Shown here piece by piece: positions 1 through 64,000 of a stretch of 64,000 nucleotides of DNA. The notes beneath the pieces were generated by a model. It did no database searches. It was not told the origin of the DNA and was given only the letters and a program-made list of their open reading frames with translations. The position numbers and the translations under genes were made by a program. Positions within the stretch are counted from its first letter, which is position 1; each line of letters starts with the position of its first letter. The stretch spans positions 124,001-188,000 of the IMG/VR virus record IMGVR_UViG_3300045973_000169. One strand, written 5' to 3'.

Positions 1-708
1 ATATTAGATGTTGATCCATTTTCAAATGATACTTTATTTAATCTTAATGATAAAAACTATATTCCTTACTGTTCTACTTTTTTATTTGAAACATTATTCA
101 AGTTAAATGTAATTGGATTAAACTACAATTTAAATACAGCAAGTTATGAAGTATTTACTTCTAATAGAAATGATATGCTTAATAATAATGTTTATAATAT
201 TAAAGATGCTATTGAATTTTTATCTATTCAGCAAAAAGGAAAACTCTGGTTCTGTAAACCAGCTGAAAAAGCTAAGATCTTTACTGGTTCAGTTGAAGCT
301 TCTGAAGAATGGGTTGAGTTTTTACAAGATAAAGTTGAATGCAAAAGCTCTGGATCATATAAATTAGAACTAGATACTAAACTAGTCTTAGATACTCCAA
401 AAGTAATTTATTCTGAATACAGATGGTTTATCGTAGATAAAAAGATTATTTCTGGGAGTATGTATAAGAAGAATGGACAGTTGTTTTCTGAAGAAATTCT
501 AGATCGAGATATGACTAAAGAGGCTCAAGAATTTGCAAACAAATGGTTGCCTAATGATAATTGTGTTATGGATTTAGCTTTAACTAAAGAAGGATTAAAA
601 GTAGTAGAATTCAATTGTATAAATAGTTCAGGTTTTTATAAATGCAGTAAGTACAAAGTATTTAAAGCCTTATGGGGATACTTTAGTACTGGAGAAAATA
701 ATGGTTAA
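1..708 (+). CDS. ATP-grasp domain protein (DUF4343/R2K-like), 5' truncated by window edge
   Basis: Frame is open from base 1 (ILDVDPFSND...) into the listed ATG at 175. Motifs WFCKP, EYRWFIVDKKIISGSMY and VMDLALTKEGLKVVEFNCINSSGFY match phage ATP-grasp proteins. Confidence 0.75.
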   Translation: MLDVDPFSNDTLFNLNDKNYIPYCSTFLFETLFKLNVIGLNYNLNTASYEVFTSNRNDMLNNNVYNIKDAIEFLSIQQKGKLWFCKPAEKAKIFTGSVEASEEWVEFLQDKVECKSSGSYKLELDTKLVLDTPKVIYSEYRWFIVDKKIISGSMYKKNGQLFSEEILDRDMTKEAQEFANKWLPNDNCVMDLALTKEGLKVVEFNCINSSGFYKCSKYKVFKALWGYFSTGENNG

Positions 709-2080
709 AAAATTTGTATTAGATACATCGGTTCTATTACATGAACCAAATAGTATTTTTAAATTTGGGAACAATGAAGTTATTCTTCCTATAACAGTTA
801 TCGAAGAACTAGATAACTTTAAAAAAGATCAACGTGAGGTGGGCAGAAATGCCCGCCAGATCGCTCGAATATTAAATAAGCACCTAGATGACGGTAGCAT
901 TAAGAATGGCGTTGTAATCAATGATGAAGGCGGAATTCTTCGTGTTGATATTAGATACTCACTTGAAGCACACAATGTAGATTTACCTTTAGACTATTCA
1001 GTTAATGACAATAGAATTATTAACTGTGCTTATATCAATGATGCTATAATCGTTTCAAGAGATGTTAATTTGAGAATTAAAGCTTCTGCTTATAACATTC
1101 CATCTGAAGATTATAAGAATGATAAGTTAGATGTAGATGATTCATTTACTGGGCATGGAATATTAGATGTGTCACAGGCAATGATTGATCAAATCTATGA
1201 AACTAATTTCTTACCTTTAAATGATCCTAATGTTGAAGTCTATCCTAATAAGTGTTTCTTATTAAGAAGTACAAGTAACAGTAAACAATCTGCTTTAGCT
1301 AGATACTATGCTCCTCTTAAAGAGCTTAGATTACTAGCTCAAGATCAGAAGACTATGGGACTACTGCCTAGAAACAAAGAGCAGCAATATGCATTAGACG
1401 TATTGACAGATCCTGATATTAAATTAGTCACTTTGGTTGGTAAAGCTGGATGTGGTAAGTCCCTTATGGCTTTAGCTGCAGGTCTTGAATGTGTAGCTGG
1501 TCAGAAGCTATATAAGAAACTATTAGTATATCGTCCAATCGTTCCTATGGGAAATGATATCGGTTTCCTTCCAGGAGACATGGATGAGAAACTAGGTCCT
1601 TGGATGCAACCTATCGCTGATAATATTGATTTTATTATGGGAGATATTACACCAGAGGATAAGCCTAAGATTAAGAAACCAAAAGTTAATAAAGCTGATG
1701 GTATCCCTAATCTAGATAAAGGTGAGAAAGCAGCAGGGAAAATCTCTCCTACACAAGAGTTAAAGCAATGGGGTCTATTAGAACTCGGAGCTGGTACATA
1801 TATAAGAGGGAGAAGTATCCCTGGACAATTTATTATCTTAGATGATGCACAGAACTTTTCTATTCATGAGATTAAGACTTTTATTACTCGTGTTGGAGAA
1901 GGAACTAAGATTATTCTAACTGGAGACCCAGCTCAGATTGATGCACCTTATTTAGATGCAACAAACAATGGGCTTACTTATGTAGCTGAAAGAGCTAAAC
2001 ACTATGAGAATGCAGCTCATATTACTTTTAGTAAGAGTGAAAGATCTGAGTTAGCAGAATGGGCAGCTAATAACCTATGA
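701..2080 (+). CDS. phoH: PIN domain + PhoH-family ATPase (PhoH2/YlaK-like)
   Basis: N-terminal PIN motifs (FVLDTSVLL, VIEELD, NDNRI, SRDVNLRIKA); Walker A GKAGCGKS; IGFLPG, YIRGRS, ILDDAQN, TRVGEGTKIILTGDPAQID, RSELA. Confidence 0.93.
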   Translation: MVKKFVLDTSVLLHEPNSIFKFGNNEVILPITVIEELDNFKKDQREVGRNARQIARILNKHLDDGSIKNGVVINDEGGILRVDIRYSLEAHNVDLPLDYSVNDNRIINCAYINDAIIVSRDVNLRIKASAYNIPSEDYKNDKLDVDDSFTGHGILDVSQAMIDQIYETNFLPLNDPNVEVYPNKCFLLRSTSNSKQSALARYYAPLKELRLLAQDQKTMGLLPRNKEQQYALDVLTDPDIKLVTLVGKAGCGKSLMALAAGLECVAGQKLYKKLLVYRPIVPMGNDIGFLPGDMDEKLGPWMQPIADNIDFIMGDITPEDKPKIKKPKVNKADGIPNLDKGEKAAGKISPTQELKQWGLLELGAGTYIRGRSIPGQFIILDDAQNFSIHEIKTFITRVGEGTKIILTGDPAQIDAPYLDATNNGLTYVAERAKHYENAAHITFSKSERSELAEWAANNL

Positions 2081-2289
2081 CAAGAATAGAAGAATTAGAG
2101 AGAGAGGTTGAGCTAATTTCTAAGTTAGTTGAACTATATCAAACACTTAATACTTTAAAACAACCAGTTCAGACATATCAACCTTATATCTATCCATATT
2201 ATCCTACTATAAGTTATAGTGGAGGAGTTTGTAATCCGACTGATGGACCTGTACTTAGCAATAAGATAACTCGAACAGGTGGTTGTTAA
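2077..2289 (+). CDS. Small hypothetical protein
   Basis: 70-aa ORF overlapping the phoH stop (ATGA) and ending just before the terminator. Confidence 0.6.
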   Translation: MTRIEELEREVELISKLVELYQTLNTLKQPVQTYQPYIYPYYPTISYSGGVCNPTDGPVLSNKITRTGGC

Positions 2290-2319
2290 GTAACAAAAGA
2301 ATACTATATTGCAATTGAA

Positions 2320-2343
2320 AAGGGGCTTCAAAAGAGGCCCCTT
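2320..2343. terminator. Probable bidirectional intrinsic terminator between convergent gene blocks
   Basis: Inverted repeat AAGGGGC-TTC-AAAA-GAG-GCCCCTT with A-run on the left and T-rich run on the right, exactly at the strand switch. Confidence 0.75.
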
Positions 2344-2347
2344 ACTT

Positions 2348-2860
2348 TTACTTATTCATTTCTTTTAATAAATCGATTATTCTATTGATGTTATCTTGCA
2401 TGTCGTTTCTTATCTCAATACGAAGATCACGTATCATATTCTCTAACCTATTTGTTATTCCACCTATGTCAACACGATGCTGTTCTGTGAATTTATCATA
2501 TTCAGCTCTTGTCACATAGTTTACAGGCAAAGACCGATTGCACAAATTATGTTCTGCTTCAAACTTATCTACTCTCTCTTTTAACGCTTTTATCTCTACT
2601 TCTTTAGAATCTAATTCAGCCTTAAATGCTTTATCTTCTTGTTCTTCAATTCTTTTAGTTTTATCATCTATAGCTTTTTGATTCTTGTCTAAAAGCATTT
2701 TCCCATAGAAAGCAACTCCAGGTCCCAGCGTAAACATAAGTGCTAGTATCAAACCAGCATGTTCCATTATTCCTGCTGTAAAGTCTACTTGTGATCCTAA
2801 TGCGAAAGCGCTTACTGGTACTGCAACTAATAACAATCCATAAAATAACAATTTAAACAT
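2348..2860 (-). CDS. Membrane protein with C-terminal coiled coil (lysis-cassette associated)
   Basis: N-terminal hydrophobic/signal segment ending AFA, second TM (AGLILALMFTLGPGVAF), long charged helical tail; GGAG RBS. Confidence 0.6.
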   Translation of the reverse strand: MFKLLFYGLLLVAVPVSAFALGSQVDFTAGIMEHAGLILALMFTLGPGVAFYGKMLLDKNQKAIDDKTKRIEEQEDKAFKAELDSKEVEIKALKERVDKFEAEHNLCNRSLPVNYVTRAEYDKFTEQHRVDIGGITNRLENMIRDLRIEIRNDMQDNINRIIDLLKEMNK

Positions 2861-2882
2861 TTGATTCTCCAGTAAGGTATTT

Positions 2883-3296
2883 TTATTTTAATGCAAACAT
2901 ACCACCTAGTATCAAAGTAAGAGCTGATACTACTCCAATAGTCAACCAAGTTAATCTTGATGGGGTGTTTGCTTTCTGCTTAACTAATTCATCACTAGTG
3001 GTCTGATAGAGATTTCTGAATTGGTCTGATTGGCTTTTATAAACAAAGACTTGTGTATTTAAATTTGTTATTAACGTTTTAGCGTTAGTGTCTTTTAGCT
3101 GTAACAAATCTCTTTGTTGAGTAACTACAGGTAGTGCTTTCTTACAATAGTCATACTGAAGTAAGTCACTAGCTGCGTTCCTAGCAGACGATAAGTTACT
3201 GAAGCAAACCTGTTGGTTGGCCTGTAACGGTTGTACTGTAGCCAAGCTTATTAAAAGTATTACTAATAGCTTTAGCATCATCTTTTTTAATCTCAT
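2883..3296 (-). CDS. Secreted coiled-coil protein with C-terminal TM helix, spanin-like position
   Basis: Signal peptide (LKLLVILLISLATVQPLQA), Gln/Leu heptads, C-terminal WLTIGVVSALTLILGGMFA; overlaps the 3' end of the upstream gene in another frame. Confidence 0.55.
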   Translation of the reverse strand: MRLKKMMLKLLVILLISLATVQPLQANQQVCFSNLSSARNAASDLLQYDYCKKALPVVTQQRDLLQLKDTNAKTLITNLNTQVFVYKSQSDQFRNLYQTTSDELVKQKANTPSRLTWLTIGVVSALTLILGGMFALK

Positions 3297-3591
3297 TTAA
3301 TTGCTCCTGAGTAGGAGGTTTAATTCCTGCTTCCTCTTTATATAATGAGGCAAGTTTCTTGTCTATACTTTCCATCTTCTTAACAATAACTAAATTCTGC
3401 TGTTCTGTCTTTTCTAGAAGAGCTTGATTTTTTTGTTGTATACCAGCAATTGTTTGGTCCGCTTTGTATTGCTGTTCTATTTGTGCTCTTACTTTTTTCT
3501 CAGTATCCCATTTAGTATATATAGTAAATGTAGATATTGTAACCAAAGCGATTATTACATACAGAATTATCTTGTGTAATTTATCATTCAT
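3196..3591 (-). CDS. Putative inner-membrane spanin (Rz-like)
   Basis: Single N-terminal TM (IILYVIIALVTISTFTIY) then coiled coil; immediately downstream of the endolysin. Confidence 0.6.
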   Translation of the reverse strand: MNDKLHKIILYVIIALVTISTFTIYTKWDTEKKVRAQIEQQYKADQTIAGIQQKNQALLEKTEQQNLVIVKKMESIDKKLASLYKEEAGIKPPTQEQLNEIKKDDAKAISNTFNKLGYSTTVTGQPTGLLQ

Positions 3592-4211
3592 TCTCTAAAC
3601 CTCACCCATCCCTTTATCGTAAGACTAGGAGTATCAACAAACGGTCTTATCTTACCATTATATACCCCTCCCTTATTCTTACTACTCTTCGTCTGTTCCC
3701 TCTGTTCCCCTGATAAGTTAGACCCAGTTGTATTCCCTTCGATATTCTTAGTTCCACTTAAGTTAACTAATTGCTCTATAGTAAATGCTGTATGTCCATG
3801 AGTAAAATTTAGGTTAGATGAAAATAGTTCTATATCACCTAGTTTCAATTTCTCGGATCCAAGTTTTACTAAACGAGGTTTAATGAATTTATATCTCATA
3901 GGATTTGCAAGAGCCGCTCTATATACTTCTGCAGTAGCTCCTGATTTATATGCTGGATTTTTTATATGAAGTGTCTCTGATGCTTCTTTATACCAAGTAT
4001 AAACTGAAGCTGCACAGTAAGGTGAGTATCTTGGTATCCCTACATTCTTGCAATACTCATCTATTCTAGGATGGTCATTTGAATTAGTTCTCTCTATCAC
4101 AGGAAGAGCTGCATCTCTAGCAGCTACTTTATACGCTTCTTCTTGTAGCGTCCCTGCGAATAGTAGAGTAGGGATTAATAGTATGAGTAAAGCCCTTATA
4201 AGAGAATACAC
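3588..4211 (-). CDS. CHAP-family endolysin with N-terminal signal peptide
   Basis: E-x-T-N-S-N-D start, PYCAA (catalytic Cys), HGHTAF (His), NIEGNT and GWVRF fit the CHAP pattern; MYSLIRALLILLIPTLLFA signal. Confidence 0.75.
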   Translation of the reverse strand: MYSLIRALLILLIPTLLFAGTLQEEAYKVAARDAALPVIERTNSNDHPRIDEYCKNVGIPRYSPYCAASVYTWYKEASETLHIKNPAYKSGATAEVYRAALANPMRYKFIKPRLVKLGSEKLKLGDIELFSSNLNFTHGHTAFTIEQLVNLSGTKNIEGNTTGSNLSGEQREQTKSSKNKGGVYNGKIRPFVDTPSLTIKGWVRFRE

Positions 4212-4516
4212 GCTGCACCACCAGCAATCATTGATGCTAGGATAATGGCTAATGCTATGTTATTTTCTTCTAAGATCTCTTTCATTACATCAAGTTTCTT
4301 TGCTCCAAGATACTTCATCAAGGAAACAGTATACATCATAAATGTTGAAAGCTTTAACCCTCTATTAGACATCTCTTGTAAATTAGCATCGCCATACTTA
4401 TAAGCCAGAAAAGTAAGTCCTGCCGTAATAGCCATTACTACAACTGTTAGAAATCCCTCATCGAAATTATCAATCCCAGTAATAAGCTTTGTAAATATTG
4501 ATTTAATAAAATTCAT
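4196..4516 (-). CDS. Putative holin (3 TM, DUF350-like C-terminus)
   Basis: Three hydrophobic segments; KEILEENNIALAIILAS tail; directly upstream of the endolysin. Confidence 0.55.
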   Translation of the reverse strand: MNFIKSIFTKLITGIDNFDEGFLTVVVMAITAGLTFLAYKYGDANLQEMSNRGLKLSTFMMYTVSLMKYLGAKKLDVMKEILEENNIALAIILASMIAGGAACILL

Positions 4517-4517
4517 A

Positions 4518-4721
4518 TTACTTTCCTTTTCTTGCTTTAGCTACTCTGCGAAATGTTTGAGCTAGTCTTGCTCTACGTTTAGTGGTTTGACTTGCCTTTG
4601 ATCCTTTACTCAAGACCTTCTTTGCAAATCCTCCTACAGTCATTCCTGCTCTCTTCGCTTGTGCAGTAAATGCTCCTGGCTTTTTTACAGCCGTTTGCAT
4701 CCATTTACTTTTAGCTGCCAT
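4518..4721 (-). CDS. Small very basic protein (possible DNA-condensing/virion core protein)
   Basis: 67 aa, Lys/Arg/Ala-rich, no acidic residues; KWMQTAVKKPGAF...KRRARLAQTF. Confidence 0.75.
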   Translation of the reverse strand: MAAKSKWMQTAVKKPGAFTAQAKRAGMTVGGFAKKVLSKGSKASQTTKRRARLAQTFRRVAKARKGK

Positions 4722-4722
4722 A

Positions 4723-4788
4723 TTAGCACTTACCTTTCTTAGGCATTTTTGGTGCTTTTGGTTTTTCTGTCTTAGTTGATTTTGCCAT
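4723..4788 (-). CDS. Unannotated 21-aa Lys/Pro-rich peptide MAKSTKTEKPKAPKMPKKGKC
   Basis: AGGA RBS 8 nt before ATG; stop lies 1 nt before the next ATG; composition like neighbouring basic proteins. Confidence 0.55.
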   Translation of the reverse strand: MAKSTKTEKPKAPKMPKKGKC

Positions 4789-4854
4789 TAACGTATTCCT
4801 CATTCTTTCCTAGATTTAATAGGCCCTTCATCCCCGACCTCCCACCCTCGTAAC

Positions 4855-4965
4855 TTAGATATATTTCTCAGTTACTATCGGACAAAGCATAAACTTTCTT
4901 TTAACACAATTTATATAACAACATTCATCGTTAAAATAATCTTGACATAAATCTAACTCTTCCAT
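4855..4965 (-). CDS. Unannotated 36-aa Cys-rich ORF (MEELDLCQDYFNDECCYINCVKRKFMLCPIVTEKYI)
   Basis: TAGGA RBS 6 nt upstream; five Cys; may continue in the +1 frame to 4800 (see findings). Confidence 0.4.
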   Translation of the reverse strand: MEELDLCQDYFNDECCYINCVKRKFMLCPIVTEKYI

Positions 4966-4973
4966 TGTAATTC

Positions 4974-5042
4974 CTATTGTGGGTATATTAACCCTGGATT
5001 TTGAGGTCTGCTATCAAAAGGATTGAAGGCTTGTTTTGGCAT
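4974..5042 (-). CDS. Possible 22-aa ORF MPKQAFNPFDSRPQNPGLIYPQ
   Basis: Fills the gap between the HNH gene and the next ORF; no clear RBS. Confidence 0.3.
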   Translation of the reverse strand: MPKQAFNPFDSRPQNPGLIYPQ

Positions 5043-5052
5043 AGTTGAACTG

Positions 5053-5454
5053 TCAAGTTGGTCTTTTACTGATCCTTTTTTTCTTGGTTTTGGCATCCCT
5101 TTTTTGTTTACTAACTTTACTTTCTTTCCCGCTGGTTTTTTTGGCATTAGGATTATTCTCCAAGTGCCACGAAAGGAATAGCATTAATTCCTTAGTGGTC
5201 ACGCTAGTTGGTTTCTTGAATACAAATCTTATATAATTAGAATGGAGTAGAGCATGACAATATAAACAAACAACTAATGCATTCTTATCATCAAACATTA
5301 AATCAGGATATTCACTCTTAGGCTTAACATGATGGCAGTGCATAAATCTTTTGTCTAAACTATACCCACATTTTTTGCAGGTATAGTTCGATTTCTCTTT
5401 ATTGCGTCGGCTCCATTCATACAATAGAGTCCTTAAATCTTTTATTTTTTTCAT
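5053..5454 (-). CDS. HNH endonuclease
   Basis: CKKCG...HCHHVKP...NALVVCLYCHALLH zinc-binding HNH pattern; basic C-terminal tail. Confidence 0.85.
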   Translation of the reverse strand: MKKIKDLRTLLYEWSRRNKEKSNYTCKKCGYSLDKRFMHCHHVKPKSEYPDLMFDDKNALVVCLYCHALLHSNYIRFVFKKPTSVTTKELMLFLSWHLENNPNAKKTSGKESKVSKQKRDAKTKKKRISKRPT

Positions 5455-6188
5455 ATTATCTCTTGTTTTAATATATTATTGATTCTATTAATATCAGAAT
5501 GTTTTATTCTTAATAGTCTTATATTATTACTAGAGCAATATTGTGTTTTTATATTATCTCTTTGTTGTATTATTTCAAAATTTTTTAATTTAGTTTCATC
5601 TGACTTATCTGAACTAAAAGAATATGGCACAGAGTGCTGTTTCCCATCAAACTCAATACAAATATTTAAATCTGGAATATAGAAATCAAATAAAAGTCTT
5701 TTATTTTTATTGCTTAAACATCCATTAAAATATTTTTGCTCTTCAAACTTTATAGATTTTTCTAACAGCCATTCTCTAATTATTTTTTCACCAATTGATG
5801 TCTTACATTTAGGACATCCACATTTATCAAGATGTGTATTTGGAGTTTGTTCAAATTCTCCATGCTTATTACAAATTATAATTACTTTAATTGAATTTCT
5901 CTTATATTCGACCTTACTATAATTATACTTATTGCCATGGATATTTTTAGCTTTTTCTATAAATCTTTCTGTTGTCAATTTTTGATTATCGAATTTGCAT
6001 AATTTACAACCATAACCGTTAAGATGATCTATGGCTCTTTGATTAAACTCTTTGTGAATTTTGCATATTATTGTAAGCTTTGTCTTTGCATTGATATAAA
6101 CAGTTTTAGAATAATCATATTTAAAATTATGTATTTTATTTGCTCTTTTTATAAATTCATCTAAAGTCAATTTTTGTTTTGTTATCAT
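5451..6188 (-). CDS. Putative homing endonuclease (DUF723-type Zn repeats + Vsr/DUF559-like nuclease)
   Basis: Two F-I-x-x-A-x-x-I-H-x-x-K-Y-x-Y-S-K...C-x-x-H...GCxxC repeats, then FDFYIPDLNICIEFDGKQH. Start placed at the second ATG (6188), which has a GGAG RBS; the ORF track starts at 6203. Confidence 0.8.
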   Translation of the reverse strand: MITKQKLTLDEFIKRANKIHNFKYDYSKTVYINAKTKLTIICKIHKEFNQRAIDHLNGYGCKLCKFDNQKLTTERFIEKAKNIHGNKYNYSKVEYKRNSIKVIIICNKHGEFEQTPNTHLDKCGCPKCKTSIGEKIIREWLLEKSIKFEEQKYFNGCLSNKNKRLLFDFYIPDLNICIEFDGKQHSVPYSFSSDKSDETKLKNFEIIQQRDNIKTQYCSSNNIRLLRIKHSDINRINNILKQEII

Positions 6189-6190
6189 AT

Positions 6191-6223
6191 TTAGGAACTC
6201 CATTTATCCTAAGTGTTAATAAC
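6191..6223 (-). promoter_or_regulatory. GTTATTAACA motif plus hairpin around the RBS of the endonuclease gene
   Basis: Minus strand: GTTATTAACA-C-TTAGGA-taaatGGAGt-TCCTAA-at-ATG. Confidence 0.5.
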
Positions 6224-6385
6224 TCAACGTCCTTTGCGTTCTCGTACTGCATTTTTAGAGTTCTTCCTTGTGTTTCTAGACTTGCCTATAGCAGTTACTT
6301 TAGTCCCTGATTGAGTCTTACCTTTCTTTTCTGTATCGCCTTTTTTAGCTTTTACATTGCTTGCTTTAACTGGGGCCTTAGCCAT
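6224..6385 (-). CDS. Unannotated 53-aa basic protein (MAKAPVKASNVKAKKGDTEKKGK...RERKGR)
   Basis: GAGGT RBS; open frame read manually; strongly Lys/Arg-rich; preceded by the GTTAATAACA motif. Confidence 0.7.
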   Translation of the reverse strand: MAKAPVKASNVKAKKGDTEKKGKTQSGTKVTAIGKSRNTRKNSKNAVRERKGR

Positions 6386-6422
6386 AATATACCTCTGGTA
6401 AATATTTTAATATTACGTTTAT

Positions 6423-6432
6423 TGTTATTAAC
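6423..6432 (-). promoter_or_regulatory. Candidate late promoter/operator motif GTTAATAACA
   Basis: The same 10-mer recurs in other intergenic gaps (34408, 62277). Confidence 0.45.
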
Positions 6433-6440
6433 TACTATTA

Positions 6441-9400
6441 TTAAACAGTATATCCTATTGCATGATAAGCGCCATCTGATGTAAAGGTTATTGTCCCTTG
6501 AACTAATGTGTCTTGGACTTTCCCTGCATTAGCAGCAGATAATAGAACTATCACGTCTCCAATATCTATAATACCACTTGGGGCTGGTATTCCACTAACT
6601 ATTGGAGCAACATCCATTTTAGCCCATGTAGGGTTTAAAGCAACTGTAAAGTCGCCAGACCCTGAAGAAGCAGCAGTAGTTAATGTCAAATTTGTCTCAA
6701 GTCCAGTAATTAATCCGTCCCCATCTAAGTCACCTGTTGATACAGAAGGACCTCCTGGATATAGAGTAGTTATTAAATTATCTGATGCTGTTCCATAGTG
6801 GTATAGAGATTTTATTGTTACCCCTGGAGTTATTCTTACTACTTGTCCTGATGTAACATTAAATCTTCTCCAGAATGCTCCACTGCTATAAGGTAAAGAT
6901 GATATTACAATTGCAGAACCATTAACTGTTATAGTAGGTGCTGGTGCTCCTTGACTCCATTCTACATAAAATTGATTTACTGGCCTTCCAACTGGTTGTT
7001 TATTTTTGGTAATTAATTCCATTAGTGTTGCTATATTATATCCATTAAGAGTAGTAGCTTCTACATTCCCTCTTACGGTAGCATTGTTAAATTCTACTGA
7101 TCCATCAGGAGATATTCTAAATCCTTTTCCACCACCACCTGATACAAAGTCAACACTTTGTATAGTACCTGCATTTATTAATGTTGCATTTAATGTTCCT
7201 GATTCAATTAAATCTGCATTTACTTTAGCAGATATAACTGCATTTGCTCCAACTGTCCCAGTAAAGATAAAATTACTTCCTATAGTTGTACTTAGCCCTC
7301 TTGTCCCGAGAAAACTAACCAATGACGATGTTGTTACTCCATCAACCAATGCAGGTCCTTGCACCTTTACCCAATTATAATAAGCTTTATTGTTAGTATT
7401 ACCAGTCCCTTCAGCTTCAGTAGATGAATAAGACCCTAAGTAAATACTATCAGCTTGAGGAGTAGTAGTCATCCCTGTACCATCAGCATTAGCAGAGTAT
7501 CTTACATGTAAGAATACTGTAGCTCCTGTTAGTCCATTTGTTCCATCTTTACCAGGTTTCAATCCTATCATAGACATGATATCTGTTGCAATGACTACTG
7601 CTCCTACAGAACCTTCTCTTATCTCAAGCACTAATTGCTGTGGCATCGAAATATAGTTTACCTGTGGAGTATATACATATGTATTAGATGTTGTATGTTG
7701 TTTTTCTACCCCATTGACAAGGAATCTATAATAGACTGTTCCTGATGTATTATAAGCAGTTGCAGTTACTGTTGCAGTAGATGGTAGTGGGGTAAGACCT
7801 GTATCAGCTAAGTAAGAAAATACCTGTGATGTAGTTGATAGTCCTACTGTTTTCCCTGGAGCACCTGTATTGCCAGTTAAGCCTGTTCTGCTTTTTGATA
7901 TTGAATATATTTTATCTATATTCGTTCCCTTATAATTTGCTCTAAATGTTACATATCCTGTATCTGTAGGGACTAATGTTATATTGTAAACACCGGTTGT
8001 AGCATTTATATTTGCAGAAATAGTAGGAGTTCCTACTATTGAATAGGTTGTAGGTCCAGCAACTCCAGTTTTATCTACTACTCCTTCAAATACAGAGAAT
8101 GTACCACCAGTACCTGCAAGACTTGGTACTGTCCCATCCATCATTGCTGCTACTACTACAGATTCATTTGTTAGGAAACCTGTTACAGCAGAAGCCCCTG
8201 TTGCGCCAGTAGAACCTTTTATTGCAAATGGTGCACCCCAAATTCCAGAAGTTGCATTAGCAGCAACTTTCTGACTCATCCATATAACGGCTGCTGTTGG
8301 GGCTGTATGCCATCCTCCAGTTGTACCATCTCCAGTTGGGATTGAAGGTGGGCTTAATAATGCATTGTCATTATAAGTTATATAAACATTAAGACCATCT
8401 ATTCCATTCGTACCATTAGTCCCATCATTCCCATCAGCGACCATTAATACCCAAGAAACACCATCCCAAAGATAAACTAAACCATTATCAGTATCCTTAT
8501 AGACCCAGTTAACTGCTGGATTAGCTGGTGGATTAGCTGACTCACCTTTCCAAACGATACTTAATCCGTTAGTCCCATTTGTTCCATTGGCTCCATTGAC
8601 TCCATCTACGGTCATTTGATACCAAGTGCCAGATTGATATACATAACTCTTTTTAGTAGTTGTGTTATAGTAAGCCCAGCCATTAGATGGTAACGTAGGA
8701 GCTGTTGCGAATGATCCCCTAAATTCAATAGAAGTACCATTTACTCCTGCTGCTCCATTAATACCATCAGTTCCATCGGTTCCTGCATAACCAATAGGGT
8801 ATGCAGTTGTACTATTCCATGTAGCTACCGATGTTGCAGTAGTTAGTAAATCAGACACTGATACTGAGATCCCATATAATGTCCAACCTGGTGTTGCTGC
8901 TCCAGGTACTAAAGCCCATCCATTCGGAGTAGTAGGAGCTGTAAAAGCTCCAGTTGCCCAAGTATATTGTGATGTACCTGCTGGATAAGTTGTAGGTGCA
9001 CTAGGAGCCCATTTATAAATCTCTAGAACTCCTACCCTTTGTCCATTAGCTCCATTTGAACCATTTGCTCCTGCAGCGCCTGAAACAAAAGCAGTTGTTG
9101 TATTCCATAATATATCAGTAAATGCTGTTGTAAGTGTATCTGCGTAAACAGTATAACATACCCATAGTGTCTGTCCTGCAACAGGAGGTAAAGGAATAGC
9201 TGACCAACCATTTAGAGTAGCTGGAGAAGTGAACTGTCCTGTACTCCAAGTATAGCGAGATGTTCCAGTAGGAAATGTTGTAGGAGTTGTTGCAGACCAT
9301 TTGTACAGTTCAAGTATAGCTGTTCTTGTTCCATTAACTCCATTGGTACCGTTAGTCCCATTTACTCCATCTACTCCTCTTATTGCAAAAGGGACACTCC

Positions 9401-12400
9401 ATGTTCCTGTAGTCGCAGATGATGATACCTTTTGGCTCATCCAATTAACTGCGGTAGTTGGGTTAGTGTGCCATCCAGCCCATGTCCCATCACCTGTAGG
9501 AGTAGCTGGATAAGCATTTAGAGGACTATCATTATAAGTTATGAATACACTTAACCCATCTGTCCCATTGGTCCCGTCGATTCCATCATTCCCATCTAAG
9601 ACCATTAAAGCCCATGCTGTACCATTCCAGATATAAACTAATCCATTGTCTGTATCTCTATAAACCCAATTCAAAACTGGGTTAGCAGGAGGATTAGCAG
9701 ATTCACCTTTCCAAACAATCGAAAGTCCATTAGTTCCATTAGTCCCGTTAGCCCCAGCTATACCATCAACAGTCATTTGGTACCATGCACCAGATTGGTA
9801 AACATAGCTTTTCTTATCTGTTGTATTGTAATAAGCCCAACCATTTGAAGGTGAGGCAGGAGCAATAGAAAAAGAACCCTTGAATTCGATTGATGTCCCG
9901 TTAACACCAACAGCACCATTAACTCCATTTGTACCATTAGTACCGGAAGCTCCCTTGATAACAAAAGGTGTTCCCCAAGTTCCAGAAGAAGAATCTAATG
10001 CAACTTTCTGACTCATCCAATTAACTGATGTTGTTGATGAAGTATGCCAACCACCTGTTGTCCCACTTGCAGTAGGTAATGCAGGAGGAGCTGTTATAGC
10101 ATTGTCATGATAGGTAATAAATACACTAAGACCATTCGATCCAGGTAATCCATTTGTTCCATCAATACCGTCATTACCATCAACAACCATTACATCCCAA
10201 GTGGTGCCATTATAAATATATACCCAACCATTAACTGTATTCTTATATACCCAATTTATAGATGGTGATATCGGAGGAGCAGCTAATTCACCTCTCCATG
10301 AAATACTTAGTCCATTCGATCCTGGAGTTCCATTAGTACCATTTATTCCGTTCGATACAAATAAAGTTGGGGTAGACCATACAGCTTCTTGTGGAGCTAA
10401 TCCATCAGATGTAAACTTTCTTGATGTTACATATATTGGGTTTGTCCCTGAAGGGATTCCATTAGTCCAGCCTGTAGCTACTGGATTGGAGAATGATCCT
10501 CCGGTTGGAGTGCTTGGAGTAGATGGATATCTTAAGAAAGAATATCCAGTCATTACTATTTGTTGTCTTGCTCCAGAAGATAATGCATTCTGTGTCTCAG
10601 TGGTTAAGTTAGACCAAGAGATAACTGCATTTGCTCCCATTGTTACCTTATCTCCAACTACTAATTCCCCAGCTTTTATATTAGCAGCAGTGATACTATT
10701 AGCAGCAATCTCATTAGCTGTTATTGCACCTACTCCTATTTTCCCTGCAGTCACTGATCCAGCAGCTAACTCAGTAGAAGAAATAGAACCTGCAGCAATC
10801 TCTCTTGCAGTGATAGAGTCAACAGTTAATTTATCCCCAGTTATACTATTAGCAGATATTCTATCTGCAGATATGACTCCTGTCTTTAAGTCACTAGCAT
10901 CAAGCTTACCTCTAATAGTTAATGTATTGGCAGTAGTTACACCCCAATCAATTCTGTTATTTAGGTCAGTACCTGAGAAGTAAAATTTACCAGTGTTATC
11001 TAAGTAATTCTTCCATACACCATTCTCAATAAAACCTATCATTCTATTGTTTGCAAATAGCCCTGACCCTAGATAAGATGGCGAAGCCAATATTGAAGGA
11101 GGTGTTATACCAGACCCAAAAGAGTTCCCTAATATAGAATTAGTGCTAGATGTAGTATCAGGGAGTAAGCCATATTGCCATACTTCACATGTAGATATGT
11201 TATGTCCTACTATAGGACTTGTTGTTATCTTTCCAATAACTGCACAGTTTGCATCCATTTGAAATTGGATCCATTGGTTGCTATTATTGTCATATTGCCA
11301 AGACATCCCAGAAACTTTTTGAACAAATACCATATTAACTGGAGATCCAGAAACAACAAATCTATTTGCGAAACTAAGATCTATTAATATATATCCAGTA
11401 ACATTCTGTTTACTTGTAAACACAGGGGCTTTAGGGATATTATATTCTACATTAAGATCTTGACCATTATTCGAACCATATAGGATCTTACCACTTACAT
11501 CTGCTGGTGCTCCAGCACTATCGAATCCATGGATATAAGCTTGCCCTAGTTGAGGAGTTGTATAGTTAATATAATTCTTTTTAATAGCGATTCTTTGTAT
11601 AGTGCTTGAAGGAATATCACTTAGTGTATTATAACCAATTCCTCCAGCAATAGTAAGTTGACCTTTTATATCTAGTGAGCCAGTGCTTTCTCTATAAGTA
11701 ATACTATTTCCAGCAGGGTCACCAAGACTGAAACTATTTAATCCATTAATATCTTTCCCTAAGAAGAAGCCTTTCCCAGTATTGAAGGCTGTCTGTCCGG
11801 ACATTATACTATTACCAGATGCCAGAGATAGATTCCCTACTAAGTTTATTGAACTCCCATCCCATGTAAATCTATTCCCAGCAGAATCTCCTATAGAGAA
11901 CCTAGGGACTCCTGAGATCATTCCTAACCAGAATCCTTGCCCAACGTTGAATGCACTTTGTCCTGATCTTAAGTAACTATTATTTCCTAATATTGTTAAT
12001 GGTCCAGTTTCTATTTCTCCAGCGTTACCACCGATAGAAGATAGAGTTGAACTTGTAGTACATATAATAGGAGCTGAGTAAGCTGAATAGTTCCCAGTTC
12101 TATCAAACGATCTTACATATATATAGTAACTTGTCTTAGGCATTAACCTAATCAAAGCTGAGTTCTTTATAACAATAGCAACTCTTGTAGTCGTATTAAT
12201 AGGAGGTCCAATATCAGTTTTAGCATATACTTCATATCCAGCTAAGTCACTAGCATTTACATCATCCCAATTGATTAAGGCATCTGATAGACCAGCAGAT
12301 TGAGTCACGTTTTGTGGAATCCCAGGAGCAGTAGTATCATTATTAATACTACGTGGCATAGCAGTACACCATGCAGATGCATTCCCTTGTTTACTTACAG

Positions 12401-12953
12401 ACATTACTTTTATATTCCAAGTAGTATTTGGTAGTAGATTAGAGAATGTATATGAAGGTAATGCTGTACTATATTGTTGAGTAATAGCTGGGCCACTAGT
12501 GCTTGCTATTTGCACAATGAATCTATCAAATGCAGGGAAAGAACCACTTATCCCATCCCATGTAGCTGTGAATGAATAAAGATTTATCTGACCATTATAT
12601 TGTTGTGTATTAGCAGATAGAGATAGATTAGTTGGGACTGGTGGAGTGATACCATCTTCTGATCTTACAAATCCAGTAACTAAACTAGCCATATTTTCTT
12701 CATCTATTAATGTTACATAGTCAGATGAATTACCAATATTTCTCTTTTTAAACTTAAGAATATTCCAATTAAGATCATACCAAAGAGACCCAGTTGCAAA
12801 ACCAGTTGGCATTGAGTATGACTTATGTGAATTAGTTATGTCTAGCAGTATTGCATCTAACTTATCAAAGTTACTATTGATAGGCAGATCCCATGTACCA
12901 CTATATTCTCCTCTAAAAGGAGTTTCTAAATTGTAGTTAGGAGTAAATGACAT
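6441..12953 (-). CDS. Giant tail fibre / receptor-binding protein (FN3 domains, pentapeptide-like repeats, collagen-like linkers, dockerin-like tip)
   Basis: Two FN3-like units (PPVPTNL..., DTTAPGIPQNV...YYIYVRSFDRTGNYSAYS), ITAxxIAAxS repeats, G-x-N-G triplets, tandem duplicated modules. Confidence 0.85.
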   Translation of the reverse strand: MSFTPNYNLETPFRGEYSGTWDLPINSNFDKLDAILLDITNSHKSYSMPTGFATGSLWYDLNWNILKFKKRNIGNSSDYVTLIDEENMASLVTGFVRSEDGITPPVPTNLSLSANTQQYNGQINLYSFTATWDGISGSFPAFDRFIVQIASTSGPAITQQYSTALPSYTFSNLLPNTTWNIKVMSVSKQGNASAWCTAMPRSINNDTTAPGIPQNVTQSAGLSDALINWDDVNASDLAGYEVYAKTDIGPPINTTTRVAIVIKNSALIRLMPKTSYYIYVRSFDRTGNYSAYSAPIICTTSSTLSSIGGNAGEIETGPLTILGNNSYLRSGQSAFNVGQGFWLGMISGVPRFSIGDSAGNRFTWDGSSINLVGNLSLASGNSIMSGQTAFNTGKGFFLGKDINGLNSFSLGDPAGNSITYRESTGSLDIKGQLTIAGGIGYNTLSDIPSSTIQRIAIKKNYINYTTPQLGQAYIHGFDSAGAPADVSGKILYGSNNGQDLNVEYNIPKAPVFTSKQNVTGYILIDLSFANRFVVSGSPVNMVFVQKVSGMSWQYDNNSNQWIQFQMDANCAVIGKITTSPIVGHNISTCEVWQYGLLPDTTSSTNSILGNSFGSGITPPSILASPSYLGSGLFANNRMIGFIENGVWKNYLDNTGKFYFSGTDLNNRIDWGVTTANTLTIRGKLDASDLKTGVISADRISANSITGDKLTVDSITAREIAAGSISSTELAAGSVTAGKIGVGAITANEIAANSITAANIKAGELVVGDKVTMGANAVISWSNLTTETQNALSSGARQQIVMTGYSFLRYPSTPSTPTGGSFSNPVATGWTNGIPSGTNPIYVTSRKFTSDGLAPQEAVWSTPTLFVSNGINGTNGTPGSNGLSISWRGELAAPPISPSINWVYKNTVNGWVYIYNGTTWDVMVVDGNDGIDGTNGLPGSNGLSVFITYHDNAITAPPALPTASGTTGGWHTSSTTSVNWMSQKVALDSSSGTWGTPFVIKGASGTNGTNGVNGAVGVNGTSIEFKGSFSIAPASPSNGWAYYNTTDKKSYVYQSGAWYQMTVDGIAGANGTNGTNGLSIVWKGESANPPANPVLNWVYRDTDNGLVYIWNGTAWALMVLDGNDGIDGTNGTDGLSVFITYNDSPLNAYPATPTGDGTWAGWHTNPTTAVNWMSQKVSSSATTGTWSVPFAIRGVDGVNGTNGTNGVNGTRTAILELYKWSATTPTTFPTGTSRYTWSTGQFTSPATLNGWSAIPLPPVAGQTLWVCYTVYADTLTTAFTDILWNTTTAFVSGAAGANGSNGANGQRVGVLEIYKWAPSAPTTYPAGTSQYTWATGAFTAPTTPNGWALVPGAATPGWTLYGISVSVSDLLTTATSVATWNSTTAYPIGYAGTDGTDGINGAAGVNGTSIEFRGSFATAPTLPSNGWAYYNTTTKKSYVYQSGTWYQMTVDGVNGANGTNGTNGLSIVWKGESANPPANPAVNWVYKDTDNGLVYLWDGVSWVLMVADGNDGTNGTNGIDGLNVYITYNDNALLSPPSIPTGDGTTGGWHTAPTAAVIWMSQKVAANATSGIWGAPFAIKGSTGATGASAVTGFLTNESVVVAAMMDGTVPSLAGTGGTFSVFEGVVDKTGVAGPTTYSIVGTPTISANINATTGVYNITLVPTDTGYVTFRANYKGTNIDKIYSISKSRTGLTGNTGAPGKTVGLSTTSQVFSYLADTGLTPLPSTATVTATAYNTSGTVYYRFLVNGVEKQHTTSNTYVYTPQVNYISMPQQLVLEIREGSVGAVVIATDIMSMIGLKPGKDGTNGLTGATVFLHVRYSANADGTGMTTTPQADSIYLGSYSSTEAEGTGNTNNKAYYNWVKVQGPALVDGVTTSSLVSFLGTRGLSTTIGSNFIFTGTVGANAVISAKVNADLIESGTLNATLINAGTIQSVDFVSGGGGKGFRISPDGSVEFNNATVRGNVEATTLNGYNIATLMELITKNKQPVGRPVNQFYVEWSQGAPAPTITVNGSAIVISSLPYSSGAFWRRFNVTSGQVVRITPGVTIKSLYHYGTASDNLITTLYPGGPSVSTGDLDGDGLITGLETNLTLTTAASSGSGDFTVALNPTWAKMDVAPIVSGIPAPSGIIDIGDVIVLLSAANAGKVQDTLVQGTITFTSDGAYHAIGYTV
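8210..10320 (-). repeat. In-frame modular repeats inside the tail fibre
   Basis: Three copies of GLSI.W.GE...NWVY...ITY.D...GWHT...WMSQKV, two of GTSIEF.GSF...GWAYYNTT...WYQMTVDG, two of LE.YKW...GTS.YTW.TG.FT; boundaries approximate. Confidence 0.85.
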
Positions 12954-12964
12954 ATTGGGCTCTC

Positions 12965-14032
12965 TTAGTTAGTATGTTTAAATAGAAAATAAAATCTACA
13001 AAATGCTGGCATATTAAGATGGGCCCAGCCACGAGTTTCAAATTCTTTTGTAGCTAAAATTGACCCTGACCCACCTTGTTTTGAGTCTGCATCATAAGGG
13101 AATGTTCCTAATAATGCCCCGGCCCCATATCGTACCTGGTCATCTCCTTGGTATGAGTGACTATGTGATGGTAGTTCTGCTGCTGTTAATACATGATAGT
13201 TTTCACCACTTCTATGGTGATCACCTTCTACAAAATTAACAGAACCAGATCTATGAACAGGGTCTCCATAATATGCACCAGTAGGAAATCTATTAACCAT
13301 ATTGACGCCTACGGAACTCCCACTTTCATCAATGTGGATTGGAGCATTTGGTCCACCTGTATATCCATTAAGGACTCTCCACTTTAAAAATGCTCCTTTG
13401 CCTATTCCATTAGCATCGAAAAGATCTTCATATTTATTACCAGTTAATCCTAAATCATACCACATTATAACTGACCCAATAGGGAATCCATCCATTGCTT
13501 CAAGTTTTGCTTTTTCTGTAGGTGTAAGTAATCCTGAATGTTGTGATGTAGCATTGCCTATAGCAATATTTGGTGTAGTTGTAGATGTTGTAATTGTTAC
13601 TGCAGGTGTATCTGATGTTACATTATAAACAGTTCCCTTAGCAGCTAATAGTCCATTAAGAACTGCATTAGTTGGCAAGTCATTTAACTTAGTCCAATGA
13701 GCACTCGACATTGATCCTGGAATAGTTGCAGAAGAAGCATCAATCCCAATTATAGGAGCCGTTATAGTCCCTGTCTTTGTTATAGGAGCAGTTGCAGTTA
13801 AACTTAAAATACCATTGGTTTCAGCTATCAAAGTTGAAACAACATCAAAGTGTGTCTTTGACATAAACCCATGGTTAGTTGAACTAGCTAATGGGTGGCA
13901 TAAAGATGAGGCTCCTCCACCTCCATGAACATTTATATGAGCATCGAGATAGCTTCTTATCTCTTCAATATGTATTTTTCTTATACGTGTAATTAATGCC
14001 TGTATTGGCTCTTGAGTCCATGTTAATGCCAT
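12965..14032 (-). CDS. Tail fibre/baseplate protein with collar-like C-terminal domain
   Basis: A-S/T-x-x-x-x-G-x-M-S fibre repeats; PIGSVIMW...NRFPTGA...GENYHVLTAAELPSHSH...HLNMP collar-type signature. Confidence 0.7.
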   Translation of the reverse strand: MALTWTQEPIQALITRIRKIHIEEIRSYLDAHINVHGGGGASSLCHPLASSTNHGFMSKTHFDVVSTLIAETNGILSLTATAPITKTGTITAPIIGIDASSATIPGSMSSAHWTKLNDLPTNAVLNGLLAAKGTVYNVTSDTPAVTITTSTTTPNIAIGNATSQHSGLLTPTEKAKLEAMDGFPIGSVIMWYDLGLTGNKYEDLFDANGIGKGAFLKWRVLNGYTGGPNAPIHIDESGSSVGVNMVNRFPTGAYYGDPVHRSGSVNFVEGDHHRSGENYHVLTAAELPSHSHSYQGDDQVRYGAGALLGTFPYDADSKQGGSGSILATKEFETRGWAHLNMPAFCRFYFLFKHTN

Positions 14033-14043
14033 CTCAAAACTCC

Positions 14044-15654
14044 TTATATACTAAATTCTATTATTGTTGAAGTTGATGCATCAAGGTTTTTTGAAAGTAT
14101 ATCATTAACCTTTTTTATATAATTACTACTATAATCATCAGGAGTTATAATAGTACCCTGTTTTGTGTATCTTATAAGCCCATTTGAAATTGGTTTTTGT
14201 AAATTAACACATGCAACTAATGTATCATTTGTTGGGATAATGACATCTCCATTTATAATATCATTATATACTACATCAATGTTTGCTTTACATGCATTAT
14301 TCTTATCAATTATTTTATTACCGTAAGCTGATAATTCAATGAACTCACTACTGTTATTAAAAGTATATGGATTGATTGTCGTTAATATTGCTACAGTGAA
14401 ATAATTATTAACTACTGCATCAAATTCATAATCTTCTATTGTCCTGAATACATTTAAGTCAGTAGAATTATATCCTATCAAAGCATGTGATATTGACTTC
14501 CCTGTATCTATAACATTAGGCTTAATGTAAATAGCAACATAGTCAACATTATTATTAAATATATTCTTAATATCAATCCCTTTATACTCAAAGTAATACT
14601 CATCTGTATAGTGGGATGAATAGACTACATCTGTTTCTAATAATTTAATTGGTAATTCAATAACTCCATCAATATTAAAATTATTAATTAATGAATATAG
14701 AACTCCATCCTTATATTCTGTCCCACTCAATACTTCATTAGATGTAAATGCATACTTAAGAATCTTTGTATAGAAATCATACACATAAATAAAGATATTT
14801 TCTAATGCATTCTTAGCTATTGGGTATTGAGTTTGAATGAAGTTTTCTAATAATTTCTTACATTTCTTATCACTTATCTTCTTATATCTAAAGTCAGTAT
14901 CAAGATCTTGGAGATAAAACTCTGGGACCCAATACTTATATTTTGAACTAAGAGTAAAGCTTGAATTCAATATACCTACATACCAAGGATTGTCTAAATT
15001 GCCATAAGGGTATCTAAATAATTTAGTATCAGATAGATATGCTATATATAATTCTTTATCGTAAGAGGTCGAGATTATATCATTTATATAAATATACTTC
15101 TTAGTATCAAGAGTTTTATTTAAAACATTTATCCAAGAAGATTCTTCATACACTGGAATCAAACTTAAAAGAACTTTCTTTACACTATTCAAAGTAGAAG
15201 TATATTCTAAGAAAAGAATCTTATTTTGTTTATTAATATAGATGTTTGTTATATCCTGCTGTTTATCTACTATATATAAATCTTTACTAATTACAGCTCC
15301 AAAGAAGTCAATGATCTTTATAGCATCATCTTCTACGGCTTCACTTATTATATGCTTATAAAACAAAGGAACTGTTGTCCCATCGATAGCTGAATACTTT
15401 ACTACATCTGTAATAATGAATGTATCACTCTTTGGATTATGTATCTCGGGCCCATTAACGATTTCATAGCCACCAGATAGGAACTCTTTAGGAAAGTATC
15501 CAGATGAAGCACTTATAAAATCAGATGGGAATAAGTCAATAGAATTATCTTTATGATATATTAATGGGATAGAAGATGTTGGTATCTCAAACCCCTCTCT
15601 TATAAAAGATAATTTTATATTATTAGTAGTTGGAATCTCTAAGTCGAATCTCAT
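14044..15654 (-). CDS. Putative baseplate/structural protein
   Basis: 536-aa ORF in the baseplate block; no recognised motif. Confidence 0.55.
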   Translation of the reverse strand: MRFDLEIPTTNNIKLSFIREGFEIPTSSIPLIYHKDNSIDLFPSDFISASSGYFPKEFLSGGYEIVNGPEIHNPKSDTFIITDVVKYSAIDGTTVPLFYKHIISEAVEDDAIKIIDFFGAVISKDLYIVDKQQDITNIYINKQNKILFLEYTSTLNSVKKVLLSLIPVYEESSWINVLNKTLDTKKYIYINDIISTSYDKELYIAYLSDTKLFRYPYGNLDNPWYVGILNSSFTLSSKYKYWVPEFYLQDLDTDFRYKKISDKKCKKLLENFIQTQYPIAKNALENIFIYVYDFYTKILKYAFTSNEVLSGTEYKDGVLYSLINNFNIDGVIELPIKLLETDVVYSSHYTDEYYFEYKGIDIKNIFNNNVDYVAIYIKPNVIDTGKSISHALIGYNSTDLNVFRTIEDYEFDAVVNNYFTVAILTTINPYTFNNSSEFIELSAYGNKIIDKNNACKANIDVVYNDIINGDVIIPTNDTLVACVNLQKPISNGLIRYTKQGTIITPDDYSSNYIKKVNDILSKNLDASTSTIIEFSI

Positions 15655-15663
15655 AAGGCTCTC

Positions 15664-16929
15664 TTAATTATCGTAAACTGCGACATGTTCTGATGCATCG
15701 ACAGGGACAGGTAAATTTACTAGTCCTAGGATGTCATAAATTAGATCTAAGAAGCCATAGTTCCCACCAAGGACAATATACCTTTTTGGATTTCCTTCGC
15801 CTACAGCGACCTCTGAGGTGTCTTGAATATAGAAGATATCTCCTCTTATAGATCCATTCACTCCGCCAGCAGAAAATAGATTTGTGAGATACTTCATTGT
15901 TGCTGAACTGTTTTCAGTATCATATATAATGCATTGGTTCGGTGGTATTAGTGTATTGAGTGTTTCATTATGCATATGGAATGGCTTATACATGATAGCA
16001 TATTGGTTATACTTTGTTAATAGTGGTGATTGAACTGTAAAATAAGTTGACTTAATATCATGGGTATCAGTAACAGGAGTATAAGTAATAGGCATCCTTG
16101 TTCCTGAGTTGAGCCAATAAGCTCCACCATTATCACCAACTGATTCCCAGTTAGCATTTAGTATAAAGCATTTAGGTTGCCCTGTAGTAAAATCATATGA
16201 ATGACCAATACAATATTCACACGTTCTTCTTTCACAGGTTTGTGAACCAGATGCAGACGATGAATATATACATGGAGTCTTTATAGTCCAGTATGAATTA
16301 TTCTCTAATGGGAGTGCATAAGCTTTATTATAAATCCCATCATAAATATTTGGGTCAGCAGCATACATAGACTTAATTGAGAATGATATAGAAGGAGATG
16401 CTTTCTTAATCTTGAGGTATCTAATAGTTCCGGTGATAGGCAACGAAACCCATTTATAAGTTCCACCAGTATCAGGTAAATCTACCCAAGTATTGGCTAA
16501 CCCATTTAGGTTAAATACTTGCCCTGCTCCATTATAATAAACTCCAAACTCATATCCATTATAAGCATTGACTGGGATACCTACATTAATAAGATCAGTT
16601 GGGAAATCTAATATCCCTGTTGTAGAATTATATGCAGTAGCATCAAGTCCCCATACCATATCTATAAATTGGAGAGATGGTATTAAATTCATTGGTTTAT
16701 ATAACTTATCTGTTCTGCCTATAGCACTAGAGATATTAAAAAGCATTTTTCTATTTTCATCTTTAGTGACATGATAGTCAACGCCATTCCCTAGGAAAGA
16801 CTCTAGCATAGAGAATGCAGTTTCTAACTGTGCAAATGTCCCACTAAATTTAGTAGGAGAAGGATTCTCTGCAGTTAAGAATCTAGTTTGCTTAGGTAAG
16901 AATTGTGGGAATAATTGTGTTTCTGACAT
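15664..16929 (-). CDS. Putative structural protein with Cys cluster
   Basis: 421-aa ORF with GGAG RBS; PC...CERRTCEYC...C cluster. Confidence 0.55.
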   Translation of the reverse strand: MSETQLFPQFLPKQTRFLTAENPSPTKFSGTFAQLETAFSMLESFLGNGVDYHVTKDENRKMLFNISSAIGRTDKLYKPMNLIPSLQFIDMVWGLDATAYNSTTGILDFPTDLINVGIPVNAYNGYEFGVYYNGAGQVFNLNGLANTWVDLPDTGGTYKWVSLPITGTIRYLKIKKASPSISFSIKSMYAADPNIYDGIYNKAYALPLENNSYWTIKTPCIYSSSASGSQTCERRTCEYCIGHSYDFTTGQPKCFILNANWESVGDNGGAYWLNSGTRMPITYTPVTDTHDIKSTYFTVQSPLLTKYNQYAIMYKPFHMHNETLNTLIPPNQCIIYDTENSSATMKYLTNLFSAGGVNGSIRGDIFYIQDTSEVAVGEGNPKRYIVLGGNYGFLDLIYDILGLVNLPVPVDASEHVAVYDN

Positions 16930-16941
16930 TCTATCTCTCCG

Positions 16942-19107
16942 TTAAGTTACTTGTAAAATAAATGGATTTACTATATGAGCATCTACGCCAGGACATCTAT
17001 TAGGCTTTGTAACACCTAAATCATATTCTGGAGTATGAATACATCCAATACTTTCACTATCTAATTTAAAATATTTTCTATATCCAATATTTGGATTAAT
17101 ACATCTTTTATTAATTGCATCTGAATAAATACAGTAGTAAGAACATGAACGTATTCCAAATGGGTTCTTCATATATTCTGTAGCAGTTAGATAACCAAAT
17201 CCTTGTGTCTTTGTATCATACCCATTAAGTGTATATCCAGTTAACATGAAAGGAGTTTCTGACTCTACACTCTTTACTATTATATCTTTTATGTTTGATG
17301 AAAGTTTAATTACTCCATCATCATATTCAGAAACTATTTCTATAATCTTATCTGATACTAACCAAGCTCCAGATAAATCTGGGTTTGATATAGGTAAAGG
17401 ATTTTCATATGTTATCACTGTAACAGAGTTAAACTTATCTTCTTTAACTGTCAATGTATCAAATGGTAAGATCCCATCTTTATATTTCCCAGCTAAGTCA
17501 TACTTATTTATGCTGCTTATGGTTTTTGGGATTGTCATCATTGTTAGTGAAAACTGAGATGATCCATTAATTGTTTTTATAAATAAGTCCCTAAAACTAA
17601 TATTTATATCATTGTCTATTGATATATCAATTGGCTTTATATATGAACTATAGATTTTATTATTAGCACTTGATAATTTTATATAAGCAATCTTTCTGCC
17701 TGTTACAATATAGTCTTTTATATTACCACTTGTATAGTATTCGTCTACTCCATTTTCAGAATAGATAGCATTATATTTCCCAAGGATAGGATCGTCACTT
17801 TGTACTGTATATAAATACATACCATTAAGAATAGTTTGTTTATCTTTAAGGTCTAAGCTTGCTCCTATTGATGGATGAATATAAGGAAGCGTAATTCTTC
17901 CTCTTAATACTCCATCAACTAGAACATTACTCATCCATTCTTTTTGGATATATAATCCTATGTTTGAACTATCAGATACTAGACTAGCTTTTATAGTACC
18001 ATCAATCGTACTCGTCGAAGTATAATTAGGACTATTAGATTCTTGCCATATTGCATTATTAGAAATTATTTTTGTAGTAATCTTCTTATTAGGGATTGGA
18101 AGTCCACTTATATTCGTTATCCTTGTTTCAATTCCAAGTACCTCTGAATAAGATATTATATCTTTATTCTCAACGACAGTTAGTTCTAAGTTAGTTGGGA
18201 TATTATTAGTATCATAACTTTGATAAGCACAGATAATCCCATTCTTAAAGTTGATTGATTTAGAATCTATTGTTTCAACTGAAGGTATGATATCAGGTCT
18301 GTTTAGACTTCTGTTAATTTGAGTAAATGTTATAATAGGCATTACCTCAAAGCTAGCAACAACATTTGTCCCAATAGGGAATGCTGTACTATTTATAATT
18401 ATAGTTCCATTATAGATGGTATAGTCATCTGAAGACATATTTTCTAAATTTAAATTAGAAACAGGAAATTCAGGTAATGCAAATATATTACTTCCATCAA
18501 CTATATTACCTAAAAGACATTTTTCATAATGGATTGTATCTGTACTCAAGTGTACTGTATTGTCAATTATAGTATATTTATATTCTTCTTTGGAAGATTT
18601 AAATGTTGTAAGTAGACCATCAGCATGAAAAGGGATATACTTAAATTGTTTTTGCTTTTTAAAGTATCCAGGGAATTGAAAAGATGTAGTAAATATATCT
18701 ATCGAATTAATATCAAAATCACTGTCAAGAACACATAAATATTTATCTAGACTCTTTTCTGTAGTTTTAAATATTCTATTAACTGACCAACTAGTAATAT
18801 CTTTATGAACTGTTAAATCTCCGCCATTGAATACTGGTATCTTTTTCCCTGATTTATCTAATATAGAATTAAGAGAAAGTTTCCCTGTACTAGTTATCCC
18901 AGATACAATAAAATGATCAGGTACACAATTCATATTATTGAAATTAGATGTATTAATTGATCCTTTATTTTGATTTAATGATACAGCTTTTATATCATAC
19001 TTCATTGGGGTCAAAGATGAGCTATCAGAATAAAGTAAATCTGATAATTTATCTAACCCTTTTTGTCCTAAGAAATTAATTATATTAAACTCTAGATCAA
19101 ATTTCAT
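16942..19107 (-). CDS. Putative baseplate protein with Ig-like segment and Cys-rich C-terminus
   Basis: 721 aa; GLPIPNKKIT...STIDGTIKA resembles a bacterial Ig-like unit; C-terminal CSYYC...C...C...C. Confidence 0.55.
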   Translation of the reverse strand: MKFDLEFNIINFLGQKGLDKLSDLLYSDSSSLTPMKYDIKAVSLNQNKGSINTSNFNNMNCVPDHFIVSGITSTGKLSLNSILDKSGKKIPVFNGGDLTVHKDITSWSVNRIFKTTEKSLDKYLCVLDSDFDINSIDIFTTSFQFPGYFKKQKQFKYIPFHADGLLTTFKSSKEEYKYTIIDNTVHLSTDTIHYEKCLLGNIVDGSNIFALPEFPVSNLNLENMSSDDYTIYNGTIIINSTAFPIGTNVVASFEVMPIITFTQINRSLNRPDIIPSVETIDSKSINFKNGIICAYQSYDTNNIPTNLELTVVENKDIISYSEVLGIETRITNISGLPIPNKKITTKIISNNAIWQESNSPNYTSTSTIDGTIKASLVSDSSNIGLYIQKEWMSNVLVDGVLRGRITLPYIHPSIGASLDLKDKQTILNGMYLYTVQSDDPILGKYNAIYSENGVDEYYTSGNIKDYIVTGRKIAYIKLSSANNKIYSSYIKPIDISIDNDINISFRDLFIKTINGSSQFSLTMMTIPKTISSINKYDLAGKYKDGILPFDTLTVKEDKFNSVTVITYENPLPISNPDLSGAWLVSDKIIEIVSEYDDGVIKLSSNIKDIIVKSVESETPFMLTGYTLNGYDTKTQGFGYLTATEYMKNPFGIRSCSYYCIYSDAINKRCINPNIGYRKYFKLDSESIGCIHTPEYDLGVTKPNRCPGVDAHIVNPFILQVT

Positions 19108-19790
19108 TATTTTATATACCTAAAATATTTATTATTATCTATCTTAAATACCTGAATTATTGGAGCAAGAAGATTTGACTTATTGCATTTTGTATTTTTA
19201 CTAAATTGTATTCCTGAGTATGTTTCTATTTGTGGAGCTGCACCAGATAAAAAACTTGAACTATCTATATTATAATAAAAAGTATATTGTGTAACGCCTA
19301 ATAGAATAACTGATAAGTATGCACTATAAGGTATCATTAAACCAAGAATCCCATATCCAGAATTAACATAACTAAATTGAGATGTATCTTTACTAACAGA
19401 TACTTGCAAGTTTATATCAGGATCTTTTGATTGGACAGTAGCCATTATACTATAGGCTTGTTGTCTTCTAGGATTTGGTGATATGATCACATATTCATCT
19501 TCATAATTCTCTGCAAGGAAATCAACATCAAATGATGTGGTCGCTGTAGACCCATGAGTGTCTGTAAAGGTTACCTCAACTAATGTCTGCCCGTCATAGA
19601 GATCGGAGAAGATTATAAGGACTTCCCATATACCATCTGTTGCGAAATTGTTGAATGTAGAATAACCGCCTACAGAAACAGAAATTGTTCCGCTATCATT
19701 AGAGGTCCCAGATAGGATATAATTATTAGTTGTAATTTGAGAAGGCAATGGATTAACATTGACTACAGCAGGGGGCGCACTATAAGCCAT
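19107..19790 (-). CDS. Ig-like domain structural protein
   Basis: YILSGT...ISVSV...DGIWEV...VEVTFTDTHG resembles an Ig-like beta sandwich. Confidence 0.55.
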   Translation of the reverse strand: MAYSAPPAVVNVNPLPSQITTNNYILSGTSNDSGTISVSVGGYSTFNNFATDGIWEVLIIFSDLYDGQTLVEVTFTDTHGSTATTSFDVDFLAENYEDEYVIISPNPRRQQAYSIMATVQSKDPDINLQVSVSKDTSQFSYVNSGYGILGLMIPYSAYLSVILLGVTQYTFYYNIDSSSFLSGAAPQIETYSGIQFSKNTKCNKSNLLAPIIQVFKIDNNKYFRYIK

Positions 19791-20653
19791 TATATTTCCT
19801 TATCACATTTATCTTTAAATCCACAGTAAGCACATTCAAAATCGCCAAAAGGTTTTGTCTTATATGTTTCGTATCTCTTCTTAGAAACTATTCCTAACTC
19901 TACATATTTCTTTATTTGATCTTCTGGATAGGTCCCCATGAATTCTCTGGGAGGGATCTTACCATCCTTAAGGCAGTTACCAAGAAGTTTGAAACGATCG
20001 AGCATATCATTTATAGTATAACGATAGTCAACAACTCCATTTATTACAGGGTAGATTTTATCTTTGATTGGTTCAATGGAGATATTAAATACTTTTCTCT
20101 GTCCAGTATCTCGTCTCTGATAGTAGATTAAAAATGAATCTATTGTCCCTCTAAATGCATAACAGTAAATAAGTGTTTGGAAAAGATTCTGCCATCTTGG
20201 AGCTGGTTTGTTCCATTGACTTCCCCAAATATCATTTACAGTATATTGGTTATTTCCACCAACAGATTTTATTTCAAGCCCAACAAGCTTCTTATCTTTA
20301 ACAATAATCCCATCTAGCTTGCCATATATGTTATATTTAACTACTTCAAATTTAAGAGCTTTGTCAACTAAGACTTTCTTTTTCTCGAGTATATCAAGAA
20401 TCATCTTCTCTGTATACTCTCCTTCTAGTTGTTGTAAAGATCTATTAAGTTGTTCTTCACTATCTAGATTCGATTCTTCTTTAATCCCATTACATGCATA
20501 GTATGAGGCTCTCATGCATTTACCATGGAGTTTCTTATACTTACCATAATCAATATAGACTGATGCTTGAGTAGGGTATAATCGATCTTTATGTTCGAAT
20601 GGTTCTCTTGTTAACAAACTTTCTTTTAAGACTTCTTCTATGAAATTAAGCAT
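19790..20653 (-). CDS. Cas4-like PD-(D/E)XK exonuclease
   Basis: N-terminal CMR..YY, IYGKLDGI, LEIKS, QTLIY and C-terminal CAYCGFKDKC (1+3 Cys Fe-S arrangement). Confidence 0.8.
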   Translation of the reverse strand: MLNFIEEVLKESLLTREPFEHKDRLYPTQASVYIDYGKYKKLHGKCMRASYYACNGIKEESNLDSEEQLNRSLQQLEGEYTEKMILDILEKKKVLVDKALKFEVVKYNIYGKLDGIIVKDKKLVGLEIKSVGGNNQYTVNDIWGSQWNKPAPRWQNLFQTLIYCYAFRGTIDSFLIYYQRRDTGQRKVFNISIEPIKDKIYPVINGVVDYRYTINDMLDRFKLLGNCLKDGKIPPREFMGTYPEDQIKKYVELGIVSKKRYETYKTKPFGDFECAYCGFKDKCDKEI

Positions 20654-20924
20654 TAATTATATCTTCTATTGTTTTTAGTTCTTTAAGTAGCGATAGTGTA
20701 AATATTTTAAATTCAAATTTATACATTGATATTATATAAGCATCTTCTACTAAGCCTCTTAGTGTTTCTAATGGAGCGTACAGAGGACTATTTTGCGTAA
20801 GTTTAGATTCTGCAATCTTAATCCTATCAATAATAATACTTAGTGTTCTTGTCTTAACGCTATTCTCTGTTAGTTGATCTTCTGAAAGGAATGTTTGATT
20901 TATAAATTTAGCATGCTTAATCAT
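20646..20924 (-). CDS. Small hypothetical protein
   Basis: 92-aa ORF abutting or overlapping both neighbours. Confidence 0.6.
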   Translation of the reverse strand: MIKHAKFINQTFLSEDQLTENSVKTRTLSIIIDRIKIAESKLTQNSPLYAPLETLRGLVEDAYIISMYKFEFKIFTLSLLKELKTIEDIINA

Positions 20925-22976
20925 TTATTTCACCGAAATATAAACACTATTTATCGTTGGAGTTTTATATTTATTATCAGTAGACATTTTTATTTTAACC
21001 GAAGAGAATAAGCTATCTGAATTTAGATTATATAATATCTGAGAGCTATATTGATTCTGGATTTTAGGTAAGATAATATACCTTTTTAGAGAAGGTGAGG
21101 AGTCTGAATTTGCTCCATCAAAACTGAATAAAGTATCATCAGTTTGTAAGCTATTTATATCTGCAAATGTTAATAACCTATTAAACATAATGCCTACAGG
21201 TCTCCTATTTGACTGAGCAGCTATATAAGAAGCAGTGATGTACTTTACAGTTCCAATAGGATTAATCCTTAGTCGTCCAGTGAATGGCTCTATTGTATAC
21301 GTCCCTTGGAGATTTGGAGTTGAACTTAATGTTAAGGAATATTCATTCCCATAGTTATCTAAGATAATCTCTGTTAATGGAATGAATGACTCTCCAAATT
21401 CAATTGTATTAGTTGAGCTTATATCGAATGATTTCGTTTTTCTTTCATCTATAGTCAATTTATTCTGAGCATTATATGCAGGTAACCCAGAAAATAAATA
21501 GGCAAAGTTATATTGGTTCCTTGTAGTATCTCCATCAAATAGATCTATATTAAAATCCATATTCATCTGATGAACTTGTATCACAGAAAAGCCAATTGGG
21601 ATTTTGATATTACCAGTATACTCTTTATTATTAATTAAACATTTTAAACTACCTATATTAACATAAACATTATCATAATAATTTAACAAGAATGTTGTAT
21701 AATAATTTCCAGAAAGAGTCCAGTTATTATATCTACTTCCACTAGCCGAGAAACTTAAATAGTCTTTATTCAATCCATATATAATGGATGACTTCTTATA
21801 ATTCATGTCCCACTTCTGATCTGTTGATCCTATCTCTAACGAATAAAAATCTTTGCCAGAGATTGTCTTAGTTACAAGATCAGTCTCTTTGAATCCAAAT
21901 GCATACTTAAGTCTATAAGATGTTACATCTAAGTCATCATCTTTATAAACATTATTATAACTGGTTACATCTTTATTCGAAGATATAGATAGCATTGAAT
22001 TTATATTATTGAAATTATATCCTAATGCATTATATGAAAGCGATAGGCGAGATATCTCTTTAGTAAGTCCTATCTCTGTATTCTTTGATTCGAATAATCC
22101 AAATCTTGAGAATTGGATATCTTTAAATATATGGATATCTTCAATTTGAATAGATGAAGGTTTATCTGTATTCGTATTCACTGTAGATAGTTCGATTATA
22201 ATAGTATCACAATCTATTTGGTCAAATGTAAATAGTATCTCATTAGAGTCTAGTAACGATGAGTATTGAGTTACTCCTAGTTTACTATAAGTTACTATTA
22301 TCTTATTTATATTAGCAGAAGCCTTAAAATAAATCGCATTAGTCTTAATCGCATTAACTAAAGATAATGTCATTCTATAACTTATAGATGGATTTTTACT
22401 CTTTATTTTTATTGATGGATTAGTTATAAGAGGTAATTTAGTTATAAGTCCAATATTTGAAAACTGGATTTCATCCGATGAATATTCTGTTATTGTTAAA
22501 TTGTCATTATATAAGGAAGCAGAACTAATGAAAAATGGTAGGGTTATATACTTCCCTATCTTACCACAAAAGCTTTCTTTTGTTTGGTTAGAAAATCCAT
22601 TATCAATATTTATACATGTATAGCCTAATAAGTTACTGATAATATCCTTCGCGTATGGAAGCCTAGTCTTGATTCTTTCATATACAATGTTATAAACATC
22701 AACTAAGTTTTTGTTAATTAAGTATGCATTATTCGCAGAATTATATATAGATGATATGCATGAGATTATTCTTGATGCATTCTCTGTAGAGTCAGATGAT
22801 TTTAAATCAGATTTATATGCAGTGGATGGAATATTCTCAGGAGAAAATATCTTGTTAATCCAGATCTCATCAGAAGCATAGATAGATGATAGTGAATTCA
22901 AGACTCTCTTATTTACAATCCCATTAAGTAAATCTGTTTTAACTAATTCATTTAGAATATCATTTTTTAGGCTCAT
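20925..22976 (-). CDS. Putative baseplate protein
   Basis: 683 aa, Ile/Asn/Ser-rich; C-terminal KIKMST...TP.I..V motif resembling the ends of its two upstream neighbours. Confidence 0.55.
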   Translation of the reverse strand: MSLKNDILNELVKTDLLNGIVNKRVLNSLSSIYASDEIWINKIFSPENIPSTAYKSDLKSSDSTENASRIISCISSIYNSANNAYLINKNLVDVYNIVYERIKTRLPYAKDIISNLLGYTCINIDNGFSNQTKESFCGKIGKYITLPFFISSASLYNDNLTITEYSSDEIQFSNIGLITKLPLITNPSIKIKSKNPSISYRMTLSLVNAIKTNAIYFKASANINKIIVTYSKLGVTQYSSLLDSNEILFTFDQIDCDTIIIELSTVNTNTDKPSSIQIEDIHIFKDIQFSRFGLFESKNTEIGLTKEISRLSLSYNALGYNFNNINSMLSISSNKDVTSYNNVYKDDDLDVTSYRLKYAFGFKETDLVTKTISGKDFYSLEIGSTDQKWDMNYKKSSIIYGLNKDYLSFSASGSRYNNWTLSGNYYTTFLLNYYDNVYVNIGSLKCLINNKEYTGNIKIPIGFSVIQVHQMNMDFNIDLFDGDTTRNQYNFAYLFSGLPAYNAQNKLTIDERKTKSFDISSTNTIEFGESFIPLTEIILDNYGNEYSLTLSSTPNLQGTYTIEPFTGRLRINPIGTVKYITASYIAAQSNRRPVGIMFNRLLTFADINSLQTDDTLFSFDGANSDSSPSLKRYIILPKIQNQYSSQILYNLNSDSLFSSVKIKMSTDNKYKTPTINSVYISVK

Positions 22977-24820
22977 TGTAATTTAACCTTATAACTATTA
23001 CAAATTGGAGTATAGTATTTCATTTTTAGTTTATCATTTGTATTTGCATATTTGTATCTAAAACAAATCTGGCTCTCTGGTACGTCTATCAAAGACTGAG
23101 CATTAATTTCTGTAGTCGTAATATTAGGAGGAAGAGCATTGCTTATATCCACTAATGGATAATAAGATATACTATAAACTATATCTGGCGCATATGCTTT
23201 ATTATTAATATGTATCTTAGTCTCTTGCAATGTATCAACTATTTCGAAGTCAGTACTGTTTAATGTAACTGTATTACCATTTTTACTTGCAGTAATTATA
23301 AAGCCATCTTTCGATAAGATAAATGATCTTTGTGGCAACTGGATTTCTTGACTGCCTGAAGCTGATAAAGAATTATATGTTGCAGATAATGTCCCTTGGC
23401 TTGGAGTCAATGCTGTATTTTTAATTGCAAGGATACTATGTTCAGGAGAAGAAGCTGGAAGTATATCATAAGTATCTCTGCTATTTCTAACTTTAGCATT
23501 ATTTAAAGTTAAAGCCAGACTATCTACTAGAGTATCCGAGTAAGGAATATAGAATAATTGAATTGTCCCATAAATCCCGTCTACAGGAGTTTCAAGAATT
23601 GAAGTATCGATGATATCAATATTCTTTGTATTGATTATATAATGGACCATAGGCCCATAGGATATATGTTTTCCGTAATACATTTCAATTGATAATGGTA
23701 CCTGGGATAAATAGTACTTCCCTAGGTTATTTATAGAAGTAAACTCTTCAGTAGGAATAGTCCCTATTGTTAGATTAGTTTTATCAATTGACACAAATAC
23801 TTTTATTGATGTTATATCAGAATCTGCTCTAACCCCCATTTTATCATTATATAATATAAGTGTTTCTGCATCATGGACTCTAACTAACTTAGTCCCATTA
23901 TTAGCAGATATATAATAGTTTACATTCCCAGTATCTTCACTATTGAATGCAACAGATGAAATTGTTTTATTGTTTGTAAATGGGATTGATATATATTGTC
24001 CTGCATTATCATATATTGTTTTCTTGACAGAAATTTGCCTGATACCAATTAAGTATTTATATCTTATCCCAAACCCAGTATTAGTTCCAGTGTAAGTAGA
24101 TTGTGAGAACCTTAATCTAACAAATCTTGTAAACTCTGGACTGAATCTAATATAGTGGTCGGACTTATTAATTTCATATGTGTAATTTACTTTAGTGTAA
24201 GTTTCTCCATCACTTGAAACTTCAACCATCTCTATGTTAGGATATTGTGTATTGTTATCTGTATAGAGTTGTAAATAAAGCCCATTTACTATATCTAAAG
24301 ACTCTGTTTTAAGAGTAACGGTTAAAAATAGATCAGACAGATTTAGCACATTAGATATCTTCTCGTACTGGAACAATGAAGATGAATCTCCAGATAAAAT
24401 CGATGATATATTATTATTCTCTACCGGAGATATACTACCATTAGAATCTGATTCAATTATAATCCCAGTGACTGTAACAGTGGAAGTATTCACTATTGGA
24501 AGAGTCAAATCCCCATTTTGAATATCTATATTAAGATTCTTGTCTAAAGGGAACTTAGAATCAAAGTAATCTTGTGATAAAAATGATTCAATTATTATAT
24601 TACTTTTATTGTTACTAGTTATTGCTTTAGCAGAATTAAATATTGATAAGAAATCATTCAATACCATATCTTCCGATATAGAAGATTCTCCATATAACAT
24701 ATTTATTTTATCAAATATATTAGATACTTGACTATGTACCATTGATATATTAGCACCAATGCTAATCCCTTGAGATGCTAAATCAATAAAGTTTACTAAT
24801 TTATTTTTATAAATATTCAT
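22973..24820 (-). CDS. Putative baseplate protein with discoidin/F5-8-like domain
   Basis: VEVSSDGETYT...FTRFVRLRF...IGIRQI resembles a galactose-binding jelly-roll. Confidence 0.55.
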   Translation of the reverse strand: MNIYKNKLVNFIDLASQGISIGANISMVHSQVSNIFDKINMLYGESSISEDMVLNDFLSIFNSAKAITSNNKSNIIIESFLSQDYFDSKFPLDKNLNIDIQNGDLTLPIVNTSTVTVTGIIIESDSNGSISPVENNNISSILSGDSSSLFQYEKISNVLNLSDLFLTVTLKTESLDIVNGLYLQLYTDNNTQYPNIEMVEVSSDGETYTKVNYTYEINKSDHYIRFSPEFTRFVRLRFSQSTYTGTNTGFGIRYKYLIGIRQISVKKTIYDNAGQYISIPFTNNKTISSVAFNSEDTGNVNYYISANNGTKLVRVHDAETLILYNDKMGVRADSDITSIKVFVSIDKTNLTIGTIPTEEFTSINNLGKYYLSQVPLSIEMYYGKHISYGPMVHYIINTKNIDIIDTSILETPVDGIYGTIQLFYIPYSDTLVDSLALTLNNAKVRNSRDTYDILPASSPEHSILAIKNTALTPSQGTLSATYNSLSASGSQEIQLPQRSFILSKDGFIITASKNGNTVTLNSTDFEIVDTLQETKIHINNKAYAPDIVYSISYYPLVDISNALPPNITTTEINAQSLIDVPESQICFRYKYANTNDKLKMKYYTPICNSYKVKLQ

Positions 24821-24829
24821 TATTTAACC

Positions 24830-26788
24830 TTAATTAAATATAAGTGTATGTTCGTATACCATCGGAGAAATATATGGAAGGTCAACTGATTTCATTGTAA
24901 TAGACAAATAACAATCTCCAGAGAAATGAACAGCTTTACCATTAAGTATATTCCTTAATGCTATACAGTCTTTCCCTTTTATATCTTTATAATAGATATA
25001 GCAAATGTTATTATTTTTATTCCATTTCGTATTTGTTATTAAGTCATTATCAATTATATCAGCGAAAGAATATTCTTTTATTGTATATTCTATTACATAG
25101 TTAATATTGTTTCTGTAATTTTCAAATGAAATATATTCATCACTTGTTCCAGATGCAGAAATACTTGTAATATTAATTATTGTTTTATCATAAAGATTAT
25201 ATATTTTTACTGGTTTAGTTAAGTCGATAGGGAATCTAGTCTTTACTTTAGCAATATTCCCAGTAGAGATTGAGACCGGAGTTATATACTCTAGTGAATT
25301 TCTATTCTGTATACCACTATTTAATATTGGGATTTCCACTCTGTCTGAATTACTTTGGACATAAATGCTATTTTCAATAAACATACTTTGAGTTATGAAA
25401 TCATTATGAGGATATTGCTGTTCGCCTTTTAGTGAATAATTTAACTGAAGACTAACATTATTTATATTGTCTAATTTTATAGTATCGAAAGCTATTGATC
25501 CAGATGATGCATATTCATTTAATACAGAAGTTAAATTATAGATTCTGTAGTCAAAGTTATATGACATTAACCCATTTTGATTAGCGACGTATGGTTCATC
25601 TTGTACTGCTGAGATTTTAAGTGTATCTATTTTAGAATGAATAGGCACAATGAAACTCATATCATCAGTAAACCATTGAGAGCATAAATCGTAGTTATTG
25701 TACTTAATATCCTTGAAGCTAATGTTTTCTATTGCTAATGGAAATTTACTAACATCATCAAACTTAATATAAGAAACTTGTTCTAATAATGAGAAGTCTG
25801 TATTAGAAGTTATTGTTGGGTTATCTATTTGGATTGTTTTTATATTTATCTTCCATGTATCATATTGCTTTAAACCATTATTATCATGAAGAATTATTGA
25901 AAGCCCAGTATTGCTATTATCTTCTATTTTAATTGGAGTTAGTTCAGAAGGAGTTATCTTATAAACATCAGACCATGCCAAACTATCTGTACTACCCTTT
26001 ATATTTATATCTTTAATTGTTCTGTCTGCATTATAATCTATACTATCAATAGAGACATAGATATGCTCTCCTACATAGCCGAAGATAGTTCCTTGTACAT
26101 CTGGCATTAGTGAATAAGAAACACCAGCCTTAGCGGTTAATATGGGACCACAGACACCTATCTTAGAGAATTGAGTACGAGCTATTATATAATCAAGATT
26201 AGACTGAGTGCTATTGTTTAAAGTCAGGTGAATTGATCTGTCATTATCGGATACAATAGATGACCTAGGGTTTATATTCCTAGTCTTAACTATAGGTAAA
26301 GTCAATGCATCTGTTACTCCTAGTATTTCATTCGTGTCTTTGCTATAAACTACTGATTGAGATATAGGAATATTAATATAATTTGGGTTTAAATAATTAG
26401 TATATTGGACTAATATATTTTCTTTTAACCCTGTCTTTTCCTTTATTAATGCGAATGTTGCTCTGTAGAGAGAGAATATGTATAAGTATTTATTTAAAGC
26501 AGATGCTTGTAAGTTATTAAAAATCACATAATTTGATAGTACTATAATATAGAGTGCATAAAAATCAAGATATGAAAGCAAATAGATTGCACTTATTTGC
26601 GATGAAGATATAATATCATATCTAAAAGAATATAAATTCAGTAAAGAATCAAATGTTGTGGTATTCGATTTTAAATCTGAAAGTATGTCATTTTTAATAT
26701 ATGGGAAGTTGATATTGATATTACTTAGAATTGTACTTAGTGCTTGTTTCTTAGATTGACTAAGTAATGATTGTATATTGATTGACAT
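24830..26788 (-). CDS. Putative baseplate protein
   Basis: 652-aa ORF ending ITMKS...SP.V like its neighbours. Confidence 0.55.
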   Translation of the reverse strand: MSINIQSLLSQSKKQALSTILSNININFPYIKNDILSDLKSNTTTFDSLLNLYSFRYDIISSSQISAIYLLSYLDFYALYIIVLSNYVIFNNLQASALNKYLYIFSLYRATFALIKEKTGLKENILVQYTNYLNPNYINIPISQSVVYSKDTNEILGVTDALTLPIVKTRNINPRSSIVSDNDRSIHLTLNNSTQSNLDYIIARTQFSKIGVCGPILTAKAGVSYSLMPDVQGTIFGYVGEHIYVSIDSIDYNADRTIKDINIKGSTDSLAWSDVYKITPSELTPIKIEDNSNTGLSIILHDNNGLKQYDTWKINIKTIQIDNPTITSNTDFSLLEQVSYIKFDDVSKFPLAIENISFKDIKYNNYDLCSQWFTDDMSFIVPIHSKIDTLKISAVQDEPYVANQNGLMSYNFDYRIYNLTSVLNEYASSGSIAFDTIKLDNINNVSLQLNYSLKGEQQYPHNDFITQSMFIENSIYVQSNSDRVEIPILNSGIQNRNSLEYITPVSISTGNIAKVKTRFPIDLTKPVKIYNLYDKTIINITSISASGTSDEYISFENYRNNINYVIEYTIKEYSFADIIDNDLITNTKWNKNNNICYIYYKDIKGKDCIALRNILNGKAVHFSGDCYLSITMKSVDLPYISPMVYEHTLIFN

Positions 26789-26796
26789 TTATTCTC

Positions 26797-27360
26797 CTAG
26801 GTTCCACCATAAGGGCCTGACCCAAAGCCACCAGCTCCGAAACCGAAGGTTGAGTTATTTTCATTTATATCTGTAATAGACATACTACTATTAAAATCAC
26901 TTCTATAGTAAATAGCATTTATAACTAATCTTGTATTATCAAATATATGCTTTAGTAGTGTAGGATCTTCTATATTTGTAAAGTCTAAGTTTAGGTCTAC
27001 ATGATCATCTAATGTTCTTTCATTCAAACCACTAGCCCAAGTATTTCCGAATGGGCTATTATCAGATCCTACTATTAACCCTATAATCTTATCACTTATA
27101 TTATGTATCTTTATTTTAGATCTCGATATTGGTCTCTCAAACTTTATTGGGTTTAAAGATGATTCTCCAAAGTTATCTCTTGATATAATAAATTCTTCAG
27201 TGTCAAGGGTTAGTGTTGGAGTCGAGTCTAATAGTTTATTATATACATCGCTTGATTCACATGATAGATAGACTTCAACCCCTTTTAATGGAGAGGTCGT
27301 AAGATTATAAACTTTAGCAATCACATTTTGGTTTTTAAATTCAGATAGATTAACTAACAT
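26797..27360 (-). CDS. Hypothetical structural protein with Gly/aromatic C-terminal motif
   Basis: 187 aa ending FGFGAGGFGSGPYGGT. Confidence 0.55.
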   Translation of the reverse strand: MLVNLSEFKNQNVIAKVYNLTTSPLKGVEVYLSCESSDVYNKLLDSTPTLTLDTEEFIISRDNFGESSLNPIKFERPISRSKIKIHNISDKIIGLIVGSDNSPFGNTWASGLNERTLDDHVDLNLDFTNIEDPTLLKHIFDNTRLVINAIYYRSDFNSSMSITDINENNSTFGFGAGGFGSGPYGGT

Positions 27361-27361
27361 C

Positions 27362-28141
27362 TTAGCCCCAAACTTTATCGTTTAAAACATATTCTAATTG
27401 CTCTATGAACTCATCTGTGAAACCATATTTACAATAATTATTTAATGGGATTAGGTTAATATCAGTAGACTCTAAACAGAATGAATCATCATAGTATTTA
27501 TAATTAATAAAGCCACCAGTAAAATCATTCTGTAAGAATTCAATATAACCTAACTTATAGTCAACAAAAAAATCTCCAGTGATCTTAAGTCCATCAAGAG
27601 CTTCTTTTTCATTCTTTAAAGTGATAAGCTCTTTAGCTTTTACTGAACCAAATAATAGATTCTTATTATCTAATCTAAATTTATTAGAAGCTATATACTC
27701 ATCTACAGTTTTAATGTTAGTATTTCTTATCAAGAACTTACATGGTAATTCAATGGCTGACTCATCATAAAGTTTATAAGTGAATGTATTTGAATTCTCT
27801 ATTGCTGTTAATATCTTAGATAGTTTGCAGTCTTTAGCCCCAATGAAAACCCTAATAGACTCCTGACTGTTATTAAGAGTAAAATATTCCCAATCAATTT
27901 TACATGTATAGTTTGTATCTCTCCCAAAATTACTTAGTGAAGATATCTTAACTAAATTATTTGTTTCTAATGCAAGTTGCAAAGGGATAGAATGAACCTG
28001 AGTATAATAATCAGTCCTATATTTCCATCTCCCAAACTGTCTTATACGGTTATAGAAAGACTCGTTCGTTTCCGAATCAAGTCTTTCTAATCCCAAGTAT
28101 AAAGCAATCTCATCTAAATTATTCCAGATATTGAATGCCAT
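27362..28141 (-). CDS. Baseplate wedge-type protein
   Basis: LDEIALYLGLERLDSETNESFYNRI matches the LD-x-x-G/A...R...E-x-D/N-x-x-x-R-x-R-I motif of wedge proteins. Confidence 0.65.
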   Translation of the reverse strand: MAFNIWNNLDEIALYLGLERLDSETNESFYNRIRQFGRWKYRTDYYTQVHSIPLQLALETNNLVKISSLSNFGRDTNYTCKIDWEYFTLNNSQESIRVFIGAKDCKLSKILTAIENSNTFTYKLYDESAIELPCKFLIRNTNIKTVDEYIASNKFRLDNKNLLFGSVKAKELITLKNEKEALDGLKITGDFFVDYKLGYIEFLQNDFTGGFINYKYYDDSFCLESTDINLIPLNNYCKYGFTDEFIEQLEYVLNDKVWG

Positions 28142-28151
28142 TTAATATCCC

Positions 28152-31112
28152 TTATATCAAACTATATGTTGCAGTTACTGTATGTGTAGTACTTATATTA
28201 ACTAAAGTTATTTCGTGTTTATTCGGATAAATTACAGGATCAACAGGTAATGTTTGAACAACTCCATCTAAAGTAATTGATTCTATTTTATATCCACTAT
28301 TAGGCTTTACTCTTATAATCGGACTACTACCCCAAAGTGGTGCAGATACTGGAACTTGTGAAATTACCCCTCCAGATGTTTGTGTTTTAGTTATTGGAAG
28401 CGGAATTCCACTAAATATAATTGCAATAATTATATTAGTTTGAATGTTTAATATATCAAAAGTAAATGGATTATAGGATGGAGTATACGTTAGCCCTGGT
28501 GCTGATAATGTCGAGATATAGTATCCAGTATCTGGAGTTACTGTGATAGTCTTATTTTCGCCTGGCGTAATACCACCAAAACCACCTGGTGTTGTCGCAG
28601 TACCTTTATGTTGTCCAATTATATTAACAGTAATACCTACCCAGCCTTCTGATAATAAAGCCCTTTTCCATTGATTCTGAGCAGTACAAATATATAAATA
28701 TGAATCTGAAATTCTTATTGAACCAGCTTTCCCATCAGATGTAGGTGATAAAGGAATGTTATTTATTGAACTTCCAGAAATTTGGAATCCATTAACTGCA
28801 TCAAGTACCATATTACATGAATTACTTACCCCATCGTCAACAGAAGTTGACATAACCGATGGTCTCATATTTATATAAGCACTTCCATCTAAACCGGTAC
28901 CTAAAGCATTTGTCCCAATATCTATACTATTATCATAAGTATACATGTACGTTTGAGCTTGAGACCCATCACCAGGGAGAGTATCTGAGAAAAATCCAAG
29001 GGACCCAATCTCATTCACCATTCTATTTCTAATAAATGTATCAGATGATAAAACTTCACCAGAAGGTTTATTATTTAATTGTGTTTGAATAGATGAAGTT
29101 ACTCCATCCAAAGCCGTTAACTCATTAGATGTAATTGTTGCCCCTGCTATCTTAAGCGACATAGATGGAGCTGCTAGTTCAAGATTATTGTCTTGGAACT
29201 TTACTGATGCTTCAGTTGTTATATTAGTCAAACTTGTTTCTTTTAAAGTAATAGATTCTTTTGTAGTTTCTATCTTCTTTACAGGTATTTTAGTTAATTG
29301 TTTTTCATACACACAAGATTCAGGTATGTTTTGTCCGATCAATGTTTCATCGACAAATTGTAACGATATAAGTGTATCACTACCAATAGTTCTAACAATA
29401 AAACTCATTTTACCTGTATTGCCATATCCTGCAGGCCATGTAACTAATATAGTGTCACCAAGAGTAAATACTTGGGTAAAGTTCGTGCCTGTACCTATTG
29501 CATTAAAGAATATATCTATAGTCCCTAATACAATTGTTCCAGTTGGTTCAAATACCTCTAATGGCTGAATAGTCAATGTATCAATAGCAACTGGGTTTAA
29601 TTTATTAAGTTTTTCTCCACCAGAAGTTAGTGAATTTAATTGGTCTGTTGTGACTAAGGTATTCCCAACTTTTAATGCTGTTATAGCAGAAGAACCTAGA
29701 GTTACAGTATTAGACCCAGCTCCTTTTGCTTGATACCCTATCACTATCTCATTAGTGGACTGATCCATCTGTGCTCTTGTAGATGTTCCAATAAAGATAC
29801 TGTTATTTGATTGCACTAATGGACCTTCACCATAGGTCTCATCATCTGCACTACCATAATAGTTCCCAGAATCCTCTCCAATGGCTATTGTGTAAGTTCC
29901 ATCATTATTACTTAAAGCATTGTTACCGAGAGCAATAGAGTACATACTATGCCCAGCCAAACCAGCACGATAACCAATATATGTATTGCCATACCCCGTA
30001 ACTTTATCCCTAGCGACTTCAGTCCCAATGGCAATATTATTACCATAGTTCCCACCCATAGTATATGCAAGTAAGGCACTTGTCCCGATTGCAATATTTC
30101 CTACTGGTTGAGTAGCAGTCTTTAATGAATCAGTCCCAATAGCAATATTATTATTTGTATAATAAACAGCAGACATAATAGCATTATACCCTAATGCTAT
30201 ATTTCCTAGAGAGTTACTTTTAAGAGCAGTAAGGGCACTTGTCCCGATTGCTATACATTTTGAATATCCAGAGTTTAATACGCCACCAGATAAAATCCCT
30301 GATAAGGTAGCATCACCGATTGCAATATTATCATTCTTAGCAACACTTGAGTATTTAAATGCATTATTTCCAATAGCTATATTTCTAGCACCTACAGTTA
30401 AGGCATTCCCTGCATAATTTCCAATAGCTACATTATTAGTTCCAGTTGTACGAGAAGCTAAAGCTGACTTGCCAAAGATGATATTATCGATCCCTGCTCC
30501 AGTCCCTTGTCCAATAGTAATCCCACCAAGGTTGATATCCTTAATAAGACTAAGGACTCCAGTCCCTGAAAGTGACATTAGACTAATAGCATTACTTACT
30601 ACGTTTAGGAAGTTGCCTGAATAAGTTGCCCCTTCTCCAACAATAGAAAATAGATCAGCTCCAGTTAAAGATCCAGTTGCTAGTTTAAGTATCGAGCCAC
30701 TTGTTATATTATCGCCTCTTACGCTTAATACATTCCCAGATGTAACTCCAGCCCCAACAAATAATCCAGAAGTGAATCTTAACATATCCCCATAGACAGT
30801 CCCTGTAAATACAGGAGACTCTAATCCAGCAGTACCCCCTGATCCAACAGGATTACCCATGTAGTTAAGTACTCCATTATTATCACTTAGTCCATCAAGC
30901 ATACCTTTATTAGTATGAGTATGATGGATAGATGCATTGGCAATATGAGCTAGTAGATCTGTCCTTAATCCTTCAGGGTCTACTGCTGCCATAATCCCAT
31001 TAAATATATTAGCTAATGAAATTTTATATGTTTTATTGCTATGCCAAATAGGAAGATAATCTTGATTTATATAAGAAGATATCTCAGTAAGTCCATTAAT
31101 TGTTTTATTCAT
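28152..31112 (-). CDS. Tail fibre/adhesin with YadA-head-like repeats and two C-terminal InlB-B-repeat-like domains
   Basis: About 14-residue N-x-A-I-G repeats; ELTALDGVTSSIQTQL fibre motif; TITVTPDTGYYI and IRVKPNSGYKIESITLDG...HTVTATY units. Confidence 0.75.
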   Translation of the reverse strand: MNKTINGLTEISSYINQDYLPIWHSNKTYKISLANIFNGIMAAVDPEGLRTDLLAHIANASIHHTHTNKGMLDGLSDNNGVLNYMGNPVGSGGTAGLESPVFTGTVYGDMLRFTSGLFVGAGVTSGNVLSVRGDNITSGSILKLATGSLTGADLFSIVGEGATYSGNFLNVVSNAISLMSLSGTGVLSLIKDINLGGITIGQGTGAGIDNIIFGKSALASRTTGTNNVAIGNYAGNALTVGARNIAIGNNAFKYSSVAKNDNIAIGDATLSGILSGGVLNSGYSKCIAIGTSALTALKSNSLGNIALGYNAIMSAVYYTNNNIAIGTDSLKTATQPVGNIAIGTSALLAYTMGGNYGNNIAIGTEVARDKVTGYGNTYIGYRAGLAGHSMYSIALGNNALSNNDGTYTIAIGEDSGNYYGSADDETYGEGPLVQSNNSIFIGTSTRAQMDQSTNEIVIGYQAKGAGSNTVTLGSSAITALKVGNTLVTTDQLNSLTSGGEKLNKLNPVAIDTLTIQPLEVFEPTGTIVLGTIDIFFNAIGTGTNFTQVFTLGDTILVTWPAGYGNTGKMSFIVRTIGSDTLISLQFVDETLIGQNIPESCVYEKQLTKIPVKKIETTKESITLKETSLTNITTEASVKFQDNNLELAAPSMSLKIAGATITSNELTALDGVTSSIQTQLNNKPSGEVLSSDTFIRNRMVNEIGSLGFFSDTLPGDGSQAQTYMYTYDNSIDIGTNALGTGLDGSAYINMRPSVMSTSVDDGVSNSCNMVLDAVNGFQISGSSINNIPLSPTSDGKAGSIRISDSYLYICTAQNQWKRALLSEGWVGITVNIIGQHKGTATTPGGFGGITPGENKTITVTPDTGYYISTLSAPGLTYTPSYNPFTFDILNIQTNIIIAIIFSGIPLPITKTQTSGGVISQVPVSAPLWGSSPIIRVKPNSGYKIESITLDGVVQTLPVDPVIYPNKHEITLVNISTTHTVTATYSLI

Positions 31113-31124
31113 TGTATTCTCCCG

Positions 31125-32810
31125 TTATATAATAACAAATGAATTGTTATCTTCATCAACCAGTTGTTCACCAATTTCATCTGCTAAGAAATCAAAATTA
31201 TCACTTCTTATATTTGTTATTGTATCTGATGTTATTATTGTATTTGTAAATTCATCATAGTTAAACGTATCAAAGATGTTTATTATCTCATATCCATTAA
31301 GTAAGATGTTTGCTTTTGTAGATAATTTAGTTAGAGTAAAGTCATTTATCCCAATATCTCCAGTAAGCGTTTGTAAGTAATTAGTATTTCTACTTGTGAT
31401 ATATGATGTAGAGAAACTTGAAGCATTCTCTGGTTGTCCAAATACTGGGATAGTAGTAAGATCTTTTATATATAGGTGTTCAAGAGTAGGATTACAAACA
31501 TAAATTGGGCAATTACAATAATCTAATCCATAAGTTTTAAACTCGATTATTGCTTCGTCTGTATCTATGAATATATCTCTATAAGGAATAACTATTCTAT
31601 TAGTTTCAATATTAGATCTATATAAGTCAAGAAGTAAATCTGATTGGTATTCTTCACCATTAATAAAGATAGACATTGACTCTATATCATTTGTCTTACT
31701 TGATGGGAATATGTAAAATGAATATTCTTTTGCGATACAATCATCATTATATTCTATATTTACTGACTGATAAAATGTCTTCAATGAATCTAGTTTATTA
31801 CTATATTTAATAGGTATAATCAATGGGAAGCAATATAATCTAGCTATAGATGTTGTTATATATAATAGTTTATTTGATCTATCTATAAAGTATGAATTAA
31901 TATCTTCTTCTCCACCAATAGAAAGAGGGACTATTTTAAATTGCTCGTTATGGATTGGGAACTCTGTCTTATTATCTTTAACTATATTAAATATAAGATT
32001 CTTATTTGGCATATCTACTGTCATAAAAGTAGGGAAGATCTCAAACATTTCTCTTTCTATAATGTCATTATCCCATTTCTCATACTCACCATTTATATAA
32101 GGGAAAACAAATATAGAAACTGAAGACATTGAACCTATCATTCTTATTGTTTCTATAGATGTGAACTGTCCTTTAGATTTGTAGTCAATATATGAATTAA
32201 TACTTATGTCTTCTTTTATTCTTTCACCAGTTAAACCGAATCCTTCAATTGTAATTGTAACTGTATTTGAGATCATGCTTATTGAATTAAGCCCAGAATA
32301 AGGACGAATGGTTATACTGCTTTTATTAACTGTTTTGTCTATAGTAGTTCTTATATTTGGATATAGAACAAATGATTCTTTTTCGCCTATTGTAACCAGT
32401 TTTTCAAAGAAACAATCACATGGGAAAGAATGTCTTACAAAGTCTGTATTGTTTGGGATCTCTTTTAAGATATACTCTGATTGAGTAAACTCAGAGAATC
32501 CAATTAATGAATTATTGCATATAGTATCTGTTTGATCTTTAGTTAAAATTACGTTTGGGATATTATCTAATCTAAACCCATTGAATCTATCTATAGTAAG
32601 AAAATCAATTTCTCTTATATTGAATCTCGGCTTATAAACTAAGTCTTCCAAGATATCCTGGGAAGTATCTATAGCAGCTCCAAGAAATCTTAATGCAGAA
32701 CTTGAATCATTATTATACTTAAGTGTATTGATAAAAATATCAAGATACATATTATAAGTAAAGCTATCAATTGTTTTTACTGTAGTTGCTTTGTGTGGAT
32801 AAATTAACAT
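31125..32810 (-). CDS. Putative baseplate protein
   Basis: 561-aa ORF coupled to baseplate J (TAATG); acidic LADEIGEQLVDED tail. Confidence 0.55.
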   Translation of the reverse strand: MLIYPHKATTVKTIDSFTYNMYLDIFINTLKYNNDSSSALRFLGAAIDTSQDILEDLVYKPRFNIREIDFLTIDRFNGFRLDNIPNVILTKDQTDTICNNSLIGFSEFTQSEYILKEIPNNTDFVRHSFPCDCFFEKLVTIGEKESFVLYPNIRTTIDKTVNKSSITIRPYSGLNSISMISNTVTITIEGFGLTGERIKEDISINSYIDYKSKGQFTSIETIRMIGSMSSVSIFVFPYINGEYEKWDNDIIEREMFEIFPTFMTVDMPNKNLIFNIVKDNKTEFPIHNEQFKIVPLSIGGEEDINSYFIDRSNKLLYITTSIARLYCFPLIIPIKYSNKLDSLKTFYQSVNIEYNDDCIAKEYSFYIFPSSKTNDIESMSIFINGEEYQSDLLLDLYRSNIETNRIVIPYRDIFIDTDEAIIEFKTYGLDYCNCPIYVCNPTLEHLYIKDLTTIPVFGQPENASSFSTSYITSRNTNYLQTLTGDIGINDFTLTKLSTKANILLNGYEIINIFDTFNYDEFTNTIITSDTITNIRSDNFDFLADEIGEQLVDEDNNSFVII

Positions 32811-34003
32811 TACTTAATCCTTATAGTTATAGGATTCGCAATTGGTTCAATTACAAGCTTCTCTTGAGCAGCTAATATGATTGTTTGATTTTCTCCATTA
32901 GAGACAGGGATAGATATTGGGTACCTAAATGATTCAGTCCCAAGGTATTTATTAACTAAGTTAAAGCTAATTGAAAGAACATCATTATTTATACCTTCAA
33001 TCATTCTAATTATATCTAATATATAGAAAGTATTATCAAGAAAATTATTTACATAACTTGATATTCTACTTTGGACTAATGCTATAAATGCAGTATTAGA
33101 TGTATATAGTTCTGGGTTCTTCATTGTCATAGTAAGATCTAATTGTAACCCTACATAATTAGGCTTAAGAACTTTATATTCTGCCCAAGGCGGTACAATT
33201 GTACTTATAATATCATGGACTTCATTGATTAAAGTATCTGGAGTTATTGGATTAATTGACTGGACATATATAGCAAAAGTTCCTCCGCCATTATATGATG
33301 GTACAATATCTACATATGAAACTCCAGGTACACCAGATGCTACATTAAAGATCCCTGCAGTATTTGTAGTTGCAAATGATCTCTGTCCATTGAACAAACG
33401 ATACCTATAGTTCTGATCAGTCTCATCTGGACGACCAGTTGATAGCATTGTAGGGTTAGTTATTAATAATGCTCCAGTGGTTGATTGAGCATAGTTTGTA
33501 AAGTAATGTCTATTAATAGTATTGATTGGAAGGACATCTGTCTTTCCTTGTATTAATTCTGCTGATATAAAACATTCTGAATCGTTTTTGCTTAGAGTGA
33601 TTTGTACAGTAGTAGCTAATCTTACAAGAGTCCCATCTGATAATGTTCCTTCAACCATAGTCCCTTGTGGAATAAGAATACTATTCCCGTTATTAATATC
33701 ACCAAATTTTCCTGATGATACATAAAATTTTAATGATTTCATTGTACTAGTAACTTCTGTAGGGAGAGCAAGTCTTTTCTCAATTCCAAAGAAAGATCCT
33801 ATCGTAGCTAACTTATCACCAGTTGAATTTAATAGACTGTTATCGGTGCTATCTTTTTCTAATAGTAATTCAACCTGTAATTGTTCATAGGCTATAGATT
33901 GTAAGATTTGATATGATTTAGTACCAGGGATTACATTAGATAATCCAGTACGTTGCTCTATTGCTTTTATTAATCTATCTAATCTATTTTGGTAATCTGC
34001 CAT
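32810..34003 (-). CDS. Baseplate J-like wedge protein
   Basis: TGDKLATIG.FFGI.KR, IPQGT, GRPDETDQNYRYRL, VPGVS.V, GGGTFAIYV. Confidence 0.85.
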   Translation of the reverse strand: MADYQNRLDRLIKAIEQRTGLSNVIPGTKSYQILQSIAYEQLQVELLLEKDSTDNSLLNSTGDKLATIGSFFGIEKRLALPTEVTSTMKSLKFYVSSGKFGDINNGNSILIPQGTMVEGTLSDGTLVRLATTVQITLSKNDSECFISAELIQGKTDVLPINTINRHYFTNYAQSTTGALLITNPTMLSTGRPDETDQNYRYRLFNGQRSFATTNTAGIFNVASGVPGVSYVDIVPSYNGGGTFAIYVQSINPITPDTLINEVHDIISTIVPPWAEYKVLKPNYVGLQLDLTMTMKNPELYTSNTAFIALVQSRISSYVNNFLDNTFYILDIIRMIEGINNDVLSISFNLVNKYLGTESFRYPISIPVSNGENQTIILAAQEKLVIEPIANPITIRIK

Positions 34004-34005
34004 TT

Positions 34006-34404
34006 CTATCCCCTATAAATTCTTTGATTCTCTATATCAACGACTAGTTTAAATGTATCAGCGCCATCTAGTCGATTTGAGAACTTAATTATTAGATTGA
34101 TATGTCTATCATTTGTTTCACTTATGAGTATTTTATAATCATTCGGAGATAATAAGCCATTAGTCTGTAATGCATTATTGATTGCAGACATAATGTTATC
34201 TTTTGTATAGGAAGTTTTGGTTTGGAAAATGAAAGAGTCTAACCCTGCAGCAATATTATCAAGAATAAAGTCCTCATTTCTAGCGACTAATCTTCTTTCA
34301 ACTGTATGCATAGTTGACTTTTGAGTACTGTCTTCTATGATTATATCATCCAGAAGAATTATATCATCTGAATTATCTACTTTAAAATCAATTATCCCTA
34401 GCAT
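34006..34404 (-). CDS. gp25/gpW-like baseplate wedge (sheath initiator)
   Basis: 132 aa directly upstream of baseplate J; RRL...F...AGL...I.NAL pattern. Confidence 0.55.
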   Translation of the reverse strand: MLGIIDFKVDNSDDIILLDDIIIEDSTQKSTMHTVERRLVARNEDFILDNIAAGLDSFIFQTKTSYTKDNIMSAINNALQTNGLLSPNDYKILISETNDRHINLIIKFSNRLDGADTFKLVVDIENQRIYRG

Positions 34405-34407
34405 GTT

Positions 34408-34417
34408 TGTTATTAAC
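34408..34417 (-). promoter_or_regulatory. GTTAATAACA motif copy
   Basis: Exact copy in a 15-nt gap, overlapping the RBS spacer. Confidence 0.35.
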
Positions 34418-34419
34418 CT

Positions 34420-34821
34420 CTATCCTAAGCTTGATATTAATCCTACTATCTTTTGAATATATTTAACGTTTGGTGGCTCTTTAAAGACTAAAGTTGGGAG
34501 CGGTGTATAATTAGTACTAGGGAGACAAGTCATTAGTTTATCATTGAATATCCAGAATCCACCTATTCTTAAATCAGATGGTGGTCGACCAAGACTGATC
34601 TTCCCATCAAGAGAAGTCCCATACTCATCTACTGTAAGCCCATTGGCTTTATTCATTACAACTATACCATTAAGTGAAAGGAATATCTCAGCATCTCCAC
34701 CTTCAATATTAAACTTTCTATGACCTAACTCAGCTTTCATCTTATGTTCTGGAGCTTTGTCTTTGCTCTCATGGCTTGCCATACCAAAGCTAGACATTTC
34801 ATTATTTGTAGCTATTGCCAT
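34420..34821 (-). CDS. Putative spike-associated protein
   Basis: 133 aa, beta-rich middle; lies between the hub and the gp25-like gene. Confidence 0.45.
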   Translation of the reverse strand: MAIATNNEMSSFGMASHESKDKAPEHKMKAELGHRKFNIEGGDAEIFLSLNGIVVMNKANGLTVDEYGTSLDGKISLGRPPSDLRIGGFWIFNDKLMTCLPSTNYTPLPTLVFKEPPNVKYIQKIVGLISSLG

Positions 34822-34824
34822 ATC

Positions 34825-35313
34825 TTATCCTTTTACTGCTGGTTGAACATGCGTAAACTTTTCTCTACCAGAGAAGAAGTTACAGAAGTTTTCATAGATA
34901 GATGTTACTTGGTTTTCATTATTATATTTAGTATTATCAAATCTAAACTCATAGCCACCAGCCACTGCTAGTCTTTTATTCAGCTCAAGGTCTGAGAATG
35001 GATCACATTTATCTTGGATAATACAATAAGAACTATCTTTCTTATGAGTAACATATACAATATCTTCAGCAACTAAGTTACCATGATTATTGAAATATTC
35101 TTTAGTCTTCCCAAGCATCGCCTCTGCAATTCTCTTATCATCTTGAAGCTCAACACGATATAAGCCTTTATCTTTATCAAAGGATATAACCCTGGCCTTC
35201 TGACCAGGGTCTATCTGTTTTAATAAATCATAAACCATACTAAGTAAAGCAGAATTATTTTCTTGAGTTTGTAAATTCTCTCTTTGTTTCCCTGTAGATA
35301 TACCTGTATCCAT
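34825..35313 (-). CDS. Putative baseplate spike N-terminal OB-fold protein
   Basis: KARVISFDKDKGLYRVEL...LVAEDIVYV resembles a gp5/gpV OB-fold; follows the hub gene. Confidence 0.45.
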   Translation of the reverse strand: MDTGISTGKQRENLQTQENNSALLSMVYDLLKQIDPGQKARVISFDKDKGLYRVELQDDKRIAEAMLGKTKEYFNNHGNLVAEDIVYVTHKKDSSYCIIQDKCDPFSDLELNKRLAVAGGYEFRFDNTKYNNENQVTSIYENFCNFFSGREKFTHVQPAVKG

Positions 35314-35315
35314 AA

Positions 35316-38300
35316 TTAAACCTTACCTAATTCTTTTTTAAATTGCCAATAGTAACTTAGTACTGCATTTATGTGATCTGTATTTTTCATAAATTGAGGT
35401 CCATGTCCTGCATTGTATGCTGATACTGCTCTAGACACATCCCCATTTTCAGTTTGTATTAAATCAAATAAATACTTAACTCCATAGTCTATATTTGTTT
35501 TAGGATCAAATGGATCTTTACCATGGGTTCCATCCATAGAAGGATGAGCTTTCCCATTTATTTGCATTAAGCCTCTATCATTCTTGTCCTGTACCCCTAT
35601 TGCTTTTGGGTTCCATCCACTCTCTCTTTGTATCAATCCATAGACAACTTCTGGCTCAAGTATATATTTCTTTGTTCCATTTAGTTTACTTAATGCTTCA
35701 TCAACCATAGGCTTTAACTGGTTAAACATACTATCTTGTCTTACTATTTCTTCTGTGATCGAATATGATTTTAGTTTCATAGATCCACTAGGTGTTGATG
35801 CAAAAGCATTACCAGTAAATTGTATCCCTGGATCCAATATATCAGCAGCAAGTTTAACTGGTTCATAATCACTGAGAGAACTATATGCTTCATTAAATGC
35901 ATCTTTAGCATTTATAACCATACCCTTCATATGCATCCACATGTCATTATTTCTATAACCTTCAAGACCCGGCATTAACATAGAATCTTTAAACCAGATT
36001 GGCGAAATAACTACGATGTTTCCTTTTGTAGCAGCTTCTATTGCAAACATCTCAACTATAGATGGGAGTTCCATTACAACACTGAGAGCTAATAGCATTG
36101 ATACATTCCTTGCTAATGGTCCACCTAATAATTTCTTTCCACCTTCAATAAGTTTCGATCCAACAGCTTTTGTACCAGCAGAATATTTACCACCAAATAA
36201 ACCTTTAGGCTTCATCTTATTTAATAATACTTCATACTCTTTTTCTGTATTAACATTTATCTTAGTGTCTTTTAAAAGATCTTTCTGTGATTTTGATAAA
36301 TCTTTCCAAGCTGTTTCTTTCTTCGCTAATATCTTTTCCATCGAAGCTATTACTTGCTTATCTACAATAGTCTCGGCGGCAAGTGCTGCATCTACTGCAG
36401 CAGCCTTAAGTTCTCTTGTGTAATCGGCGGTCTGTGTAGCCCATCTATTTAAGAAGTCAGGCACTTTCTTAGGCATTAAGTTAGATAGATATTCTCCTGG
36501 AGTTATCCTTCTGAATACAGTTTTTACTGCTCCAGCAAAAACATCAGAGAAAACATATCTTCCACTTTGAACGACTGAATTACCAGCGGCAACAAGTCCT
36601 CTTTTTGCTCCACTTGATCCAACAACTGCTGCTGTTTTACCAGCATAAGCAAGTGCTGTATCTGCATAAACAGAATATTTCCATTCGACTACATTCTCTG
36701 CCCAGTTAAATTTATTAAGAGCATCTAGTGTATCAGTAGGTAAGCCATTGTATTTATTTACAAATGTCTCATTTTCTCTTGCTTGTGCAAAATGTTTATT
36801 TGCTTCAAGTAATCCATTAGCTACAAGTGAGAATCCTAATGATGTCCAAGGACCTGTTGTTGCTCCAAGGACTAATGATGTAGCATCTATTGCTAATCCT
36901 GCAGCTCCTCGTTCATTCCAATAGTTACTTACCTTACCAATTATATATTTACGTCTTAAATCACCAGCAGTTGAGTAAGCTGTATCATTTATCTTACAAA
37001 CCATATTAGGGACAATATGAGTAGTGAAACCCATTTCAGAATCAAACTTATGGATTACAGTTTCTACTTGAACCCAACCATACATCTTAGATACTTTATC
37101 ACAAATATAAATCTTATCATAAGGTTCAATCTTCGAGTTTCCTCTAAGAATAAGTGTCCCGCCATATAGACGTTCTACTCCTTCCTTAAGTAATCCAAGT
37201 GCATATTGTTGAGATAGTCTTTCATCATTTGTCCAGTCAATAACTGCGAACTTCCTTCTTAAGGCATGATTAAATATATCTGCATTAGCAACATACTCTT
37301 CTGGCTTACCAGACCCATCAGACGATTTTGAAATTACAACTGAATTCCATCCTCTTTCTGGAGTTGCTCTTACTCCATTATAAATTATATTATCCCATGA
37401 TGTTGCTATATGATGTTTCTGGAAAGGAACCATTGGTAAGATTCCAGTAGATAAAGTCTCAGGATCTATATTCCCTAGTGTGTCTCTTCTAGGACTATAG
37501 TCCATAATAGCTTTTCTGTATCTATCATTGTTATTTCCAGACTCTCTTGTTGCATCTGATCTCTCAATAAATGAAGGAGCCATTGCAAGAAGTGGATCAT
37601 CTGTTCTGAAATAATGGAAGTCGGGATCTCCTAAGAACAATGTAGACCTAGAGCCATAAGGTCTTACATCTAAAGCATATCCAGGATAGATCCTTTGGAT
37701 GTCTCTTAGCACATCCCAAACAGTCCTTTGGTTATTTGCTTTAAGTGTTACATTAGATCCAGAAGCACTTGCCCATATATCAAAAGCGAATATATTTGCA
37801 TCTATGGGATTATGTCCATTCTCAAGAGTGTCAGCCATATGTCTAAATAATTGAGTTGTAGCTTTATCTGCATTAAATAAATCTCCACGAAGTCTACCAT
37901 AAAGATTGCTAAATGTAGTCGAGAATCTTTCATTCCCTTTACATGACTCTCTGAATAAAGTCATTTTCCCAGCCTCAATCATCTTTCTACCATAATCACC
38001 TTCGGCTCCAAATGATGCATAGGCTAATGCTCCAACGCTTGTCCCGACTGCCGCTGCCGCTAAAGGAGATGCACCTATCATCCCAATAGCTGCTGCCCCA
38101 GCGAATGTTCCACCAGTGACTAATGCACTTGTACCCGTTCCAATAAGCCCAGTAATATTAGCTCTTGACATAATGAAGTTCATCAGGTTCTTATTTCTTC
38201 TGGAGAACTGTTCTATATGTGAACCAAACATTCTACCGAAATGGATAATGCTTGGATTGCTTCTTAACATCTGGCTAATTAAGTCACTAAAGTTTGAACC

Positions 38301-41300
38301 TGATAGTGATGAATTCTGAATAGATGAAGGTGTTGCTAATTCTCTTCCATCGCCTCTGCCTTCAATTTCATACATACCCATACCAGCAGCAGATAGATTA
38401 GTTATAGTCCCAATGAACACTGTATCTAAATATCTTGGATCAGAGTGATATCCTAGCTTAACACAGATTCTCATCCCTTGACGTAATGGACTTCTTCCAC
38501 CCATAAAGGAATACATTTCTTCTGTATTAATCTTAGATTCATCATCTTGGTTTCTAGTCTCAGTTATCATCTGAGGTTGACCAGTAACCTGATTAACTCC
38601 TTTATAACCATAGCGGCTATCATACATTGCTGAGGTTGTAGTCTTCCTTGGATCAACCACAACTCTACATTTTAGTATATGTGCAGGATTATTTCTATCT
38701 CTGATAACCATTAGGTCTTGGAGTAATCTAAAATCCCAGTAATCATCTAGTGCTTTATATTTATAGTCAGTTAAATTGTCATGTATGATATAAATCTTAT
38801 ATGTTGGATATGCATTCTGGATACCAATAGTTATAGCCTCTGAGTTATATACTTGTTGTAGTAGATAGTTTTCAGTTGATTCATCTATTTCTTCTCCTGC
38901 AGTTTCAATATAGTTTGCAGGGAGTGTATCAGAAATACCAGTTGTATTATATTTTGCTCTTAAGGCAATAAGTTTTGCATTATTTTCTTTCCATAATTTG
39001 GTGTCATTTACTGACTCATGCATTGCAAGTAATATCTTTTTCTCTTCTAGTTTAGCCCATTGCTTTTCGTTACTAATAGATGGAGTTACTGATTTTGGCT
39101 TTACAGAAGGAGTTACATCAGGAGCATTAACATCTTTATATGAAGCCCCTGTCACTCCACCTGGCTTACTAGAAATTGTCTTATGACAAATCTGTGCACT
39201 TAAAAACTTCTTAGCGTAGTCTTCTTGTTTTTCATTTACTTTCTGGTTTGATAATGGAGCATGTAAATTCTTCATGCTTGTTGCAGATGGTTTGTGTAGA
39301 ATACCATCAGATGTTAAGACACCCATTGATCTTCCATTATCATCATAGACACTTGAAATCCTACTCCCCATATTATTGTCAAATACATCAGTAGGGTCAT
39401 ATGGATTTTTAAGAGAATTTACATTGCCTGCAAATGACTCTTTCATATATTTAACAATAGCAGGGTCACCTTTAAAATGATGCTCATTAAACATACATGT
39501 AGAGAATTTATTTAAAGCAAAGTCTTTCGTTACAGGTTGTCCATCATTTTTAAGGATAGGGTAAAATAAACCAGCTCTATTCCCACTTTTATCATTAATC
39601 GGATTTCTACTATCAGATGCGAATGATGTTGTATCTTTTCTCATCGAAGGGATAGCAAGAGTACGTCCTATATTAAGACAACTATTCTCTTTCCCAATCA
39701 TTTCTTCTTGGAGACCTCTCCAGGTATCTTTAATATAGACAGTTTTATATGCATCTGTATCTGTCATATAGTCACCAATGAAATCCATCTCAGTCTTAAG
39801 CGTAGATACTTCATCTCCCATCATTCTTAATCTATTCTGAGAATACCAGTAACCTACTGAATTACTAAACATTTTATTATATGATATAAAGTTATCAACT
39901 CTATTAAACCATCTATGAGCTGCATAAGGTTTAGCTAAAAGAACTCCAGCTTGAAGATCTACTTTTATCTTCTCTCTCATTTTCTCGGTTATAACTTTAT
40001 CTAATACAGCAGTGCTTGTAACTGTTTCTTTTGTTAAAGCATTTACGTCTGCTGGCATTTTACTTACACTTAATTGTTTGCTATCCCCTCCAACCTTAAA
40101 TCCTCTTTTTAAAAACTCACCTTTTAAGAACTCAAGTTCTCCTAGAGAAATACCATTCAAATCAAATGTAGCTACATATCCATTAACTAACATATAATAT
40201 GTATTAAAGTTAGATAAGACCTTTTTAAGTCTACCTTTATCTGATTCTGATTTAACAACTAATGAAGTTAAGTCTAGTTCTATTTGAACTTCTCCAGGAG
40301 CTGAATATACTAACCCTGGATGTTCGGCTTCCCACTTCTTCTGCAATGCATTAAAATTCGATACAACATTATTTACGAATGCTCCATCAATTCCATCTGC
40401 ACTATTGGATATAGACTCAGCAAGTTTTGCTTGTTTCCATTGTAATCTATCGACTGCATGCTGTCCATTTACATTCTGAGTTACTGAATCTCTACTTTCA
40501 TAAAATGACTTAGGAGTCTCTGTTGTCTGCATTCCTTTTGTTTTAGATATTTCATCTAAAGCTTTATTTAGATCAGCAGCAAATCTTTGAGATAGGCCAT
40601 CAATATCTACGCTAGCAGAATTTCTTACTTTATAAAGCATTGAGTCTTTACGTTCTAACTTCTCCATATCCTTAGCCATGTCTTGATACTCAGGCATATC
40701 TAACAGATGAGTTATACGTTTTAAACCCCAGTAGTTATCAAACTTAACTGGGTCATTATCAGCTCTTGCTATAGATTCAAATATAGTCTTAGAGAATATT
40801 AAATTAACATCTGATAGATGTGGCTTCCCATCTACACTAGAGACTACAAGATTCTGTATAGTTAAAATATTAGCATCAGCAAGATCAAGGATAGGTGTCT
40901 GTACTAAGAATCTATTCTCAAAGTTACCAAATCTATCTGGAGTAATTGATTCTTTATATGATCTTAAAACCTGTCTTACTGCTTCAATGTCAGTTGTCTT
41001 AAAGTTAACAGAGACTTGTGTCTCACCAGGTCCAATGAATTGAGCTGTTGGGATAGCATGCTCAAGAACAGGAGTCCAAGCAAAGTTATTAGAGTAAGAC
41101 AAGGATACACTATGAGCATTTTCAGTTATACTACTTGCAGCTATAAGTTGGATACAGTCATTTTCTGTAAATCTTTTCCCTGCCGACTGTTGCATCAATT
41201 CCCAATGTTTATCGGAGAATGGATTATCTATCTTAAATATATTTATTTCAGATGGAGCATTATGATTAACATTATAAGCATGTAATTGTTTCTCATGTTC

Positions 41301-42917
41301 AATCATAAAATTATATGGATGAACTGATTCTTCTAAGTCAAATGTAGGATCAAATGCAGAGTCATCATCTTTTTTAGACTTCATTCTTATTACATCTCTT
41401 ACTTTAGCCATATCACCAAGAGTAGTAACTGCTTGGATTTCTTCATGATATCTAATATACTGTATCTTTTCAGAAGAGTTATTATGGAAGTAAGGCATAG
41501 GATTAAATAGAGACATCTCAAGACTACAACCAATACATCCTGGGTGTCCTTCTATTGTATAAAGAGTATAAGTATCCATAGTAACAGGGACACAGTATCC
41601 TGATAATGATTCATGTCCACTGCCATATTGAGTAGCAAGGAACTTATTCTCTTTGCTTAGTTTATGAAATATATCTTTAGATCTTATGATATTAATTGGT
41701 ACATATTTGAACTGTTGTAAGATCCTAAATAGATTATCATTTATTCCATGTTCGCCTTGGAATATTAAGTTAAGTTTTATAATTGTTCTGTTAGTGATAG
41801 AAGTCATTTGTGGTCTTGACTCCATACCTAATAGTGGAACATTTTGCGATGATCTTAACTGAGATATAAGTAAATGAGTTGGAGGAATATCAAGCCATAC
41901 ATCACCAATCTTAACCTTGTCAGCATTATCAGGATTACTTAAGTCATATTGTGTCTGCCCTCTCTTCTTGTTGAAGATAGGTTTTAGTTGAGATAGGTGA
42001 TTATAAAGTAAGTCAGACATATTTGTTTTAGCATCTTCGAATGCTTTAACTCTTGTCTGTACTTCTTGTGTATGAACTCCAAACCCTTTTTGCCCTGCAC
42101 ATTCTTGTGCTCTACGGAATGCATCTTGAGTCATGGAACTATCCCTGTCAGGGTTATTCCAGTTAACATGGTGCATAAGCACAGCACCAGTTTTAACCTG
42201 TAGAGCTTCCAAGTCAATCGCAGGGTTACCAAGGCCAAAGTCGATTTTATAACTTTGTACAGGACGTGGACCTATATCGTCATAGCCTAAATCACTAGGA
42301 ATAATTTTAGGGTATCCATTAGGATATACATCATTAGTGTTTCTTAGTGCCTGAGCATTAAGTAACATTTTCTCTGTAATTCTAGCTTGTATATTAGAAT
42401 AAGGATCAGACTGTCTAATGATTAGATAATCTTTATCACCTTCATGTCCAGCTTCATAATAGTATTCATTTTCATCACCCATTAAGGCTTTACTATTCTT
42501 ATAAGCTTTCCCTGTCTCAAAGGCATCGATTTTTCTTAAACGACCTTCATCAAAACGAGTTATTCTACCAGTAGAATCTTTTACACCACCAGGAGAGTCA
42601 CCGTCCTTAATCCATATCATTTCTTTTACTGCCTGTCCTTGCTCATTAACAATATCTCTGTCTAATGTAATAAGAGGAATATTAAACTTATTATCATAAG
42701 TAGGAAGATAGTTATCACCATAAGCTAATACAGGATCACTAATTCTAGGGTCACCAAATCTTTGGATAGCATCAAATTCACTTTTTTTATTATCTTTTAG
42801 ATTGGCTAACTTTTTATCATAATCATCAAAGTTAAACCCAAGTTTTTCTTTATCAAAAAATGGGATATTACTTATCAGTAAAAGTTCTTCTGTAGAAAGT
42901 CCATCGCAAGCTGACAT
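35316..42917 (-). CDS. Giant baseplate hub protein: N-terminal thermonuclease-like domain, hub domain, C-terminal lytic transglycosylase (SLT)
   Basis: SLT: IQRESGWNPKA, RGLMQIN, FDPKTNIDYGVKYL, AYNAG. Hub: GMRICVKLGY...VFIGTIT...IEGRG and GTLILRGNSKIEPYD...VETVIHKF...GFTT. SNase: DGD...RL..IDA.E. Confidence 0.8.
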   Translation of the reverse strand: MSACDGLSTEELLLISNIPFFDKEKLGFNFDDYDKKLANLKDNKKSEFDAIQRFGDPRISDPVLAYGDNYLPTYDNKFNIPLITLDRDIVNEQGQAVKEMIWIKDGDSPGGVKDSTGRITRFDEGRLRKIDAFETGKAYKNSKALMGDENEYYYEAGHEGDKDYLIIRQSDPYSNIQARITEKMLLNAQALRNTNDVYPNGYPKIIPSDLGYDDIGPRPVQSYKIDFGLGNPAIDLEALQVKTGAVLMHHVNWNNPDRDSSMTQDAFRRAQECAGQKGFGVHTQEVQTRVKAFEDAKTNMSDLLYNHLSQLKPIFNKKRGQTQYDLSNPDNADKVKIGDVWLDIPPTHLLISQLRSSQNVPLLGMESRPQMTSITNRTIIKLNLIFQGEHGINDNLFRILQQFKYVPINIIRSKDIFHKLSKENKFLATQYGSGHESLSGYCVPVTMDTYTLYTIEGHPGCIGCSLEMSLFNPMPYFHNNSSEKIQYIRYHEEIQAVTTLGDMAKVRDVIRMKSKKDDDSAFDPTFDLEESVHPYNFMIEHEKQLHAYNVNHNAPSEINIFKIDNPFSDKHWELMQQSAGKRFTENDCIQLIAASSITENAHSVSLSYSNNFAWTPVLEHAIPTAQFIGPGETQVSVNFKTTDIEAVRQVLRSYKESITPDRFGNFENRFLVQTPILDLADANILTIQNLVVSSVDGKPHLSDVNLIFSKTIFESIARADNDPVKFDNYWGLKRITHLLDMPEYQDMAKDMEKLERKDSMLYKVRNSASVDIDGLSQRFAADLNKALDEISKTKGMQTTETPKSFYESRDSVTQNVNGQHAVDRLQWKQAKLAESISNSADGIDGAFVNNVVSNFNALQKKWEAEHPGLVYSAPGEVQIELDLTSLVVKSESDKGRLKKVLSNFNTYYMLVNGYVATFDLNGISLGELEFLKGEFLKRGFKVGGDSKQLSVSKMPADVNALTKETVTSTAVLDKVITEKMREKIKVDLQAGVLLAKPYAAHRWFNRVDNFISYNKMFSNSVGYWYSQNRLRMMGDEVSTLKTEMDFIGDYMTDTDAYKTVYIKDTWRGLQEEMIGKENSCLNIGRTLAIPSMRKDTTSFASDSRNPINDKSGNRAGLFYPILKNDGQPVTKDFALNKFSTCMFNEHHFKGDPAIVKYMKESFAGNVNSLKNPYDPTDVFDNNMGSRISSVYDDNGRSMGVLTSDGILHKPSATSMKNLHAPLSNQKVNEKQEDYAKKFLSAQICHKTISSKPGGVTGASYKDVNAPDVTPSVKPKSVTPSISNEKQWAKLEEKKILLAMHESVNDTKLWKENNAKLIALRAKYNTTGISDTLPANYIETAGEEIDESTENYLLQQVYNSEAITIGIQNAYPTYKIYIIHDNLTDYKYKALDDYWDFRLLQDLMVIRDRNNPAHILKCRVVVDPRKTTTSAMYDSRYGYKGVNQVTGQPQMITETRNQDDESKINTEEMYSFMGGRSPLRQGMRICVKLGYHSDPRYLDTVFIGTITNLSAAGMGMYEIEGRGDGRELATPSSIQNSSLSGSNFSDLISQMLRSNPSIIHFGRMFGSHIEQFSRRNKNLMNFIMSRANITGLIGTGTSALVTGGTFAGAAAIGMIGASPLAAAAVGTSVGALAYASFGAEGDYGRKMIEAGKMTLFRESCKGNERFSTTFSNLYGRLRGDLFNADKATTQLFRHMADTLENGHNPIDANIFAFDIWASASGSNVTLKANNQRTVWDVLRDIQRIYPGYALDVRPYGSRSTLFLGDPDFHYFRTDDPLLAMAPSFIERSDATRESGNNNDRYRKAIMDYSPRRDTLGNIDPETLSTGILPMVPFQKHHIATSWDNIIYNGVRATPERGWNSVVISKSSDGSGKPEEYVANADIFNHALRRKFAVIDWTNDERLSQQYALGLLKEGVERLYGGTLILRGNSKIEPYDKIYICDKVSKMYGWVQVETVIHKFDSEMGFTTHIVPNMVCKINDTAYSTAGDLRRKYIIGKVSNYWNERGAAGLAIDATSLVLGATTGPWTSLGFSLVANGLLEANKHFAQARENETFVNKYNGLPTDTLDALNKFNWAENVVEWKYSVYADTALAYAGKTAAVVGSSGAKRGLVAAGNSVVQSGRYVFSDVFAGAVKTVFRRITPGEYLSNLMPKKVPDFLNRWATQTADYTRELKAAAVDAALAAETIVDKQVIASMEKILAKKETAWKDLSKSQKDLLKDTKINVNTEKEYEVLLNKMKPKGLFGGKYSAGTKAVGSKLIEGGKKLLGGPLARNVSMLLALSVVMELPSIVEMFAIEAATKGNIVVISPIWFKDSMLMPGLEGYRNNDMWMHMKGMVINAKDAFNEAYSSLSDYEPVKLAADILDPGIQFTGNAFASTPSGSMKLKSYSITEEIVRQDSMFNQLKPMVDEALSKLNGTKKYILEPEVVYGLIQRESGWNPKAIGVQDKNDRGLMQINGKAHPSMDGTHGKDPFDPKTNIDYGVKYLFDLIQTENGDVSRAVSAYNAGHGPQFMKNTDHINAVLSYYWQFKKELGKV

Positions 42918-42920
42918 TAA

Positions 42921-45900
42921 TTAACCTCTGTATTGGTGCATATCTGATTTATAAGGATCAGTCCCATCCGAACGAACAGAGACTGTATTGTTAAGTCGTC
43001 CACCGAAAGCAGCGGAGATAGATGAAATTGAATCATTATGGTTTTCTCGTCTGTCTGTTAATAAACCCATGTGCATATTATTCCCCATAGATGATCCCAT
43101 CTGTCTTGGTGTTCCCATATATCCTCTATGTGAATCTCCAAATGATGGATTAGATACAGAAGGAAGATCATTTATATCTTCTGGAGTCCCATCCCCACCA
43201 AGTACATTTAGTGCAGTCATTGCAACTAAACCTGCTCCAAGAGCAAGTCCAACTTTCCCTGGAGTAATTTTACCCATAAGATTTCTTACTTGCTCTGCTC
43301 CATAAATTTCTCTCTTAGATATCCCTTTTACAATAGATCCATGTAGTTCAGGATTAATAAATGACTCATGACCTAAGTGTCTCTGTAAGTTTGAGTCTCC
43401 AAGAAGACCTTTAAAGAATCCTTCTTCGCTATCTCTATGTTGTCTTATAACTGCATCATAGCTTTCAGAAGCAGAGAAGTGACCTGTCTTCTTTAGGTCT
43501 TCTATAAAGTCGAAATAACTATGAGATGTAGTATATCCCATATTCTTAAAAGCTTCGGTTTCATTTGTGAATGTCATTCCTTTTGTCTTCTCTACATAAG
43601 CAGCAGCTCTAGTCTTAGCTAGTTCTGGAGTAAACCCTGGAAGTAACTTTAATGCATTCTCTACCTCAGTTGCTCCTTCACGCTTAAACATTGTATGTAT
43701 ATTAGTTAATGTTTCGAATTCTTTCTTAACGTTATTCTTTGACCCTTCACGTAAGAAAGCAGGAACTTCACCATTCCTATTCTGTACTGCATTTAATGTA
43801 TTGTATAGATGTAATGCACCAACTTCACCTTGTAACTCTGCAAACCCAGTTAGAGCTTTCTCTTTAGTTAGCTCTCCCATGTTGGCAACCATGTGATCTA
43901 TTTTGTTGGTTACACCAAGCATCTTCTCTACGTGCTTTGAAGATATAGACCCCTGGACAATTTCTTTAGCAGGGATATCTATTGCATGAATCATTGCATT
44001 CATCTGTTGTTCTTCAGATAGAGATGAATTTCCAATAATCTTGCTCATCATTGCATTAGTCATCTCTTTGGTTCTTACATGCGCTGAACCAGTAGTTCGT
44101 TTAGTTAACCAAGCTGCAGTAACAGATTCTTTTTCAGAATATGCCATAGCCTTAGTCAAATCATCTAATCTGTCTGCATGTGGGAGGAAGTAATTCTTAG
44201 ATTCATTATTGAAAATAGCCTGTAATGAATTCTTCTTATTTTCTTTTATCGCATTGATAACATCATGTGACATGCTTTGTTCTTTTAAGATTCTATCATA
44301 TACATTAGATCTGTTTTGAGTATGGAATAAGAATTTAGCAAATGCAATATCACCGTCATTATCAGCATTCATTAATGTTCTTAGGCGATGTCCGAATGCT
44401 ATAAACTTACCACCTTCGACATATCCTTTATCTGTAGCAAATGTGAAAGATAAAGCTTTAGAAGAAGAATAGATATTAGGGAAACGGTCTACAAATGTAG
44501 ACTGTCCCGCTCTCTCTATTAATGAAGCTGCTTTATCATGTTGTCCACTTTGGACTAACGAATGTAATAAGTCATAATCTTTAACAGATTGTTGAGCTAT
44601 ACTATGACCTACTTGTTTAAATTTATCTCCTGAAGCTATATCAGCATAATGCTTTTCGAATATATTCCCTTTACCAAATCTATCTTCTAAGAAAGAACTA
44701 ATTGTTTTATTATTATCCTTAGCTGTTATATATGATTTCTGTAATTCATCAGCGATAGAAGATGCATATGTTTCTTTGTCAATTACAGTAGTGTTACCAA
44801 ATAGATGGTCTAGCTTAGATCCTTCTTCAATACTGCCAATTAATTCTTTATTATTAATAAGATGAGTATCGGCAAATACTTTATCTAGTGAAGCTCCCTC
44901 AACTTGGAAAGCGCCTCTTCTTAAGTATCCTTCTTTAGATGCCATATTACCAGTCGCTCTAATATCAATTAGCTTCTGATAGTTACTACTGCTAATCACT
45001 CCACCATTATTCTTTGCATCAACTAATATCTGTGTTTCTAATCTAACATCTCTAGAAACAGCTAACCTTTCTTCGTCATCTAAGTATTGTGACTTCTGAT
45101 AAAAATCTCCAGATCCGAAATAAGCTAATCTCCCATCTTCAGTTGCAACACCAAATCCTTTGGCATTAACATCTGGGTTAAGAAATGATTTAGTCATTAA
45201 ATAAGGATCATCTATATTGCCGCCTTTGATTATCTTACCATCGGCAAGCATCTCTTCAAGCCCTTCTTTATTCAGGACTTTAACTCCAGTCTTCTCCATC
45301 TGTCCAGCTAACTTAGGATCTTTCATGAAGTTCATATACATCTGACCTTCAGATAGAATCTTCCTTGAATCAGTTAAACTACTTCCTGCAAGCTCTTCCA
45401 TTACTTTACTTGGAAGCAGATATGGCATATCATTGACACCCATTCTATAAACATTATGTCCTATCCCTTGAGTATATAAACTCTCTTGAGGAAATATAGT
45501 TGACATGATATGGAACTGATTTATATTCTTAGTTTTATCACCAAGGCTCTGTAAATGATCTGTCATTAAATCAGCAGCATCATTATAAGAGATATCTTGT
45601 GAGCCGCCTCTCATATGTCCTAGTAATCTAGTCATTAAGTTTATCTGTTCTTTCATCGGGCCAGCCCCTTGGTCGAACTGTAATCTCCCTTGTCGTGCTA
45701 GCTGAGTAAGATTCCCAGTAAATCCTCCTACATATTTAGATAAACTTTTTGTAAGGTTCTCATTTAATACAACATCTTTTTCTGCAGCATAAGCGTGTCC
45801 AGCTACCATTGACTGTAATGTAGTTAACATACTCCCTGCGCCTTTACCTGCAATTATACCATCAATCCCATCTTTACCTATAGATGAAGGAAATACTTTC

Positions 45901-47900
45901 TTGAAGAAATCGAGAGACATATCGAAACTAACATTCTTGCCATACAGAGCAGCTGTTTCTTGTGGCATTAATTGAGCAGCACTTCTTAGATCATGATAAG
46001 TTCCTACTTTAGTAAGGGCCTCAACACTTTGACCATAGAATGTTTTCTCAATTGTTCCTTCTCCGAATCCTCTTAATGTTCTTGCAATATCTTCTTTAGT
46101 CTGGATAACCTTAGTATTTGTTGTAACTAAACCATTAGAATGAGACATAGCTCTATCATATGAAGCAGCAGTATCTATCTGATTATTGGCAGTACCTAAC
46201 CCAACTACAGTCCCAGGTCTTAGTTCGATCCTTTCAACTTGGCTTAATGTTTTTGTATCATTATATAGGTCAAATAGAGTCTTATCACTGTGTGATTCTC
46301 CACCGATTATATATGTAGGATTCATTAATTTAGTCATAGCCTGTTTTTCACTTGGTAATCCACCCCAAGTATATCCAGTCTTTGCTTTCATCTCTATGGC
46401 TCTAGAAACCCTCATATTATCTTTTAAACCAGGGGCGAATTGGATAACCTCTTCTGTATGTGGATTTATTACCCCTAGCATTGTTGCATGCCCTTGGTCA
46501 TAAACCTGTCCATAAGCTAAAGGATTAGTCCCTTGAGCTAAATGACTCCAAACTAAAGGTAGGTTCTTATCAATATTTTCACCAAAACGTCCATGGAATT
46601 TAAAGTCTTTCATAGATTTGAGTGAGTCGATACCATTCCCTTTAGTCATGGTTGGGAAGAATGTAGATGTCCACATAGCCCCTTGACTCTGAGAAACATT
46701 ATATCCAATGAATTCATTTATCTGTTGTTGTATTGGAGAATGGATACCTCTAAATTTATTATTAGCATTACCTCTTGCTACTTCATTCATTCCAGCTACT
46801 GCATTAATGGCTTCTGGTTCTATTGAGTGTAGACTATTTAATGAAACATTAGACTCCATCGCTCCCCTAAGTCCAGCATTTTCCATTTCATGTAAACCAT
46901 AGATATCATTCTTTACTGTACGCCCTAACCTTTGGATCTTCGCCGGTGAGTTCCCTTCTGCCCACAATAGATGACTGCTAAGGTTTTTAAATAGTTGTTT
47001 GATGCCATGCATCTCATGGAAATCTTTAACTATTCTTTCAGCATTAGTCTTGCTCTCAATCATCTTTACATGAGCAGCAGCATCTTTCCCTTTAGTCCCT
47101 TTTCTTATAATATCATCATAATGGAGAACATCTCTTACATCTCTGGCATTCCCAGAGTTAGCTGTAATTAATGCTTTCTGATTATTAGAAATCATATCTA
47201 AGACATATTCATTATAAGACATGAATTCAGATCCAACTACATTCTTACCTTCAAGTGTTGGTCTCCTAAAGTAAGGAGCCACATAATGTGCTCCTTCTTT
47301 ATTTCTTACAATCCAAGCTCCAGTCTCTTCGTCGAATTTTGCTAAAGGAACTTCTACGCTATGATTACCTATCTTTACACTTAAAGATGTACTAGCTCCA
47401 ACAGCATCTTCTCTCGTAGCTGTAATCCCTAGTTTCTTTAAGTTTTCTAATACCTTAGACTGGACATCTACATTATCAATAGAATAGACACCTTTGTTTA
47501 GGTTAACTCCATGGACAGTAGATCCATTAGAGAATCTTGCTATTTCTTCAGCGGTTATATCAATTCCAGTCTCTTTGAGTCCAACACTGTTTATGCTATT
47601 AATCTTCTCAATCATAGAAGTGTCTCTATGAGCATAAGTAGCTTTCTTCATCTCCATCCCACGCTTTAAGCCTGTGTCTATAGAGTCTGCTATATTAGAT
47701 ATACGTCTCTGTAATGGGGTTTGACTTGGGTTAGTTAATGGCATAACCTTATCTAATATATTAGTTAGTTGCCCACCTAACCAACCTTCTGGCTCTCTAT
47801 TAACTTTATATAAAGTATATGCTGAAGCACCTAGTATCCCAGTCATCCCTATCTTCGGGACGATTGAATCATTGTATTGTTCATAAGGTCTATTAGACAT
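42921..47900 (-). CDS. Putative single-chain two-barrel (beta/beta'-like) virion RNA polymerase
   Basis: NADNDGD (aa 1178-1184) preceded by DRFP (R1139) and KEGYLR (K989); Q-x6-H (Q1316); upstream beta-like KDNMRVS and K-x4-H-x2-R (K631). Confidence 0.72.
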   Translation of the reverse strand: MSNRPYEQYNDSIVPKIGMTGILGASAYTLYKVNREPEGWLGGQLTNILDKVMPLTNPSQTPLQRRISNIADSIDTGLKRGMEMKKATYAHRDTSMIEKINSINSVGLKETGIDITAEEIARFSNGSTVHGVNLNKGVYSIDNVDVQSKVLENLKKLGITATREDAVGASTSLSVKIGNHSVEVPLAKFDEETGAWIVRNKEGAHYVAPYFRRPTLEGKNVVGSEFMSYNEYVLDMISNNQKALITANSGNARDVRDVLHYDDIIRKGTKGKDAAAHVKMIESKTNAERIVKDFHEMHGIKQLFKNLSSHLLWAEGNSPAKIQRLGRTVKNDIYGLHEMENAGLRGAMESNVSLNSLHSIEPEAINAVAGMNEVARGNANNKFRGIHSPIQQQINEFIGYNVSQSQGAMWTSTFFPTMTKGNGIDSLKSMKDFKFHGRFGENIDKNLPLVWSHLAQGTNPLAYGQVYDQGHATMLGVINPHTEEVIQFAPGLKDNMRVSRAIEMKAKTGYTWGGLPSEKQAMTKLMNPTYIIGGESHSDKTLFDLYNDTKTLSQVERIELRPGTVVGLGTANNQIDTAASYDRAMSHSNGLVTTNTKVIQTKEDIARTLRGFGEGTIEKTFYGQSVEALTKVGTYHDLRSAAQLMPQETAALYGKNVSFDMSLDFFKKVFPSSIGKDGIDGIIAGKGAGSMLTTLQSMVAGHAYAAEKDVVLNENLTKSLSKYVGGFTGNLTQLARQGRLQFDQGAGPMKEQINLMTRLLGHMRGGSQDISYNDAADLMTDHLQSLGDKTKNINQFHIMSTIFPQESLYTQGIGHNVYRMGVNDMPYLLPSKVMEELAGSSLTDSRKILSEGQMYMNFMKDPKLAGQMEKTGVKVLNKEGLEEMLADGKIIKGGNIDDPYLMTKSFLNPDVNAKGFGVATEDGRLAYFGSGDFYQKSQYLDDEERLAVSRDVRLETQILVDAKNNGGVISSSNYQKLIDIRATGNMASKEGYLRRGAFQVEGASLDKVFADTHLINNKELIGSIEEGSKLDHLFGNTTVIDKETYASSIADELQKSYITAKDNNKTISSFLEDRFGKGNIFEKHYADIASGDKFKQVGHSIAQQSVKDYDLLHSLVQSGQHDKAASLIERAGQSTFVDRFPNIYSSSKALSFTFATDKGYVEGGKFIAFGHRLRTLMNADNDGDIAFAKFLFHTQNRSNVYDRILKEQSMSHDVINAIKENKKNSLQAIFNNESKNYFLPHADRLDDLTKAMAYSEKESVTAAWLTKRTTGSAHVRTKEMTNAMMSKIIGNSSLSEEQQMNAMIHAIDIPAKEIVQGSISSKHVEKMLGVTNKIDHMVANMGELTKEKALTGFAELQGEVGALHLYNTLNAVQNRNGEVPAFLREGSKNNVKKEFETLTNIHTMFKREGATEVENALKLLPGFTPELAKTRAAAYVEKTKGMTFTNETEAFKNMGYTTSHSYFDFIEDLKKTGHFSASESYDAVIRQHRDSEEGFFKGLLGDSNLQRHLGHESFINPELHGSIVKGISKREIYGAEQVRNLMGKITPGKVGLALGAGLVAMTALNVLGGDGTPEDINDLPSVSNPSFGDSHRGYMGTPRQMGSSMGNNMHMGLLTDRRENHNDSISSISAAFGGRLNNTVSVRSDGTDPYKSDMHQYRG

Positions 47901-47902
47901 TG

Positions 47903-50900
47903 TTAATACCCATAACTAAACTGTGAGTGGATTAGATCACCATATTGAGACTGTGATCTTTGTAAGTAATCTGCATGTCCATTTGTTTCGATATCTATAC
48001 TTGTCATAGTATTCGGTGACATGGTTGGGAACATCTGTATATTTGAAGCTCTATCATCTTGTATTATATATGAAACTATTCTGTTAATAGTTGAATTTGT
48101 TGTTGATCCTGCTGACTTTAATTGGTGTGATGCTAAATTAGCACCATGATCAAATACTGCTTCTCTCAATTTATTATCAAAGAAACCATAATCTTGTATA
48201 TTCTCTCCACCTTCTTTAAGTGCTAATAACTCTACATTTTCAATATTAACATCAGGGGAATAGCCTATCCAATCTTCTTTAGGCATATCATGAGACTTCA
48301 TATATTCTCTTACATACCTAGCTCTTATCCAATCAGCTTTATTAGCATTTCCTCCAGTTTCATTCATATACATCTTACTCTCTTGACCTGACATTCCCCA
48401 ACCTTCGGTTTCCTGTAGGTTCATATAAGCTTGTTGTACATTTATATCATCTGAAGATTCAGCTAACTTCTTGCTCCATATTGCATTGTATAATCTTCTA
48501 GCACCTCTAGGGATATACTTCATGATCTTCCCGCGTTTCTTTGGGTCAGGCTCATTAGCAAATCTAGAGTAATAAGCTCTTTCATTTTCAGGCAAAGCAG
48601 CTAATTCATCTCTTGTATTATCATCAGTTGGGTCAGCCCCTATCATTGTAGAACGCCACATATTATGATAGTAAGTTGCATCTTCTTCATTGCCAGTTTT
48701 AGATGCTTGTACTGCTAACATCTTATATTTGACATATTTAAGAATATCCCAATACTCTTGGTTTTGTCTTCTTTCAACAGTGAATCCTGGTAGGTGATCT
48801 ACACCAAACCATTGGTGCATAAAAGAAGATATAGCAGGAGCCAATAGATGTTGGATAGGGTGTGACCATAACTTAACTTCACGGTTAAATACTTGGTTAG
48901 TTAAGTAATTATCTAAATAGTCTTTTTTAGGGATTAACTTATTAGCCCAGAAGGTCTGGTCATTAGAAATAGTCCCCCAGTATTTAGCCATTGCTCTCCC
49001 AGCATATCCAACTTCATCCTGTTGCATATTGAATTCTGAAAGATTTCCAGTATTAGTTCTTGCTGCTCCTGCTTCTATTAGATCTGAACTAAGATCTCCT
49101 ATTAATGCTTCAGTCCCAGATTCAGAATTATTCATCTGATCTGCAGATGGAGCTTGAAAAGAAATACTCTGACCAATGCCAATACGTGATGCTATAATTT
49201 GTGATGTCCTTGCTCTTGCCTCTTCTGCTGCTCTTGCTAATTCTGATGTTGAACTAAACTTTTCTTTTAATAGTAAATTAGCTCTTATATCCGCTTCTGA
49301 GGTTGAAACACCAGCGATCCTATAGCGAGTATCATCACCTTCAAGAGTAAAGCTTCCTGACTCATCTACGGAGCTTACAGTGCCATTAACTGTATCAGTA
49401 TTTAGTCTATAGTCGTACTCTGATTTAGATGTATAAAGTTTATCTTTGAGTTGTCTTACTTGGTCTAATGTTTCATAGAATCTTTGCTCATCGCCTAAAG
49501 ATAATTGGTCTTGTAATGTTTGATGCATTACTTTATGAGATTGATTTCTAAACTCTTGTGTAAATGGAGCTATGGACTGTAATATCTCTAGCTTTTCAGG
49601 ATCAGGATATTGTTCTAGTTCTTTCCCTTTTAATTCTGGGTAAAGATTCTCCCAACCTTTTCTTGTAGAATATAACCATCCTAAAGGAGTATTATCAAAT
49701 GTAGTCCCATGAGTTACATCATTAGTATATCTTTTAAATGCATCTTTCTTAGTGCTTTCTTGAGGGATCCAAGATACACCATTAAGTTCATTTGGTAAGT
49801 CATTGATTTTCCAATCCTTCATAGGATATGGGAATATACGTCTTAAGAATTCTCCACCTACTCCAGAAATATCTCCTAGCTTCCATCCCCACATCTGTTG
49901 AGCTGGGTTATAGAACTCTCCTGCATTTTCTTTATAAGGAACAAACTGATCTGTAGATTCACCAGTTATATATTGTTTCGCAGTCTCATATGCGAATCCA
50001 GTGAAACCAATTAAGTCATGGTATTGTCTAGACCATCTATCCATAAGATCTTTATTAGATCCTTCTGACTGCATCCCAATAGCTCTAGCTAATTCCATAT
50101 TAGATGCACCAGCGCCCCTCATCCCAATTGTAGTAGGAGTATAAGGTTGAGGTTGTGTCCCTTGACTAGTTAGTTCATGATATACTCTAGTTGGTTTAAT
50201 TAAACGTCCTATTGTTGCTGCTATAGGTTGACCAATTAAAGGGATGTTTGCCCCAAGTGGAGCTGACTCATATACTGGCTGATCTAACTTATGATAATTC
50301 TCTAAGATGTATGGTTTATATAATCCAAATGTTGCATTATGTAAAGCTCTCTCCCAATAGTTAGGATATACAACTCCTCTATTCTCATAGTCAGATTCAA
50401 TTACACTAAACATATGCTTTCTAAATTGGATAGGAGTTCCACCCTCATAAGGAGAAGAAGACAATAACCAACCTCTATACTTACGAACTGCTACTTCCTT
50501 ATCACCAGCATACTCAGCTTTTCTTTCTTGATATGTTTTATTAGAACCTAAAACCCCAGGGAGAAATGGTAACATTGGTACCATCATAGCTGCGAAAATA
50601 GCCTTCTTAGGATTTCTTAGTGCCCAACCTGCATATCTTTCAAAGTGAGTTTTAGTTAAAGCACCAGCATAAGCTTCTGTTCTTAGAGCATTTTTTATGA
50701 AACTATTCTTACCGAACCTAGTCCCAACATTTCTTAGATATTGCTTTATACCAACTGGGCCTTTATTGTAAAGGTATTCTCCAATTTTAAAGAATGAAGT
50801 TGCTGTTAGTGCAGGAGCTAATATGCCTAACCTAGTAGATCCTGGAGCCACTTTTTCTTGCTTCTTTGTCAGTCTTGTGAATCCAGTTATATCTGATATC

Positions 50901-53749
50901 TTACTATAAAGTAATGTAGCTCCTTCGAAAGCTTTGATAGGCCCCATAGTTAAAGGTCCACGACCAGTAGGACTCATTGTTATTGCACCTAGTAAATGGT
51001 CAGTAAGTCTGAAAGCTTCCCATGCAGCCATTACAGGCAGTGCACGTTTAAGCCCAAACTTAACTCCATACTCTAAGAAGCCCATATTATGAGTATAAGT
51101 TGCTAATCCTAAATGAGGTCTATTGATAACTCCAAGAGCTTTACCCGCTAATCCTTTGATAAGACTATTTGATGACTTTAATTTAGATGCAACCTTATCA
51201 AGTTTATTGCTATCAATCCCAAAGAATCCAAGTTCAAAAGGAGATTCCATAAACCTATTCCATCTATCAAGCATGAACGTTCTAGTAGGAACACCTATCT
51301 CTCTATATCTATTTTTTATATTCTGATATGTATGTCCTGGAAGAAGTATCTGATCTACTTGAGCCAAGGTTTTTGTATTAGCTGAACCTTTAGGCATCCA
51401 GTCACTAAATATATTAGCGCTCTCTCCTACACCTTTGGGTCCTAACTCAAGATTAAATTGGGTTTTCTTATACATACTCCAGAGCCATTTCCACTCTGGG
51501 TTATTTTTAATAGATGCAGGTATCTCTTGTTTCTTCATCCATTCAGCACTAGAAGGCCAAACTGCTCTTCCTGATTTAATTTGTTGATGTTGCATTTCCC
51601 AATAAGTAGTTGGATTTGTTATATGATTTTCACCATATCCTTTCCCGAATCTATTTATTGAGTTAACTCCTGACATGTTAGCATGTCTTGTATTCCTTAG
51701 CTTAAATGTAAATGGCAGAGTTAGTTGTTCAGTTTTTTGTAATACTCCACCTTCAAGTGTGTCTTGAGCATAAACAATCATTGCTCCATTATCTGCTGTA
51801 GCAAATCTTATTTCTTTAGAAACAATCTTCTTGGCACTTGAACTTATTTGGTCTTTCGGTGTAAGCCAAGACTCAAGTTTATTATAATCCTGTTCTGGTA
51901 TTAGTCTTTTCGAGTTCTCTAATATATCAGTAAAGTCAACTCCATGGACATAATCTCTTGTCCCATCTATCCCAATAGATTTGCCATCTCTGATTGTTTT
52001 GAAGACCTTATCATATTTTCTAATCTTCCCTTCAATAGCGGCTCCTTTTTTATCACCACGGAACCAATCTATAGTACCACCTACCTGTAAGACTCTAGTG
52101 ATATTATGAGAACCTTCGATTGTCTTAAGTCCTCTAAACATAGTATCAGTGATATTCTTTCTTGAGAAATCAAATGTTGCTTTATTGTTTAAAAGTCTTG
52201 GAGACATGATCTTACTATAAGCTCCAACTCCATATAAAAATGCACCAACCCCAGTTACTCCTTTAGCAATCGTAGCAACCTGAACAAATGAGTTATGTTT
52301 ATCTTCAAAGAATGTACTGTAATTAGGAGCATGTGGGAGCCCAAGATTGTTAATCTTCATCTTATCAGAGAAAGGACTTAATGAATCGTCCCCTCTTAAT
52401 CCATAGGTAGCTAACAGTCCTAGCCCTACTATGGTACCCATTGCACCCCATCTTAACTTATTAGCCCCTTTAAAGGCTTCAGTCATCTGACCTGCCATTT
52501 TAGAACCTTCAAACATAGATGGATATTTTGAGTAAGATTCTAGTATTGGCTTTAATTGGTGAGTTAGATCTTCTATTATTGGGCTAAGTTTATTTTCTGA
52601 TTGTAATAATTTAGATAAGTTGCCATGAACATCGCCTTTAATTATCTGGTCAACAGTTATTCCTGCCTTATTTAACTGGCTAAGAATAGCTTTCTCTATT
52701 TGTTTCTCAGTACTTACATCTAGTCCTGCAGCATGGCCTTGGACTAAATCTTTTCCAAAGTGTTTAGATACAATAGCAGCAGCCTTCTCCGCACTATATC
52801 CACCAGCATACTGGAACTCTTCAAAATTTAAAGGTACACGTCCAGGTCTCCCTGTCGCTGCAGCAGCAACTGGATTATATCCAATCCTAAACATATTACC
52901 AAGCTCAGGATTCTCTTTCCCAAGCTGGTATAAGAATGCTTTGTATGCTCTCTCAACCTCATCTGTTTGGATTATCCCTTGCTGATATGCAGTATAAAGA
53001 GCTTTAGCTTCATCAGCAGCTCCCATCTTAACTAGCTCTGACATATATAAGTTAATATCGAAATAAGGATTCCATGCTCCTAATCTAACTGGAGCTTCCT
53101 TAGTTCCCATCTTAAGCATATTAACTACATTCTTCTTTAAGAATCCTTGGAACTGTTCATATGTAAAGTCACCAGCATACTCGACGCCTTCTTTCTTAAA
53201 GATGCCTTCTAGTGCTCCAGCTTTACTCTTTATTAATTTACCATCTTTCACACTAAAGTCTTTAGATTTTAATCCTAAGTCTAAGTTTCCTTTAGCAATA
53301 AATATATGCCCACCATTCTCAGTAGGGAGTTTAAATAGAGCATCCATTTGAGATACTTGGCTTGGCAGTATTCTCTTCTTATACCAATCTAATTTCCCAC
53401 CCTGTAACTTAGACCAAGATGCACCAAATAAACTTTCTAGATCTCGCTCTGAATGTTTTGGAATTAGATAAGATTCTACCTGTCCGAACCCTTTAAGATG
53501 TCTTACATACTTAGAGTCTGGATTAACAAAGTCTGGGAGTTTATGTCTATTATTAAAATCAATCCCATAATGTTTAATAGTATTAGTCTGACCATCATGA
53601 ATAGCAAACTGAGTTACATCAACGTGACCGAAGTGTAAGAATGCATCAGTAGGATTTAATACAGTTGTACGACCAAGCTTATCATAAGCCTTAGTTAAAC
53701 CAGTATTTAATCCTATTGTTTCAAAGTCTACTATTAATCTTCTAGACAT
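47903..53749 (-). CDS. Tape-measure-like giant protein with N-terminal DEDDh exonuclease domain
   Basis: Directly follows the tail chaperones; Gly/Ala hydrophobic helices; N-terminal VDFET, AWNPYFD and HAAGLD motifs. Confidence 0.7.
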   Translation of the reverse strand: MSRRLIVDFETIGLNTGLTKAYDKLGRTTVLNPTDAFLHFGHVDVTQFAIHDGQTNTIKHYGIDFNNRHKLPDFVNPDSKYVRHLKGFGQVESYLIPKHSERDLESLFGASWSKLQGGKLDWYKKRILPSQVSQMDALFKLPTENGGHIFIAKGNLDLGLKSKDFSVKDGKLIKSKAGALEGIFKKEGVEYAGDFTYEQFQGFLKKNVVNMLKMGTKEAPVRLGAWNPYFDINLYMSELVKMGAADEAKALYTAYQQGIIQTDEVERAYKAFLYQLGKENPELGNMFRIGYNPVAAAATGRPGRVPLNFEEFQYAGGYSAEKAAAIVSKHFGKDLVQGHAAGLDVSTEKQIEKAILSQLNKAGITVDQIIKGDVHGNLSKLLQSENKLSPIIEDLTHQLKPILESYSKYPSMFEGSKMAGQMTEAFKGANKLRWGAMGTIVGLGLLATYGLRGDDSLSPFSDKMKINNLGLPHAPNYSTFFEDKHNSFVQVATIAKGVTGVGAFLYGVGAYSKIMSPRLLNNKATFDFSRKNITDTMFRGLKTIEGSHNITRVLQVGGTIDWFRGDKKGAAIEGKIRKYDKVFKTIRDGKSIGIDGTRDYVHGVDFTDILENSKRLIPEQDYNKLESWLTPKDQISSSAKKIVSKEIRFATADNGAMIVYAQDTLEGGVLQKTEQLTLPFTFKLRNTRHANMSGVNSINRFGKGYGENHITNPTTYWEMQHQQIKSGRAVWPSSAEWMKKQEIPASIKNNPEWKWLWSMYKKTQFNLELGPKGVGESANIFSDWMPKGSANTKTLAQVDQILLPGHTYQNIKNRYREIGVPTRTFMLDRWNRFMESPFELGFFGIDSNKLDKVASKLKSSNSLIKGLAGKALGVINRPHLGLATYTHNMGFLEYGVKFGLKRALPVMAAWEAFRLTDHLLGAITMSPTGRGPLTMGPIKAFEGATLLYSKISDITGFTRLTKKQEKVAPGSTRLGILAPALTATSFFKIGEYLYNKGPVGIKQYLRNVGTRFGKNSFIKNALRTEAYAGALTKTHFERYAGWALRNPKKAIFAAMMVPMLPFLPGVLGSNKTYQERKAEYAGDKEVAVRKYRGWLLSSSPYEGGTPIQFRKHMFSVIESDYENRGVVYPNYWERALHNATFGLYKPYILENYHKLDQPVYESAPLGANIPLIGQPIAATIGRLIKPTRVYHELTSQGTQPQPYTPTTIGMRGAGASNMELARAIGMQSEGSNKDLMDRWSRQYHDLIGFTGFAYETAKQYITGESTDQFVPYKENAGEFYNPAQQMWGWKLGDISGVGGEFLRRIFPYPMKDWKINDLPNELNGVSWIPQESTKKDAFKRYTNDVTHGTTFDNTPLGWLYSTRKGWENLYPELKGKELEQYPDPEKLEILQSIAPFTQEFRNQSHKVMHQTLQDQLSLGDEQRFYETLDQVRQLKDKLYTSKSEYDYRLNTDTVNGTVSSVDESGSFTLEGDDTRYRIAGVSTSEADIRANLLLKEKFSSTSELARAAEEARARTSQIIASRIGIGQSISFQAPSADQMNNSESGTEALIGDLSSDLIEAGAARTNTGNLSEFNMQQDEVGYAGRAMAKYWGTISNDQTFWANKLIPKKDYLDNYLTNQVFNREVKLWSHPIQHLLAPAISSFMHQWFGVDHLPGFTVERRQNQEYWDILKYVKYKMLAVQASKTGNEEDATYYHNMWRSTMIGADPTDDNTRDELAALPENERAYYSRFANEPDPKKRGKIMKYIPRGARRLYNAIWSKKLAESSDDINVQQAYMNLQETEGWGMSGQESKMYMNETGGNANKADWIRARYVREYMKSHDMPKEDWIGYSPDVNIENVELLALKEGGENIQDYGFFDNKLREAVFDHGANLASHQLKSAGSTTNSTINRIVSYIIQDDRASNIQMFPTMSPNTMTSIDIETNGHADYLQRSQSQYGDLIHSQFSYGY

Positions 53750-54321
53750 TATAAGTATCCATTCTCGTCATCACTCTTCTGTAATGCAATTTTAAGAGAC
53801 TCAAGCATTTCTTTAGTAATACCTTTAACCCCAGTTTTAATCTTAGGATTACTTTTTACATTTTCTTGTTTAATATGTTCTCTTAATTTAGTTGTATCTA
53901 TTAGTGGTTGATGGTCTACCATCTCTGCAAATGCTAATAGCTCAAGTAACTCATTAAGAGTCTTAAGCTTTAGTTCATCTAATCTATAATTTGGTTGGGT
54001 AGAAACGATCTTTGCATAAATAGGATAATATGTATTAGATGTTAGAGTCTTACGGATATTATCTATCTCATCAGGAAACTGTTCTTTCTTTAATATTACT
54101 CCGGATAACTTAAATGAAGTATAAACTATTAATGGAATAGTCCCTGCAGAAAGATCTTTATCTGCATATTTATTATCTGTTATTAGATTAAATATATATT
54201 CTTCTAGATAAGGATTACTTTCTTGTTTAAGAGCAAAGTAGAACCTGTCTGCTTCTTCAGCAGATATAGTCCTAAACTCTATATCTAGATTATCTATAGT
54301 AGGAATTTTAAAATATTTCAT
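53749..54321 (-). CDS. Putative tail assembly chaperone (second paralogue)
   Basis: Position before the tape-measure-like gene; FRTIS..E...YI...LSAG...I...S pattern shared with 55103-55507. Confidence 0.55.
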   Translation of the reverse strand: MKYFKIPTIDNLDIEFRTISAEEADRFYFALKQESNPYLEEYIFNLITDNKYADKDLSAGTIPLIVYTSFKLSGVILKKEQFPDEIDNIRKTLTSNTYYPIYAKIVSTQPNYRLDELKLKTLNELLELLAFAEMVDHQPLIDTTKLREHIKQENVKSNPKIKTGVKGITKEMLESLKIALQKSDDENGYL

Positions 54322-54335
54322 GAATGGCTATATCC

Positions 54336-55061
54336 TTATTGAATATCTTTTAGTATTAGTTCTATATTTTTCATTTCCCAATAAGGAATTTCTAATAACT
54401 TAATATTGTTATCTTTACAATACTGCTTTTTAGTACTATCTCTTTGTTGTAAACTTACAAGAGCCTCATTACCTCCCCAGTATTTAACAGACCTATAATG
54501 TTGCATCCCATTAAACTCTATACAAACCTTATGGTTTGGTAGGTAGAAGTCAAATCTCAATGGGAGCCTTTGGTCTTTAAAGAATAAATTATCAAATGTT
54601 TTTTGCTGAATATAATCAATGTAATTATTCTCTAGCCATTTTTTAATTCTTATTTCGCCTTTTGAAATATTACACTTAGGACATCCTTGTCCTTTTAAGT
54701 GATCATTTGGGGTTTGCCAAAAACTCCCATGCTTATGGCATATAATACAAACCTTAATTTTGCTTTGTTTGTATTCAACTAAAGAATAATCAAATTTATT
54801 TTCATGGATAGTTTTTGCTTTTCCTAAGAACTCAGGCTTAGACATTTTTGAACTATTCCCAATTATAGAATAATAACACTTTGGGCAACCATTTCCTTTT
54901 AAATGATTCTCAGGGGCCTGTTCAAATTCTCCATGCAAATTACAAACAATAAGAACTTTTGTTTTATTATTTATATATTCAACCTTAGAGTAGTCATATT
55001 TAAAATTATGGATTTGATTAGCTTTATCAATAAGGTCATTAGCAGTTAATCTTTTAGGCAT
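54336..55061 (-). CDS. Putative homing endonuclease (DUF723-type Zn repeats + Vsr/DUF559-like nuclease)
   Basis: IHNFKYDYSKVEY...C..HG.F.Q.P..HLKG.GCPKC twice, then RFDFYLP...CIEFNGMQH; clear paralogue of 5451-6188. Confidence 0.8.
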   Translation of the reverse strand: MPKRLTANDLIDKANQIHNFKYDYSKVEYINNKTKVLIVCNLHGEFEQAPENHLKGNGCPKCYYSIIGNSSKMSKPEFLGKAKTIHENKFDYSLVEYKQSKIKVCIICHKHGSFWQTPNDHLKGQGCPKCNISKGEIRIKKWLENNYIDYIQQKTFDNLFFKDQRLPLRFDFYLPNHKVCIEFNGMQHYRSVKYWGGNEALVSLQQRDSTKKQYCKDNNIKLLEIPYWEMKNIELILKDIQ

Positions 55062-55094
55062 AGATAGAACCTCCTTGGTCTATCTGTTAATAAC
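55062..55094 (-). promoter_or_regulatory. GTTATTAACA motif plus RBS-sequestering hairpin
   Basis: Minus strand: GTTATTAAC-AGATAGACC-AAGGA-GG-t-TCTATCT-ATG. Confidence 0.55.
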
Positions 55095-55102
55095 CAAAGT
55101 GA

Positions 55103-55507
55103 TTAACCTTTTACCTCAAGAATCAACTCTAATGCTTTTGCAGGATCTTTGAAGAAATTTGACATTACAAGGATTTGATATACTAAAGTAAGCGCAACTC
55201 CAGCCTCTAAAGTATTTAGTGCGATTGGGTCCATCTTAGGCCATACGATACATGTGTTAAGAATATAATCATGGGTCATATCTTTATCTAGTTTCTTTGC
55301 TCTGATATCTCTGAACTCAGCCCAAGAAAGTTTTTTAAACATATAAAAGGAATAATCATCTTCATTACCTAAAAATGTAGCATAAAGCTTTTCATTTCTA
55401 GCTTTAAGTTTTTCGAATGTAGCTCTATCTAATTTGTTATAAGTAACCTTTTCCCAGTTGATATCTCCATAAAAATCATGAGTAGCTACTGCTGGTGTAT
55501 CTTCCAT
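55103..55507 (-). CDS. Putative tail assembly chaperone
   Basis: 134 aa after the tube genes; FKKLSWAEF...ILNTCIVWP...LEAGVALTL...SNF. Confidence 0.6.
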   Translation of the reverse strand: MEDTPAVATHDFYGDINWEKVTYNKLDRATFEKLKARNEKLYATFLGNEDDYSFYMFKKLSWAEFRDIRAKKLDKDMTHDYILNTCIVWPKMDPIALNTLEAGVALTLVYQILVMSNFFKDPAKALELILEVKG

Positions 55508-55544
55508 TATTTACCTCTAAGCTTTTATTTTATTACAATTGTTA

Positions 55545-56939
55545 TTAAACTATCTTTCTTGCAATAAAGTTATACTGTTCTTTGACTGGAACACCAGATA
55601 CTGCTAATGCATGACTATGACCAGTTAACTCACAGCTTTCTAATATCTTATGTGTATTCCCATTATAGTCGAACATAATATTGAATTTACCAAAGTCTTC
55701 AGGTCTCCAATCTCTCTTCGTTAATTCTCCTCTAAGATTATTAGCAGATCCCATAGTGTCTAATTGGGCAGCAAGATCCATTCCTGATTGTTTTTCTTTT
55801 TCTTTCAATGCAGCGATCTCTTTTTTAATTGTCTCTATCGAAGTTTTAGATGTATCAACTTTCTCTTTTTGGGTTTTTATTGCAGCAAGATTCTTTGTCT
55901 TCTCTCCTTGGATATCTAATGTAGGAGTGCTTTCTAAAAACTTAACTTGATCTGTTTGTACTCTAGCAAGAGTGGTATCGAAACTAATAGCCTTTTTAAG
56001 ATTAGAGTCACCATCTAACATTCCTTTTAACTGATTACTATTTTGTGTAATAGCAGAGTTAAACTGTTGTGTAGTTTCATCTCTTAATGTTAATAGATTG
56101 TCAACCACTAGATTATTGTCATCTATTCTTTTCTGTACTTCATTTATACCATTAGTATAGTTAAATCTATTAGCATCAGATAGCACTGGTTCATTTTGTC
56201 CAGGTGATAACAATGACTGTAAGTTAGAAAGGGTTGTTTGTAAATCACTTACTTCTTGGTTTATTCTATTTAGTTCATCATTTATACTCTTTAAATTATC
56301 TTCATGTTGTTTATTTAACTGGACTAACCCTCCACTGGCTTGAGGATCATTGATGCCTTCATTAAATGTTTTAAGTTTCATCCTAAGAGCTTCTTGCTCT
56401 GTGTCTCCAAGCCCGTTTATAAATGAGTCCTTATCTGACTGTATATTATTAATCTTTACTTTAAAGTTATTAGTCTGAGCTAATTTCTCTTGGTCTTGTA
56501 TCACTAGATTTGCATCTATTTCTTTACCATAAGATTGTAATTCAGCAAGCTTTCTCTTATCATCTTGAAGAGTTTGTTGTAATTTCTTATAAGCAATAAG
56601 TTTATTTTTAAAGTTTTGAGCTGCTTTGCTATTTTCTGCCTGCCTATCAATCGACTTTTGTGCTGATTCTCCAGGTTGTAGGTTCTTTAATATAGCCCAT
56701 AGATATTTATCATGCTTATAGTTAATTGTAAAACTGCCATATATAATAACTTGACCTGGGAGGATAGCATCAAAATGCTTAGAGTTATATCCATAGATAG
56801 GCTCTTTTGATTCCTGATATGTATATTGGATATCATAGCATTCATCTAATAAGATCCCTCCTATATAAATCCTACCTTGGGCAGCAGTTACATAGTCTAC
56901 TTTAATCTTCTTATCTGATATAATAGGATACTCTACCAT
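55545..56939 (-). CDS. Tail-tube-like protein with ~300-aa coiled-coil insertion
   Basis: N-terminal IQYTYQESKEPIYGY...G...IYGSF and C-terminal FNI...EQYNFIAR align with the tube protein; Gln/Lys/Leu heptad middle. Confidence 0.7.
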   Translation of the reverse strand: MVEYPIISDKKIKVDYVTAAQGRIYIGGILLDECYDIQYTYQESKEPIYGYNSKHFDAILPGQVIIYGSFTINYKHDKYLWAILKNLQPGESAQKSIDRQAENSKAAQNFKNKLIAYKKLQQTLQDDKRKLAELQSYGKEIDANLVIQDQEKLAQTNNFKVKINNIQSDKDSFINGLGDTEQEALRMKLKTFNEGINDPQASGGLVQLNKQHEDNLKSINDELNRINQEVSDLQTTLSNLQSLLSPGQNEPVLSDANRFNYTNGINEVQKRIDDNNLVVDNLLTLRDETTQQFNSAITQNSNQLKGMLDGDSNLKKAISFDTTLARVQTDQVKFLESTPTLDIQGEKTKNLAAIKTQKEKVDTSKTSIETIKKEIAALKEKEKQSGMDLAAQLDTMGSANNLRGELTKRDWRPEDFGKFNIMFDYNGNTHKILESCELTGHSHALAVSGVPVKEQYNFIARKIV

Positions 56940-56941
56940 AA

Positions 56942-58207
56942 TTAGTTACCACCTAAGTCATTTAACATACTGTCAAGTAATGTACTTCCTGTAATGTCTG
57001 TATTATAATTTATATTACTTCCATACTTCCCATTGGAGTAAGAACTCTCTATTGAGCTAACAGAACTAACAAGAACCGTTTTCTGGTTCCATTTCTCTAC
57101 TTCATTCATAGGGATAAGGTCCTGTGCAACCCAGTTTACCTTATTAATTATATTAGGTTGTTGAGTCCCTTGATATTGGTTTTCATCTATAATAGAAACA
57201 TTCTTAATCATAAACTTACTGAAGATTCCATTTTCATTCGTTCCCATGCAAAGAATATGGAACAAAGGTAAGTCATCTAGTAATTGTACTTTATTTGATA
57301 TAGCAGAATAAGCTTGTTTCTGTTGTAGCCATTCATCATAGCGTCTATCTACATCAGCAGAAGCAGCTCTACTTTGAGGCTTATAACTATCAAAGCTAGC
57401 TTCTATTTGGCTGACTTCTTCTGATATTCTTCCTCTAAGATACTGAAGAATATCTTTAGTAAATACTCCAAATGCGATATGTCCAGATATAGTACGAATA
57501 CCTCTAGTCATAGCTCTAGGGTTAATCTCACCTAATACACGGACTGGATATCTTTCTCTAATAGTAGAATAACTTAAACTTAAAGCATTCTCCATTTCAA
57601 TAGTTAATATCTCTTTTTTCTGGATTGCCTCTGGAAGTCCAAGATCTGATGCAGTTGTAACTTCCATTATCATAAATAAAGAAAGGTCAGAACCACCTAT
57701 TGTTTCATATAGTTCAGTAGTTGCATTCTTGTTTGGGTTAACTCCAGAGTAAGGATTTATTAAAGGCCCATCAACTGGGATCTTAGTTTTATAAGAATAC
57801 CCTTCAACAACATTAGGGTCAGATATAGACTTTATTTCCTGTATAACAGGAATCTGTTCCATATAAGGTTCGCCTAATATTTGAGCTTTCTCTTGTGTTG
57901 TTTCATTACCGACTTGAAATGGATACTTTGGGCCATAGTCAATAACAGTTCCTGTGTCTCCATTAACAAGTAAGCCAGATTGATTTGGATCAATCTTAGG
58001 AGCGTTATTTGCAAATGACTGTAGCCCATCTTGCTCTGTGCCGTCTTGCTTTGATTTAATAAAAGCAGCTACTGCATCTGGGCCCTGTCTATCAGAGACT
58101 TGTTTTTCTGTAAGATTGGCTATATAAGAAATTGAAGGAGATGTATCAGATACTTGATATACGAATTGATATCCAGAGTCTGTTGGAGAAACTATTATTT
58201 TACTCAT
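56942..58207 (-). CDS. Tail-tube-like protein with N-terminal extension
   Basis: LSYSTIRERYPVRVLG...RGIRTISGHI and DDLPLFHI...GTNENG match the tube protein (INREAGPLYVMG...KGKRGIGGSF; DQIPPFNV...GTNEQG). Confidence 0.75.
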   Translation of the reverse strand: MSKIIVSPTDSGYQFVYQVSDTSPSISYIANLTEKQVSDRQGPDAVAAFIKSKQDGTEQDGLQSFANNAPKIDPNQSGLLVNGDTGTVIDYGPKYPFQVGNETTQEKAQILGEPYMEQIPVIQEIKSISDPNVVEGYSYKTKIPVDGPLINPYSGVNPNKNATTELYETIGGSDLSLFMIMEVTTASDLGLPEAIQKKEILTIEMENALSLSYSTIRERYPVRVLGEINPRAMTRGIRTISGHIAFGVFTKDILQYLRGRISEEVSQIEASFDSYKPQSRAASADVDRRYDEWLQQKQAYSAISNKVQLLDDLPLFHILCMGTNENGIFSKFMIKNVSIIDENQYQGTQQPNIINKVNWVAQDLIPMNEVEKWNQKTVLVSSVSSIESSYSNGKYGSNINYNTDITGSTLLDSMLNDLGGN

Positions 58208-58228
58208 TGATTGTCACCTATACAAAAC

Positions 58229-58262
58229 TAAAGCCCAAGCCACATAATGGCACTGGGCTTTA
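58229..58262 (-). terminator. Intrinsic terminator after the major tail tube gene
   Basis: Minus strand TAAAGCCCA-gt-GCCA-ttatg-TGGC-t-TGGGCTTTA followed by GTTTTGT. Confidence 0.7.
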
Positions 58263-58296
58263 TTTGTTAAAGTTGAATTTTTAAATTGAAAGAGAA

Positions 58297-58929
58297 TTAG
58301 GCTTCTAGTTTCATCATTCTTGAAGCAGCAGTTGCAACATAAGTATAACGTTTTTCAATGTTAAGCTCATCAATTGAAACTCCGATTCCGTCATTAAGAA
58401 TCTGAAGACCCATTACTCTCCATGCCATTTTGTCACCTTGTTCGTTTGTACCAACAACAGTAACATTGAATGGTGGAATTTGGTCAGCATAGAAAGGAGT
58501 AGTAGCGGCCCATAAATCTTGCTTTGCTAATAGAGCAGCTTGTGTAGTTGTGGCGGTTGCACCAGCAGCAGTTGTATTAGGATTGCTATATTCATTTCTT
58601 GTACTACCAGTTACTTGCTGAACAATCTCATCTTTACGAACCCAAATTTGTTGACGTGCTGGATTTGTTTGAATACTAGAAACATACTCAAGCAAAGCAT
58701 CATATCCTAATTGAGCTAGAATAAATGATCCGCCGATTCCCCTTTTACCTTTAGGGATTGCGATTGGACTTTTCTTACCCATTACATAAAGTGGGCCAGC
58801 TTCTCTATTGATACCAAGAGTGAAAGACATACACTCTCCGACATATTCGTCACCGAAGATAACTACGGTGTCTGCTCCAGAGAAAACAGTTGAAAGTCCG
58901 GTTTTAGAATTATACAGATCTGTTGCCAT
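58297..58929 (-). CDS. Major tail tube protein
   Basis: 210 aa after the sheath, strong GGAGG RBS, own terminator; FSGAD...REAGPLYVMG...YTYVA. Confidence 0.85.
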   Translation of the reverse strand: MATDLYNSKTGLSTVFSGADTVVIFGDEYVGECMSFTLGINREAGPLYVMGKKSPIAIPKGKRGIGGSFILAQLGYDALLEYVSSIQTNPARQQIWVRKDEIVQQVTGSTRNEYSNPNTTAAGATATTTQAALLAKQDLWAATTPFYADQIPPFNVTVVGTNEQGDKMAWRVMGLQILNDGIGVSIDELNIEKRYTYVATAASRMMKLEA

Positions 58930-58949
58930 TGTAAAACCTCCGTGATATT

Positions 58950-58971
58950 AGGGGGTAGTTACCTACCCCCT
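58950..58971 (-). other. Perfect 9-bp GC-rich stem-loop between sheath and tube genes
   Basis: AGGGGGTAG-GTAA-CTACCCCCT (GNRA loop); no U-tract on the coding strand. Confidence 0.65.
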
Positions 58972-58983
58972 TTACCTTACTTT

Positions 58984-61494
58984 TTAGATTGCAGTTCTTT
59001 CGATTACAGCATCTATATCAACTTGTGTTAACTCTAGTGCTGGGTTTAGACTACATGTTAATAAGAACTTACCGATTGCATTTGCAGATTGAACAATCTG
59101 AAGATCCCATTTTGCATTTGAAGCTAGGTAACCTTGAGCAACATCGGTTGTGAATGATTCAGCAAGACGTGTTCTAGCTGCTTCGTAAAGTAAACGTGAA
59201 ACAGGTTTACCGATAAAGTTAACTAGGATTGAACGCTTACCTTCGATGATATACTTAATGGTTCTTGTAGTAGAAATTAAGAAGTATGCAGAGTTGCTTC
59301 TTGCTACAGCATTTGCATTATTAATAACCCAACCAAGACCTTTTTCTCTAGTGATAACAATAAACTTAGCAGCAGCTAGGTCATTGTATAATGCTCTTGT
59401 AACAACAACACTTACAGTAGCATTTGAAGTAGTACCAATCTTAGAGAATGATAGCCCTTCATTGTGTGGCTTACCTGCTAACATACCTAATGCATAAATA
59501 CCACAACTATCAATATAAGCGTTACCTGCACCCTTATTTGAGAAAGTAATTAGACCAGCTCCAACACAAAGGAACTTACCTAAATCAATTACTTTATTGT
59601 ATGTATCAATAGCTTCGATACCATCAACAAATCCTTCATCTGTCATTAACAGACCAAGTGCTGGATCAGCATATTGGTTAGTAGTTGTATCGGTTAGATA
59701 GCAACGATTATAATGAGCAGACCCTGTTAAAGTAGCTTCACCTAATAGACCAGTTCCACTAGCAGTAACATCAGTGATATTACCATTAACATCAGATTTA
59801 TATGTAGGCAATGTTCCTGCCCAAGCCTTAATTGCTCCACGACTAAAGTTAGCTGCTTTTAAAGCACTAATGTCTACATTCATACCAGCCAGTGGAGTGT
59901 TATATCCAACAGCAGCATTATTACAGAAATTAGCAAACATATAACCGAAGTGAGCTAGATAGAATCCAGGTTGTTTTGTATCAGACCATGAGTAAACAAA
60001 GTTGTCGCCTGCATCAACTTCTTTAACATAACCAATACCAAGTTCACGATTCTCTATTTTATTAAAGATAGCAGTCACAGTTGTAATATTAGCAATTGCA
60101 GGAGCAAGAACTTTTTGTAAGCTCGGAGCACTCTGATCGCCAATAGAAAGGGCTGTAGTCAATAGGATTGTTTTATTAGTTACATCAACTGAACTATAGA
60201 AGTAAGTTCCTGTTCCAATTGTTACATATCCAGAAGTAAGTAGTCCTGTAGTTCCAACTACACCAATTAATTTATTTGCATTTGCTCCAGAAGCAGCAAC
60301 TGAAGTAATATTAATAACTGGCTTTGCAACTGTTAACCTATAGTCTACTCCGTAAGGAACTAGATCAGTATAGGTCATGAAGTTGTGGTCAGTCCCATCA
60401 AAGATATCAACTGTACCAGTGATAGGCCATGTAGCAGCAGCATCAACTACGATTGAAGAATCGCCAACCTGTACATTTGCCTTTAGTAAAGTCGATTCAA
60501 TGTATTGTTTAGCATAGGTATCAGTAGCATTATAATTAACACCACCAGCAGCAATATAGTCAGGAGTATACATTTCGATGTCTAGTAATGCATTTCTCAT
60601 CTTACCGTAAAGTTCACGGTTAGTTAAGTTGAGTTGTGAATCACCAGCGACTAAAGTAGACCCAACCAGAGTAGCTGTCGAGTTAGTTGAGAAAGAAGTT
60701 CCAAGAGGCTCAGTTAATGCAAATGTTCTAGCCGTTACATTAGCTGCCTGATTTGAATAATTAACAAAAGAAACTGTAGTAATTGCTCCAGTAACTTCTG
60801 CAACTTTTAACTTTCCTTTTAGTGGAAATGAAGCAATTGAATCAACAACTGCAAGGACAGTATCATTACCAGCCACAGGAGCTGCTAACTCAAGACCTAC
60901 CCCAATTACATCCTGTAGAACAATCTCACCCATGCTAATAGGATTAGCAAGAGGATCATTATCAATATCAACACCATAAAGAGAAAGCTCATCGCCATCG
61001 CCAGCAGGAGTTGAATTAACAATAAAGTAACCAGCGTCTAATCCAGTAAATGAACTATAAACAAGTCTTTTATTCTTATCCCAAATCTTTACACCAGCAC
61101 GATTAATTCCAGTATCTGCTGGTTGGTTATTTGCATAAATAAAGAAATCATTTTCAATCCCATCATATGCATCAATAGTTTCAAGTGAAAGTCCATAAGA
61201 AGTAATAAGTGAGGCTGGTACGCCACCTACTCTTAGAGTAACGAACTTAACGGTATTTTTCTTTCCTGCATCCATATATCCATCATAGAATTCAAATACG
61301 GATTTCATTAAAGGATTATCAGTACCATAAATAGCAGTAGCACCATCAACTGTATTTAACTGGACTGGAATCCTAGGCCCTTTGGTAGCTTGTCCAAGGA
61401 AGACAGCAAGCTCACCATCAGATGATCTGGTAGTAATGTCGTCTCCAAGGAAGACCGATACCCCAGATAGGTATCTAGGCGCAACTTTAAACAT
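58984..61494 (-). CDS. Tail sheath protein
   Basis: LSGVSV, FLGQATKGP..P, A..IYG, LRVGG N-terminus; C-terminal ISTTRTI...FIGKP...LNPALEL..V; precedes the tube gene. Confidence 0.88.
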   Translation of the reverse strand: MFKVAPRYLSGVSVFLGDDITTRSSDGELAVFLGQATKGPRIPVQLNTVDGATAIYGTDNPLMKSVFEFYDGYMDAGKKNTVKFVTLRVGGVPASLITSYGLSLETIDAYDGIENDFFIYANNQPADTGINRAGVKIWDKNKRLVYSSFTGLDAGYFIVNSTPAGDGDELSLYGVDIDNDPLANPISMGEIVLQDVIGVGLELAAPVAGNDTVLAVVDSIASFPLKGKLKVAEVTGAITTVSFVNYSNQAANVTARTFALTEPLGTSFSTNSTATLVGSTLVAGDSQLNLTNRELYGKMRNALLDIEMYTPDYIAAGGVNYNATDTYAKQYIESTLLKANVQVGDSSIVVDAAATWPITGTVDIFDGTDHNFMTYTDLVPYGVDYRLTVAKPVINITSVAASGANANKLIGVVGTTGLLTSGYVTIGTGTYFYSSVDVTNKTILLTTALSIGDQSAPSLQKVLAPAIANITTVTAIFNKIENRELGIGYVKEVDAGDNFVYSWSDTKQPGFYLAHFGYMFANFCNNAAVGYNTPLAGMNVDISALKAANFSRGAIKAWAGTLPTYKSDVNGNITDVTASGTGLLGEATLTGSAHYNRCYLTDTTTNQYADPALGLLMTDEGFVDGIEAIDTYNKVIDLGKFLCVGAGLITFSNKGAGNAYIDSCGIYALGMLAGKPHNEGLSFSKIGTTSNATVSVVVTRALYNDLAAAKFIVITREKGLGWVINNANAVARSNSAYFLISTTRTIKYIIEGKRSILVNFIGKPVSRLLYEAARTRLAESFTTDVAQGYLASNAKWDLQIVQSANAIGKFLLTCSLNPALELTQVDIDAVIERTAI

Positions 61495-61521
61495 AATGAG
61501 TTTCCTCCATAATTATAACCT

Positions 61522-62253
61522 TTAGCTTTCTAAGCCATATTGTACTACAATTTGTTCTAAATTCTTTTCTCTAAAATCTCTTACCTCAGAGAATCGAATT
61601 TGGTAATCTTGAGTTTTGAATTTTCGTACACTTGTTTCACGATACATTATATCTTCATAACTCCCTGTCCAGATTATATCTCTTAGTCCTTTATGTTTAA
61701 AATACCATATGTTAGTATCTATGATCTCTTTTAGCATGTTAGCCCTTGGACGTATATCTTGAAAGAATTTTCCCCACACTTTGAACTTTATGTTTGCTTC
61801 TACGTCCCTGGTATATCTGATAATAGAATAACCCGTATACTCTGGGTCATCATATGTTCCTGCATATTTCCATTTTAAATTTTTGAATCTACTTTCATTA
61901 ATCTGATGTTGCCCTAAATTCCCATGGGTTTCACTAACTGTATAGGTAGCTATTCTCATATCTGGCAAGTAGTTATTTATGTATAACTGTATATTTTCAT
62001 CATACAAATTATTATTCAGTGTTGGGATTTCGCTTGCTTCTATTTCTTCTGAAAAGATAATTTGTTTATTCTGAGGGATTTGAAATACTTTATTGTATGT
62101 ATCATTTGCTTCTATTACTAATGTCATAAATCCATCAACTGTTTTGATTATACCCTCATTCAAAGCAGGTTCAGCTATTCGAACAGGCATATTAAGTGGC
62201 CCGTCTAGCAGTTCAAAAAAAACTTTTTTTGCGAATGATTTTGTCTCTGACAT
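61522..62253 (-). CDS. Putative tail completion/terminator protein
   Basis: 243 aa immediately upstream of the sheath; called on position. Confidence 0.5.
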   Translation of the reverse strand: MSETKSFAKKVFFELLDGPLNMPVRIAEPALNEGIIKTVDGFMTLVIEANDTYNKVFQIPQNKQIIFSEEIEASEIPTLNNNLYDENIQLYINNYLPDMRIATYTVSETHGNLGQHQINESRFKNLKWKYAGTYDDPEYTGYSIIRYTRDVEANIKFKVWGKFFQDIRPRANMLKEIIDTNIWYFKHKGLRDIIWTGSYEDIMYRETSVRKFKTQDYQIRFSEVRDFREKNLEQIVVQYGLES

Positions 62254-62276
62254 TATCTAACCTTAGTCTATTTTAT

Positions 62277-62286
62277 TGTTATTAAC
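62277..62286 (-). promoter_or_regulatory. GTTAATAACA motif copy
   Basis: GTTAATAACAATAAA, identical over 15 nt to the copy near 6423. Confidence 0.45.
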
Positions 62287-62288
62287 CG

Positions 62289-62726
62289 CTATCTTGTGGA
62301 AGGTTGTTTTATAGCTTCTATTTTCATAAAATGAGGAATATGATCCATGGATTGTGGTGGAGTAACTCTTTCTACAATCCATCTATTTCTCTTTAATATA
62401 TTATCTCCAAGCTTTGGTTCTTTCAGAAACCCACCATGTTCATCTACCCAAATCTCAAATAACAAATCACCTTTTCTTATATAGTAAGTATCTGAATCAA
62501 TTGAGCAATAGAATTTCATAACATCATTATCGAACTTAAATGTCTTCCCTTTCTTAATCCATTCTTGGAAGACAAATCCTCCACCTAAACAATTAGGACA
62601 GTTAGGGTCTGGAGTGGCTGTTTCTTTTCTCCAGCAGTGACAATGAGTAGTTGTATTATGTCTGATTAGCATAATGTCATGGTCTTTGCCAATAAACTTA
62701 TTGAATTCTTTAGTAAGATCAATCAT
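62289..62726 (-). CDS. Putative head-closure/neck protein with Zn finger
   Basis: CHCW...PDPNCPNCLGGG motif in the neck-gene position. Confidence 0.55.
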   Translation of the reverse strand: MIDLTKEFNKFIGKDHDIMLIRHNTTTHCHCWRKETATPDPNCPNCLGGGFVFQEWIKKGKTFKFDNDVMKFYCSIDSDTYYIRKGDLLFEIWVDEHGGFLKEPKLGDNILKRNRWIVERVTPPQSMDHIPHFMKIEAIKQPSTR

Positions 62727-64000
62727 TAGTACATTGTCTCCTGTTGTTCAGTCCAAGCTCCAATTGAAGGGAATGTTGCATGTGAGTTAAGATCAGCTCC
62801 ACTACTTCCGAAGTTACTTGAGTAGTATCCTAATCTCCATCTATAAGCAATAGTACGTGTTCCTTTAATCTCTATCTGTCTTCCTTCTTCATCAGTCATA
62901 ACTCTATTATAACTGGACTCATTAACCCAAGGATAGTAATCAGATACATCTAAGTTAGATCTACTTGTCTGAGGTCTATTAGGATCATAGATACCCTTAA
63001 CAAATGTCTTAGATACATAAGGAGTATCTAGACCACCAGCTAATATAATAAGTTCATAGAACTTTAAGTTTTCATTAATATATCTATGGATACCAGAATT
63101 TAGATCCCTATCATATTGTTTATAGATCTTAAATCCTTCAAGGTCTTTACTCTCTGCACTAACATCTAATGGACCAGATGATAAGAACATATAAGCAGTC
63201 GTATATGCTACCCAGTTCTTAACTGCATTCCAGTATCTCTCTGGAGATGCTAATTTATTAGGTCGTAAATGTCTATCAACATTAGTTGAGAAGTCTACTA
63301 TATTGTCTGCAATAACGAATGGATCAATAGTAGATAAATATTCAGGATGGATATCAATGACATCAGCAAGACCACAATAGAATGGACTTAACTCTGATGT
63401 AAAACTAAATGTAGTACTAGGAGATACACTTCCATTTGTAGCTTCAACCCCATCTAGTGTAATCTCATACCTACAATTTAACTTTACTACATCTTCTAGT
63501 TTTCTATTAACCGAAAAACCAAACTGCATTAAACCATCAGGAAATACCCAATTATCAGTTAATGTATATAAAGATAAGTCAGGTGATGCATCGGTAACAC
63601 CAACTACATTATATAATTTATGTAAAGAGAATGGTACTTTCCATTCGGTTATATAAATATCATTTACTAGATCAGCTTCTAATGTTGCTATTAGATTCCC
63701 AAATATATCTTTTATTTCTACAGGGATAGTTAATCCAAGTGCTAGTATGTCAGTTGAATCTACACGTAGAGCTAAATCTATTGTGTCTCCAATATCATAA
63801 ACTGCTACTGTATTTATAATAGATCCTTCATCTAACTTTTGTCCATAGAATGAAGTCTTCGTTATCGCTGGTTGTCTAGGAGTTAGTATAAATCCAAATG
63901 GGTTAATAGTCCCATCAGCACTTTCAGTAACGATTTTATGATACTTAGTTGGATCAGCTAATATAGATGCCCAAGTATATTTCCCTGCTAAGTCTACATA
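62726..64000 (-). CDS. Putative head-tail adaptor/neck protein, 5' truncated by window edge
   Basis: Frame is open from 64000 (YVDLAGKYTW...) into the listed ATG at 63529; FTSELSPFYC, SKDLEGFKI; called on position. Confidence 0.55.
   Translation of the reverse strand, partial: YVDLAGKYTWASILADPTKYHKIVTESADGTINPFGFILTPRQPAITKTSFYGQKLDEGSIINTVAVYDIGDTIDLALRVDSTDILALGLTIPVEIKDIFGNLIATLEADLVNDIYITEWKVPFSLHKLYNVVGVTDASPDLSLYTLTDNWVFPDGLMQFGFSVNRKLEDVVKLNCRYEITLDGVEATNGSVSPSTTFSFTSELSPFYCGLADVIDIHPEYLSTIDPFVIADNIVDFSTNVDRHLRPNKLASPERYWNAVKNWVAYTTAYMFLSSGPLDVSAESKDLEGFKIYKQYDRDLNSGIHRYINENLKFYELIILAGGLDTPYVSKTFVKGIYDPNRPQTSRSNLDVSDYYPWVNESSYNRVMTDEEGRQIEIKGTRTIAYRWRLGYYSSNFGSSGADLNSHATFPSIGAWTEQQETMY

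What the first reader, a model, noticed from the sequence alone, without database searches (positions are those of the whole stretch)
6530..6740. Dockerin-like Ca-binding module at the tip of the giant tail fibre
Seen: GDLDGDGLITGLE followed by MDVAPIVSGIPAPSGIIDIGDVIVLL near the C-terminus. Knowledge: GD-x-D/N-G-D-G is a dockerin/EF-hand loop. From memory (unverified), the DVAP...G-x-P-x-P-x-G-x-IDIGD variant ends many Geobacteraceae surface proteins. Inference: a host-derived dockerin used to bind cohesin-like surface proteins (receptor mimicry), which would also hint at a Desulfobacterota host.
Basis: partly seen in the sequence, partly recalled or inferred. Interest (0 to 1): 0.62.

Follow-up and report, generated by a model that had tools for sequence, protein, structure and literature searches.

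The report
Dockerin module at phage fibre tip
The last 200 residues of a 2170-residue tail fibre of an uncultured 207-kb pond phage hold a real calcium-loop dockerin module of a subtype otherwise found at the ends of large surface proteins of Gram-negative environmental bacteria, which suggests, but does not prove, that the phage attaches to its host by binding a cohesin on the host surface.

Summary
The two motifs lie at residues 2074-2086 and 2113-2138 of a 2170-aa ORF (window 6441-12953, minus strand).

They form a dockerin:
- An HMM built only from bacterial modules scores this site 35.7 bits and hits nothing else in the 206.6-kb genome.
- The family profile hits solved dockerins at E 1.6e-8.
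- An AlphaFold model (pLDDT 81) finds dockerins as the top 14 of 48,161 PDB chains (Z 7.4-4.5, next 3.2).
- Pfam Dockerin_1 does not score the phage sequence itself. The second calcium loop carries an 8-residue insertion.

It occurs equally in Nitrospirota, Gamma- and Alphaproteobacteria and Armatimonadota, and the phage copy shows no lineage preference.

The module is part of a ~208-aa tip cassette shared (37-43% identity) with the J-type fibre of an unrelated Mu-like siphophage.

All five carrier genomes tested also encode cohesins, four of them fused to a secretin. Cohesin binding by the phage is therefore plausible but untested.

A Desulfobacterota host is not supported: the phage has 34% GC, the module's codon usage matches the rest of the gene, and the host is unknown.

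The parts
6441..12953 (-). Tail-fibre gene, 2170 aa (P0001); last gene of the tail/baseplate block
   Evidence: ORF list and translation. PHROG tail-fibre families phrog_3904 (4e-39) and phrog_25191 (3e-71); Pfam fn3.
7050..7223 (-). Phage_Tail_Tip-like stretch (residues 1911-1968) immediately before the tip cassette
   Evidence: Pfam PF09327 at E 8.8e-4, 19.5 bits, below the cut-off of 22. Weak, positional evidence only.
6444..7067 (-). Exchangeable tip cassette, residues 1963-2170 (beta-sandwich + dockerin + C-terminal strands)
   Evidence: Shared with the J-type protein P0002 (its residues 1299-1508). phmmer E 3e-30. BLASTP 37% identity, with the similarity starting sharply at NVEATTLNGYNI.
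6795..6974 (-). Predicted beta-sandwich, residues ~1994-2053
   Evidence: AlphaFold model m1f9f824474e5, strands at model residues 35-94, pLDDT 75-80. Only generic beta-sandwich matches, Z <= 5.5.
6516..6746 (-). Dockerin module of the DVAP subtype, residues 2070-2146. Helices 2084-2096, 2108-2111, 2131-2142
   Evidence: Bacteria-only HMM 35.7 bits. Model pLDDT 80.8, pTM 0.72. VIA ranks 1-14 are all dockerins, Z 7.4-4.5. hhalign of the phage-only profile against classical dockerins: probability 80%, E 1.4e-5.
6696..6731 (-). Calcium loop 1, residues 2075-2086: D-x-D-x-D-G-x-x-x-x-x-E, all canonical ligand positions filled (position 12 is Glu)
   Evidence: Read from the sequence; alignment A4.
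6555..6614 (-). Calcium loop 2 with an 8-residue insertion, residues 2114-2133 (D2114 ... S2126-G-I-I-D2130-I-G-D2133)
   Evidence: Alignment of the family profile to the C. thermocellum Xyn10B dockerin 2ccl_B/1ohz_B places an 8-residue insertion after 'DV'. D2114, P2117 and D2133 fall in invariant columns.
6444..6515 (-). C-terminal 24 residues after the dockerin (2147-2170). Conserved between the two phage proteins, absent from the bacterial modules
   Evidence: Alignment A4. Low model confidence. VIA alignments of the sandwich extend to residue 211 of the model, which hints that the last strand returns to the sandwich.

Best explanation
Shown:
- The C-terminal ~208 residues of the 2170-aa fibre form a discrete cassette: a small beta-sandwich followed by a two-loop, three-helix dockerin module.
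- The module belongs to a dockerin subtype (second loop expanded by 8 residues, 'DVAP...PxPDGxIDIGD'). In bacteria this subtype is the extreme C-terminus of large (700-2660 aa) proteins.
- All five carrier genomes tested also encode cohesin domains.
- The same cassette caps the J-type central fibre of an unrelated Mu-like siphophage, at the position where phage lambda J has its receptor-binding domain (the lambda point is from my own knowledge).

Inferred:
- The cassette is the receptor-binding tip.
- Its dockerin, held rigid by two Ca2+ ions, binds a cohesin-type domain displayed on the host envelope, the same socket the host uses to anchor its own secreted proteins. A trimeric fibre would give multivalent binding.
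- The cassette moves between phages as a unit. It was not taken recently from this phage's host.
For: Dockerin identity:
- Bacteria-only HMM 35.7 bits on P0001 and 41.7 bits on P0002; unique in the genome.
- Family profile against PDB sequences: dockerins are the top hits, 2y3n_B at 1.6e-8. 2ccl_B and 1ohz_B align across both repeats at 2.5e-7 and 5.4e-7.
- Phage-only profile against 13 classical dockerins: hhalign probability 80%, E 1.4e-5.
- AlphaFold module pLDDT 80.8. An unbiased structural scan of 48,161 chains ranks 14 dockerins first (Z 7.4-4.5), then drops to Z 3.2. The two-domain model gives the same result.
- Calcium-ligand positions are filled in both loops.

Tip role:
- The gene closes the tail module.
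- The cassette starts right after a Phage_Tail_Tip-like stretch.
- It is shared with a protein carrying FNIII-A_GpJ and Phage-tail_3 domains, located in a tail operon.

Cohesin partner plausible:
- PF00963 scores above its cut-off in 5 of 5 carrier genomes, against 1 of 14 control genomes.
- In three of the five genomes a DVAP-dockerin gene lies within roughly 1-20 kb of a cohesin gene.
- One bacterial relative has a weak choice-of-anchor Q match just before its dockerin.
Against: - Pfam Dockerin_1 gives no hit on the phage sequence even at E <= 10 or on the genome. The bacterial relatives match it only over their first repeat, and only one of four scores above the cut-off.
- Both phage copies lack the basic pair (R-K) that about three quarters of the bacterial modules carry on the last helix, and helix 1 is degenerate. 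They may therefore have lost or changed the cohesin-binding surface.
- No host, and so no cognate cohesin, is known.
- The cohesins found in carrier bacteria are mostly C-terminal extensions of secretins. From general knowledge of secretin topology these could face the periplasm, out of a phage's reach.
- The tip cassette is very rare (one relative among 1.84 billion cluster representatives), so nothing can be said about selection on it.
- Structural evidence is a prediction from a 34-sequence alignment.
Confidence: 0.45

Rival explanations
1. The dockerin-like module is only a calcium-stabilised structural element of a receptor-binding tip. The receptor itself (glycan or protein) is recognised by the beta-sandwich or by the C-terminal strands, and no cohesin is involved.
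For: - Many non-cellulosomal dockerins have no known partner (own knowledge).
- The phage copies have lost the conserved basic pair and part of the helix-1 pattern of the bacterial family.
- The sandwich resembles carbohydrate-binding and adhesin domains at low Z (5aot_A CBM Z 4.4, SdrD Z 4.0).
- The two phages that share the cassette differ by 22 GC points, which fits a widespread glycan target better than one specific protein.
Against: - Both calcium loops and the overall dockerin fold are conserved between two phage copies that are only 37-43% identical.
- The module scores well against the bacterial anchor family, whose carrier genomes all have cohesins.
- The sandwich matches are generic and below the level the tool regards as informative.
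Confidence: 0.3
2. The dockerin docks the fibre to another phage-encoded protein, such as an adhesin, a chaperone or a neighbouring fibre, and so serves virion assembly rather than host recognition.
For: - Dockerins are protein-assembly modules by definition.
- The tail block encodes several further fibre-like proteins (12965-19107) whose folds were not examined.
Against: - No cohesin (PF00963) in the 206.6-kb genome even at E <= 1.
- The genes downstream of the fibre are HNH endonucleases, not chaperones or adhesins.
- The cassette is C-terminal, whereas fibres usually attach to the virion by the N-terminus (own knowledge).
- The same cassette works on a J-type fibre in a phage with an otherwise unrelated tail.
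Confidence: 0.1
3. It is a chance Asp/Gly-rich motif or a generic EF-hand or FG-GAP calcium loop with no dockerin relationship.
For: The only Pfam hits on the phage stretch are weak FG-GAP matches (E 0.03) over 13 residues.
Against: - The profile match covers both repeats and the linker.
- The predicted fold is helical and ranks dockerins far above calmodulin-type EF-hands: TM about 0.55-0.59 against about 0.33, and Z 7.4 against <= 3.2.
- The stretch is conserved in a second phage.
Confidence: 0.03

Closest known systems
Type I dockerin modules of cellulosomal enzymes (e.g. C. thermocellum Xyn10B dockerin, PDB 1OHZ/2CCL; C. cellulolyticum 2VN5; R. flavefaciens ScaH dockerin 8AJY)
   Same: - Two tandem calcium loops, each followed by a helix, joined by a short linker helix.
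- Predicted fold superposes at Z 7.4-6.8, rmsd 2.0-2.4 A over 56-65 residues.
- The profile aligns over both repeats.
   Different: - The second loop has an 8-residue insertion.
- Loop 1 ends in Glu rather than Asp.
- The Ser-Thr and Lys-Arg recognition residues of type I dockerins (own knowledge) are absent.
- Pfam PF00404 does not score the phage sequence.
- The carrier is a virion fibre, not a secreted enzyme.
- The module is followed by 24 more residues.
DVAP-type C-terminal dockerin-like modules of large secreted proteins in Geobacteraceae, Nitrospirota, Gamma-/Alphaproteobacteria and others (non-cellulosomal dockerins)
   Same: - Same subtype: GD-x-[DN]-G-D-G loop, ~20-residue linker, D-V-A-P...G-x-P-x-P-x-G-x-[IV]-[DN]-x-x-D loop.
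- 35.7 bits against a profile of these modules.
- 23-41% identity.
   Different: - The bacterial modules are the very end of the protein and finish in an aromatic residue; the phage module is subterminal.
- Loop-1 position 12 is Asp in >= 90% of bacterial copies and Glu in both phage copies.
- The conserved L-R-K-A helix is L-S-A-A in the phage.
- The phage module is embedded in a beta-sandwich cassette that no bacterial protein shares.
C-terminal receptor-binding domain of lambda-type tip attachment protein J
   Same: - Position: the cassette follows a Phage_Tail_Tip-like stretch.
- In P0002 it ends a protein with FNIII-A_GpJ and Phage-tail_3 domains, inside a tail operon.
- It appears to be an exchangeable C-terminal specificity module.
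   Different: - No sequence or fold similarity to a solved J receptor-binding domain was found.
- Here the host fibre is a 2170-aa side or long fibre of a contractile-tailed jumbo phage.
Type II X-module-dockerin (XDoc) dyads of cellulosomal scaffoldins (PDB 2B59, 4WI0, 5G5D)
   Same: An Ig-like beta-sandwich is directly followed by a dockerin. These entries appear among the weak whole-model matches.
   Different: The matches are not significant (E 0.35-0.5, TM about 0.2). The relative orientation of the two domains is poorly predicted (pTM 0.44).
Phage endolysin with C-terminal classical dockerin (IMG/VR contig, L062 5026-6189)
   Same: A viral protein that carries a dockerin (PF00404, 42 bits), presumably for attachment to a host envelope component.
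   Different: It is a classical two-repeat dockerin without the insertion, fused to a GH25 muramidase. It acts in lysis, not as a virion fibre.

Membership tests
Dockerin (Pfam PF00404 Dockerin_1) | Sequence scores above the curated Pfam cut-off (22.9 bits) | tested here: not met
   No hit on P0001, its last 221, 131 or 91 residues, or P0002, even at E <= 1 to 10. No hit in the whole genome. Bacterial relatives P0003-P0006 hit only with their first repeat at 16.9-28.6 bits; only P0005 is above the cut-off.
Dockerin (Pfam PF00404 Dockerin_1) | Two tandem repeats, each a 12-residue calcium loop with Asp/Asn at positions 1, 3, 5 and an acidic residue at position 12, followed by a helix | tested here: met
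   Loop 1 (2075-2086) is D, D, D, E. Loop 2 has D2114 at position 1, then an 8-residue insertion, then S2126 (position 5), D2130 (position 9) and D2133 (position 12). Helices 2084-2096 and 2131-2142 follow the loops. Loop 2 is atypical because of the insertion and has no ligand at position 3.
Dockerin (Pfam PF00404 Dockerin_1) | Homology to solved dockerins detectable by profile methods | tested here: met
   Family profile A5 against PDB sequences: 2y3n_B at 1.6e-8; 2ccl_B at 2.5e-7 over both repeats. Phage-only profile A6 against classical dockerins A7: hhalign probability 80%, E 1.4e-5.
Dockerin (Pfam PF00404 Dockerin_1) | Three-helix dockerin fold | tested here: met
   This is a predicted structure, not a solved one. 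Model pLDDT 80.8, pTM 0.72. VIA ranks 1-14 are all dockerins, Z 7.4-4.5, and the next hit is Z 3.2. The two-domain model reproduces this. Foldseek E-values are not significant, but the best TM scores (0.54-0.59) are dockerins.
Dockerin (Pfam PF00404 Dockerin_1) | Binds two Ca2+ ions and needs them to fold | not testable with these tools
   Only the ligand residues can be read from the sequence.
Dockerin (Pfam PF00404 Dockerin_1) | Binds a cohesin module | tested here: inconclusive
   No cognate cohesin is known. One co-fold with a heterologous Geotalea secretin cohesin gave no verdict. The phage genome has no cohesin. Carrier bacteria have cohesins in 5 of 5 genomes.
DVAP-type C-terminal dockerin-like anchor of Gram-negative environmental bacteria (no curated model found) | Second loop of the form D-V-A-P-x4-G-x-P-x-P-[DSN]-G-x-[IVL]-[DN]-x-x-D, with the first loop GD-x-[ND]-G-D-G | tested here: met
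   HMM from 36 bacterial modules: 35.7 bits at residues 2070-2141. Invariant D, P and D columns are shared. The phage module scores 20-44 bits against DVAP modules and <= 18 bits against classical dockerins.
DVAP-type C-terminal dockerin-like anchor of Gram-negative environmental bacteria (no curated model found) | Module is the extreme C-terminus, ending 2-3 residues after the last helix, usually in Trp/Phe/Tyr | tested here: not met
   In 30 of 32 DVAP loci the stop codon follows directly. The phage proteins continue for 24-29 residues and lack the terminal aromatic residue.
Phage receptor-binding tip of J-type / long tail fibres | C-terminal, exchangeable module at the distal end of a fibre protein encoded in the tail gene block | tested here: met
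   The gene is the last in the tail block. The cassette boundary is sharp at residue 1963, and the cassette is shared between a myophage fibre and a siphophage J-type protein.
Phage receptor-binding tip of J-type / long tail fibres | Binds a host surface receptor and determines host range | not testable with these tools
   The phage is uncultured (one pond metagenome) and the host is unknown.

The most novel reading that the evidence does not exclude
Phages have captured the C-terminal anchoring module of Gram-negative surface proteins as a portable receptor-binding cassette. They adsorb by docking, in a Ca2+-dependent way, into the host's own cohesin sockets. These sockets may be the ring of cohesins carried by a secretin multimer in the outer membrane, which a trimeric fibre tip could bind multivalently. 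This would be a new class of protein receptor recognition ('anchor mimicry'). It would also give a function to the unexplored cohesin-dockerin systems of Geobacteraceae, Nitrospirota and relatives.
Probability: 0.2. Interest if true: 0.8.

Novelty: new variant of a known kind. Interest (0 to 1): 0.58.

Why it matters
Phage receptor-binding proteins are usually lectin-like or bind outer-membrane porins. A fibre tip built around a dockerin would mean the phage uses a host protein-protein assembly system as its receptor.

The idea can be tested directly: express the tip, add calcium, and fish for cohesins.

It could also turn cohesin repertoires into a host-prediction feature for uncultured phages.

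As a by-product, the work points to an undescribed cohesin-dockerin network in Gram-negative sediment bacteria, made of secretin-cohesin fusions and up to eight DVAP-dockerin proteins per genome.

If instead the module is only a calcium clamp, the finding is a modest addition to the list of domains recruited into fibre tips.

Tried and rejected
- Pfam and NCBIfam scans of the phage tip: no dockerin model hit, only weak FG-GAP matches. FG-GAP was rejected as an explanation because the match covers 13 residues and the fold is helical.
- phmmer of the tip against PDB sequences: only noise.
- tblastn of the tip against 50,697 GenBank phages: no match.
- IMG/VR scan with the tip: 77 pattern matches, none confirmed.
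- Word-index protein search with region 2060-2150: only the query itself.
- Foldseek of the two-domain model against PDB: nothing significant. Foldseek of the module: E-values about 1, so only the TM ranking is usable.
Repeated with the three-sequence alignment A3.
- Co-fold of the phage module with the cohesin of the Geotalea secretin plus two Ca: no verdict (score 0.01; mark 0.34). This is not evidence for or against binding. The pair is heterologous and the host is unknown.
- Host identification failed:
  - The tail sheath has no match in GenBank phages.
  - The tube-like protein and PhoH give only 25-34% identity, to Bacillus and other jumbo phages.
  - Relatives cannot be drawn for a virus record.
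  - Only one sequencing run (a pond metagenome, probably the source) holds the gene.
- Literature searches for a dockerin in a phage fibre or receptor-binding protein found no precedent. They found one viral contig with dockerin domains next to a NosD-like protein (PMC13452462) and a template-based mention of a cellulosomal CBM in an E. coli phage tailspike (PMC5967307). Searches for secretin-cohesin fusions found nothing relevant.
- Read laying was not used, and no alternative genetic code was needed.
Full report
**What is there.** The window is part of a 206,638-bp virus record: 33.8% GC, 19 tRNA genes, identical 20-bp ends (a circular assembly), and rated complete. The gene at 6441-12953 (minus strand) encodes a 2170-aa protein, P0001. 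PHROG tail-fibre families and fn3 domains match it. It is the last gene of a block encoding a tail sheath, a baseplate wedge protein, further fibre-like proteins and three giant proteins, so the phage is a contractile-tailed jumbo phage.

**Is it a dockerin?** Pfam's Dockerin_1 model does not score the phage sequence at all. Four other lines of evidence agree that it is one.
- **Library scan.** A phmmer scan of 1.84 billion cluster representatives with the last 211 residues found five proteins. Four bacterial ones (P0003-P0006) match only the motif-bearing stretch, with library-wide E 1.6e-4 to 7.4e-4. Each ends in ...GDVAPLVNGxPAPDGxIDIGDVVVILRKAxGLxxW. Pfam recognises the first repeat of all four as Dockerin_1, one above the cut-off.
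- **Independent profile.** A genome scan seeded with the three most similar of the four (P0003, P0004, P0006) gave 54 loci, 32 of them of this 'DVAP' type. An HMM built from those 32 loci plus the four proteins from the library scan, with no phage sequence, scores P0001 at 35.7 bits exactly at residues 2070-2141. It hits nothing else in the six-frame translation of the whole phage genome.
- **Link to solved dockerins.** The family profile hits solved dockerins as its best PDB matches (1.6e-8). It aligns over both repeats with the C. thermocellum Xyn10B type I dockerin, showing an 8-residue insertion in the second calcium loop. A profile of the two phage copies alone aligns with 13 classical dockerins at 80% probability, E 1.4e-5.
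- **Predicted fold.** An AlphaFold model of the module (pLDDT 80.8, pTM 0.72) has the loop-helix, short helix, loop-helix layout. In a search of 48,161 representative PDB chains that does not depend on Foldseek, ranks 1-14 are all dockerins (Z 7.4-4.5). The next hits are unrelated at Z <= 3.2. The two-domain model gives the same result.

Loop 1 is a complete D-x-D-x-D-G-x5-E calcium loop. Loop 2 keeps D2114, S2126, D2130 and D2133.

**The Geobacteraceae recollection.** It is right but not exclusive.
- DVAP-type modules end 8 large open frames in a Geomonas genome and 3 in a Geotalea genome. Roughly 40% of the DVAP loci found are Desulfuromonadales or Geobacteraceae.
- The rest are Nitrospirota, Gammaproteobacteria, Dongiaceae, other Pseudomonadota and Armatimonadota.
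- The phage module scores 20-44 bits against DVAP modules of all these groups, with no ordering by taxon, and <= 18 bits against classical dockerins. Its best match, P0003, lies on a 43%-GC contig next to a PEP-CTERM protein.

**Origin and host.**
- The module's third-position GC (0.20) equals that of the whole gene (0.19).
- The entire last ~208 residues, starting sharply at residue 1963, recur at 37-43% identity at the end of P0002. P0002 is a 1513-aa protein with FNIII-A_GpJ and Phage-tail_3 domains. It lies in the tail operon of a Mu-like-head siphophage contig of about 56% GC.
- Both phage copies share characters absent from the bacterial family: Glu instead of Asp at loop-1 position 12, loss of the R-K pair on the last helix, and about 25 extra C-terminal residues.

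The simplest reading is an old capture into a fibre-tip cassette that has since moved between phages. It is not a recent loan from this phage's host. The host remains unknown:
- Only one run, a pond metagenome, holds the gene.
- Cultured relatives are too distant to help.
- A 34%-GC phage is at least 9 points below every DVAP carrier sampled (0.43-0.67). However, its 19 tRNAs, mostly reading A-ending codons, warn that its composition may differ from its host's.
- A Desulfobacterota host is therefore not supported, though it is not strictly excluded.

**How it probably works.** The cassette sits where J-type fibres carry their receptor-binding domain: after a Phage_Tail_Tip-like stretch and at the C-terminus of a J-type protein. 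In bacteria the DVAP module is a terminal appendage of large secreted proteins. All five carrier genomes tested also encode cohesin domains above Pfam's cut-off, against 1 of 14 control genomes. In three of them a cohesin gene lies on the same contig, within about 1-20 kb of a DVAP-dockerin gene. I therefore favour Ca2+-dependent docking of the fibre tip to a cohesin-type domain on the host envelope (confidence about 0.45 for the full chain). The main rival is that the module is only a calcium-stabilised scaffold and the receptor is read by the sandwich (about 0.3). Docking to another virion protein is less likely: the genome has no cohesin at E <= 1, and the downstream genes are HNH endonucleases.

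**Seen on the way.**
- In four of the five carrier genomes the cohesin is fused, through a Pro/Ala-rich linker, to the C-terminus of a secretin (Secretin_N + Secretin + Cohesin). In Geotalea this gene lies next to pseudopilin genes. Whether this cohesin faces outwards is unknown. From general knowledge of secretins, their C-termini lie on the periplasmic side, which would make it a substrate-capture device rather than a phage receptor.
- A second Geotalea protein combines a signal peptide, an N-terminal cohesin and a C-terminal classical dockerin-like pair.
- An IMG/VR contig encodes a GH25 endolysin ending in a classical dockerin.

**Novelty.** I found no description of a dockerin as the tip of a phage fibre. 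The nearest is a viral contig with dockerin domains beside a NosD-like protein (PMC13452462). Several large unnamed viral proteins in BFVD show dockerin-like local folds at TM 0.47-0.59, not significant, so the theme may be wider than these two phages. I class it as a new variant of a known kind: a receptor-binding tip built from a known protein-docking module.

Noticed in passing
L060:10815-13259 (-) (Geotalea); also L057:1-1866, L059:1-1878, L058:2-1881: Secretin proteins (TPR/STN + Secretin_N + Secretin) carry a C-terminal cohesin domain behind a Pro/Ala-rich linker. This occurs in 4 of the 5 bacteria with DVAP-dockerins. In Geotalea the gene lies next to two pseudopilin genes. In the Nitrospirota MAG the fusion is split into two frames.
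   Followed up: partly
L060:2622-3938 (-) (P0007): A 438-aa Geotalea protein with a signal peptide, an N-terminal cohesin and a C-terminal pair of classical dockerin-like calcium loops. It looks like an adaptor of a Gram-negative cohesin-dockerin network.
   Followed up: partly
G003, G004, G005 contigs: DVAP-dockerin genes and cohesin genes lie on the same contig within about 1-20 kb in three of five genomes. One Nitrospirota contig has three DVAP-dockerin genes within 23 kb.
   Followed up: no
L062:5026-6189 (+) (IMG/VR contig): A phage GH25 muramidase (endolysin) ending in a classical dockerin (PF00404, 42 bits). This is a dockerin used as a lysin targeting module.
   Followed up: partly
window 5451-6203 (-), 5053-5454 (-), 54336-55061 (-): Three HNH/homing-endonuclease genes are inserted in the structural block. 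Two of them lie directly downstream of the fibre gene.
   Followed up: no
window 35316-53749 (-): Three consecutive giant ORFs of 2533, 1659 and 1948 aa. The first ends in a lytic transglycosylase domain; the other two have no PHROG match.
   Followed up: no
window 56942-58207 (-): PHROGs calls this ORF 'major head protein' (phrog_9206, 1.7e-17). Its only GenBank phage matches are a 'tail tube protein' and virion structural proteins of Bacillus jumbo phages (26% identity), and it lies just downstream of the sheath gene. It is more likely a tube-related protein.
   Followed up: partly
whole genome G000 (outside the window: 23.7-91.3 kb): 19 tRNA genes, mostly with U at the first anticodon position. 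The genome ends share 20 identical bases (a circular assembly).
   Followed up: partly
BFVD entries A0A516LCZ1, A0A516MDL0, A0A516MGL7, A0A516LDN7, A0A516M0J5: Large (830-1374 aa) unnamed viral proteins contain a local fold resembling the module (TM 0.47-0.59, E not significant). They may be further dockerin-bearing virion proteins.
   Followed up: no
P0006 residues 486-523: A weak 'choice-of-anchor Q' match (NF041518, 18.8 bits, below cut-off) lies directly before the DVAP dockerin of a beta-helix/NosD-like protein. This is consistent with the module acting as a C-terminal surface anchor.
   Followed up: no

What the first reader, a model, noticed from the sequence alone, without database searches (positions are those of the whole stretch)
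42070..42620. Thermonuclease (SNase)-like domain with apparently intact catalytic residues on the baseplate hub
Seen: KDGDS (D107), RLRKIDAFE (R126, D131, E134), DDIGPRP, EALQVKTG and FRRAQECAGQKGFGVH. Knowledge: the spacing matches staphylococcal nuclease D21/R35/D40/E43 and its C-terminal helix. Inference: a Ca-dependent nuclease on the same chain as an SLT, which could clear extracellular or biofilm DNA or be delivered into the cell.
Basis: partly seen in the sequence, partly recalled or inferred. Interest (0 to 1): 0.66.

Follow-up and report, generated by a model that had tools for sequence, protein, structure and literature searches.

The report
Nuclease domain on giant phage hub
A 2,533-residue tail-hub protein of an uncultured 207-kb pond phage starts with a divergent staphylococcal-nuclease-type domain that keeps all five catalytic residues; a domain of this kind on such hub proteins was reported in 2007, and I found no test of what it does.

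Summary
All five strings lie at aa 104-282 of one ORF (window 35316-42917, minus strand, 2,533 aa), and the residue numbers are right.

Pfam's SNase model does not detect this protein directly. A 12-member family profile that includes it matches solved staphylococcal nuclease at E 6e-10 over residues 15-143. The window protein plus its closest relative aligns to the more canonical members by hhalign at E 2e-8. An AlphaFold model (pLDDT 63) has SNase as its best fold (Z 9.4-9.7). The top 12 of 48,161 representative chains are all SNase-fold.

D107, R126, D131, E134 and R218 align with SNase D21, R35, D40, E43 and R87. All five are kept in 7 of 14 relatives and have decayed in the rest.

The host protein is a "hyperplastic" gp27/gp44-like baseplate hub of the Bacillus phage 0305phi8-36 lineage, ending in an SLT lytic transglycosylase. 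Hardies et al. (2007) already reported an SNase domain at the N-terminus of such a hub, with unknown purpose. I also found Pfam-level SNase domains, not annotated as such, on the hubs of Acinetobacter phage ME3 and Bacillus phage Edson.

This is a new, divergent member of a known but untested kind. Nuclease activity and role are inferred, not shown.

The parts
35316..42917 (-). P0001, a 2,533-aa giant hub protein. Order of parts: N-terminal leader, SNase-like domain, conserved core, variable region, gp27/gp44-like hub region, hydrophobic segments, C-terminal SLT.
   Evidence: It is a single uninterrupted ORF. AGAGG lies 7 nt upstream of the ATG, and the start is 3 nt after the upstream gene's stop. 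Full-length homologues of 2,319-3,197 aa exist.
42069..42623 (-). SNase-fold (thermonuclease-like OB-fold) domain, aa 99-283.
   Evidence: The AF2 model aligns to SNase residues 13-141 with Z 9.7, rmsd 3.6 A over 121 residues. Z is 9.4 in the unbiased search. The family profile matches PDB SNase at E 6e-10, and hhalign to canonical family members gives E 2e-8.
42594..42605 (-). DGDS, aa 105-108. D107 is the counterpart of the SNase Ca ligand D21.
42516..42542 (-). RLRKIDAFE, aa 126-134. R126, D131 and E134 are the counterparts of SNase R35, D40 and E43.
   Evidence: These residues are invariant between P0001 and P0003, which share 32-34% domain identity.
42408..42515 (-). Lineage-specific insertion, about aa 135-170, directly after the E43 counterpart at the position of the SNase omega-loop. 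A second, smaller insertion follows helix 1 (about aa 195-207).
   Evidence: These columns are gapped in all family members except P0001 and P0003. The model has pLDDT below 50 over model residues 59-79.
42261..42281 (-). DDIGPRP, aa 213-219. R218 is the counterpart of SNase R87.
42072..42209 (-). Counterparts of SNase helix 2 (EALQVKTG) and helix 3 (FRRAQECAGQKGFGVH), aa 237-282.
   Evidence: Profile alignment to SNase and model helices H160-166 and H188-201.
40638..42020 (-). Conserved core of unknown fold, aa 300-760, containing the KIGDVWLDIPPTHL block. It is the best family marker.
   Evidence: Column identity is 34-50% across 12 homologues, against about 20% in the SNase domain.
36918..38885 (-). 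gp27/gp44/gpD-like baseplate hub region, aa 1345-2000, with a Gly/Ala-rich hydrophobic insert at about aa 1598-1628.
   Evidence: tblastn of aa 1722-2024 hits the ME3 'baseplate hub protein', a KLEB27-3 'putative baseplate protein' and others at E 7e-15 to 3e-10. PHROG 20474 and 8809 match. The atlas look-alikes are Mu gp44/GpP hub clusters at 0.93. There is no Pfam or PDB profile hit.
35397..35675 (-). C-terminal SLT lytic transglycosylase domain, aa 2415-2507.
   Evidence: Pfam PF01464, E 3.5e-20, 72 bits.
42921..47900 (-). P0002, a 1,659-aa protein in the position of the tape-measure gene, with a C-terminal hydrophobic segment. It is context, not part of the nuclease.
   Evidence: The position is analogous to orf146 in 0305phi8-36 (PMC2147016).
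32810..34003 (-). Baseplate J-like wedge protein downstream. It is context.
   Evidence: Pfam PF04865, E 4.3e-14, and PHROG 6.

Best explanation
Residues about 95-290 of the giant hub protein form a divergent staphylococcal-nuclease (thermonuclease) OB-fold domain. It keeps the two Ca-binding aspartates (D107, D131), the general base (E134) and both transition-state arginines (R126, R218). It carries two lineage-specific insertions, one of them at the omega-loop next to the active site.

The domain is one of the exchangeable enzymatic decorations that the 0305phi8-36 lineage of jumbo myoviruses fuses to its oversized gp27/gp44-like hub. The others are SLT, glucosaminidase, tail lysozyme and M23.

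The most likely working is that the domain is carried in the virion at the hub or tail tip and acts as a Ca-dependent phosphodiesterase outside the cytoplasm. It would cut extracellular or envelope-associated nucleic acid while the C-terminal SLT cuts peptidoglycan at the start of infection.

What is shown: homology, fold, residue conservation, and fusion to a hub with SLT. What is inferred: presence in the virion, catalytic activity, Ca dependence, substrate and site of action.
For: Homology and fold:
- A family profile that includes P0001 hits 288 PDB chains at E<=1. The 60 listed are all SNase or thermonuclease, best E 6e-10, covering SNase residues 15-143.
- hhalign of P0001+P0003 against five more canonical orthologous domains gives 95% probability and E 2e-8. 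Against four domains that Pfam itself recognises it gives E 3.8e-5.
- Orthologous N-terminal domains reach Pfam SNase: P0011 by precomputed annotation, three of the 12 family members at E<=1 with best 5.3e-7, and P0017 at 22.8 bits, above the cut-off.
- The AF2 model built on the 12-sequence alignment has pTM 0.64. The Foldseek hits shown are SNase, apart from SND1 SN-domain chains, at probability 0.82-0.99. VIA-align gives Z 9.7. In the unbiased search the first 12 of 48,161 representatives are all SNase-fold and the next fold has Z<=4.4.

Residues:
- All five catalytic positions are kept in P0001, P0003, P0007, P0009, P0010 and P0011 and in P0017, at only 14-34% domain identity.

Context:
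- The same chain carries SLT.
- In Acinetobacter phage ME3 the hub's SNase domain (Pfam E 4.7e-14) sits about 60 residues before an M23 peptidase. This places the nuclease among envelope-attacking modules.
- SNase-type enzymes need millimolar Ca and are typically secreted (textbook knowledge of the family).
- Hardies et al. 2007 argued that such hub-fused domains occupy the place of the T4 tail lysozyme (PMC2147016).
Against: - Pfam SNase, PHROGs and phmmer against the PDB give nothing for P0001 itself, nor does the P0001+P0003 pair against the PDB.
- The model is of middling confidence (pLDDT 63) and was built from an alignment that contains the more canonical members. It is therefore not independent of the sequence evidence.
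- The SNase nucleotide-binding residues K84 and Y85 correspond to D214 and I215 here, and the Y113/Y115 region is not kept.
- Half of the family has lost catalytic residues, so the hub does not need the activity.
- The domain is the least conserved part of the protein.
- There are no proteomic, structural or enzymatic data for this phage, and its host is unknown.
Confidence: 0.5

Rival explanations
1. The domain is a catalytically silent SN-like OB-fold, used as a structural, assembly or nucleic-acid or ligand-binding module of the hub. The SN domains of Tudor-SN and of extended Tudor proteins work this way. On this reading the retained residues are a relic.
For: Seven of 14 family members have lost one or more catalytic residues while keeping the domain. 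K84/Y85 and Y113/Y115 counterparts are absent. A roughly 35-residue insertion sits next to the active site. Non-catalytic SN-fold domains rank just below SNase in the fold search.
Against: All five residues are invariant between P0001 and P0003 at 32-34% identity and complete in seven lineages. About 29% of columns are invariant between the pair, so all five coinciding by chance is roughly 0.002 (my estimate). A relic would be expected to decay, as it did in P0012-P0016.
Confidence: 0.25
2. The domain is an active nuclease that is ejected through the tail with the hub and the tape-measure-position protein. It then acts inside the cell (periplasm or cytoplasm) on host DNA or RNA or on nucleotide signals, as an early takeover or counter-defence effector.
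For: P0001 and the upstream P0002 carry hydrophobic segments typical of ejected, membrane-inserting tail proteins. The domain lies at the N-terminus, far from the hub region. The catalytic set is intact.
Against: SNase-type catalysis needs Ca far above cytoplasmic levels (family knowledge). In ME3 the domain sits beside a wall hydrolase. Hub proteins of the gp27 class are generally not known to enter the cytoplasm. There is no direct evidence here either way.
Confidence: 0.18
3. It is a chance motif resemblance, with no real relation to SNase.
For: There is no direct Pfam or PDB sequence hit for P0001.
Against: Profile, profile-profile and fold results all converge on SNase alone. The motif occurs in 5 of 20,000 shuffles. 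Positional orthologues pass Pfam's own cut-off.
Confidence: 0.03

Closest known systems
Staphylococcal nuclease / thermonuclease family (Pfam PF00565; PDB 1STN, 1SNC and others)
   Same: The OB-fold barrel plus three helices is predicted (Z 9.4-9.7). The counterparts of D21, R35, D40, E43 and R87 are present with the exact R-x4-D-x2-E spacing. The helix 2 and helix 3 sequence patterns are kept.
   Different: It is not detected by the Pfam model. The first hairpin is five residues longer. There is an insertion of about 35 residues at the omega-loop and a second one after helix 1. K84/Y85 and Y113/Y115 are not kept. There is no signal peptide, and the domain is fused to a 2,500-aa virion protein rather than secreted alone.
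Hyperplastic T4-gp27-like hub of Bacillus phage 0305phi8-36 (gp147) and its BtI1/BwK1 prophage homologues (Hardies, Thomas and Serwer 2007, PMC2147016)
   Same: It is a giant hub protein just downstream of a giant tape-measure-position gene and upstream of baseplate J. A conserved assembly core is decorated with exchangeable enzymatic domains. The BtI1 homologue was reported to carry an N-terminal staphylococcal-nuclease domain, exactly the arrangement seen here.
   Different: gp147 itself has a transglycosylase at the N-terminus and NlpC/M23 at the C-terminus. Here the SNase is N-terminal and the SLT C-terminal. Sequence similarity to cultured members is limited to aa 1722-2024 at 23-27%. I could not align BtI1 itself because it is not in the collections searched.
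Acinetobacter phage vB_AbaM_ME3 'baseplate hub protein' ME3_37 and Bacillus phage Edson GAKEdson_0910
   Same: Both are proteins of about 2,320 aa with the same gene-order context, similar to P0001 aa 1722-2024 (ME3_37 is annotated 'baseplate hub protein', Edson 0910 'hypothetical protein'). Both carry Pfam-significant SNase domains: ME3 aa 1126-1241 at E 4.7e-14, and Edson aa 175-264 at E 9e-6.
   Different: In ME3 the SNase is internal and adjoins an M23 peptidase, and the conserved core starts at the N-terminus. Neither record annotates the nuclease. The N-terminal 420 aa of the window's family finds nothing in GenBank phages by tblastn.
Tudor-SN (SND1) SN domains and extended Tudor domains
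   Same: They have the same fold (Z 5-8.1) and show that SN-like domains can serve as non-catalytic binding modules.
   Different: These are eukaryotic, and most lack the catalytic residues that P0001 keeps.

Membership tests
SNase / thermonuclease (PF00565) | Scores above the Pfam gathering threshold | tested here: not met
   There is no hit at E<=1 on P0001, on aa 60-330, or on aa 77-295, and none in the whole 207-kb genome at E<=10. Orthologous domains do pass: P0017 at 22.8 bits against the 21-bit cut-off, ME3_37 at 53 bits and Edson at 26.5 bits. P0011 carries PF00565 by precomputed annotation. Three of the 12 family members match at E<=1, best 5.3e-7.
SNase / thermonuclease (PF00565) | Profile-level homology to bona fide SNase | tested here: met
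   The 12-sequence profile matches PDB SNase at E 6e-10 across residues 15-143. hhalign of P0001+P0003 against canonical members gives E 2e-8 at 95% probability, and E 3.8e-5 at 71% against Pfam-positive domains. The P0001+P0003 pair alone against the PDB gives no hit.
SNase / thermonuclease (PF00565) | OB-fold five-stranded barrel with three helices | tested here: met
   The AF2 model has pLDDT 63 and pTM 0.64. It aligns to SNase at Z 9.7, rmsd 3.6 A over 121 of 129 residues. SNase-fold chains fill ranks 1-12 of 48,161. The model confidence is only moderate.
SNase / thermonuclease (PF00565) | Ca ligands D21 and D40 | tested here: met
   D107 and D131 align to them.
SNase / thermonuclease (PF00565) | General base E43 and arginines R35 and R87 | tested here: met
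   E134, R126 and R218 align to them. They are invariant in P0003 and complete in 7 of 14 relatives.
SNase / thermonuclease (PF00565) | Nucleotide-contacting K84, Y85, Y113 and Y115 | tested here: not met
   The aligned positions are D214 and I215, and a His-rich stretch (aa 248-253) replaces the Tyr pair. These residues are not universal in the family, so this weakens the claim of identical substrate binding, not the claim of membership.
SNase / thermonuclease (PF00565) | Ca-dependent endo/exonuclease activity yielding 3'-phosphates | not testable with these tools
   This needs an enzyme assay.
Hyperplastic gp27/gp44-like baseplate hub (0305phi8-36 gp147 type) | gp27/gpD/gp44-homologous hub region | tested here: inconclusive
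   tblastn of aa 1722-2024 hits annotated hub or baseplate proteins at E 7e-15 to 3e-10. PHROG 20474 and 8809 match. The atlas feature look-alikes are Mu gp44/GpP hub clusters at 0.93.
Hyperplastic gp27/gp44-like baseplate hub (0305phi8-36 gp147 type) | Gene order: giant tape-measure-position gene, then hub, then small baseplate genes, then baseplate J | tested here: met
   The window shows this order. ME3, Edson, KLEB27-3 and MTATph1 show the same order, as described in PMC2147016.
Hyperplastic gp27/gp44-like baseplate hub (0305phi8-36 gp147 type) | Fused, exchangeable wall-degrading domains | tested here: met
   P0001 and P0007 carry SLT, P0003 a glucosaminidase, P0011 Phage_lysozyme2, and ME3 an M23.
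Hyperplastic gp27/gp44-like baseplate hub (0305phi8-36 gp147 type) | Presence in the virion | not testable with these tools
   This is an uncultured phage from a pond metagenome, so it needs proteomics or cryo-EM of a cultured relative.

The most novel reading that the evidence does not exclude
The hub-borne SNase is a working enzyme that leaves the virion with the tail-lumen proteins. It acts inside the host envelope or cytoplasm as an injected effector against host nucleic acids or nucleotide-based defence signals.

The neighbouring protein in the tape-measure position has a conserved (N)ADxDGD motif that recalls the metal site of two-barrel RNA polymerases. Together the two would form an injected enzymatic toolkit, analogous to the cargo proteins of N4 and crAss-like phages, but delivered through a contractile tail.
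Probability: 0.08. Interest if true: 0.75.

Novelty: new member of a known kind. Interest (0 to 1): 0.4.

Why it matters
Phage tail hubs are known to carry wall-cutting enzymes, but a nuclease at the same place is unexplained. It was flagged in 2007 as 'not obvious why', and I found no experimental follow-up in the searchable literature.

This window adds a divergent member that escapes Pfam. It comes with a 14-member family in which the catalytic set is complete in half and decayed in the other half. That split is a natural experiment for asking whether the activity matters.

Two cultured phages, ME3 and Edson, carry Pfam-level SNase domains on their hubs. They make the question directly testable: whether jumbo phages use a virion nuclease to get through eDNA-rich matrices, or to attack the host. 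The answer bears on phage penetration of biofilms and on annotation of giant 'hypothetical' tail proteins.

Tried and rejected
**Searches on the SNase domain that found nothing**
- Direct Pfam, PHROG and phmmer-PDB searches of P0001 and its N-terminal part gave no SNase hit. A whole-genome Pfam SNase search found none.
- The single-sequence AF2 fold was useless, with pLDDT 34.
- The word-indexed protein search on aa 60-330 found only the protein itself.
- The exhaustive search of 1.84 billion representatives found one true relative, P0003. It also returned three weak hits (P0004-P0006) that I judged to be repeat-protein artefacts and discarded.
- tblastn of the N-terminal 420 aa of P0001 and of P0011 against GenBank phages found no match.
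- The metagenome-contig scan with the conserved-core alignment found no relative.
- The profile of P0001+P0003 alone against the PDB gave only a chance carbonic-anhydrase row at E 0.2.

**Hub region and upstream protein**
- The hub-region profile found nothing in the PDB or Pfam.
- I tested P0002 as an RNA polymerase. Pfam, PHROG, PF00623 and PF05183 genome searches, phmmer-PDB and the atlas all gave nothing usable. The phmmer-PDB rows for IpaH ligases at E 0.04-0.05 are taken as chance.

- Searches for a virion nuclease on phage tails found only the 2007 paper.
- I did not run complex prediction, because no binding claim is made.
Full report
**Setting**

The window is bases 124001-188000 of a 206,638-bp IMG/VR virus record. 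The stretch occurs in one pond-metagenome run. A 63-kb Logan contig from that run covers 40000-44000 without a single difference, although the run may be the source sample.

The genes are almost all on the minus strand and form the structural module of a contractile-tailed jumbo phage:
- a sheath-like protein at 58984-61494,
- three giant ORFs of 1,948, 1,659 and 2,533 aa,
- three small ORFs,
- a Baseplate_J protein at 32810-34003,
- tail-spike and tail-fibre proteins.

**The observation**

The finding lies in the 2,533-aa ORF at 35316-42917 (P0001). The R126-x4-D131-x2-E134 spacing is exactly that of SNase R35/D40/E43. D107 to R126 is five residues longer than D21 to R35.

The composite motif occurs once in all six frames of the window. 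It occurs in 5 of 20,000 shuffles of the protein.

**Is it an SNase domain?**

Pfam SNase gives no hit on the protein, on the excised region, or anywhere in the genome. PHROGs and phmmer against the PDB are also blank. A single-sequence fold was uninformative.

The way forward was relatives:
- The exhaustive representative search found one real homologue, P0003, of 2,525 aa (E 2.5e-13).
- Scans of IMG/VR found three loci on other contigs.
- A word search seeded from one of those loci found nine more full-length proteins of 2,319-3,197 aa.

All share a strongly conserved core after the N-terminal domain, and they align end to end.

Their N-terminal domains are mostly shorter and more canonical than that of P0001:
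- P0011 carries a precomputed Pfam SNase annotation.
- Three of the twelve match Pfam SNase at E<=1, best 5.3e-7.
- P0017 passes the gathering threshold over the whole model.

A profile of the 12 aligned domains, P0001 included, hits 288 PDB chains at E<=1. The 60 listed are all SNase or thermonuclease, best E 6e-10, spanning SNase residues 15-143. P0001+P0003 as a pair aligns to five canonical members at 95% probability and E 2e-8. Against four domains that Pfam itself recognises, two of them from cultured phages, it aligns at E 3.8e-5.

An AF2 model of aa 77-295 built on the 12-row alignment has pLDDT 63 and pTM 0.64.
- The 50 Foldseek hits shown are SNase, apart from three SND1 SN-domain chains, at probability 0.82-0.99.
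- VIA-align gives Z 9.7, rmsd 3.6 A over 121 of 129 residues.
- In a search that does not depend on Foldseek, ranks 1-12 of 48,161 chains are SNase, Tudor-SN SN domains and extended Tudor domains. The next fold scores Z<=4.4.

**Catalytic residues**

Through the family alignment and its alignment to SNase, the correspondences are:

| P0001 | SNase | Role (from family knowledge) |
|---|---|---|
| D107 | D21 | Ca ligand |
| R126 | R35 | transition-state arginine |
| D131 | D40 | Ca ligand |
| E134 | E43 | general base |
| R218 | R87 | transition-state arginine |

All five are invariant in P0003 at 32-34% domain identity. The set is complete in P0007, P0009, P0010, P0011 and P0017. P0008 has lost D40. 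P0012-P0016 and P0018 are progressively degenerate.

K84/Y85 and the Y113/Y115 pair are not kept in P0001.

P0001 and P0003 share two insertions. One, at about aa 135-170, follows E134 directly. From my knowledge of the SNase literature, that is the position of the flexible omega-loop, which tolerates deletion in the Delta+PHS variants. The model is of low confidence there.

**What the protein is**

- The C-terminus is an SLT domain (E 3.5e-20).
- Residues 1722-2024 match the giant 'baseplate hub protein' of Acinetobacter phage ME3. They also match equivalents in Bacillus phages Edson, WH1 and KLEB27-3 and in Moorella phage MTATph1, all with the same gene order.
- A feature-based atlas search of aa 1345-2000 returns Mu gp44/GpP hub clusters.
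- Pfam and a PDB profile search do not confirm the hub region, so I rate the hub assignment as likely but not proven here.
- Hydrophobic segments lie at about aa 1598-1628 and 2263-2294.

The C-terminal lytic domain differs among homologues (SLT, glucosaminidase, Phage_lysozyme2). The SNase domain is the least conserved part of the chain. Both facts fit exchangeable peripheral modules on a conserved assembly core.

**Prior knowledge**

Hardies, Thomas and Serwer (2007, PMC2147016) described exactly this class, a 'hyperplastic homologue of the T4 gp27 hub' in Bacillus phage 0305phi8-36. [quoted passage not shown]

I add the following. ME3_37 carries a strong Pfam SNase domain at aa 1126-1241 (E 4.7e-14), about 60 residues before an M23 peptidase. 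Edson's hub-position giant protein carries one at aa 175-264 (E 9e-6). Neither is annotated as such. I found no paper that tests such a domain.

**Mechanism**

My confidence, step by step:
- SNase-fold domain homologous to thermonucleases: about 0.95.
- Catalytically competent nuclease: about 0.65. The full catalytic set is conserved across deep divergence, but secondary binding residues are missing, there is an insertion at the active site, and sister lineages have lost activity.
- Carried on the virion hub: about 0.8, by homology and gene order.

For site of action I favour outside the cytoplasm. SNase chemistry needs high Ca, and in ME3 the domain neighbours a wall hydrolase. The target could be eDNA or other envelope-associated nucleic acid. 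This is inference. Delivery into the cell, and a purely structural role, remain open rivals.

**Verdict**

The feature is a divergent new member of a known, never-tested kind. It is of moderate interest, mainly because it now comes with a family showing both retention and decay of the active site, and with cultured proxies for experiment.

Noticed in passing
window 42921-47900 (-); the motif is at aa 1178-1184, window 44349-44369. Also L001:2193-7433, L002:3-2321 and L003:1-2052.: The 1,659-aa protein just upstream of the hub sits where 0305phi8-36 has its tape measure. It carries NADNDGD. An (N)ADxDGD motif is kept in all three homologues found, at only 24-29% identity. It resembles the Mg-binding signature of two-barrel RNA polymerases (beta-prime, YonO, crAss gp66, QDE-1). 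Pfam, PHROG, PDB, atlas and genome searches with PF00623 and PF05183 gave no support. The fold was not tested.
   Followed up: partly
L005:3772-10761 (Acinetobacter phage ME3, ME3_37) and L006:3586-10545 (Bacillus phage Edson, GAKEdson_0910): The giant hub-position proteins of two cultured jumbo phages carry Pfam-significant SNase domains that their records do not annotate. In ME3 the domain is at aa 1126-1241, next to Peptidase_M23 at 1301-1401. In Edson it is at aa 175-264.
   Followed up: yes
P0001 aa 2415-2507 (window 35397-35675), P0003 aa 2389-2521, and P0011: The C-terminal wall-degrading domain is swapped among otherwise collinear homologues. It is SLT in P0001 and P0007, a glucosaminidase in P0003, and Phage_lysozyme2 in P0011.
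   Followed up: partly
window 54336-55061 (-) and 5451-6203 (-): Two paralogous HNH/homing-endonuclease genes (PHROG 559, E 3e-61 and 8e-57) are embedded in the structural module.
   Followed up: no
window 56942-58207 (-) and 58297-58929 (-): Two adjacent ORFs both match the same N-terminal part of the major-head-protein PHROG 9206 (profile positions 44-181 and 21-167). This looks like a tandem duplication of a head-protein domain rather than a split gene.
   Followed up: no
window 19790-20653 (-): A 287-aa ORF among the tail and fibre genes matches PHROG 1706, labelled 'CRISPR/Cas system associated' (E 1.4e-17).
   Followed up: no
window 47903-53749 (-): A third giant ORF (1,948 aa), upstream of P0002, has no Pfam or PHROG match at all.
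   Followed up: no
window 6441-12953 (-): A 2,170-aa tail-fibre-like protein has several internal repeated matches to PHROG 25191, 3904 and 25032.
   Followed up: no

What the first reader, a model, noticed from the sequence alone, without database searches (positions are those of the whole stretch)
52700..53749. DEDDh 3'-5' exonuclease domain fused to the N-terminus of the tape-measure-like protein
Seen: ExoI-like IVDFET (D8, E10), ExoII-like GAWNPYFD (D231) and ExoIII-like HAAGLD (H339, D344), with long insertions between them, then a hydrophobic helix (WGAMGTIVGLGLLATYGL). Knowledge: this is the DnaQ/RNase T catalytic set; tape measures more usually carry peptidoglycan hydrolases. Inference: an exonuclease delivered on infection, possibly trimming genome ends, partnering the RNAP, or degrading host or defence nucleic acids.
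Basis: partly seen in the sequence, partly recalled or inferred. Interest (0 to 1): 0.72.

Follow-up and report, generated by a model that had tools for sequence, protein, structure and literature searches.

The report
Exonuclease domain on giant phage tail protein
A rare group of giant phages carries what looks like an intact DnaQ-type 3'-5' exonuclease at the front of a 1,948-residue tail-module virion protein, suggesting the phage delivers a nuclease along with its DNA, although activity and delivery are untested.

Summary
ORF 47903..53749 (-) encodes a 1,948-aa protein with IVDFET (D8, E10), GAWNPYFD (D231) and HAAGLD (H339, D344), followed by a hydrophobic helix at aa 434-451.

Evidence that aa 1-385 is a DEDDh (DnaQ-like) exonuclease:
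- No sequence library recognises it (Pfam, PHROGs, NCBIfam, PADLOC, PDB sequences).
- In 24 homologues (median 24% identity), the only invariant columns besides Met1 are D8, E10, H339 and D344. Position 231 is always acidic.
- With a ~130-aa insertion removed, a profile-profile comparison gives E 1.3e-5 and pairs all three motifs with those of E. coli DEDDh enzymes.

The carrier is not the tape measure by position. It is the orthologue of Bacillus phage 0305phi8-36 gp145, a mass-spectrometry-confirmed virion protein, and sits one gene upstream of the positional tape measure. Relatives without the domain start with the membrane helix instead, so the nuclease is a clade-specific N-terminal addition.

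Charge asymmetry across the helix in 18 of 18 homologues places the nuclease on the cytoplasmic side. Activity, presence in the virion, delivery and substrate are inferred, not shown.

I rate it a new variant of a known kind.

The parts
47903..53749 (-). Whole gene: 1,948-aa protein made of an N-terminal DEDDh exonuclease module and a gp145-like giant virion protein. Its ATG overlaps the stop of the upstream gene (TAATG), and the next gene starts just after its own stop.
   Evidence: full-length homologues of 1,940-2,151 aa
52595..53749 (-). DEDDh (DnaQ-like) 3'-5' exonuclease domain, aa 1-385
53717..53734 (-). Exo I motif IVDFET (D8, E10), on strand beta-1 of the model
   Evidence: invariant in 24/24; aligned to the D-x-E of E. 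coli DEDDh domains
53165..53560 (-). Alpha/beta insertion of about 130 aa (aa 64-195) between beta-3 and helix A of the exonuclease core; function unknown
   Evidence: secondary structure of the model; structural alignments cover only 165-190 of 385 residues yet span model residues 1..357-373; removing it raises the hhalign score
53057..53080 (-). Exo II motif GAWNPYFD (N227, D231), at strand beta-4 and the start of the following helix
   Evidence: WNPYFDINLY aligned to DnaQ HNAAFDIGFM
52718..52735 (-). Exo III motif HAAGLD (H339-x4-D344), at the start of the last long helix; this is the DEDDh subtype
   Evidence: (invariant in 24/24)
52397..52450 (-). First hydrophobic, Gly-rich predicted membrane helix, aa 434-451. 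Its N-flank is net positive in all homologues.
   Evidence: N-flank charge sum +61 against C-flank +6 over 18 homologues
52223..52279 (-). Second hydrophobic segment, aa 491-509
50546..50602 (-). Third hydrophobic segment, aa 1050-1068, with the conserved PFLPG motif also present in Acinetobacter phage ME3 gp35
48032..50572 (-). Region aa 1060-1906, homologous to the virion structural protein gp145 of Bacillus phage 0305phi8-36
42921..47900 (-). Neighbour: 1,659-aa protein, positional counterpart of the 0305phi8-36 gp146 tape measure. No sequence similarity was detected.
35316..42917 (-). Neighbour: 2,533-aa baseplate hub protein with a C-terminal SLT lytic transglycosylase; gp147-like
53749..54321 (-). 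Neighbour: 190-aa protein in the position of a tail assembly chaperone, translationally coupled to the target gene
55103..55507 (-). Neighbour: 134-aa tail chaperonin-like protein (similar to gp144)
58297..58929 (-). Neighbour: tail tube protein (gp140-like)
   Evidence: E 1e-26
58984..61494 (-). Neighbour: tail sheath protein

Best explanation
Residues 1-385 form a divergent but catalytically intact DEDDh (DnaQ/RNase T-type) 3'-5' exonuclease with two-metal-ion chemistry. D8, E10, D231 and D344 would be the metal ligands and H339 the general base. The domain carries an insertion of about 130 aa of unknown role. In one clade of uncultivated jumbo and mega myophages, this module has been added in front of the N-terminal membrane helix of a gp145-like giant protein. 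That protein is encoded between the tail chaperones and the tape measure, and its homologue in phage 0305phi8-36 is a virion component. The most likely mechanism is as follows. The protein is packaged in the virion, probably in or at the tail lumen in a form that is not fully folded. It is expelled on tail contraction, and its hydrophobic segments insert into the host cytoplasmic membrane. The exonuclease, on the positively charged side of the first helix, then faces the cytoplasm at the DNA entry site. There it would remove nucleotides from free 3' ends, either of the incoming phage genome or of host or defence nucleic acids. Shown here: the motifs, their conservation, the fold, the fusion architecture and the synteny. 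Inferred: catalytic activity, presence in the virion, delivery, membrane topology and substrate.
Against: No sequence HMM recognises the domain: Pfam including PF00929, PHROGs, NCBIfam, PADLOC and PDB sequences all give nothing. Foldseek E-values are only about 1e-3 to 1e-4, and TM-scores normalised to the query are 0.3-0.4 because of the insertion. The spatial convergence of the five residues was not measured, because no coordinates were available and the complex job was not folded. No member of the clade is cultivated, so virion presence rests on homology of the C-terminal part to gp145. A folded 43-kDa domain would not fit in a tail-tube lumen of about 4 nm, so it would need to be stored unfolded or located elsewhere. 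A tethered exonuclease present in only a few copies is an odd tool for bulk degradation.
Confidence: 0.6

Rival explanations
1. The exonuclease is active but works in the producing cell rather than the newly infected one. It could act during tail assembly or late infection, or be cleaved off before or during assembly. In that case it is not delivered with the DNA.
For: The gene lies in the late structural operon and is translationally coupled to a chaperone-like gene. A folded 385-aa domain is too large for a tail-tube lumen (established knowledge of tube dimensions). Virion presence has been shown only for the exo-less homologue gp145.
Against: The domain is always covalently fused to the virion protein and is never found free-standing in 1.84 billion representative proteins. 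It replaces the short charged N-terminal stretch (strongly basic in P0022) at the same end in exo-less relatives. The charge asymmetry across the helix is conserved. No conserved cleavage motif was seen.
Confidence: 0.15
2. The domain is the phage's epsilon-like proofreading exonuclease for its C-family (DnaE-type) DNA polymerase.
For: The genome encodes a DnaE-like Pol III alpha. It has no family A or B polymerase and no other DEDD exonuclease detectable with PF00929, PF03104 or PF01612. Epsilon is among the best structural matches.
Against: The domain is fused to about 1,560 aa of membrane-helix-bearing virion protein in the tail operon in every homologue. Phage 0305phi8-36 lacks both the fusion and any PF00929 match, so there is no complementary pattern. 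Structural similarity to epsilon is no better than to ExoI, TREX1, RNase T or DinG-exo. The polymerase's own PHP domain was not examined.
Confidence: 0.06
3. The domain is a non-catalytic module, either structural or binding a nucleic-acid end. For example, it could cap or pilot the leading DNA end while keeping the DEDDh fold without hydrolysing.
For: Exo-less relatives carry a short charged N-terminal stretch (strongly basic in P0022) at the same position, which may bind DNA. Catalytically dead DEDD-fold domains exist and appear among the lower structural hits, for example Exuperantia and Maelstrom.
Against: The four invariant non-Met columns are exactly catalytic residues, and the fifth is always acidic, at a median identity of 24%. 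Inactive DEDD domains typically lose these residues.
Confidence: 0.07
4. The motifs are a chance resemblance in an unrelated fold.
For: No HMM library hit.
Against: Conservation, the fold and profile-profile alignment with shuffled controls all agree.
Confidence: 0.01

Closest known systems
DEDDh (DnaQ-like) 3'-5' exonucleases: E. coli Pol III epsilon, RNase T, Exonuclease I, ExoX, oligoribonuclease; TREX1/2; the S. aureus DinG N-terminal exonuclease; Cas2-DEDDh; Cap18; T4 DexA
   Different: No match to the RNase_T, Pol-B-exo or Pol-A-exo HMMs. An insertion of about 130 aa lies between beta-3 and helix A, and about 110 aa lie between Exo II and Exo III. It is never free-standing and always forms the N-terminus of a virion protein of about 2,000 aa, followed by a membrane helix.
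Bacillus phage 0305phi8-36 gp145 (virion structural protein, 1,930 aa) and Acinetobacter phage ME3 gp35
   Same: Homologous over aa 1060-1906. Same position between the tail chaperonins and the tape measure and hub. Shared hydrophobic segments, including the PFLPG motif.
   Different: gp145 and the metagenomic relative P0022 have no exonuclease. Their membrane helix lies at aa 25-51, after a short charged N-terminal stretch (strongly basic in P0022). ME3 gp35 is only 1,263 aa.
Tape measure and tail-lumen proteins with enzymatic domains, such as the lytic transglycosylase or peptidase domains of T5 Pb2 or mycobacteriophage tape measures (from general knowledge, not tested here)
   Same: A giant protein encoded next to the tail chaperones, with hydrophobic segments and an enzymatic module, presumably expelled from the tail at infection.
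   Different: The enzyme is a nucleic-acid exonuclease rather than a cell-wall hydrolase. By position the carrier is not the tape measure, and it is far better conserved than tape measures usually are. Full-text searches found no paper reporting a DEDDh or exonuclease domain within a tape measure protein (hit titles and abstracts only).
Enzymes injected with phage DNA or by contractile injection systems: N4 virion RNA polymerase, T4 Alt, polyvalent proteins (PMC5512222), and T6SS/eCIS nuclease effectors (general knowledge)
   Same: The concept of an enzyme delivered by the particle, to act before any phage gene is expressed.
   Different: The polyvalent-protein survey lists no DnaQ-type exonuclease. 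Here there is one enzymatic domain on a conserved structural carrier, tethered by a membrane helix rather than released. Delivery has not been demonstrated.

Membership tests
DEDDh (DnaQ-like) exonuclease superfamily | RNase H-like alpha/beta fold with DnaQ topology | tested here: met
DEDDh (DnaQ-like) exonuclease superfamily | Exo I motif D-x-E on the first beta strand | tested here: met
   D8 and E10 lie on strand 3-11, are invariant in 24/24, and align to the D-x-E of E. coli DnaQ.
DEDDh (DnaQ-like) exonuclease superfamily | Exo II motif (N-x3-D) at the start of the helix after beta-4 | tested here: met
   N227 and D231 lie at strand 221-225 and helix 228-241. Position 231 is D in 22/24 and E in 2/24; N227 is conserved in 23/24. 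This is the best local hhalign segment against HNAAFD.
DEDDh (DnaQ-like) exonuclease superfamily | Exo III motif H-x4-D (the 'h' subtype, not DEDDy) | tested here: met
   H339 and D344 lie at the start of helix 341-361, are invariant in 24/24, and align to the H-x4-D consensus.
DEDDh (DnaQ-like) exonuclease superfamily | The five catalytic side chains converge on one two-metal site | not testable with these tools
   Model coordinates are not exposed, and the Mg/ssDNA complex job was not folded. Convergence is inferred only from motif-to-motif structural and profile alignments.
DEDDh (DnaQ-like) exonuclease superfamily | Metal-dependent 3'-5' exonuclease activity | not testable with these tools
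   Needs a biochemical assay.
Pfam RNase_T (PF00929), as a sequence family | Score above the gathering threshold of the family HMM | tested here: not met
   No hit at E <= 1 in the protein or at E <= 10 in the whole genome. Only a profile-profile relation was found. It is a new sequence family within the superfamily.
0305phi8-36 gp145-like virion proteins | Sequence homology to gp145 | tested here: met
   tblastn and blastp give three collinear segments over aa 1060-1906, E 1.5e-13 to 4.5e-5.
0305phi8-36 gp145-like virion proteins | Position between the tail chaperonins and the tape measure and hub | tested here: met
   One-to-one synteny of sheath, tube, gp141, gp142, gp144, gp145 and gp147 homologues.
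0305phi8-36 gp145-like virion proteins | Physical presence in the virion | not testable with these tools
   Known only for gp145 itself, from the mass-spectrometry note in the GenBank record.
Tape measure protein | Gene immediately upstream of the baseplate hub, downstream of the chaperones | tested here: not met
   The 1,659-aa ORF lies between the target and the hub. The same arrangement is seen in 0305phi8-36, ME3 and the 401-kb relative.
Tape measure protein | Fast-evolving sequence whose length scales with tail length | tested here: inconclusive
   The carrier is 30-63% identical across 18 homologues, has about 150 invariant columns and a near-constant length of 1,940-2,114 aa, which is atypical for a tape measure. 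Tail lengths are unknown.

The most novel reading that the evidence does not exclude
The phage tail delivers a membrane-tethered 3'-5' exonuclease as a pre-made effector, stationed at the DNA entry pore. It would act before any phage gene is expressed. One option is that it resects the leading 3' end of the genome to prime recombination, circularisation or replication. The other is that it destroys host immune nucleic acids that have free 3' ends, such as guide or primer RNAs, msDNA, or linear oligonucleotide signals. This would be a phage counterpart of the nuclease effectors delivered by T6SS and eCIS, and a new class of virion-borne enzyme.
Probability: 0.3. Interest if true: 0.85.

Novelty: new variant of a known kind. 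Interest (0 to 1): 0.64.

Why it matters
The known enzymes carried in phage particles are mostly cell-wall hydrolases, RNA polymerases and protein-modifying enzymes. A conserved and apparently active DnaQ-type exonuclease built into a tail-module virion protein would add a nuclease to that list.

It would also give a concrete handle on two open questions:
- What the enigmatic gp145-like giant proteins of 0305phi8-36-type jumbo phages do.
- What happens to the leading DNA end, and to host nucleic acids, in the first seconds of infection.

The domain is also a previously unrecognised sequence family of the DEDDh superfamily. It is invisible to Pfam, PHROGs, NCBIfam and PADLOC, so similar fusions may be systematically missed in phage annotation.

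Tried and rejected
Searches that found nothing for the N-terminal domain:
- Pfam, PHROGs, NCBIfam and PADLOC scans.
- PDB sequence searches with the protein and with profiles. The only hit was a coiled-coil design at E 0.01, treated as noise.
- PF00929 against the whole phage genome at E <= 10.
- The protein language-model atlas, best score 0.60, which is uninformative.

Steps that failed or added little:
- The first AF2 run with 3 sequences gave pLDDT 42.6. It was rescued by the 24-sequence alignment.
- A word-index homologue search with the full-length profile added one distant exo-less relative (P0022) but no further domain-bearing homologue.
- The search for related loci with the domain alignment had no usable conserved stretch. 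A longer alignment gave 5 loci, 3 of them new.
- The complex-prediction job with Mg and ssDNA was not folded and gives no evidence either way.
- Unmodified hhalign found only the Exo II segment (probability 13%, P 0.002).

Ideas tested and not supported:
- The proofreading-subunit idea predicts that exo-less relatives would carry a separate DnaQ. Phage 0305phi8-36 has none.
- The apparently short homologues (P0007, P0021) are contig-end fragments, not free-standing enzymes.
- Literature searches for an exonuclease in tape measure or polyvalent proteins found no precedent.
Full report
**Context.** The window is bases 124001-188000 of a 206,638-bp IMG/VR phage record judged complete by CheckV. 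GC content is about 33%. The minus strand carries a contractile-tail module. Reading 5' to 3' on that strand, the genes are:
- sheath, 836 aa
- tube, 210 aa
- tube paralogue, 421 aa
- a 464-aa protein
- a 134-aa chaperonin-like protein
- an inserted HNH endonuclease, 241 aa
- a 190-aa protein
- the target, 1,948 aa
- a 1,659-aa protein
- a 2,533-aa protein with a C-terminal SLT lytic transglycosylase
- small baseplate proteins and a gp6/J-like wedge protein

**Observation.** Translating 47903..53749 (-) gives a 1,948-aa protein.
- IVDFET at aa 6-11
- GAWNPYFD at aa 224-231
- HAAGLD at aa 339-344
- WGAMGTIVGLGLLATYGL at aa 434-451

The ATG overlaps the stop codon of the upstream gene (TAATG), and the next gene starts just after the stop, so the gene is part of a tightly coupled operon.

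**Sequence searches.** No sequence-level annotation exists for the N-terminal region. Pfam, PHROGs, NCBIfam, PADLOC and PDB sequences give nothing. The RNase_T model finds nothing in the whole genome even at E <= 10.

**Homologues and conservation.** The family is rare.
- A word-index search found two homologues, at 59% and 46% identity.
- An exhaustive HMM search of 1.84 billion representative proteins found 19.
- IMG/VR added three more.

Nearly all are 1,940-2,150 aa. The three short ones include two checked cases that are truncated by contig ends. No free-standing version of the domain is known.

I aligned the first ~385 residues of 24 sequences (pairwise identity 15-68%, median 24%). The only invariant columns are M1, D8, E10, H339 and D344. 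Position 231 is D in 22 sequences and E in 2. N227, E266 and L276 are each conserved in 23 of 24.

**Fold.** With 3 sequences AlphaFold failed (pLDDT 42.6). With 24 it gave a confident model (pLDDT 90.9, pTM 0.88).
- Foldseek against PDB, AFDB-SwissProt, AFDB clusters, BFVD and the ESM Atlas returned mainly DnaQ-type exonuclease domains, all of the confident hits; a few low-probability P-type ATPase rows appear in the AFDB-SwissProt list. These include RB69/T4 polymerase exo, TREX1/2, RNase T, ExoI, PARN/CAF1, phage DnaQ and RNase_T clusters. E-values are modest (1e-4 to 1e-2), and TM-scores normalised to the query are low because half of the model is insertion.
- A Foldseek-independent scan of 48,161 chains put DEDD-superfamily domains in all 50 top places.

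In the model, D8 and E10 lie on beta-1. N227 and D231 lie at the start of the helix after beta-4. H339 and D344 lie at the start of the last long helix. This is the canonical location of Exo I, II and III, and H-x4-D marks the DEDDh subtype.

An alpha/beta insertion of about 130 aa (aa 64-195) sits between beta-3 and helix A. No structural neighbour shares it; TM normalised to the query never exceeds about 0.43.

**Sequence-level link.** I took the five RNase_T domains of E. coli K-12 (DnaQ, Orn, ExoI, RNase T and ExoX).
- Unmodified hhalign found only the Exo II segment, pairing WNPYFDINLY with HNAAFDIGFM (P 0.002).
- With the insertion columns removed, the comparison reached probability 80%, E 1.3e-5 and score 40.8. 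The extended alignment paired Exo I, II and III motif for motif.
- Thirty column-shuffled controls scored at most 17.1.

**The carrier.** tblastn against cultured phages hits only Bacillus phage 0305phi8-36 ORF145 and Acinetobacter phage ME3 gp35, both annotated as virion structural proteins.

The 0305phi8-36 record shows the order sheath (139), tube (140), tube paralogue (141), gp142, chaperonins (143/144), gp145, tape measure (146), hub (147). gp145 is noted there as identified in the virion by mass spectrometry. blastp shows one-to-one correspondence of the window's genes with gp139, 140, 141, 142, 144, 145 and 147. A 401-kb metagenomic relative has the same order.

So the target is the gp145 orthologue. 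By position, the tape measure is the next gene (1,659 aa). The 0305phi8-36 authors likewise placed the tape measure one gene away from the chaperonins (PMC2147016).

The carrier is also unusually conserved for a tape measure: 30-63% identity, about 150 invariant columns and near-constant length.

gp145 itself and the distant relative P0022 lack the exonuclease. They begin with a short charged N-terminal stretch (strongly basic in P0022), followed by a membrane helix at aa 25-51. The roughly 430-aa nuclease module is therefore a clade-specific addition in front of an ancestral N-terminal helix.

**Topology inference.** Across 18 full-length homologues, the 20 residues before helix 434-451 are net positive in every case (sum +61). 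The 20 residues after it are about neutral (sum +6) and often begin with an acidic cluster. By the positive-inside rule, this places the exonuclease on the cytoplasmic side once the helix spans the inner membrane.

**Mechanism.** The shown and inferred steps are as follows.
- Shown: an intact, strongly constrained DEDDh site in a DnaQ fold; an obligatory N-terminal fusion to a gp145-like protein; tail-module synteny.
- Inferred: the protein is a virion component, by homology to gp145. It is expelled at tail contraction, its hydrophobic segments enter the membrane, and the nuclease faces the cytoplasm at the DNA entry point, where it trims free 3' ends.
- Not addressed by any data here: whether the substrate is the phage's own leading end, host DNA or RNA, or defence-related nucleic acids.

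A folded 43-kDa domain would not fit in a tube lumen, so it would have to be stored unfolded or sit in the neck or head.

**Rivals.**
- Action only in the producer cell, or removal by cleavage, cannot be excluded.
- A proofreading role is suggested by two findings. The genome has a DnaE-type polymerase, and no other DEDD exonuclease or family A/B polymerase was detected. However, the obligatory fusion to a membrane and virion protein in the tail operon argues against this. So does the lack of any DnaQ in exo-less 0305phi8-36.
- A non-catalytic role is unlikely given the conservation pattern.
- Chance is excluded.

**Literature.** Full-text searches found no DEDDh or exonuclease domain reported in tape measure proteins. 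The jumbo-phage survey (PMC7824862) and the polyvalent-protein survey (PMC5512222) report none either.

**Verdict.** The carrier is better described as a gp145-like tail-module virion protein next to the tape measure. The functional story is plausible but untested. This is a new sequence family and a new architectural context for a well-known enzyme superfamily.

Noticed in passing
window 54336-55061 (-): An HNH/homing endonuclease ORF (phrog_559, E 3e-61; treble-clef zinc finger) sits between the two tail-chaperone-like genes. In the 401-kb relative, the 132-aa and 190-aa genes are adjacent with no such insert (L018). It is probably a mobile insertion.
   Followed up: partly
G000:C1:104715-109890 (outside the window; loci L015, L016): The phage's C-family DnaE-like polymerase is split into a 391-aa frame and a 789-aa frame, about 1.6 kb apart, with a 247-aa ORF of no recognised family in between. 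This could be an intron, an intein, a mobile insertion or a two-subunit enzyme. No family A or B polymerase and no canonical DEDD exonuclease was found in the genome.
   Followed up: partly
L018:10001-16345 (P0013, on a 401,713-bp contig): One homologue of the target carries an inserted REase_MTES_1575/DUF559 nuclease-like domain (E 2e-24). The family therefore also occurs in a genome of about 400 kb.
   Followed up: no
window 35316-42917 (-): The 2,533-aa gp147-like baseplate hub protein carries a C-terminal SLT lytic transglycosylase (aa 2415-2507, E 3.5e-20). The cell-wall hydrolase of this tail therefore sits on the hub, not on the target protein.
   Followed up: partly
P0022 aa 1-45; L002:13135-13290 (gp145 N-terminus): Exo-less members of the gp145 family begin with a short charged N-terminal stretch (strongly basic in P0022), directly followed by the membrane helix. 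The nuclease occupies this same position in the window's clade. This hints that this end of the protein contacts nucleic acid in all members.
   Followed up: partly
window 52841-52855 (-), aa 299-303, and aa 266: A strongly conserved TGRPG loop (G303 in 22/24) and a near-invariant E266 lie between Exo II and Exo III. They have no obvious counterpart in canonical DEDDh enzymes. They may contribute to substrate binding or form an extra metal ligand.
   Followed up: no
window 6441-12953 (-) and 701-2080 (+): A 2,170-aa tail-fibre-like protein (phrog_25191 and phrog_3904) and a PhoH-like ATPase (phrog_2765, E 1e-99) are also in the window.
   Followed up: no

What the first reader, a model, noticed from the sequence alone, without database searches (positions are those of the whole stretch)
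55059..55094. Homing endonuclease RBS locked in a hairpin directly downstream of a candidate late promoter
Seen: GTTATTAAC-AGATAGACC-AAGGA-GG-t-TCTATCT-ATG, a 9-bp stem covering half of the AAGGAGG RBS and the whole spacer. Knowledge: T4-like phage homing endonucleases such as I-TevI are silenced on long transcripts by RBS hairpins and translated from late transcripts starting inside the hairpin. Inference: the same logic here with a different promoter motif.
Basis: partly seen in the sequence, partly recalled or inferred. Interest (0 to 1): 0.6.

Follow-up and report, generated by a model that had tools for sequence, protein, structure and literature searches.

The report
Promoter-plus-hairpin switch on phage homing endonucleases
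An uncultivated 207-kb pond phage puts the same short promoter-like motif, followed at once by a hairpin over the ribosome binding site, in front of nearly all its selfish nuclease genes, which probably means they are translated only from their own short transcripts, as for I-TevI in phage T4.

Summary
On the minus strand, GTTATTAACA (55094-55085) is followed at once by a 9-bp, one-bulge hairpin (55085-55062). The hairpin pairs the last two G of AAGGAGG and the whole spacer and ends at the ATG (55061) of a 241-aa Vsr-like homing endonuclease.

Alone the hairpin is only modestly above chance (12-14 of 200 shuffles fold as well). It is one of a class:
- All 15 nuclease genes behind the motif in this genome are HNH, GIY-YIG or Vsr-like.
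- 14 of the 15 carry a hairpin that starts within 5 nt of the motif's AAC. None of 8 non-nuclease genes with the motif does.
- Two related phages show the same design on a DUF723/Vsr-like and a LAGLIDADG gene.
- The 9-mer TTAWTAACA is strand-specific, mostly intergenic, and conserved upstream of orthologous virion genes in distant relatives.
- Five syntenic relatives lack this endonuclease, so motif, hairpin and gene arrived as one cassette.

I infer a transcript start 4 nt after the motif, inside the 5' arm, from genes with the ATG exactly there and no Shine-Dalgarno. This would cut the hairpin from -9.2 to -3.0 kcal/mol.

The I-TevI logic is supported by comparison only. No RNA data exist, and the start, the timing and the polymerase are unproven.

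The parts
55085..55094 (-). Promoter-like motif GTTATTAACA (G1 = 55094, A10 = 55085). It is one copy of the clade-wide motif (G)TTAWTAACA-N-N-Y-R.
   Evidence: 7 exact copies in the window, all minus strand, 0.8 expected; 43 copies of the 9-mer in the genome, 40 co-oriented with genes, 27 intergenic; same strand bias in four distant relatives.
55081..55081 (-). Inferred transcript start (motif position 14, an A preceded by T), inside the 5' arm. Inferred, not measured.
   Evidence: five genes have the ATG exactly 3 nt after the 10-mer and no Shine-Dalgarno, while their orthologues have 20-23 nt plus a Shine-Dalgarno. T at position 13 in 14 of 15 endonuclease sites; purine at position 14 in 25 of 28 intergenic sites (p = 0.004).
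55077..55085 (-). 5' arm of the hairpin, AGATAGACC. It starts with the last base of the motif.
55070..55076 (-). Shine-Dalgarno AAGGAGG. AAGGA forms the 5-nt loop (55076-55072); the last two G are paired.
55062..55071 (-). 3' arm GGTTCTATCT (one bulged T). It covers the end of the Shine-Dalgarno and the whole spacer and ends one base before the ATG.
   Evidence: cognate arm pairing -10.8 kcal/mol, rank 1 of 15 against the arms of the other endonuclease leaders.
54336..55061 (-). Free-standing homing endonuclease gene, 241 aa: two DUF4379/DUF723 zinc-finger repeats plus a C-terminal Vsr-like (I-Bth0305I-type) nuclease domain. The conserved D171, E182, H188 and K211 are present.
54322..55100 (-). 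Approximate extent of the inserted cassette (motif + hairpin + ORF + a new ribosome binding site for the next gene), judged against the empty sites of relatives.
   Evidence: in L009, L048, L049, L050 and L011 the 133-136-aa gene and the 185-210-aa gene are 1-16 nt apart.
55103..55507 (-). Upstream gene (134 aa, no family match), co-oriented. No terminator-like site was found between it and the endonuclease, so read-through RNA should carry the full hairpin.
55540..55549 (-). Copy of the motif (TTTAATAACA) upstream of the 134-aa gene, conserved at the same place in L009, L048 and L050. It is the likely source of read-through RNA.
53749..54321 (-). Downstream gene (190 aa), first gene after the cassette. 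It has to be transcribed through the endonuclease gene.
6214..6223 (-). Second copy of the same design in the window: GTTATTAACA, then a hairpin, then a paralogous Vsr-like endonuclease (5451-6188) with an HNH gene overlapping its stop (5053-5454).
34408..34417 (-). Motif copy GTTAATAACA with the ATG of a 132-aa virion-block gene exactly 3 nt after it, no Shine-Dalgarno and no hairpin (leaderless-type arrangement).
   Evidence: the G001 orthologue has 21 nt plus a Shine-Dalgarno.
62277..62286 (-). Motif copy GTTAATAACA upstream of the 243-aa gene, without a hairpin. The motif is conserved upstream of this gene's orthologue in every relative examined.

Best explanation
The 36 bases are the control region of a mobile cassette made of a promoter, a hairpin over the ribosome binding site, and a homing endonuclease gene.

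Proposed mechanism:
- GTTATTAACA-NN-T-A is a copy of this phage clade's own promoter element, the one that also precedes virion genes.
- Transcription from it most likely starts about 4 nt after the 10-mer, at window 55081, inside the 5' arm.
- RNA that reads through from upstream carries both arms. It folds the end of the Shine-Dalgarno, the spacer and the base before the AUG into a 9-bp hairpin (or an alternative pairing with upstream sequence). The endonuclease is then poorly translated from it.
- RNA started at the cassette's own promoter lacks the first four pairs, so the hairpin falls from about -9 to about -3 kcal/mol and the ribosome binding site is open.

Consequences:
- The nuclease is made only from its own, presumably weak or late, transcripts. 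The gene can sit inside essential operons without being co-expressed with them.
- For the 12 copies embedded in the replication-gene block this gives delayed expression, as for I-TevI.
- For this copy in the virion-gene block it mainly uncouples the nuclease from abundant operon RNA.

Shown by analysis: the sequence, the predicted fold, the genome-wide recurrence, the restriction to endonuclease genes, the conservation of the motif, and the insertion polymorphism.

Inferred: that the motif is a promoter, where the transcript starts, the timing, and the effect on translation.
For: 1. Recurrence across nuclease families.
- All 15 genes directly behind GTTAWTAACA that encode nucleases belong to HNH (several PHROGs), GIY-YIG or Vsr-like families.
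- 14 of the 15 have a hairpin whose 5' arm begins 0-5 nt from AAC. In 11 the 3' arm lies in the spacer or over the AUG, with the Shine-Dalgarno in the loop or the 3' arm.

2. Specificity to endonuclease genes.
- 0 of 8 non-nuclease genes with the motif have such a hairpin (Fisher p = 2e-5).
- Mean folding energy over -32..+9 is -7.35 against -3.25 kcal/mol for 238 other genes (p = 3.5e-6).
- With relatives included, a clamp helix of 7 bp or more occurs at 13 of 17 endonuclease sites against 5 of 28 others (p = 1.5e-4).

3. The arms differ in sequence but pair with their own partner.
- Cognate pairing averages -7.4 against -4.0 kcal/mol for non-cognate arms. None of 20000 permutations reaches the cognate mean.
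- The paralogue at G000 92094 keeps the helix through a C-G to G-C exchange.

4. The same design in relatives.
- L011 has a DUF723/Vsr-like gene at a different site, with an 8-bp hairpin that includes the AUG: -7.6, falling to 0.0 kcal/mol if the RNA starts at position 14.
- L069 has a LAGLIDADG gene between the two DnaE halves (-9.0 kcal/mol).

5. Promoter-like behaviour of the motif.
- 40 of 43 copies are co-oriented with genes and 27 are intergenic.
- Strand bias in four relatives whose capsid-like protein is 42-46% identical: 13:1, 12:0, 5:0 and 17:1.
- It is conserved upstream of the orthologous 243-aa, 134-aa and 132-aa genes.
- It follows intrinsic terminators at G000 200745 and 193251.
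- It is nearly absent from the replication blocks of relatives that lack endonuclease genes.

6. Position of the start.
- Distances from motif to ATG are bimodal: exactly 3 nt without a Shine-Dalgarno (five cases), or 12 nt or more.
- Purine at position 14.

7. Effect of truncation.
- Mean hairpin energy falls from -9.8 to -2.9 kcal/mol when the RNA starts at position 14. For the target it falls from -9.2 to -3.0.
- Predicted unpaired fraction of the ribosome binding site rises from 0.35 to 0.56 (p = 0.0012).

8. Cassette insertion.
- Empty sites in L009, L048, L049, L050 and L011.

9. Precedent.
- I-TevI, I-TevII, I-TevIII, segB and mobE work this way (PMC2988022).
Against: - No transcript start or expression data exist. 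Only the source DNA run holds the sequence.
- The target hairpin alone is weakly significant.
- In a 114-nt context the best fold is a different pairing of the Shine-Dalgarno with upstream sequence.
- With long flanks, predicted accessibility does not separate endonuclease from non-endonuclease sites significantly (p = 0.13).
- The leaderless argument rests on about three independent cases. Those start codons could instead be reached by re-initiation after the upstream stop.
- Purine at position 14 is not enriched in relatives above the coding background (0.71 against 0.70).
- No RNA polymerase or sigma factor was found that could read the motif.
- The motif core is a palindrome, which is more typical of a dimeric DNA-binding protein than of a -10 element.
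- For the target, the upstream promoter is of the same class, so there is no obvious temporal switch.
- Three or four endonuclease genes do not follow the rule.
Confidence: 0.6

Rival explanations
1. The hairpin is a constitutive 5'-terminal structure. Transcription starts at or before the last bases of the motif, so every endonuclease mRNA begins with the stem-loop. The stem-loop would then protect the short transcript from 5'-end-dependent decay, or throttle translation at all times, rather than tell long RNA from short RNA.
For: - The 5' arm always starts within 0-5 nt of AAC, and in 7 of 15 sites the helix includes bases of the motif itself. That is also what a 5'-terminal hairpin would need.
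- The transcript start is not measured.
- 5'-terminal stem-loops are known mRNA stabilisers (general knowledge).
- At site 33920 the hairpin lies upstream of the Shine-Dalgarno rather than over it.
Against: - Loops vary from 5 to about 18 nt, so that the 3' arm nearly always lands in the spacer or on the AUG. A stabiliser does not need that.
- The hairpin is absent from the non-endonuclease genes that use the same motif.
- Genes with the ATG 3 nt after the 10-mer imply a start at about position 14, inside the arm.
Confidence: 0.2
2. The motif is not a promoter. It would be an RNA-processing site or the binding site of a dimeric protein. Cleavage of read-through RNA a few nt after the motif would remove the 5' arm and activate translation (activation by processing), or a bound protein would regulate the nuclease and virion genes.
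For: - GTTAWTAAC is a palindrome around its centre.
- No phage RNA polymerase or sigma factor was detected.
- There is no -35-like partner, and sigma-70-type scans are at chance level.
- A cleavage site would also explain genes whose AUG sits 3 nt after the motif.
Against: - Copies of the motif follow strong intrinsic terminators, where a new start is needed.
- The motif is directional: A10 and the T-purine step at positions 13-14 are conserved on one side only.
- It arrives with the endonuclease cassettes inside operons, and it is missing from the same operons in relatives. That fits an imported promoter.
Confidence: 0.12
3. The target hairpin is a chance inverted repeat in AT-rich sequence and has no function.
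For: 12-14 of 200 dinucleotide shuffles of the target leader fold as well.
Against: - Recurrence at 14 of 15 endonuclease leaders with unrelated arm sequences.
- Absence at control sites.
- Presence in two related phages.
Confidence: 0.03

Closest known systems
[quoted passage not shown]
   Same: - A homing endonuclease gene is embedded co-directionally in host-phage operons.
- A consensus Shine-Dalgarno and start are folded into a hairpin.
- A phage-specific promoter is placed so that its own transcripts should lack the 5' arm.
- Read-through RNA is therefore silent.
   Different: - The promoter motif is unrelated: (G)TTAWTAACA-NN-Y-R against T4 TATAAATA. The polymerase or factor that reads it is unknown.
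- All copies here are free-standing; Rfam finds no group I intron in 144 kb.
- The rule covers 14 of about 18 nuclease genes of three families here, and a fourth family in a relative. In T4 it covers 5 of 15, and seven are promoter-less.
- The Shine-Dalgarno mostly sits in the loop, with the spacer and AUG paired.
- The target copy lies in a late-type operon.
- Nothing here has been measured.
T4 late genes e, soc, 49, 25 and 26, whose early read-through transcripts are translationally silent because of hairpins over the ribosome binding site (cited in PMC2988022)
   Same: A promoter inside or next to a hairpin over the ribosome binding site makes translation depend on where the RNA starts.
   Different: In this phage the ordinary virion genes that carry the motif have no such hairpin (0 of 8). 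The device is reserved for endonuclease genes.
I-Bth0305I (EDxHD / Vsr-like homing endonuclease of Bacillus phage 0305phi8-36; PDB 3r3p)
   Same: - The C-terminal domain of the target model superposes on it: TM 0.74 by target, rmsd 3.0 over 109 columns, 23% identity.
- It is a phage-borne homing nuclease.
   Different: - The target is free-standing, whereas I-Bth0305I is intron-encoded (my knowledge).
- The target has tandem DUF4379/DUF723 zinc-finger repeats at its N-terminus.
- Sequence searches of the PDB find nothing.
5'-terminal stem-loop mRNA stabilisers (for example the ompA leader and Bacillus 5' stabilisers; my knowledge)
   Same: A hairpin at or next to the transcript start.
   Different: Stabilisers lie upstream of a free ribosome binding site. 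Here the 3' arm is placed on the spacer or the AUG.

Membership tests
I-TevI-type promoter/hairpin translational control of homing endonucleases | The regulated gene is a homing endonuclease embedded co-directionally among phage genes | tested here: met
   Pfam, PHROG and fold matches; empty sites in five syntenic relatives; same strand as its neighbours.
I-TevI-type promoter/hairpin translational control of homing endonucleases | A stable RNA hairpin sequesters the Shine-Dalgarno and/or the start codon | tested here: met
   Prediction only. A 9-bp hairpin of -9.2 kcal/mol pairs two bases of the Shine-Dalgarno and the whole spacer. It is among the best 1.7% of gene starts. The class recurs at 14 of 15 sites.
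I-TevI-type promoter/hairpin translational control of homing endonucleases | A promoter is placed so that its transcripts start inside the hairpin and cannot form it | tested here: inconclusive
   The motif abuts the 5' arm. A start at position 14 is inferred from leaderless-type genes and from purine at position 14. No mapped 5' ends exist.
I-TevI-type promoter/hairpin translational control of homing endonucleases | Read-through transcripts from upstream promoters cover the gene | tested here: inconclusive
   The upstream gene is co-oriented, the gap is 41 nt, and no terminator-like site lies between them. An upstream motif copy sits at 55540-55549. Transcription itself was not observed.
I-TevI-type promoter/hairpin translational control of homing endonucleases | The promoter is a T4-type late promoter (TATAAATA, read with gp55) | tested here: not met
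   The motif is GTTAWTAACA. No sigma-like protein was found by Pfam region 2 or region 4 models. A gp55-specific model was not searched.
I-TevI-type promoter/hairpin translational control of homing endonucleases | Translation is repressed on long RNA and allowed on short RNA | not testable with these tools
   Only folding models are available: -9.2 against -3.0 kcal/mol, and unpaired fraction 0.28 against 0.46 for the target.
Vsr-like / EDxHD homing endonucleases (I-Bth0305I) | Vsr-like nuclease fold in the catalytic domain | tested here: met
   AlphaFold model with pLDDT 92. Foldseek gives 3r3p with TM 0.74 by target, and Vsr 1cw0/1vsr with TM 0.52-0.53, at weak E-values of 0.01-0.03.
Vsr-like / EDxHD homing endonucleases (I-Bth0305I) | Conserved acidic and histidine catalytic residues | tested here: inconclusive
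   D171, E182, H188 and K211 are nearly invariant among 25 homologues and are present in the target. Position 184 is N where most homologues have D, but that column varies (D 15, Q 5, N 3). The residues were not mapped one by one onto I-Bth0305I.
Vsr-like / EDxHD homing endonucleases (I-Bth0305I) | Site-specific cleavage and homing | not testable with these tools
   Only the presence/absence polymorphism among relatives speaks for mobility. The source metagenome shows no variant without the gene.
Sigma-70-type promoter | -35 and -10 hexamers 16-18 nt apart | tested here: not met
   The consensus scan is at or below chance in both regions tested, and no hit lies at the motif. No bases are conserved upstream of G1.

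The most novel reading that the evidence does not exclude
A whole clade of uncultivated large phages uses a so-far undescribed promoter, (G)TTAWTAACA-NN-Y-R. It would be read by an unknown polymerase or factor and would start RNA 4 nt downstream, giving leaderless mRNAs for some virion genes. In these phages, invading homing endonucleases of at least four unrelated nuclease families persist only as cassettes that pair this promoter with a hairpin over the ribosome binding site. That would be a convergent, near-obligatory 'licence' for selfish nucleases, possibly a portable regulatory module that moves between endonuclease genes.
Probability: 0.3. Interest if true: 0.7.

Novelty: new variant of a known kind. 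Interest (0 to 1): 0.55.

Why it matters
The I-TevI arrangement has been seen as a peculiarity of T4-like phages and has been documented for a handful of genes. Here the same logic appears in an unrelated, uncultivated phage lineage with a different promoter. It appears on almost every endonuclease gene, whatever the nuclease family, and not on ordinary genes that use the same promoter.

If confirmed, three things would follow:
- Restricting translation to self-initiated transcripts would be a general condition for selfish nucleases to live inside essential phage operons.
- The pattern would be a sequence signature for finding promoters and transcript starts in phages that cannot be grown.
- It would define a new promoter class whose polymerase or specificity factor is still to be found.

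The data set is also a natural experiment with built-in controls: 17 independent stems, and empty sites in relatives.

Tried and rejected
**Searches for relatives**
- Megablast and tblastn of the region and of the 836-aa neighbour against deposited phage genomes found nothing.
- The search for related loci with the 134-aa neighbour alone found no relative.
Handles do not reach Logan contigs, so only 10 kb either side of the relatives L009, L011, L048-L050 and L068-L070 could be read.
- One region request was over the size limit and was corrected.

**Polymerase or sigma factor**
- Pfam models for multisubunit RNA polymerase (PF04997, PF00562), single-subunit RNA polymerase (PF00940) and sigma-70 regions 2 and 4 gave nothing above cut-off in the genome.
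- The PF00940 control rang nowhere, so that blank says nothing.

**Promoter and RNA scans**
- Sigma-70-type and terminator scans were at or near chance.
- Rfam found only tRNAs and no group I intron.

**Expression and population data**
- The only sequencing run that holds the sequence is the source pond DNA run; there is no RNA.
- Laying that run on 5 kb showed one contig and no variant lacking the endonuclease gene.

**Homologues and known structures**
- Homologues of the endonuclease number over 7,700, but none is above about 54% identical. Orthologous leaders were therefore not available for a covariation alignment.
- A sequence search of the PDB and NCBIfam gave nothing useful.

**Literature**
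- Searches for the motif string returned only unrelated papers.

**Ideas considered and dropped**
- An N4-type DNA-hairpin promoter: the loops here are long, variable and hold the Shine-Dalgarno.
- An intrinsic terminator: there is no T-run, and the ATG follows directly.
- A shared endonuclease target site: the arms differ between copies.
- The AR9 'AACA-N6-TW' and phiKZ 'TATG' late promoter consensus sequences, recalled from memory: the spacing does not fit, and no such polymerase was found.

No other genetic code was used.
Full report
**1. What is there**

The window is bases 124001-188000 of a 206,638-bp virus record with 33.8% G+C. It comes from a pond metagenome and is rated complete by CheckV.

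All large genes in this part of the window lie on the minus strand. Read on that strand, 55094-55059 is:
- GTTATTAAC, then
- AGATAGACC, then
- AAGGA, then
- GG-t-TCTATCT, then
- ATG.

The ATG opens a 241-aa ORF (54336-55061).

RNAfold gives the 9-bp, one-bulge hairpin at -9.1 to -9.2 kcal/mol. AAGGA forms the loop; the last two G of the Shine-Dalgarno and the whole spacer are paired.

Taken alone the hairpin is not striking: 12-14 of 200 dinucleotide shuffles fold as well. A 71-nt context reaches -18 kcal/mol with z = -2.65. Measured against the genome it is unusual: only 4 of 238 other gene starts fold as well over -32..+9.

**2. The gene**

The protein has these features:
- Two DUF4379/DUF723 zinc-finger repeats.
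- Strong matches to PHROG 559 and 9084, annotated as HNH endonuclease and homing endonuclease.
- In an AlphaFold model (pLDDT 92), a C-terminal domain that superposes on the catalytic domain of the homing endonuclease I-Bth0305I and on Vsr.
- The residues that are nearly invariant in 25 homologues, D171, E182, H188 and K211, are all present.

Five syntenic relatives have the flanking 133-136-aa gene and 185-210-aa gene only 1-16 nt apart, with nothing between them. These are L009, L048, L049, L050 and L011, whose capsid-like protein is about 40-58% identical. About 780 bp were therefore inserted here, roughly 54322-55100. The insert holds the motif, the hairpin, the ORF and a new ribosome binding site for the next gene.

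**3. The motif is a clade-wide, promoter-like element**

Within this genome:
- The exact 10-mer GTTAWTAACA occurs 7 times in the window, all on the gene strand, against 0.8 expected.
- The 9-mer TTAWTAACA occurs 43 times in the genome. 40 copies are co-oriented with the local genes, and 27 lie in the roughly 9% of the genome that is intergenic.
- It is the only non-Shine-Dalgarno word enriched upstream of genes.
- It follows strong intrinsic terminators at G000 200745 and 193251.

In relatives:
- Four IMG/VR relatives, whose capsid-like protein is only 42-46% identical, show the same strand bias. The counts are 13:1, 12:0, 5:0 and 17:1, with controls of 4 or fewer.
- The motif sits upstream of the orthologous 243-aa gene in every relative examined. 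It also sits upstream of the 134-aa and 132-aa genes in several.

The surrounding genes are virion genes: capsid-like proteins, a tail-fibre-like protein of 2170 aa, and a 2533-aa protein with a transglycosylase end. Calling the motif a 'late' promoter is therefore reasonable, but it rests on association only.

No RNA polymerase or sigma factor was found by Pfam models, and sigma-70-type scans are at chance. What reads the motif is unknown.

**4. The hairpin is one of a class reserved for endonuclease genes**

Fifteen genes directly behind the motif encode nucleases:
- four Vsr-like paralogues,
- two GIY-YIG,
- nine HNH of several PHROG families.

Twelve of them sit inside the plus-strand block that encodes DNA polymerase III alpha, a RecA-like protein, primase-helicase, ligases and 17 of the 19 tRNAs. 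In that block, 12 of 13 nuclease genes have the motif against 3 of about 165 other genes.

Fourteen of the 15 have a hairpin whose 5' arm begins 0-5 nt from the AAC of the motif. In 11 the 3' arm lies in the spacer or over the AUG. In three the 3' arm overlaps or abuts the 5' part of the Shine-Dalgarno. One (G000 31278) has none.

None of the 8 non-nuclease genes with the motif has such a hairpin (Fisher p = 2e-5).

Supporting numbers:
- Folding energy over -32..+9 averages -7.35 kcal/mol for the nuclease genes against -3.25 for 238 other genes (p = 3.5e-6).
- The arms have different sequences, but each pairs best with its own partner. None of 20000 permutations reaches the cognate mean.
- The paralogue at G000 92094 keeps the helix through a C-G to G-C exchange.

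Two relatives repeat the design:
- L011 has a DUF723/Vsr-like gene at a different site, with an 8-bp helix that includes the AUG.
- L069 has a LAGLIDADG gene between the two halves of DnaE, behind two tandem motif copies, with an 8-bp helix from just after the first copy to the AUG.

Over all genomes, a clamp helix of 7 bp or more occurs at 13 of 17 endonuclease sites and 5 of 28 other motif sites (p = 1.5e-4).

The replication blocks of relatives without endonuclease genes (L068, L070) have one and no sense copies of the motif in 21 kb. This agrees with the motif arriving together with the cassettes.

Three further HNH genes lack the motif. One overlaps the stop of an upstream endonuclease gene and would share its leader.

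**5. Where the RNA probably starts**

There are no RNA data, so this is inference.

- The endonuclease sites conserve T at position 13 (14 of 15) and a purine at position 14 (15 of 15), counting the G of the motif as 1.
- Over all intergenic copies in this genome, position 14 is a purine in 25 of 28 (p = 0.004 against a background of 0.65). In relatives this is no higher than in coding copies.
- The distances from motif to ATG are bimodal. Five genes have the ATG exactly 3 nt after the 10-mer, in the form N-N-C-ATG with no Shine-Dalgarno. These are the 132-aa gene here, a 96-aa gene in G004, and the 243-aa orthologues in L009, L049 and L050.
- The orthologues of those same genes elsewhere have 20-23 nt and a Shine-Dalgarno.

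The simplest reading is a start at position 14, giving leaderless mRNAs in the short class. This amounts to about three independent cases, and re-initiation after the adjacent upstream stop codon is an alternative.

A start at position 14 is window 55081, the fifth base of the 5' arm. The model energy then drops from -9.2 to -3.0 kcal/mol for the target. The mean over the 15 sites drops from -9.8 to -2.9. The predicted unpaired fraction of the ribosome binding site rises from 0.35 to 0.56 (p = 0.0012).

**6. Mechanism and its limits**

The best-supported reading is the I-TevI logic. RNA that reads through from upstream folds the ribosome binding site away. RNA started at the cassette's own promoter cannot.

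The review PMC2988022 documents this arrangement for I-TevI, I-TevII, I-TevIII, segB and Aeh1 mobE, and for T4 genes e, soc and others.

Differences here:
- The promoter motif is unrelated to the T4 late promoter.
- All copies are free-standing, and no intron was found.
- The device covers nearly all endonuclease genes of several families.
- It is absent from ordinary genes that use the same motif.

For the target itself, the nearest upstream promoter-like site (55540-55549) is of the same class, and no terminator-like site was found in between. Here the hairpin would uncouple the nuclease from operon RNA rather than delay it.

Points against, or weak points:
- The target hairpin is of modest stability.
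- In a 114-nt context the best fold pairs CCAAGG of the Shine-Dalgarno with an upstream CACUUUGG instead. That pairing also needs sequence 5' of the inferred start.
- With long flanks, predicted accessibility does not separate endonuclease from other motif sites (p = 0.13).
- The motif core is a palindrome, which suggests a dimeric binding protein.

**7. Rivals**

- A constitutive 5'-terminal hairpin (start at or before A10) would explain the fixed position of the 5' arm. It does not explain the placing of the 3' arm on the spacer or AUG, or the absence from other genes.
- An RNA-processing or protein-binding site instead of a promoter cannot be excluded without the chemistry of the 5' ends. 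Under processing, the same activation by loss of the 5' arm would hold.
- Chance is excluded by the recurrence.

**8. Verdict**

It extends from one gene to a rule for a phage clade.
- The transcript start, the timing and the effect on translation remain to be measured.
- The logic is known from T4. New here are the motif, the scale, the independence from nuclease family and the restriction to endonuclease genes.

Noticed in passing
G000 104718-105890 and 107539-109893 (L006:4718-5890 and L006:7539-9893); relatives L068, L069, L070: DNA polymerase III alpha is encoded in two separate genes. One holds the PHP domain plus the first 100 positions of the catalytic domain (390 aa); the other holds the rest (784 aa). 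Five small ORFs lie between them. The split is conserved in three relatives, one of which has a LAGLIDADG endonuclease gene in the gap. No intein-like ends were seen by eye.
   Followed up: partly
window 34408-34417 with ATG at 34404; L009:5918-5933; L049:5965-5980; L050:5969-5984; G004:63153: Genes whose ATG lies exactly 3 nt after the 10-mer motif, with no Shine-Dalgarno, while orthologues elsewhere have 20-23 nt and a Shine-Dalgarno. This suggests leaderless mRNAs in a phage that otherwise uses strong Shine-Dalgarno sites.
   Followed up: partly
all motif copies in G000: GTTAWTAAC is a palindrome around its centre. The sense-strand centre is T at 14 of 15 endonuclease sites but A at 7 of 9 other sites (p = 7e-4). 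In relatives T also precedes virion genes. The meaning is unknown.
   Followed up: partly
window 5053-5454 and 5451-6188 (minus strand): An HNH gene overlaps by 4 nt the stop of a Vsr-like endonuclease gene, so two nucleases sit in tandem behind one motif plus hairpin. Just upstream, a 53-aa lysine-rich ORF (6224-6385) has its own motif copy (6423-6432).
   Followed up: no
window 6441-12953, 35316-42917, 42921-47900, 47903-53749 (minus strand): Four giant virion-block genes of 2170, 2533, 1659 and 1948 aa. The first is tail-fibre-like and the second ends in a lytic transglycosylase domain. The last two match no family. By eye only, the 1948-aa protein begins with a DFET stretch like the first motif of DEDD exonucleases.
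   Followed up: partly
L005:6236-11311 (G000 86236-91311): A cluster of 17 tRNA genes (19 in the genome) is interspersed with four HNH genes. Three of these carry the motif plus hairpin.
   Followed up: partly
L011:9934, L014:9438, L050:9921; window 58208-58296: In three relatives a motif copy is followed at once by a GC-rich, terminator-like hairpin just upstream of the capsid-like gene. The window has the hairpin but only a degenerate motif. This could be a 5' stabiliser or an attenuator.
   Followed up: no
L005:2978-4168; L004:7014-9756: A PARP catalytic domain with a WGR domain (396 aa), and a JAB-like plus ThiF-like gene pair that flanks one of the endonuclease cassettes. These are unusual auxiliary genes for a phage.
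   Followed up: no
window 55047-55160 (minus strand): In longer contexts the Shine-Dalgarno (CCAAGG) pairs with CACUUUGG just upstream of the motif. An outer helix also forms between GGUUAAUC, which spans the stop of the 134-aa gene, and GAUUAACU in codons 4-6 of the endonuclease gene. These are extra ways to close the site on read-through RNA; their significance is weak.
   Followed up: partly
G004:C1 about 14380-15051: A Vsr-like endonuclease gene in a relative looks frameshifted near its start, at a run of A. It is preceded only by a one-mismatch version of the motif. It may be a decaying copy.
   Followed up: partly
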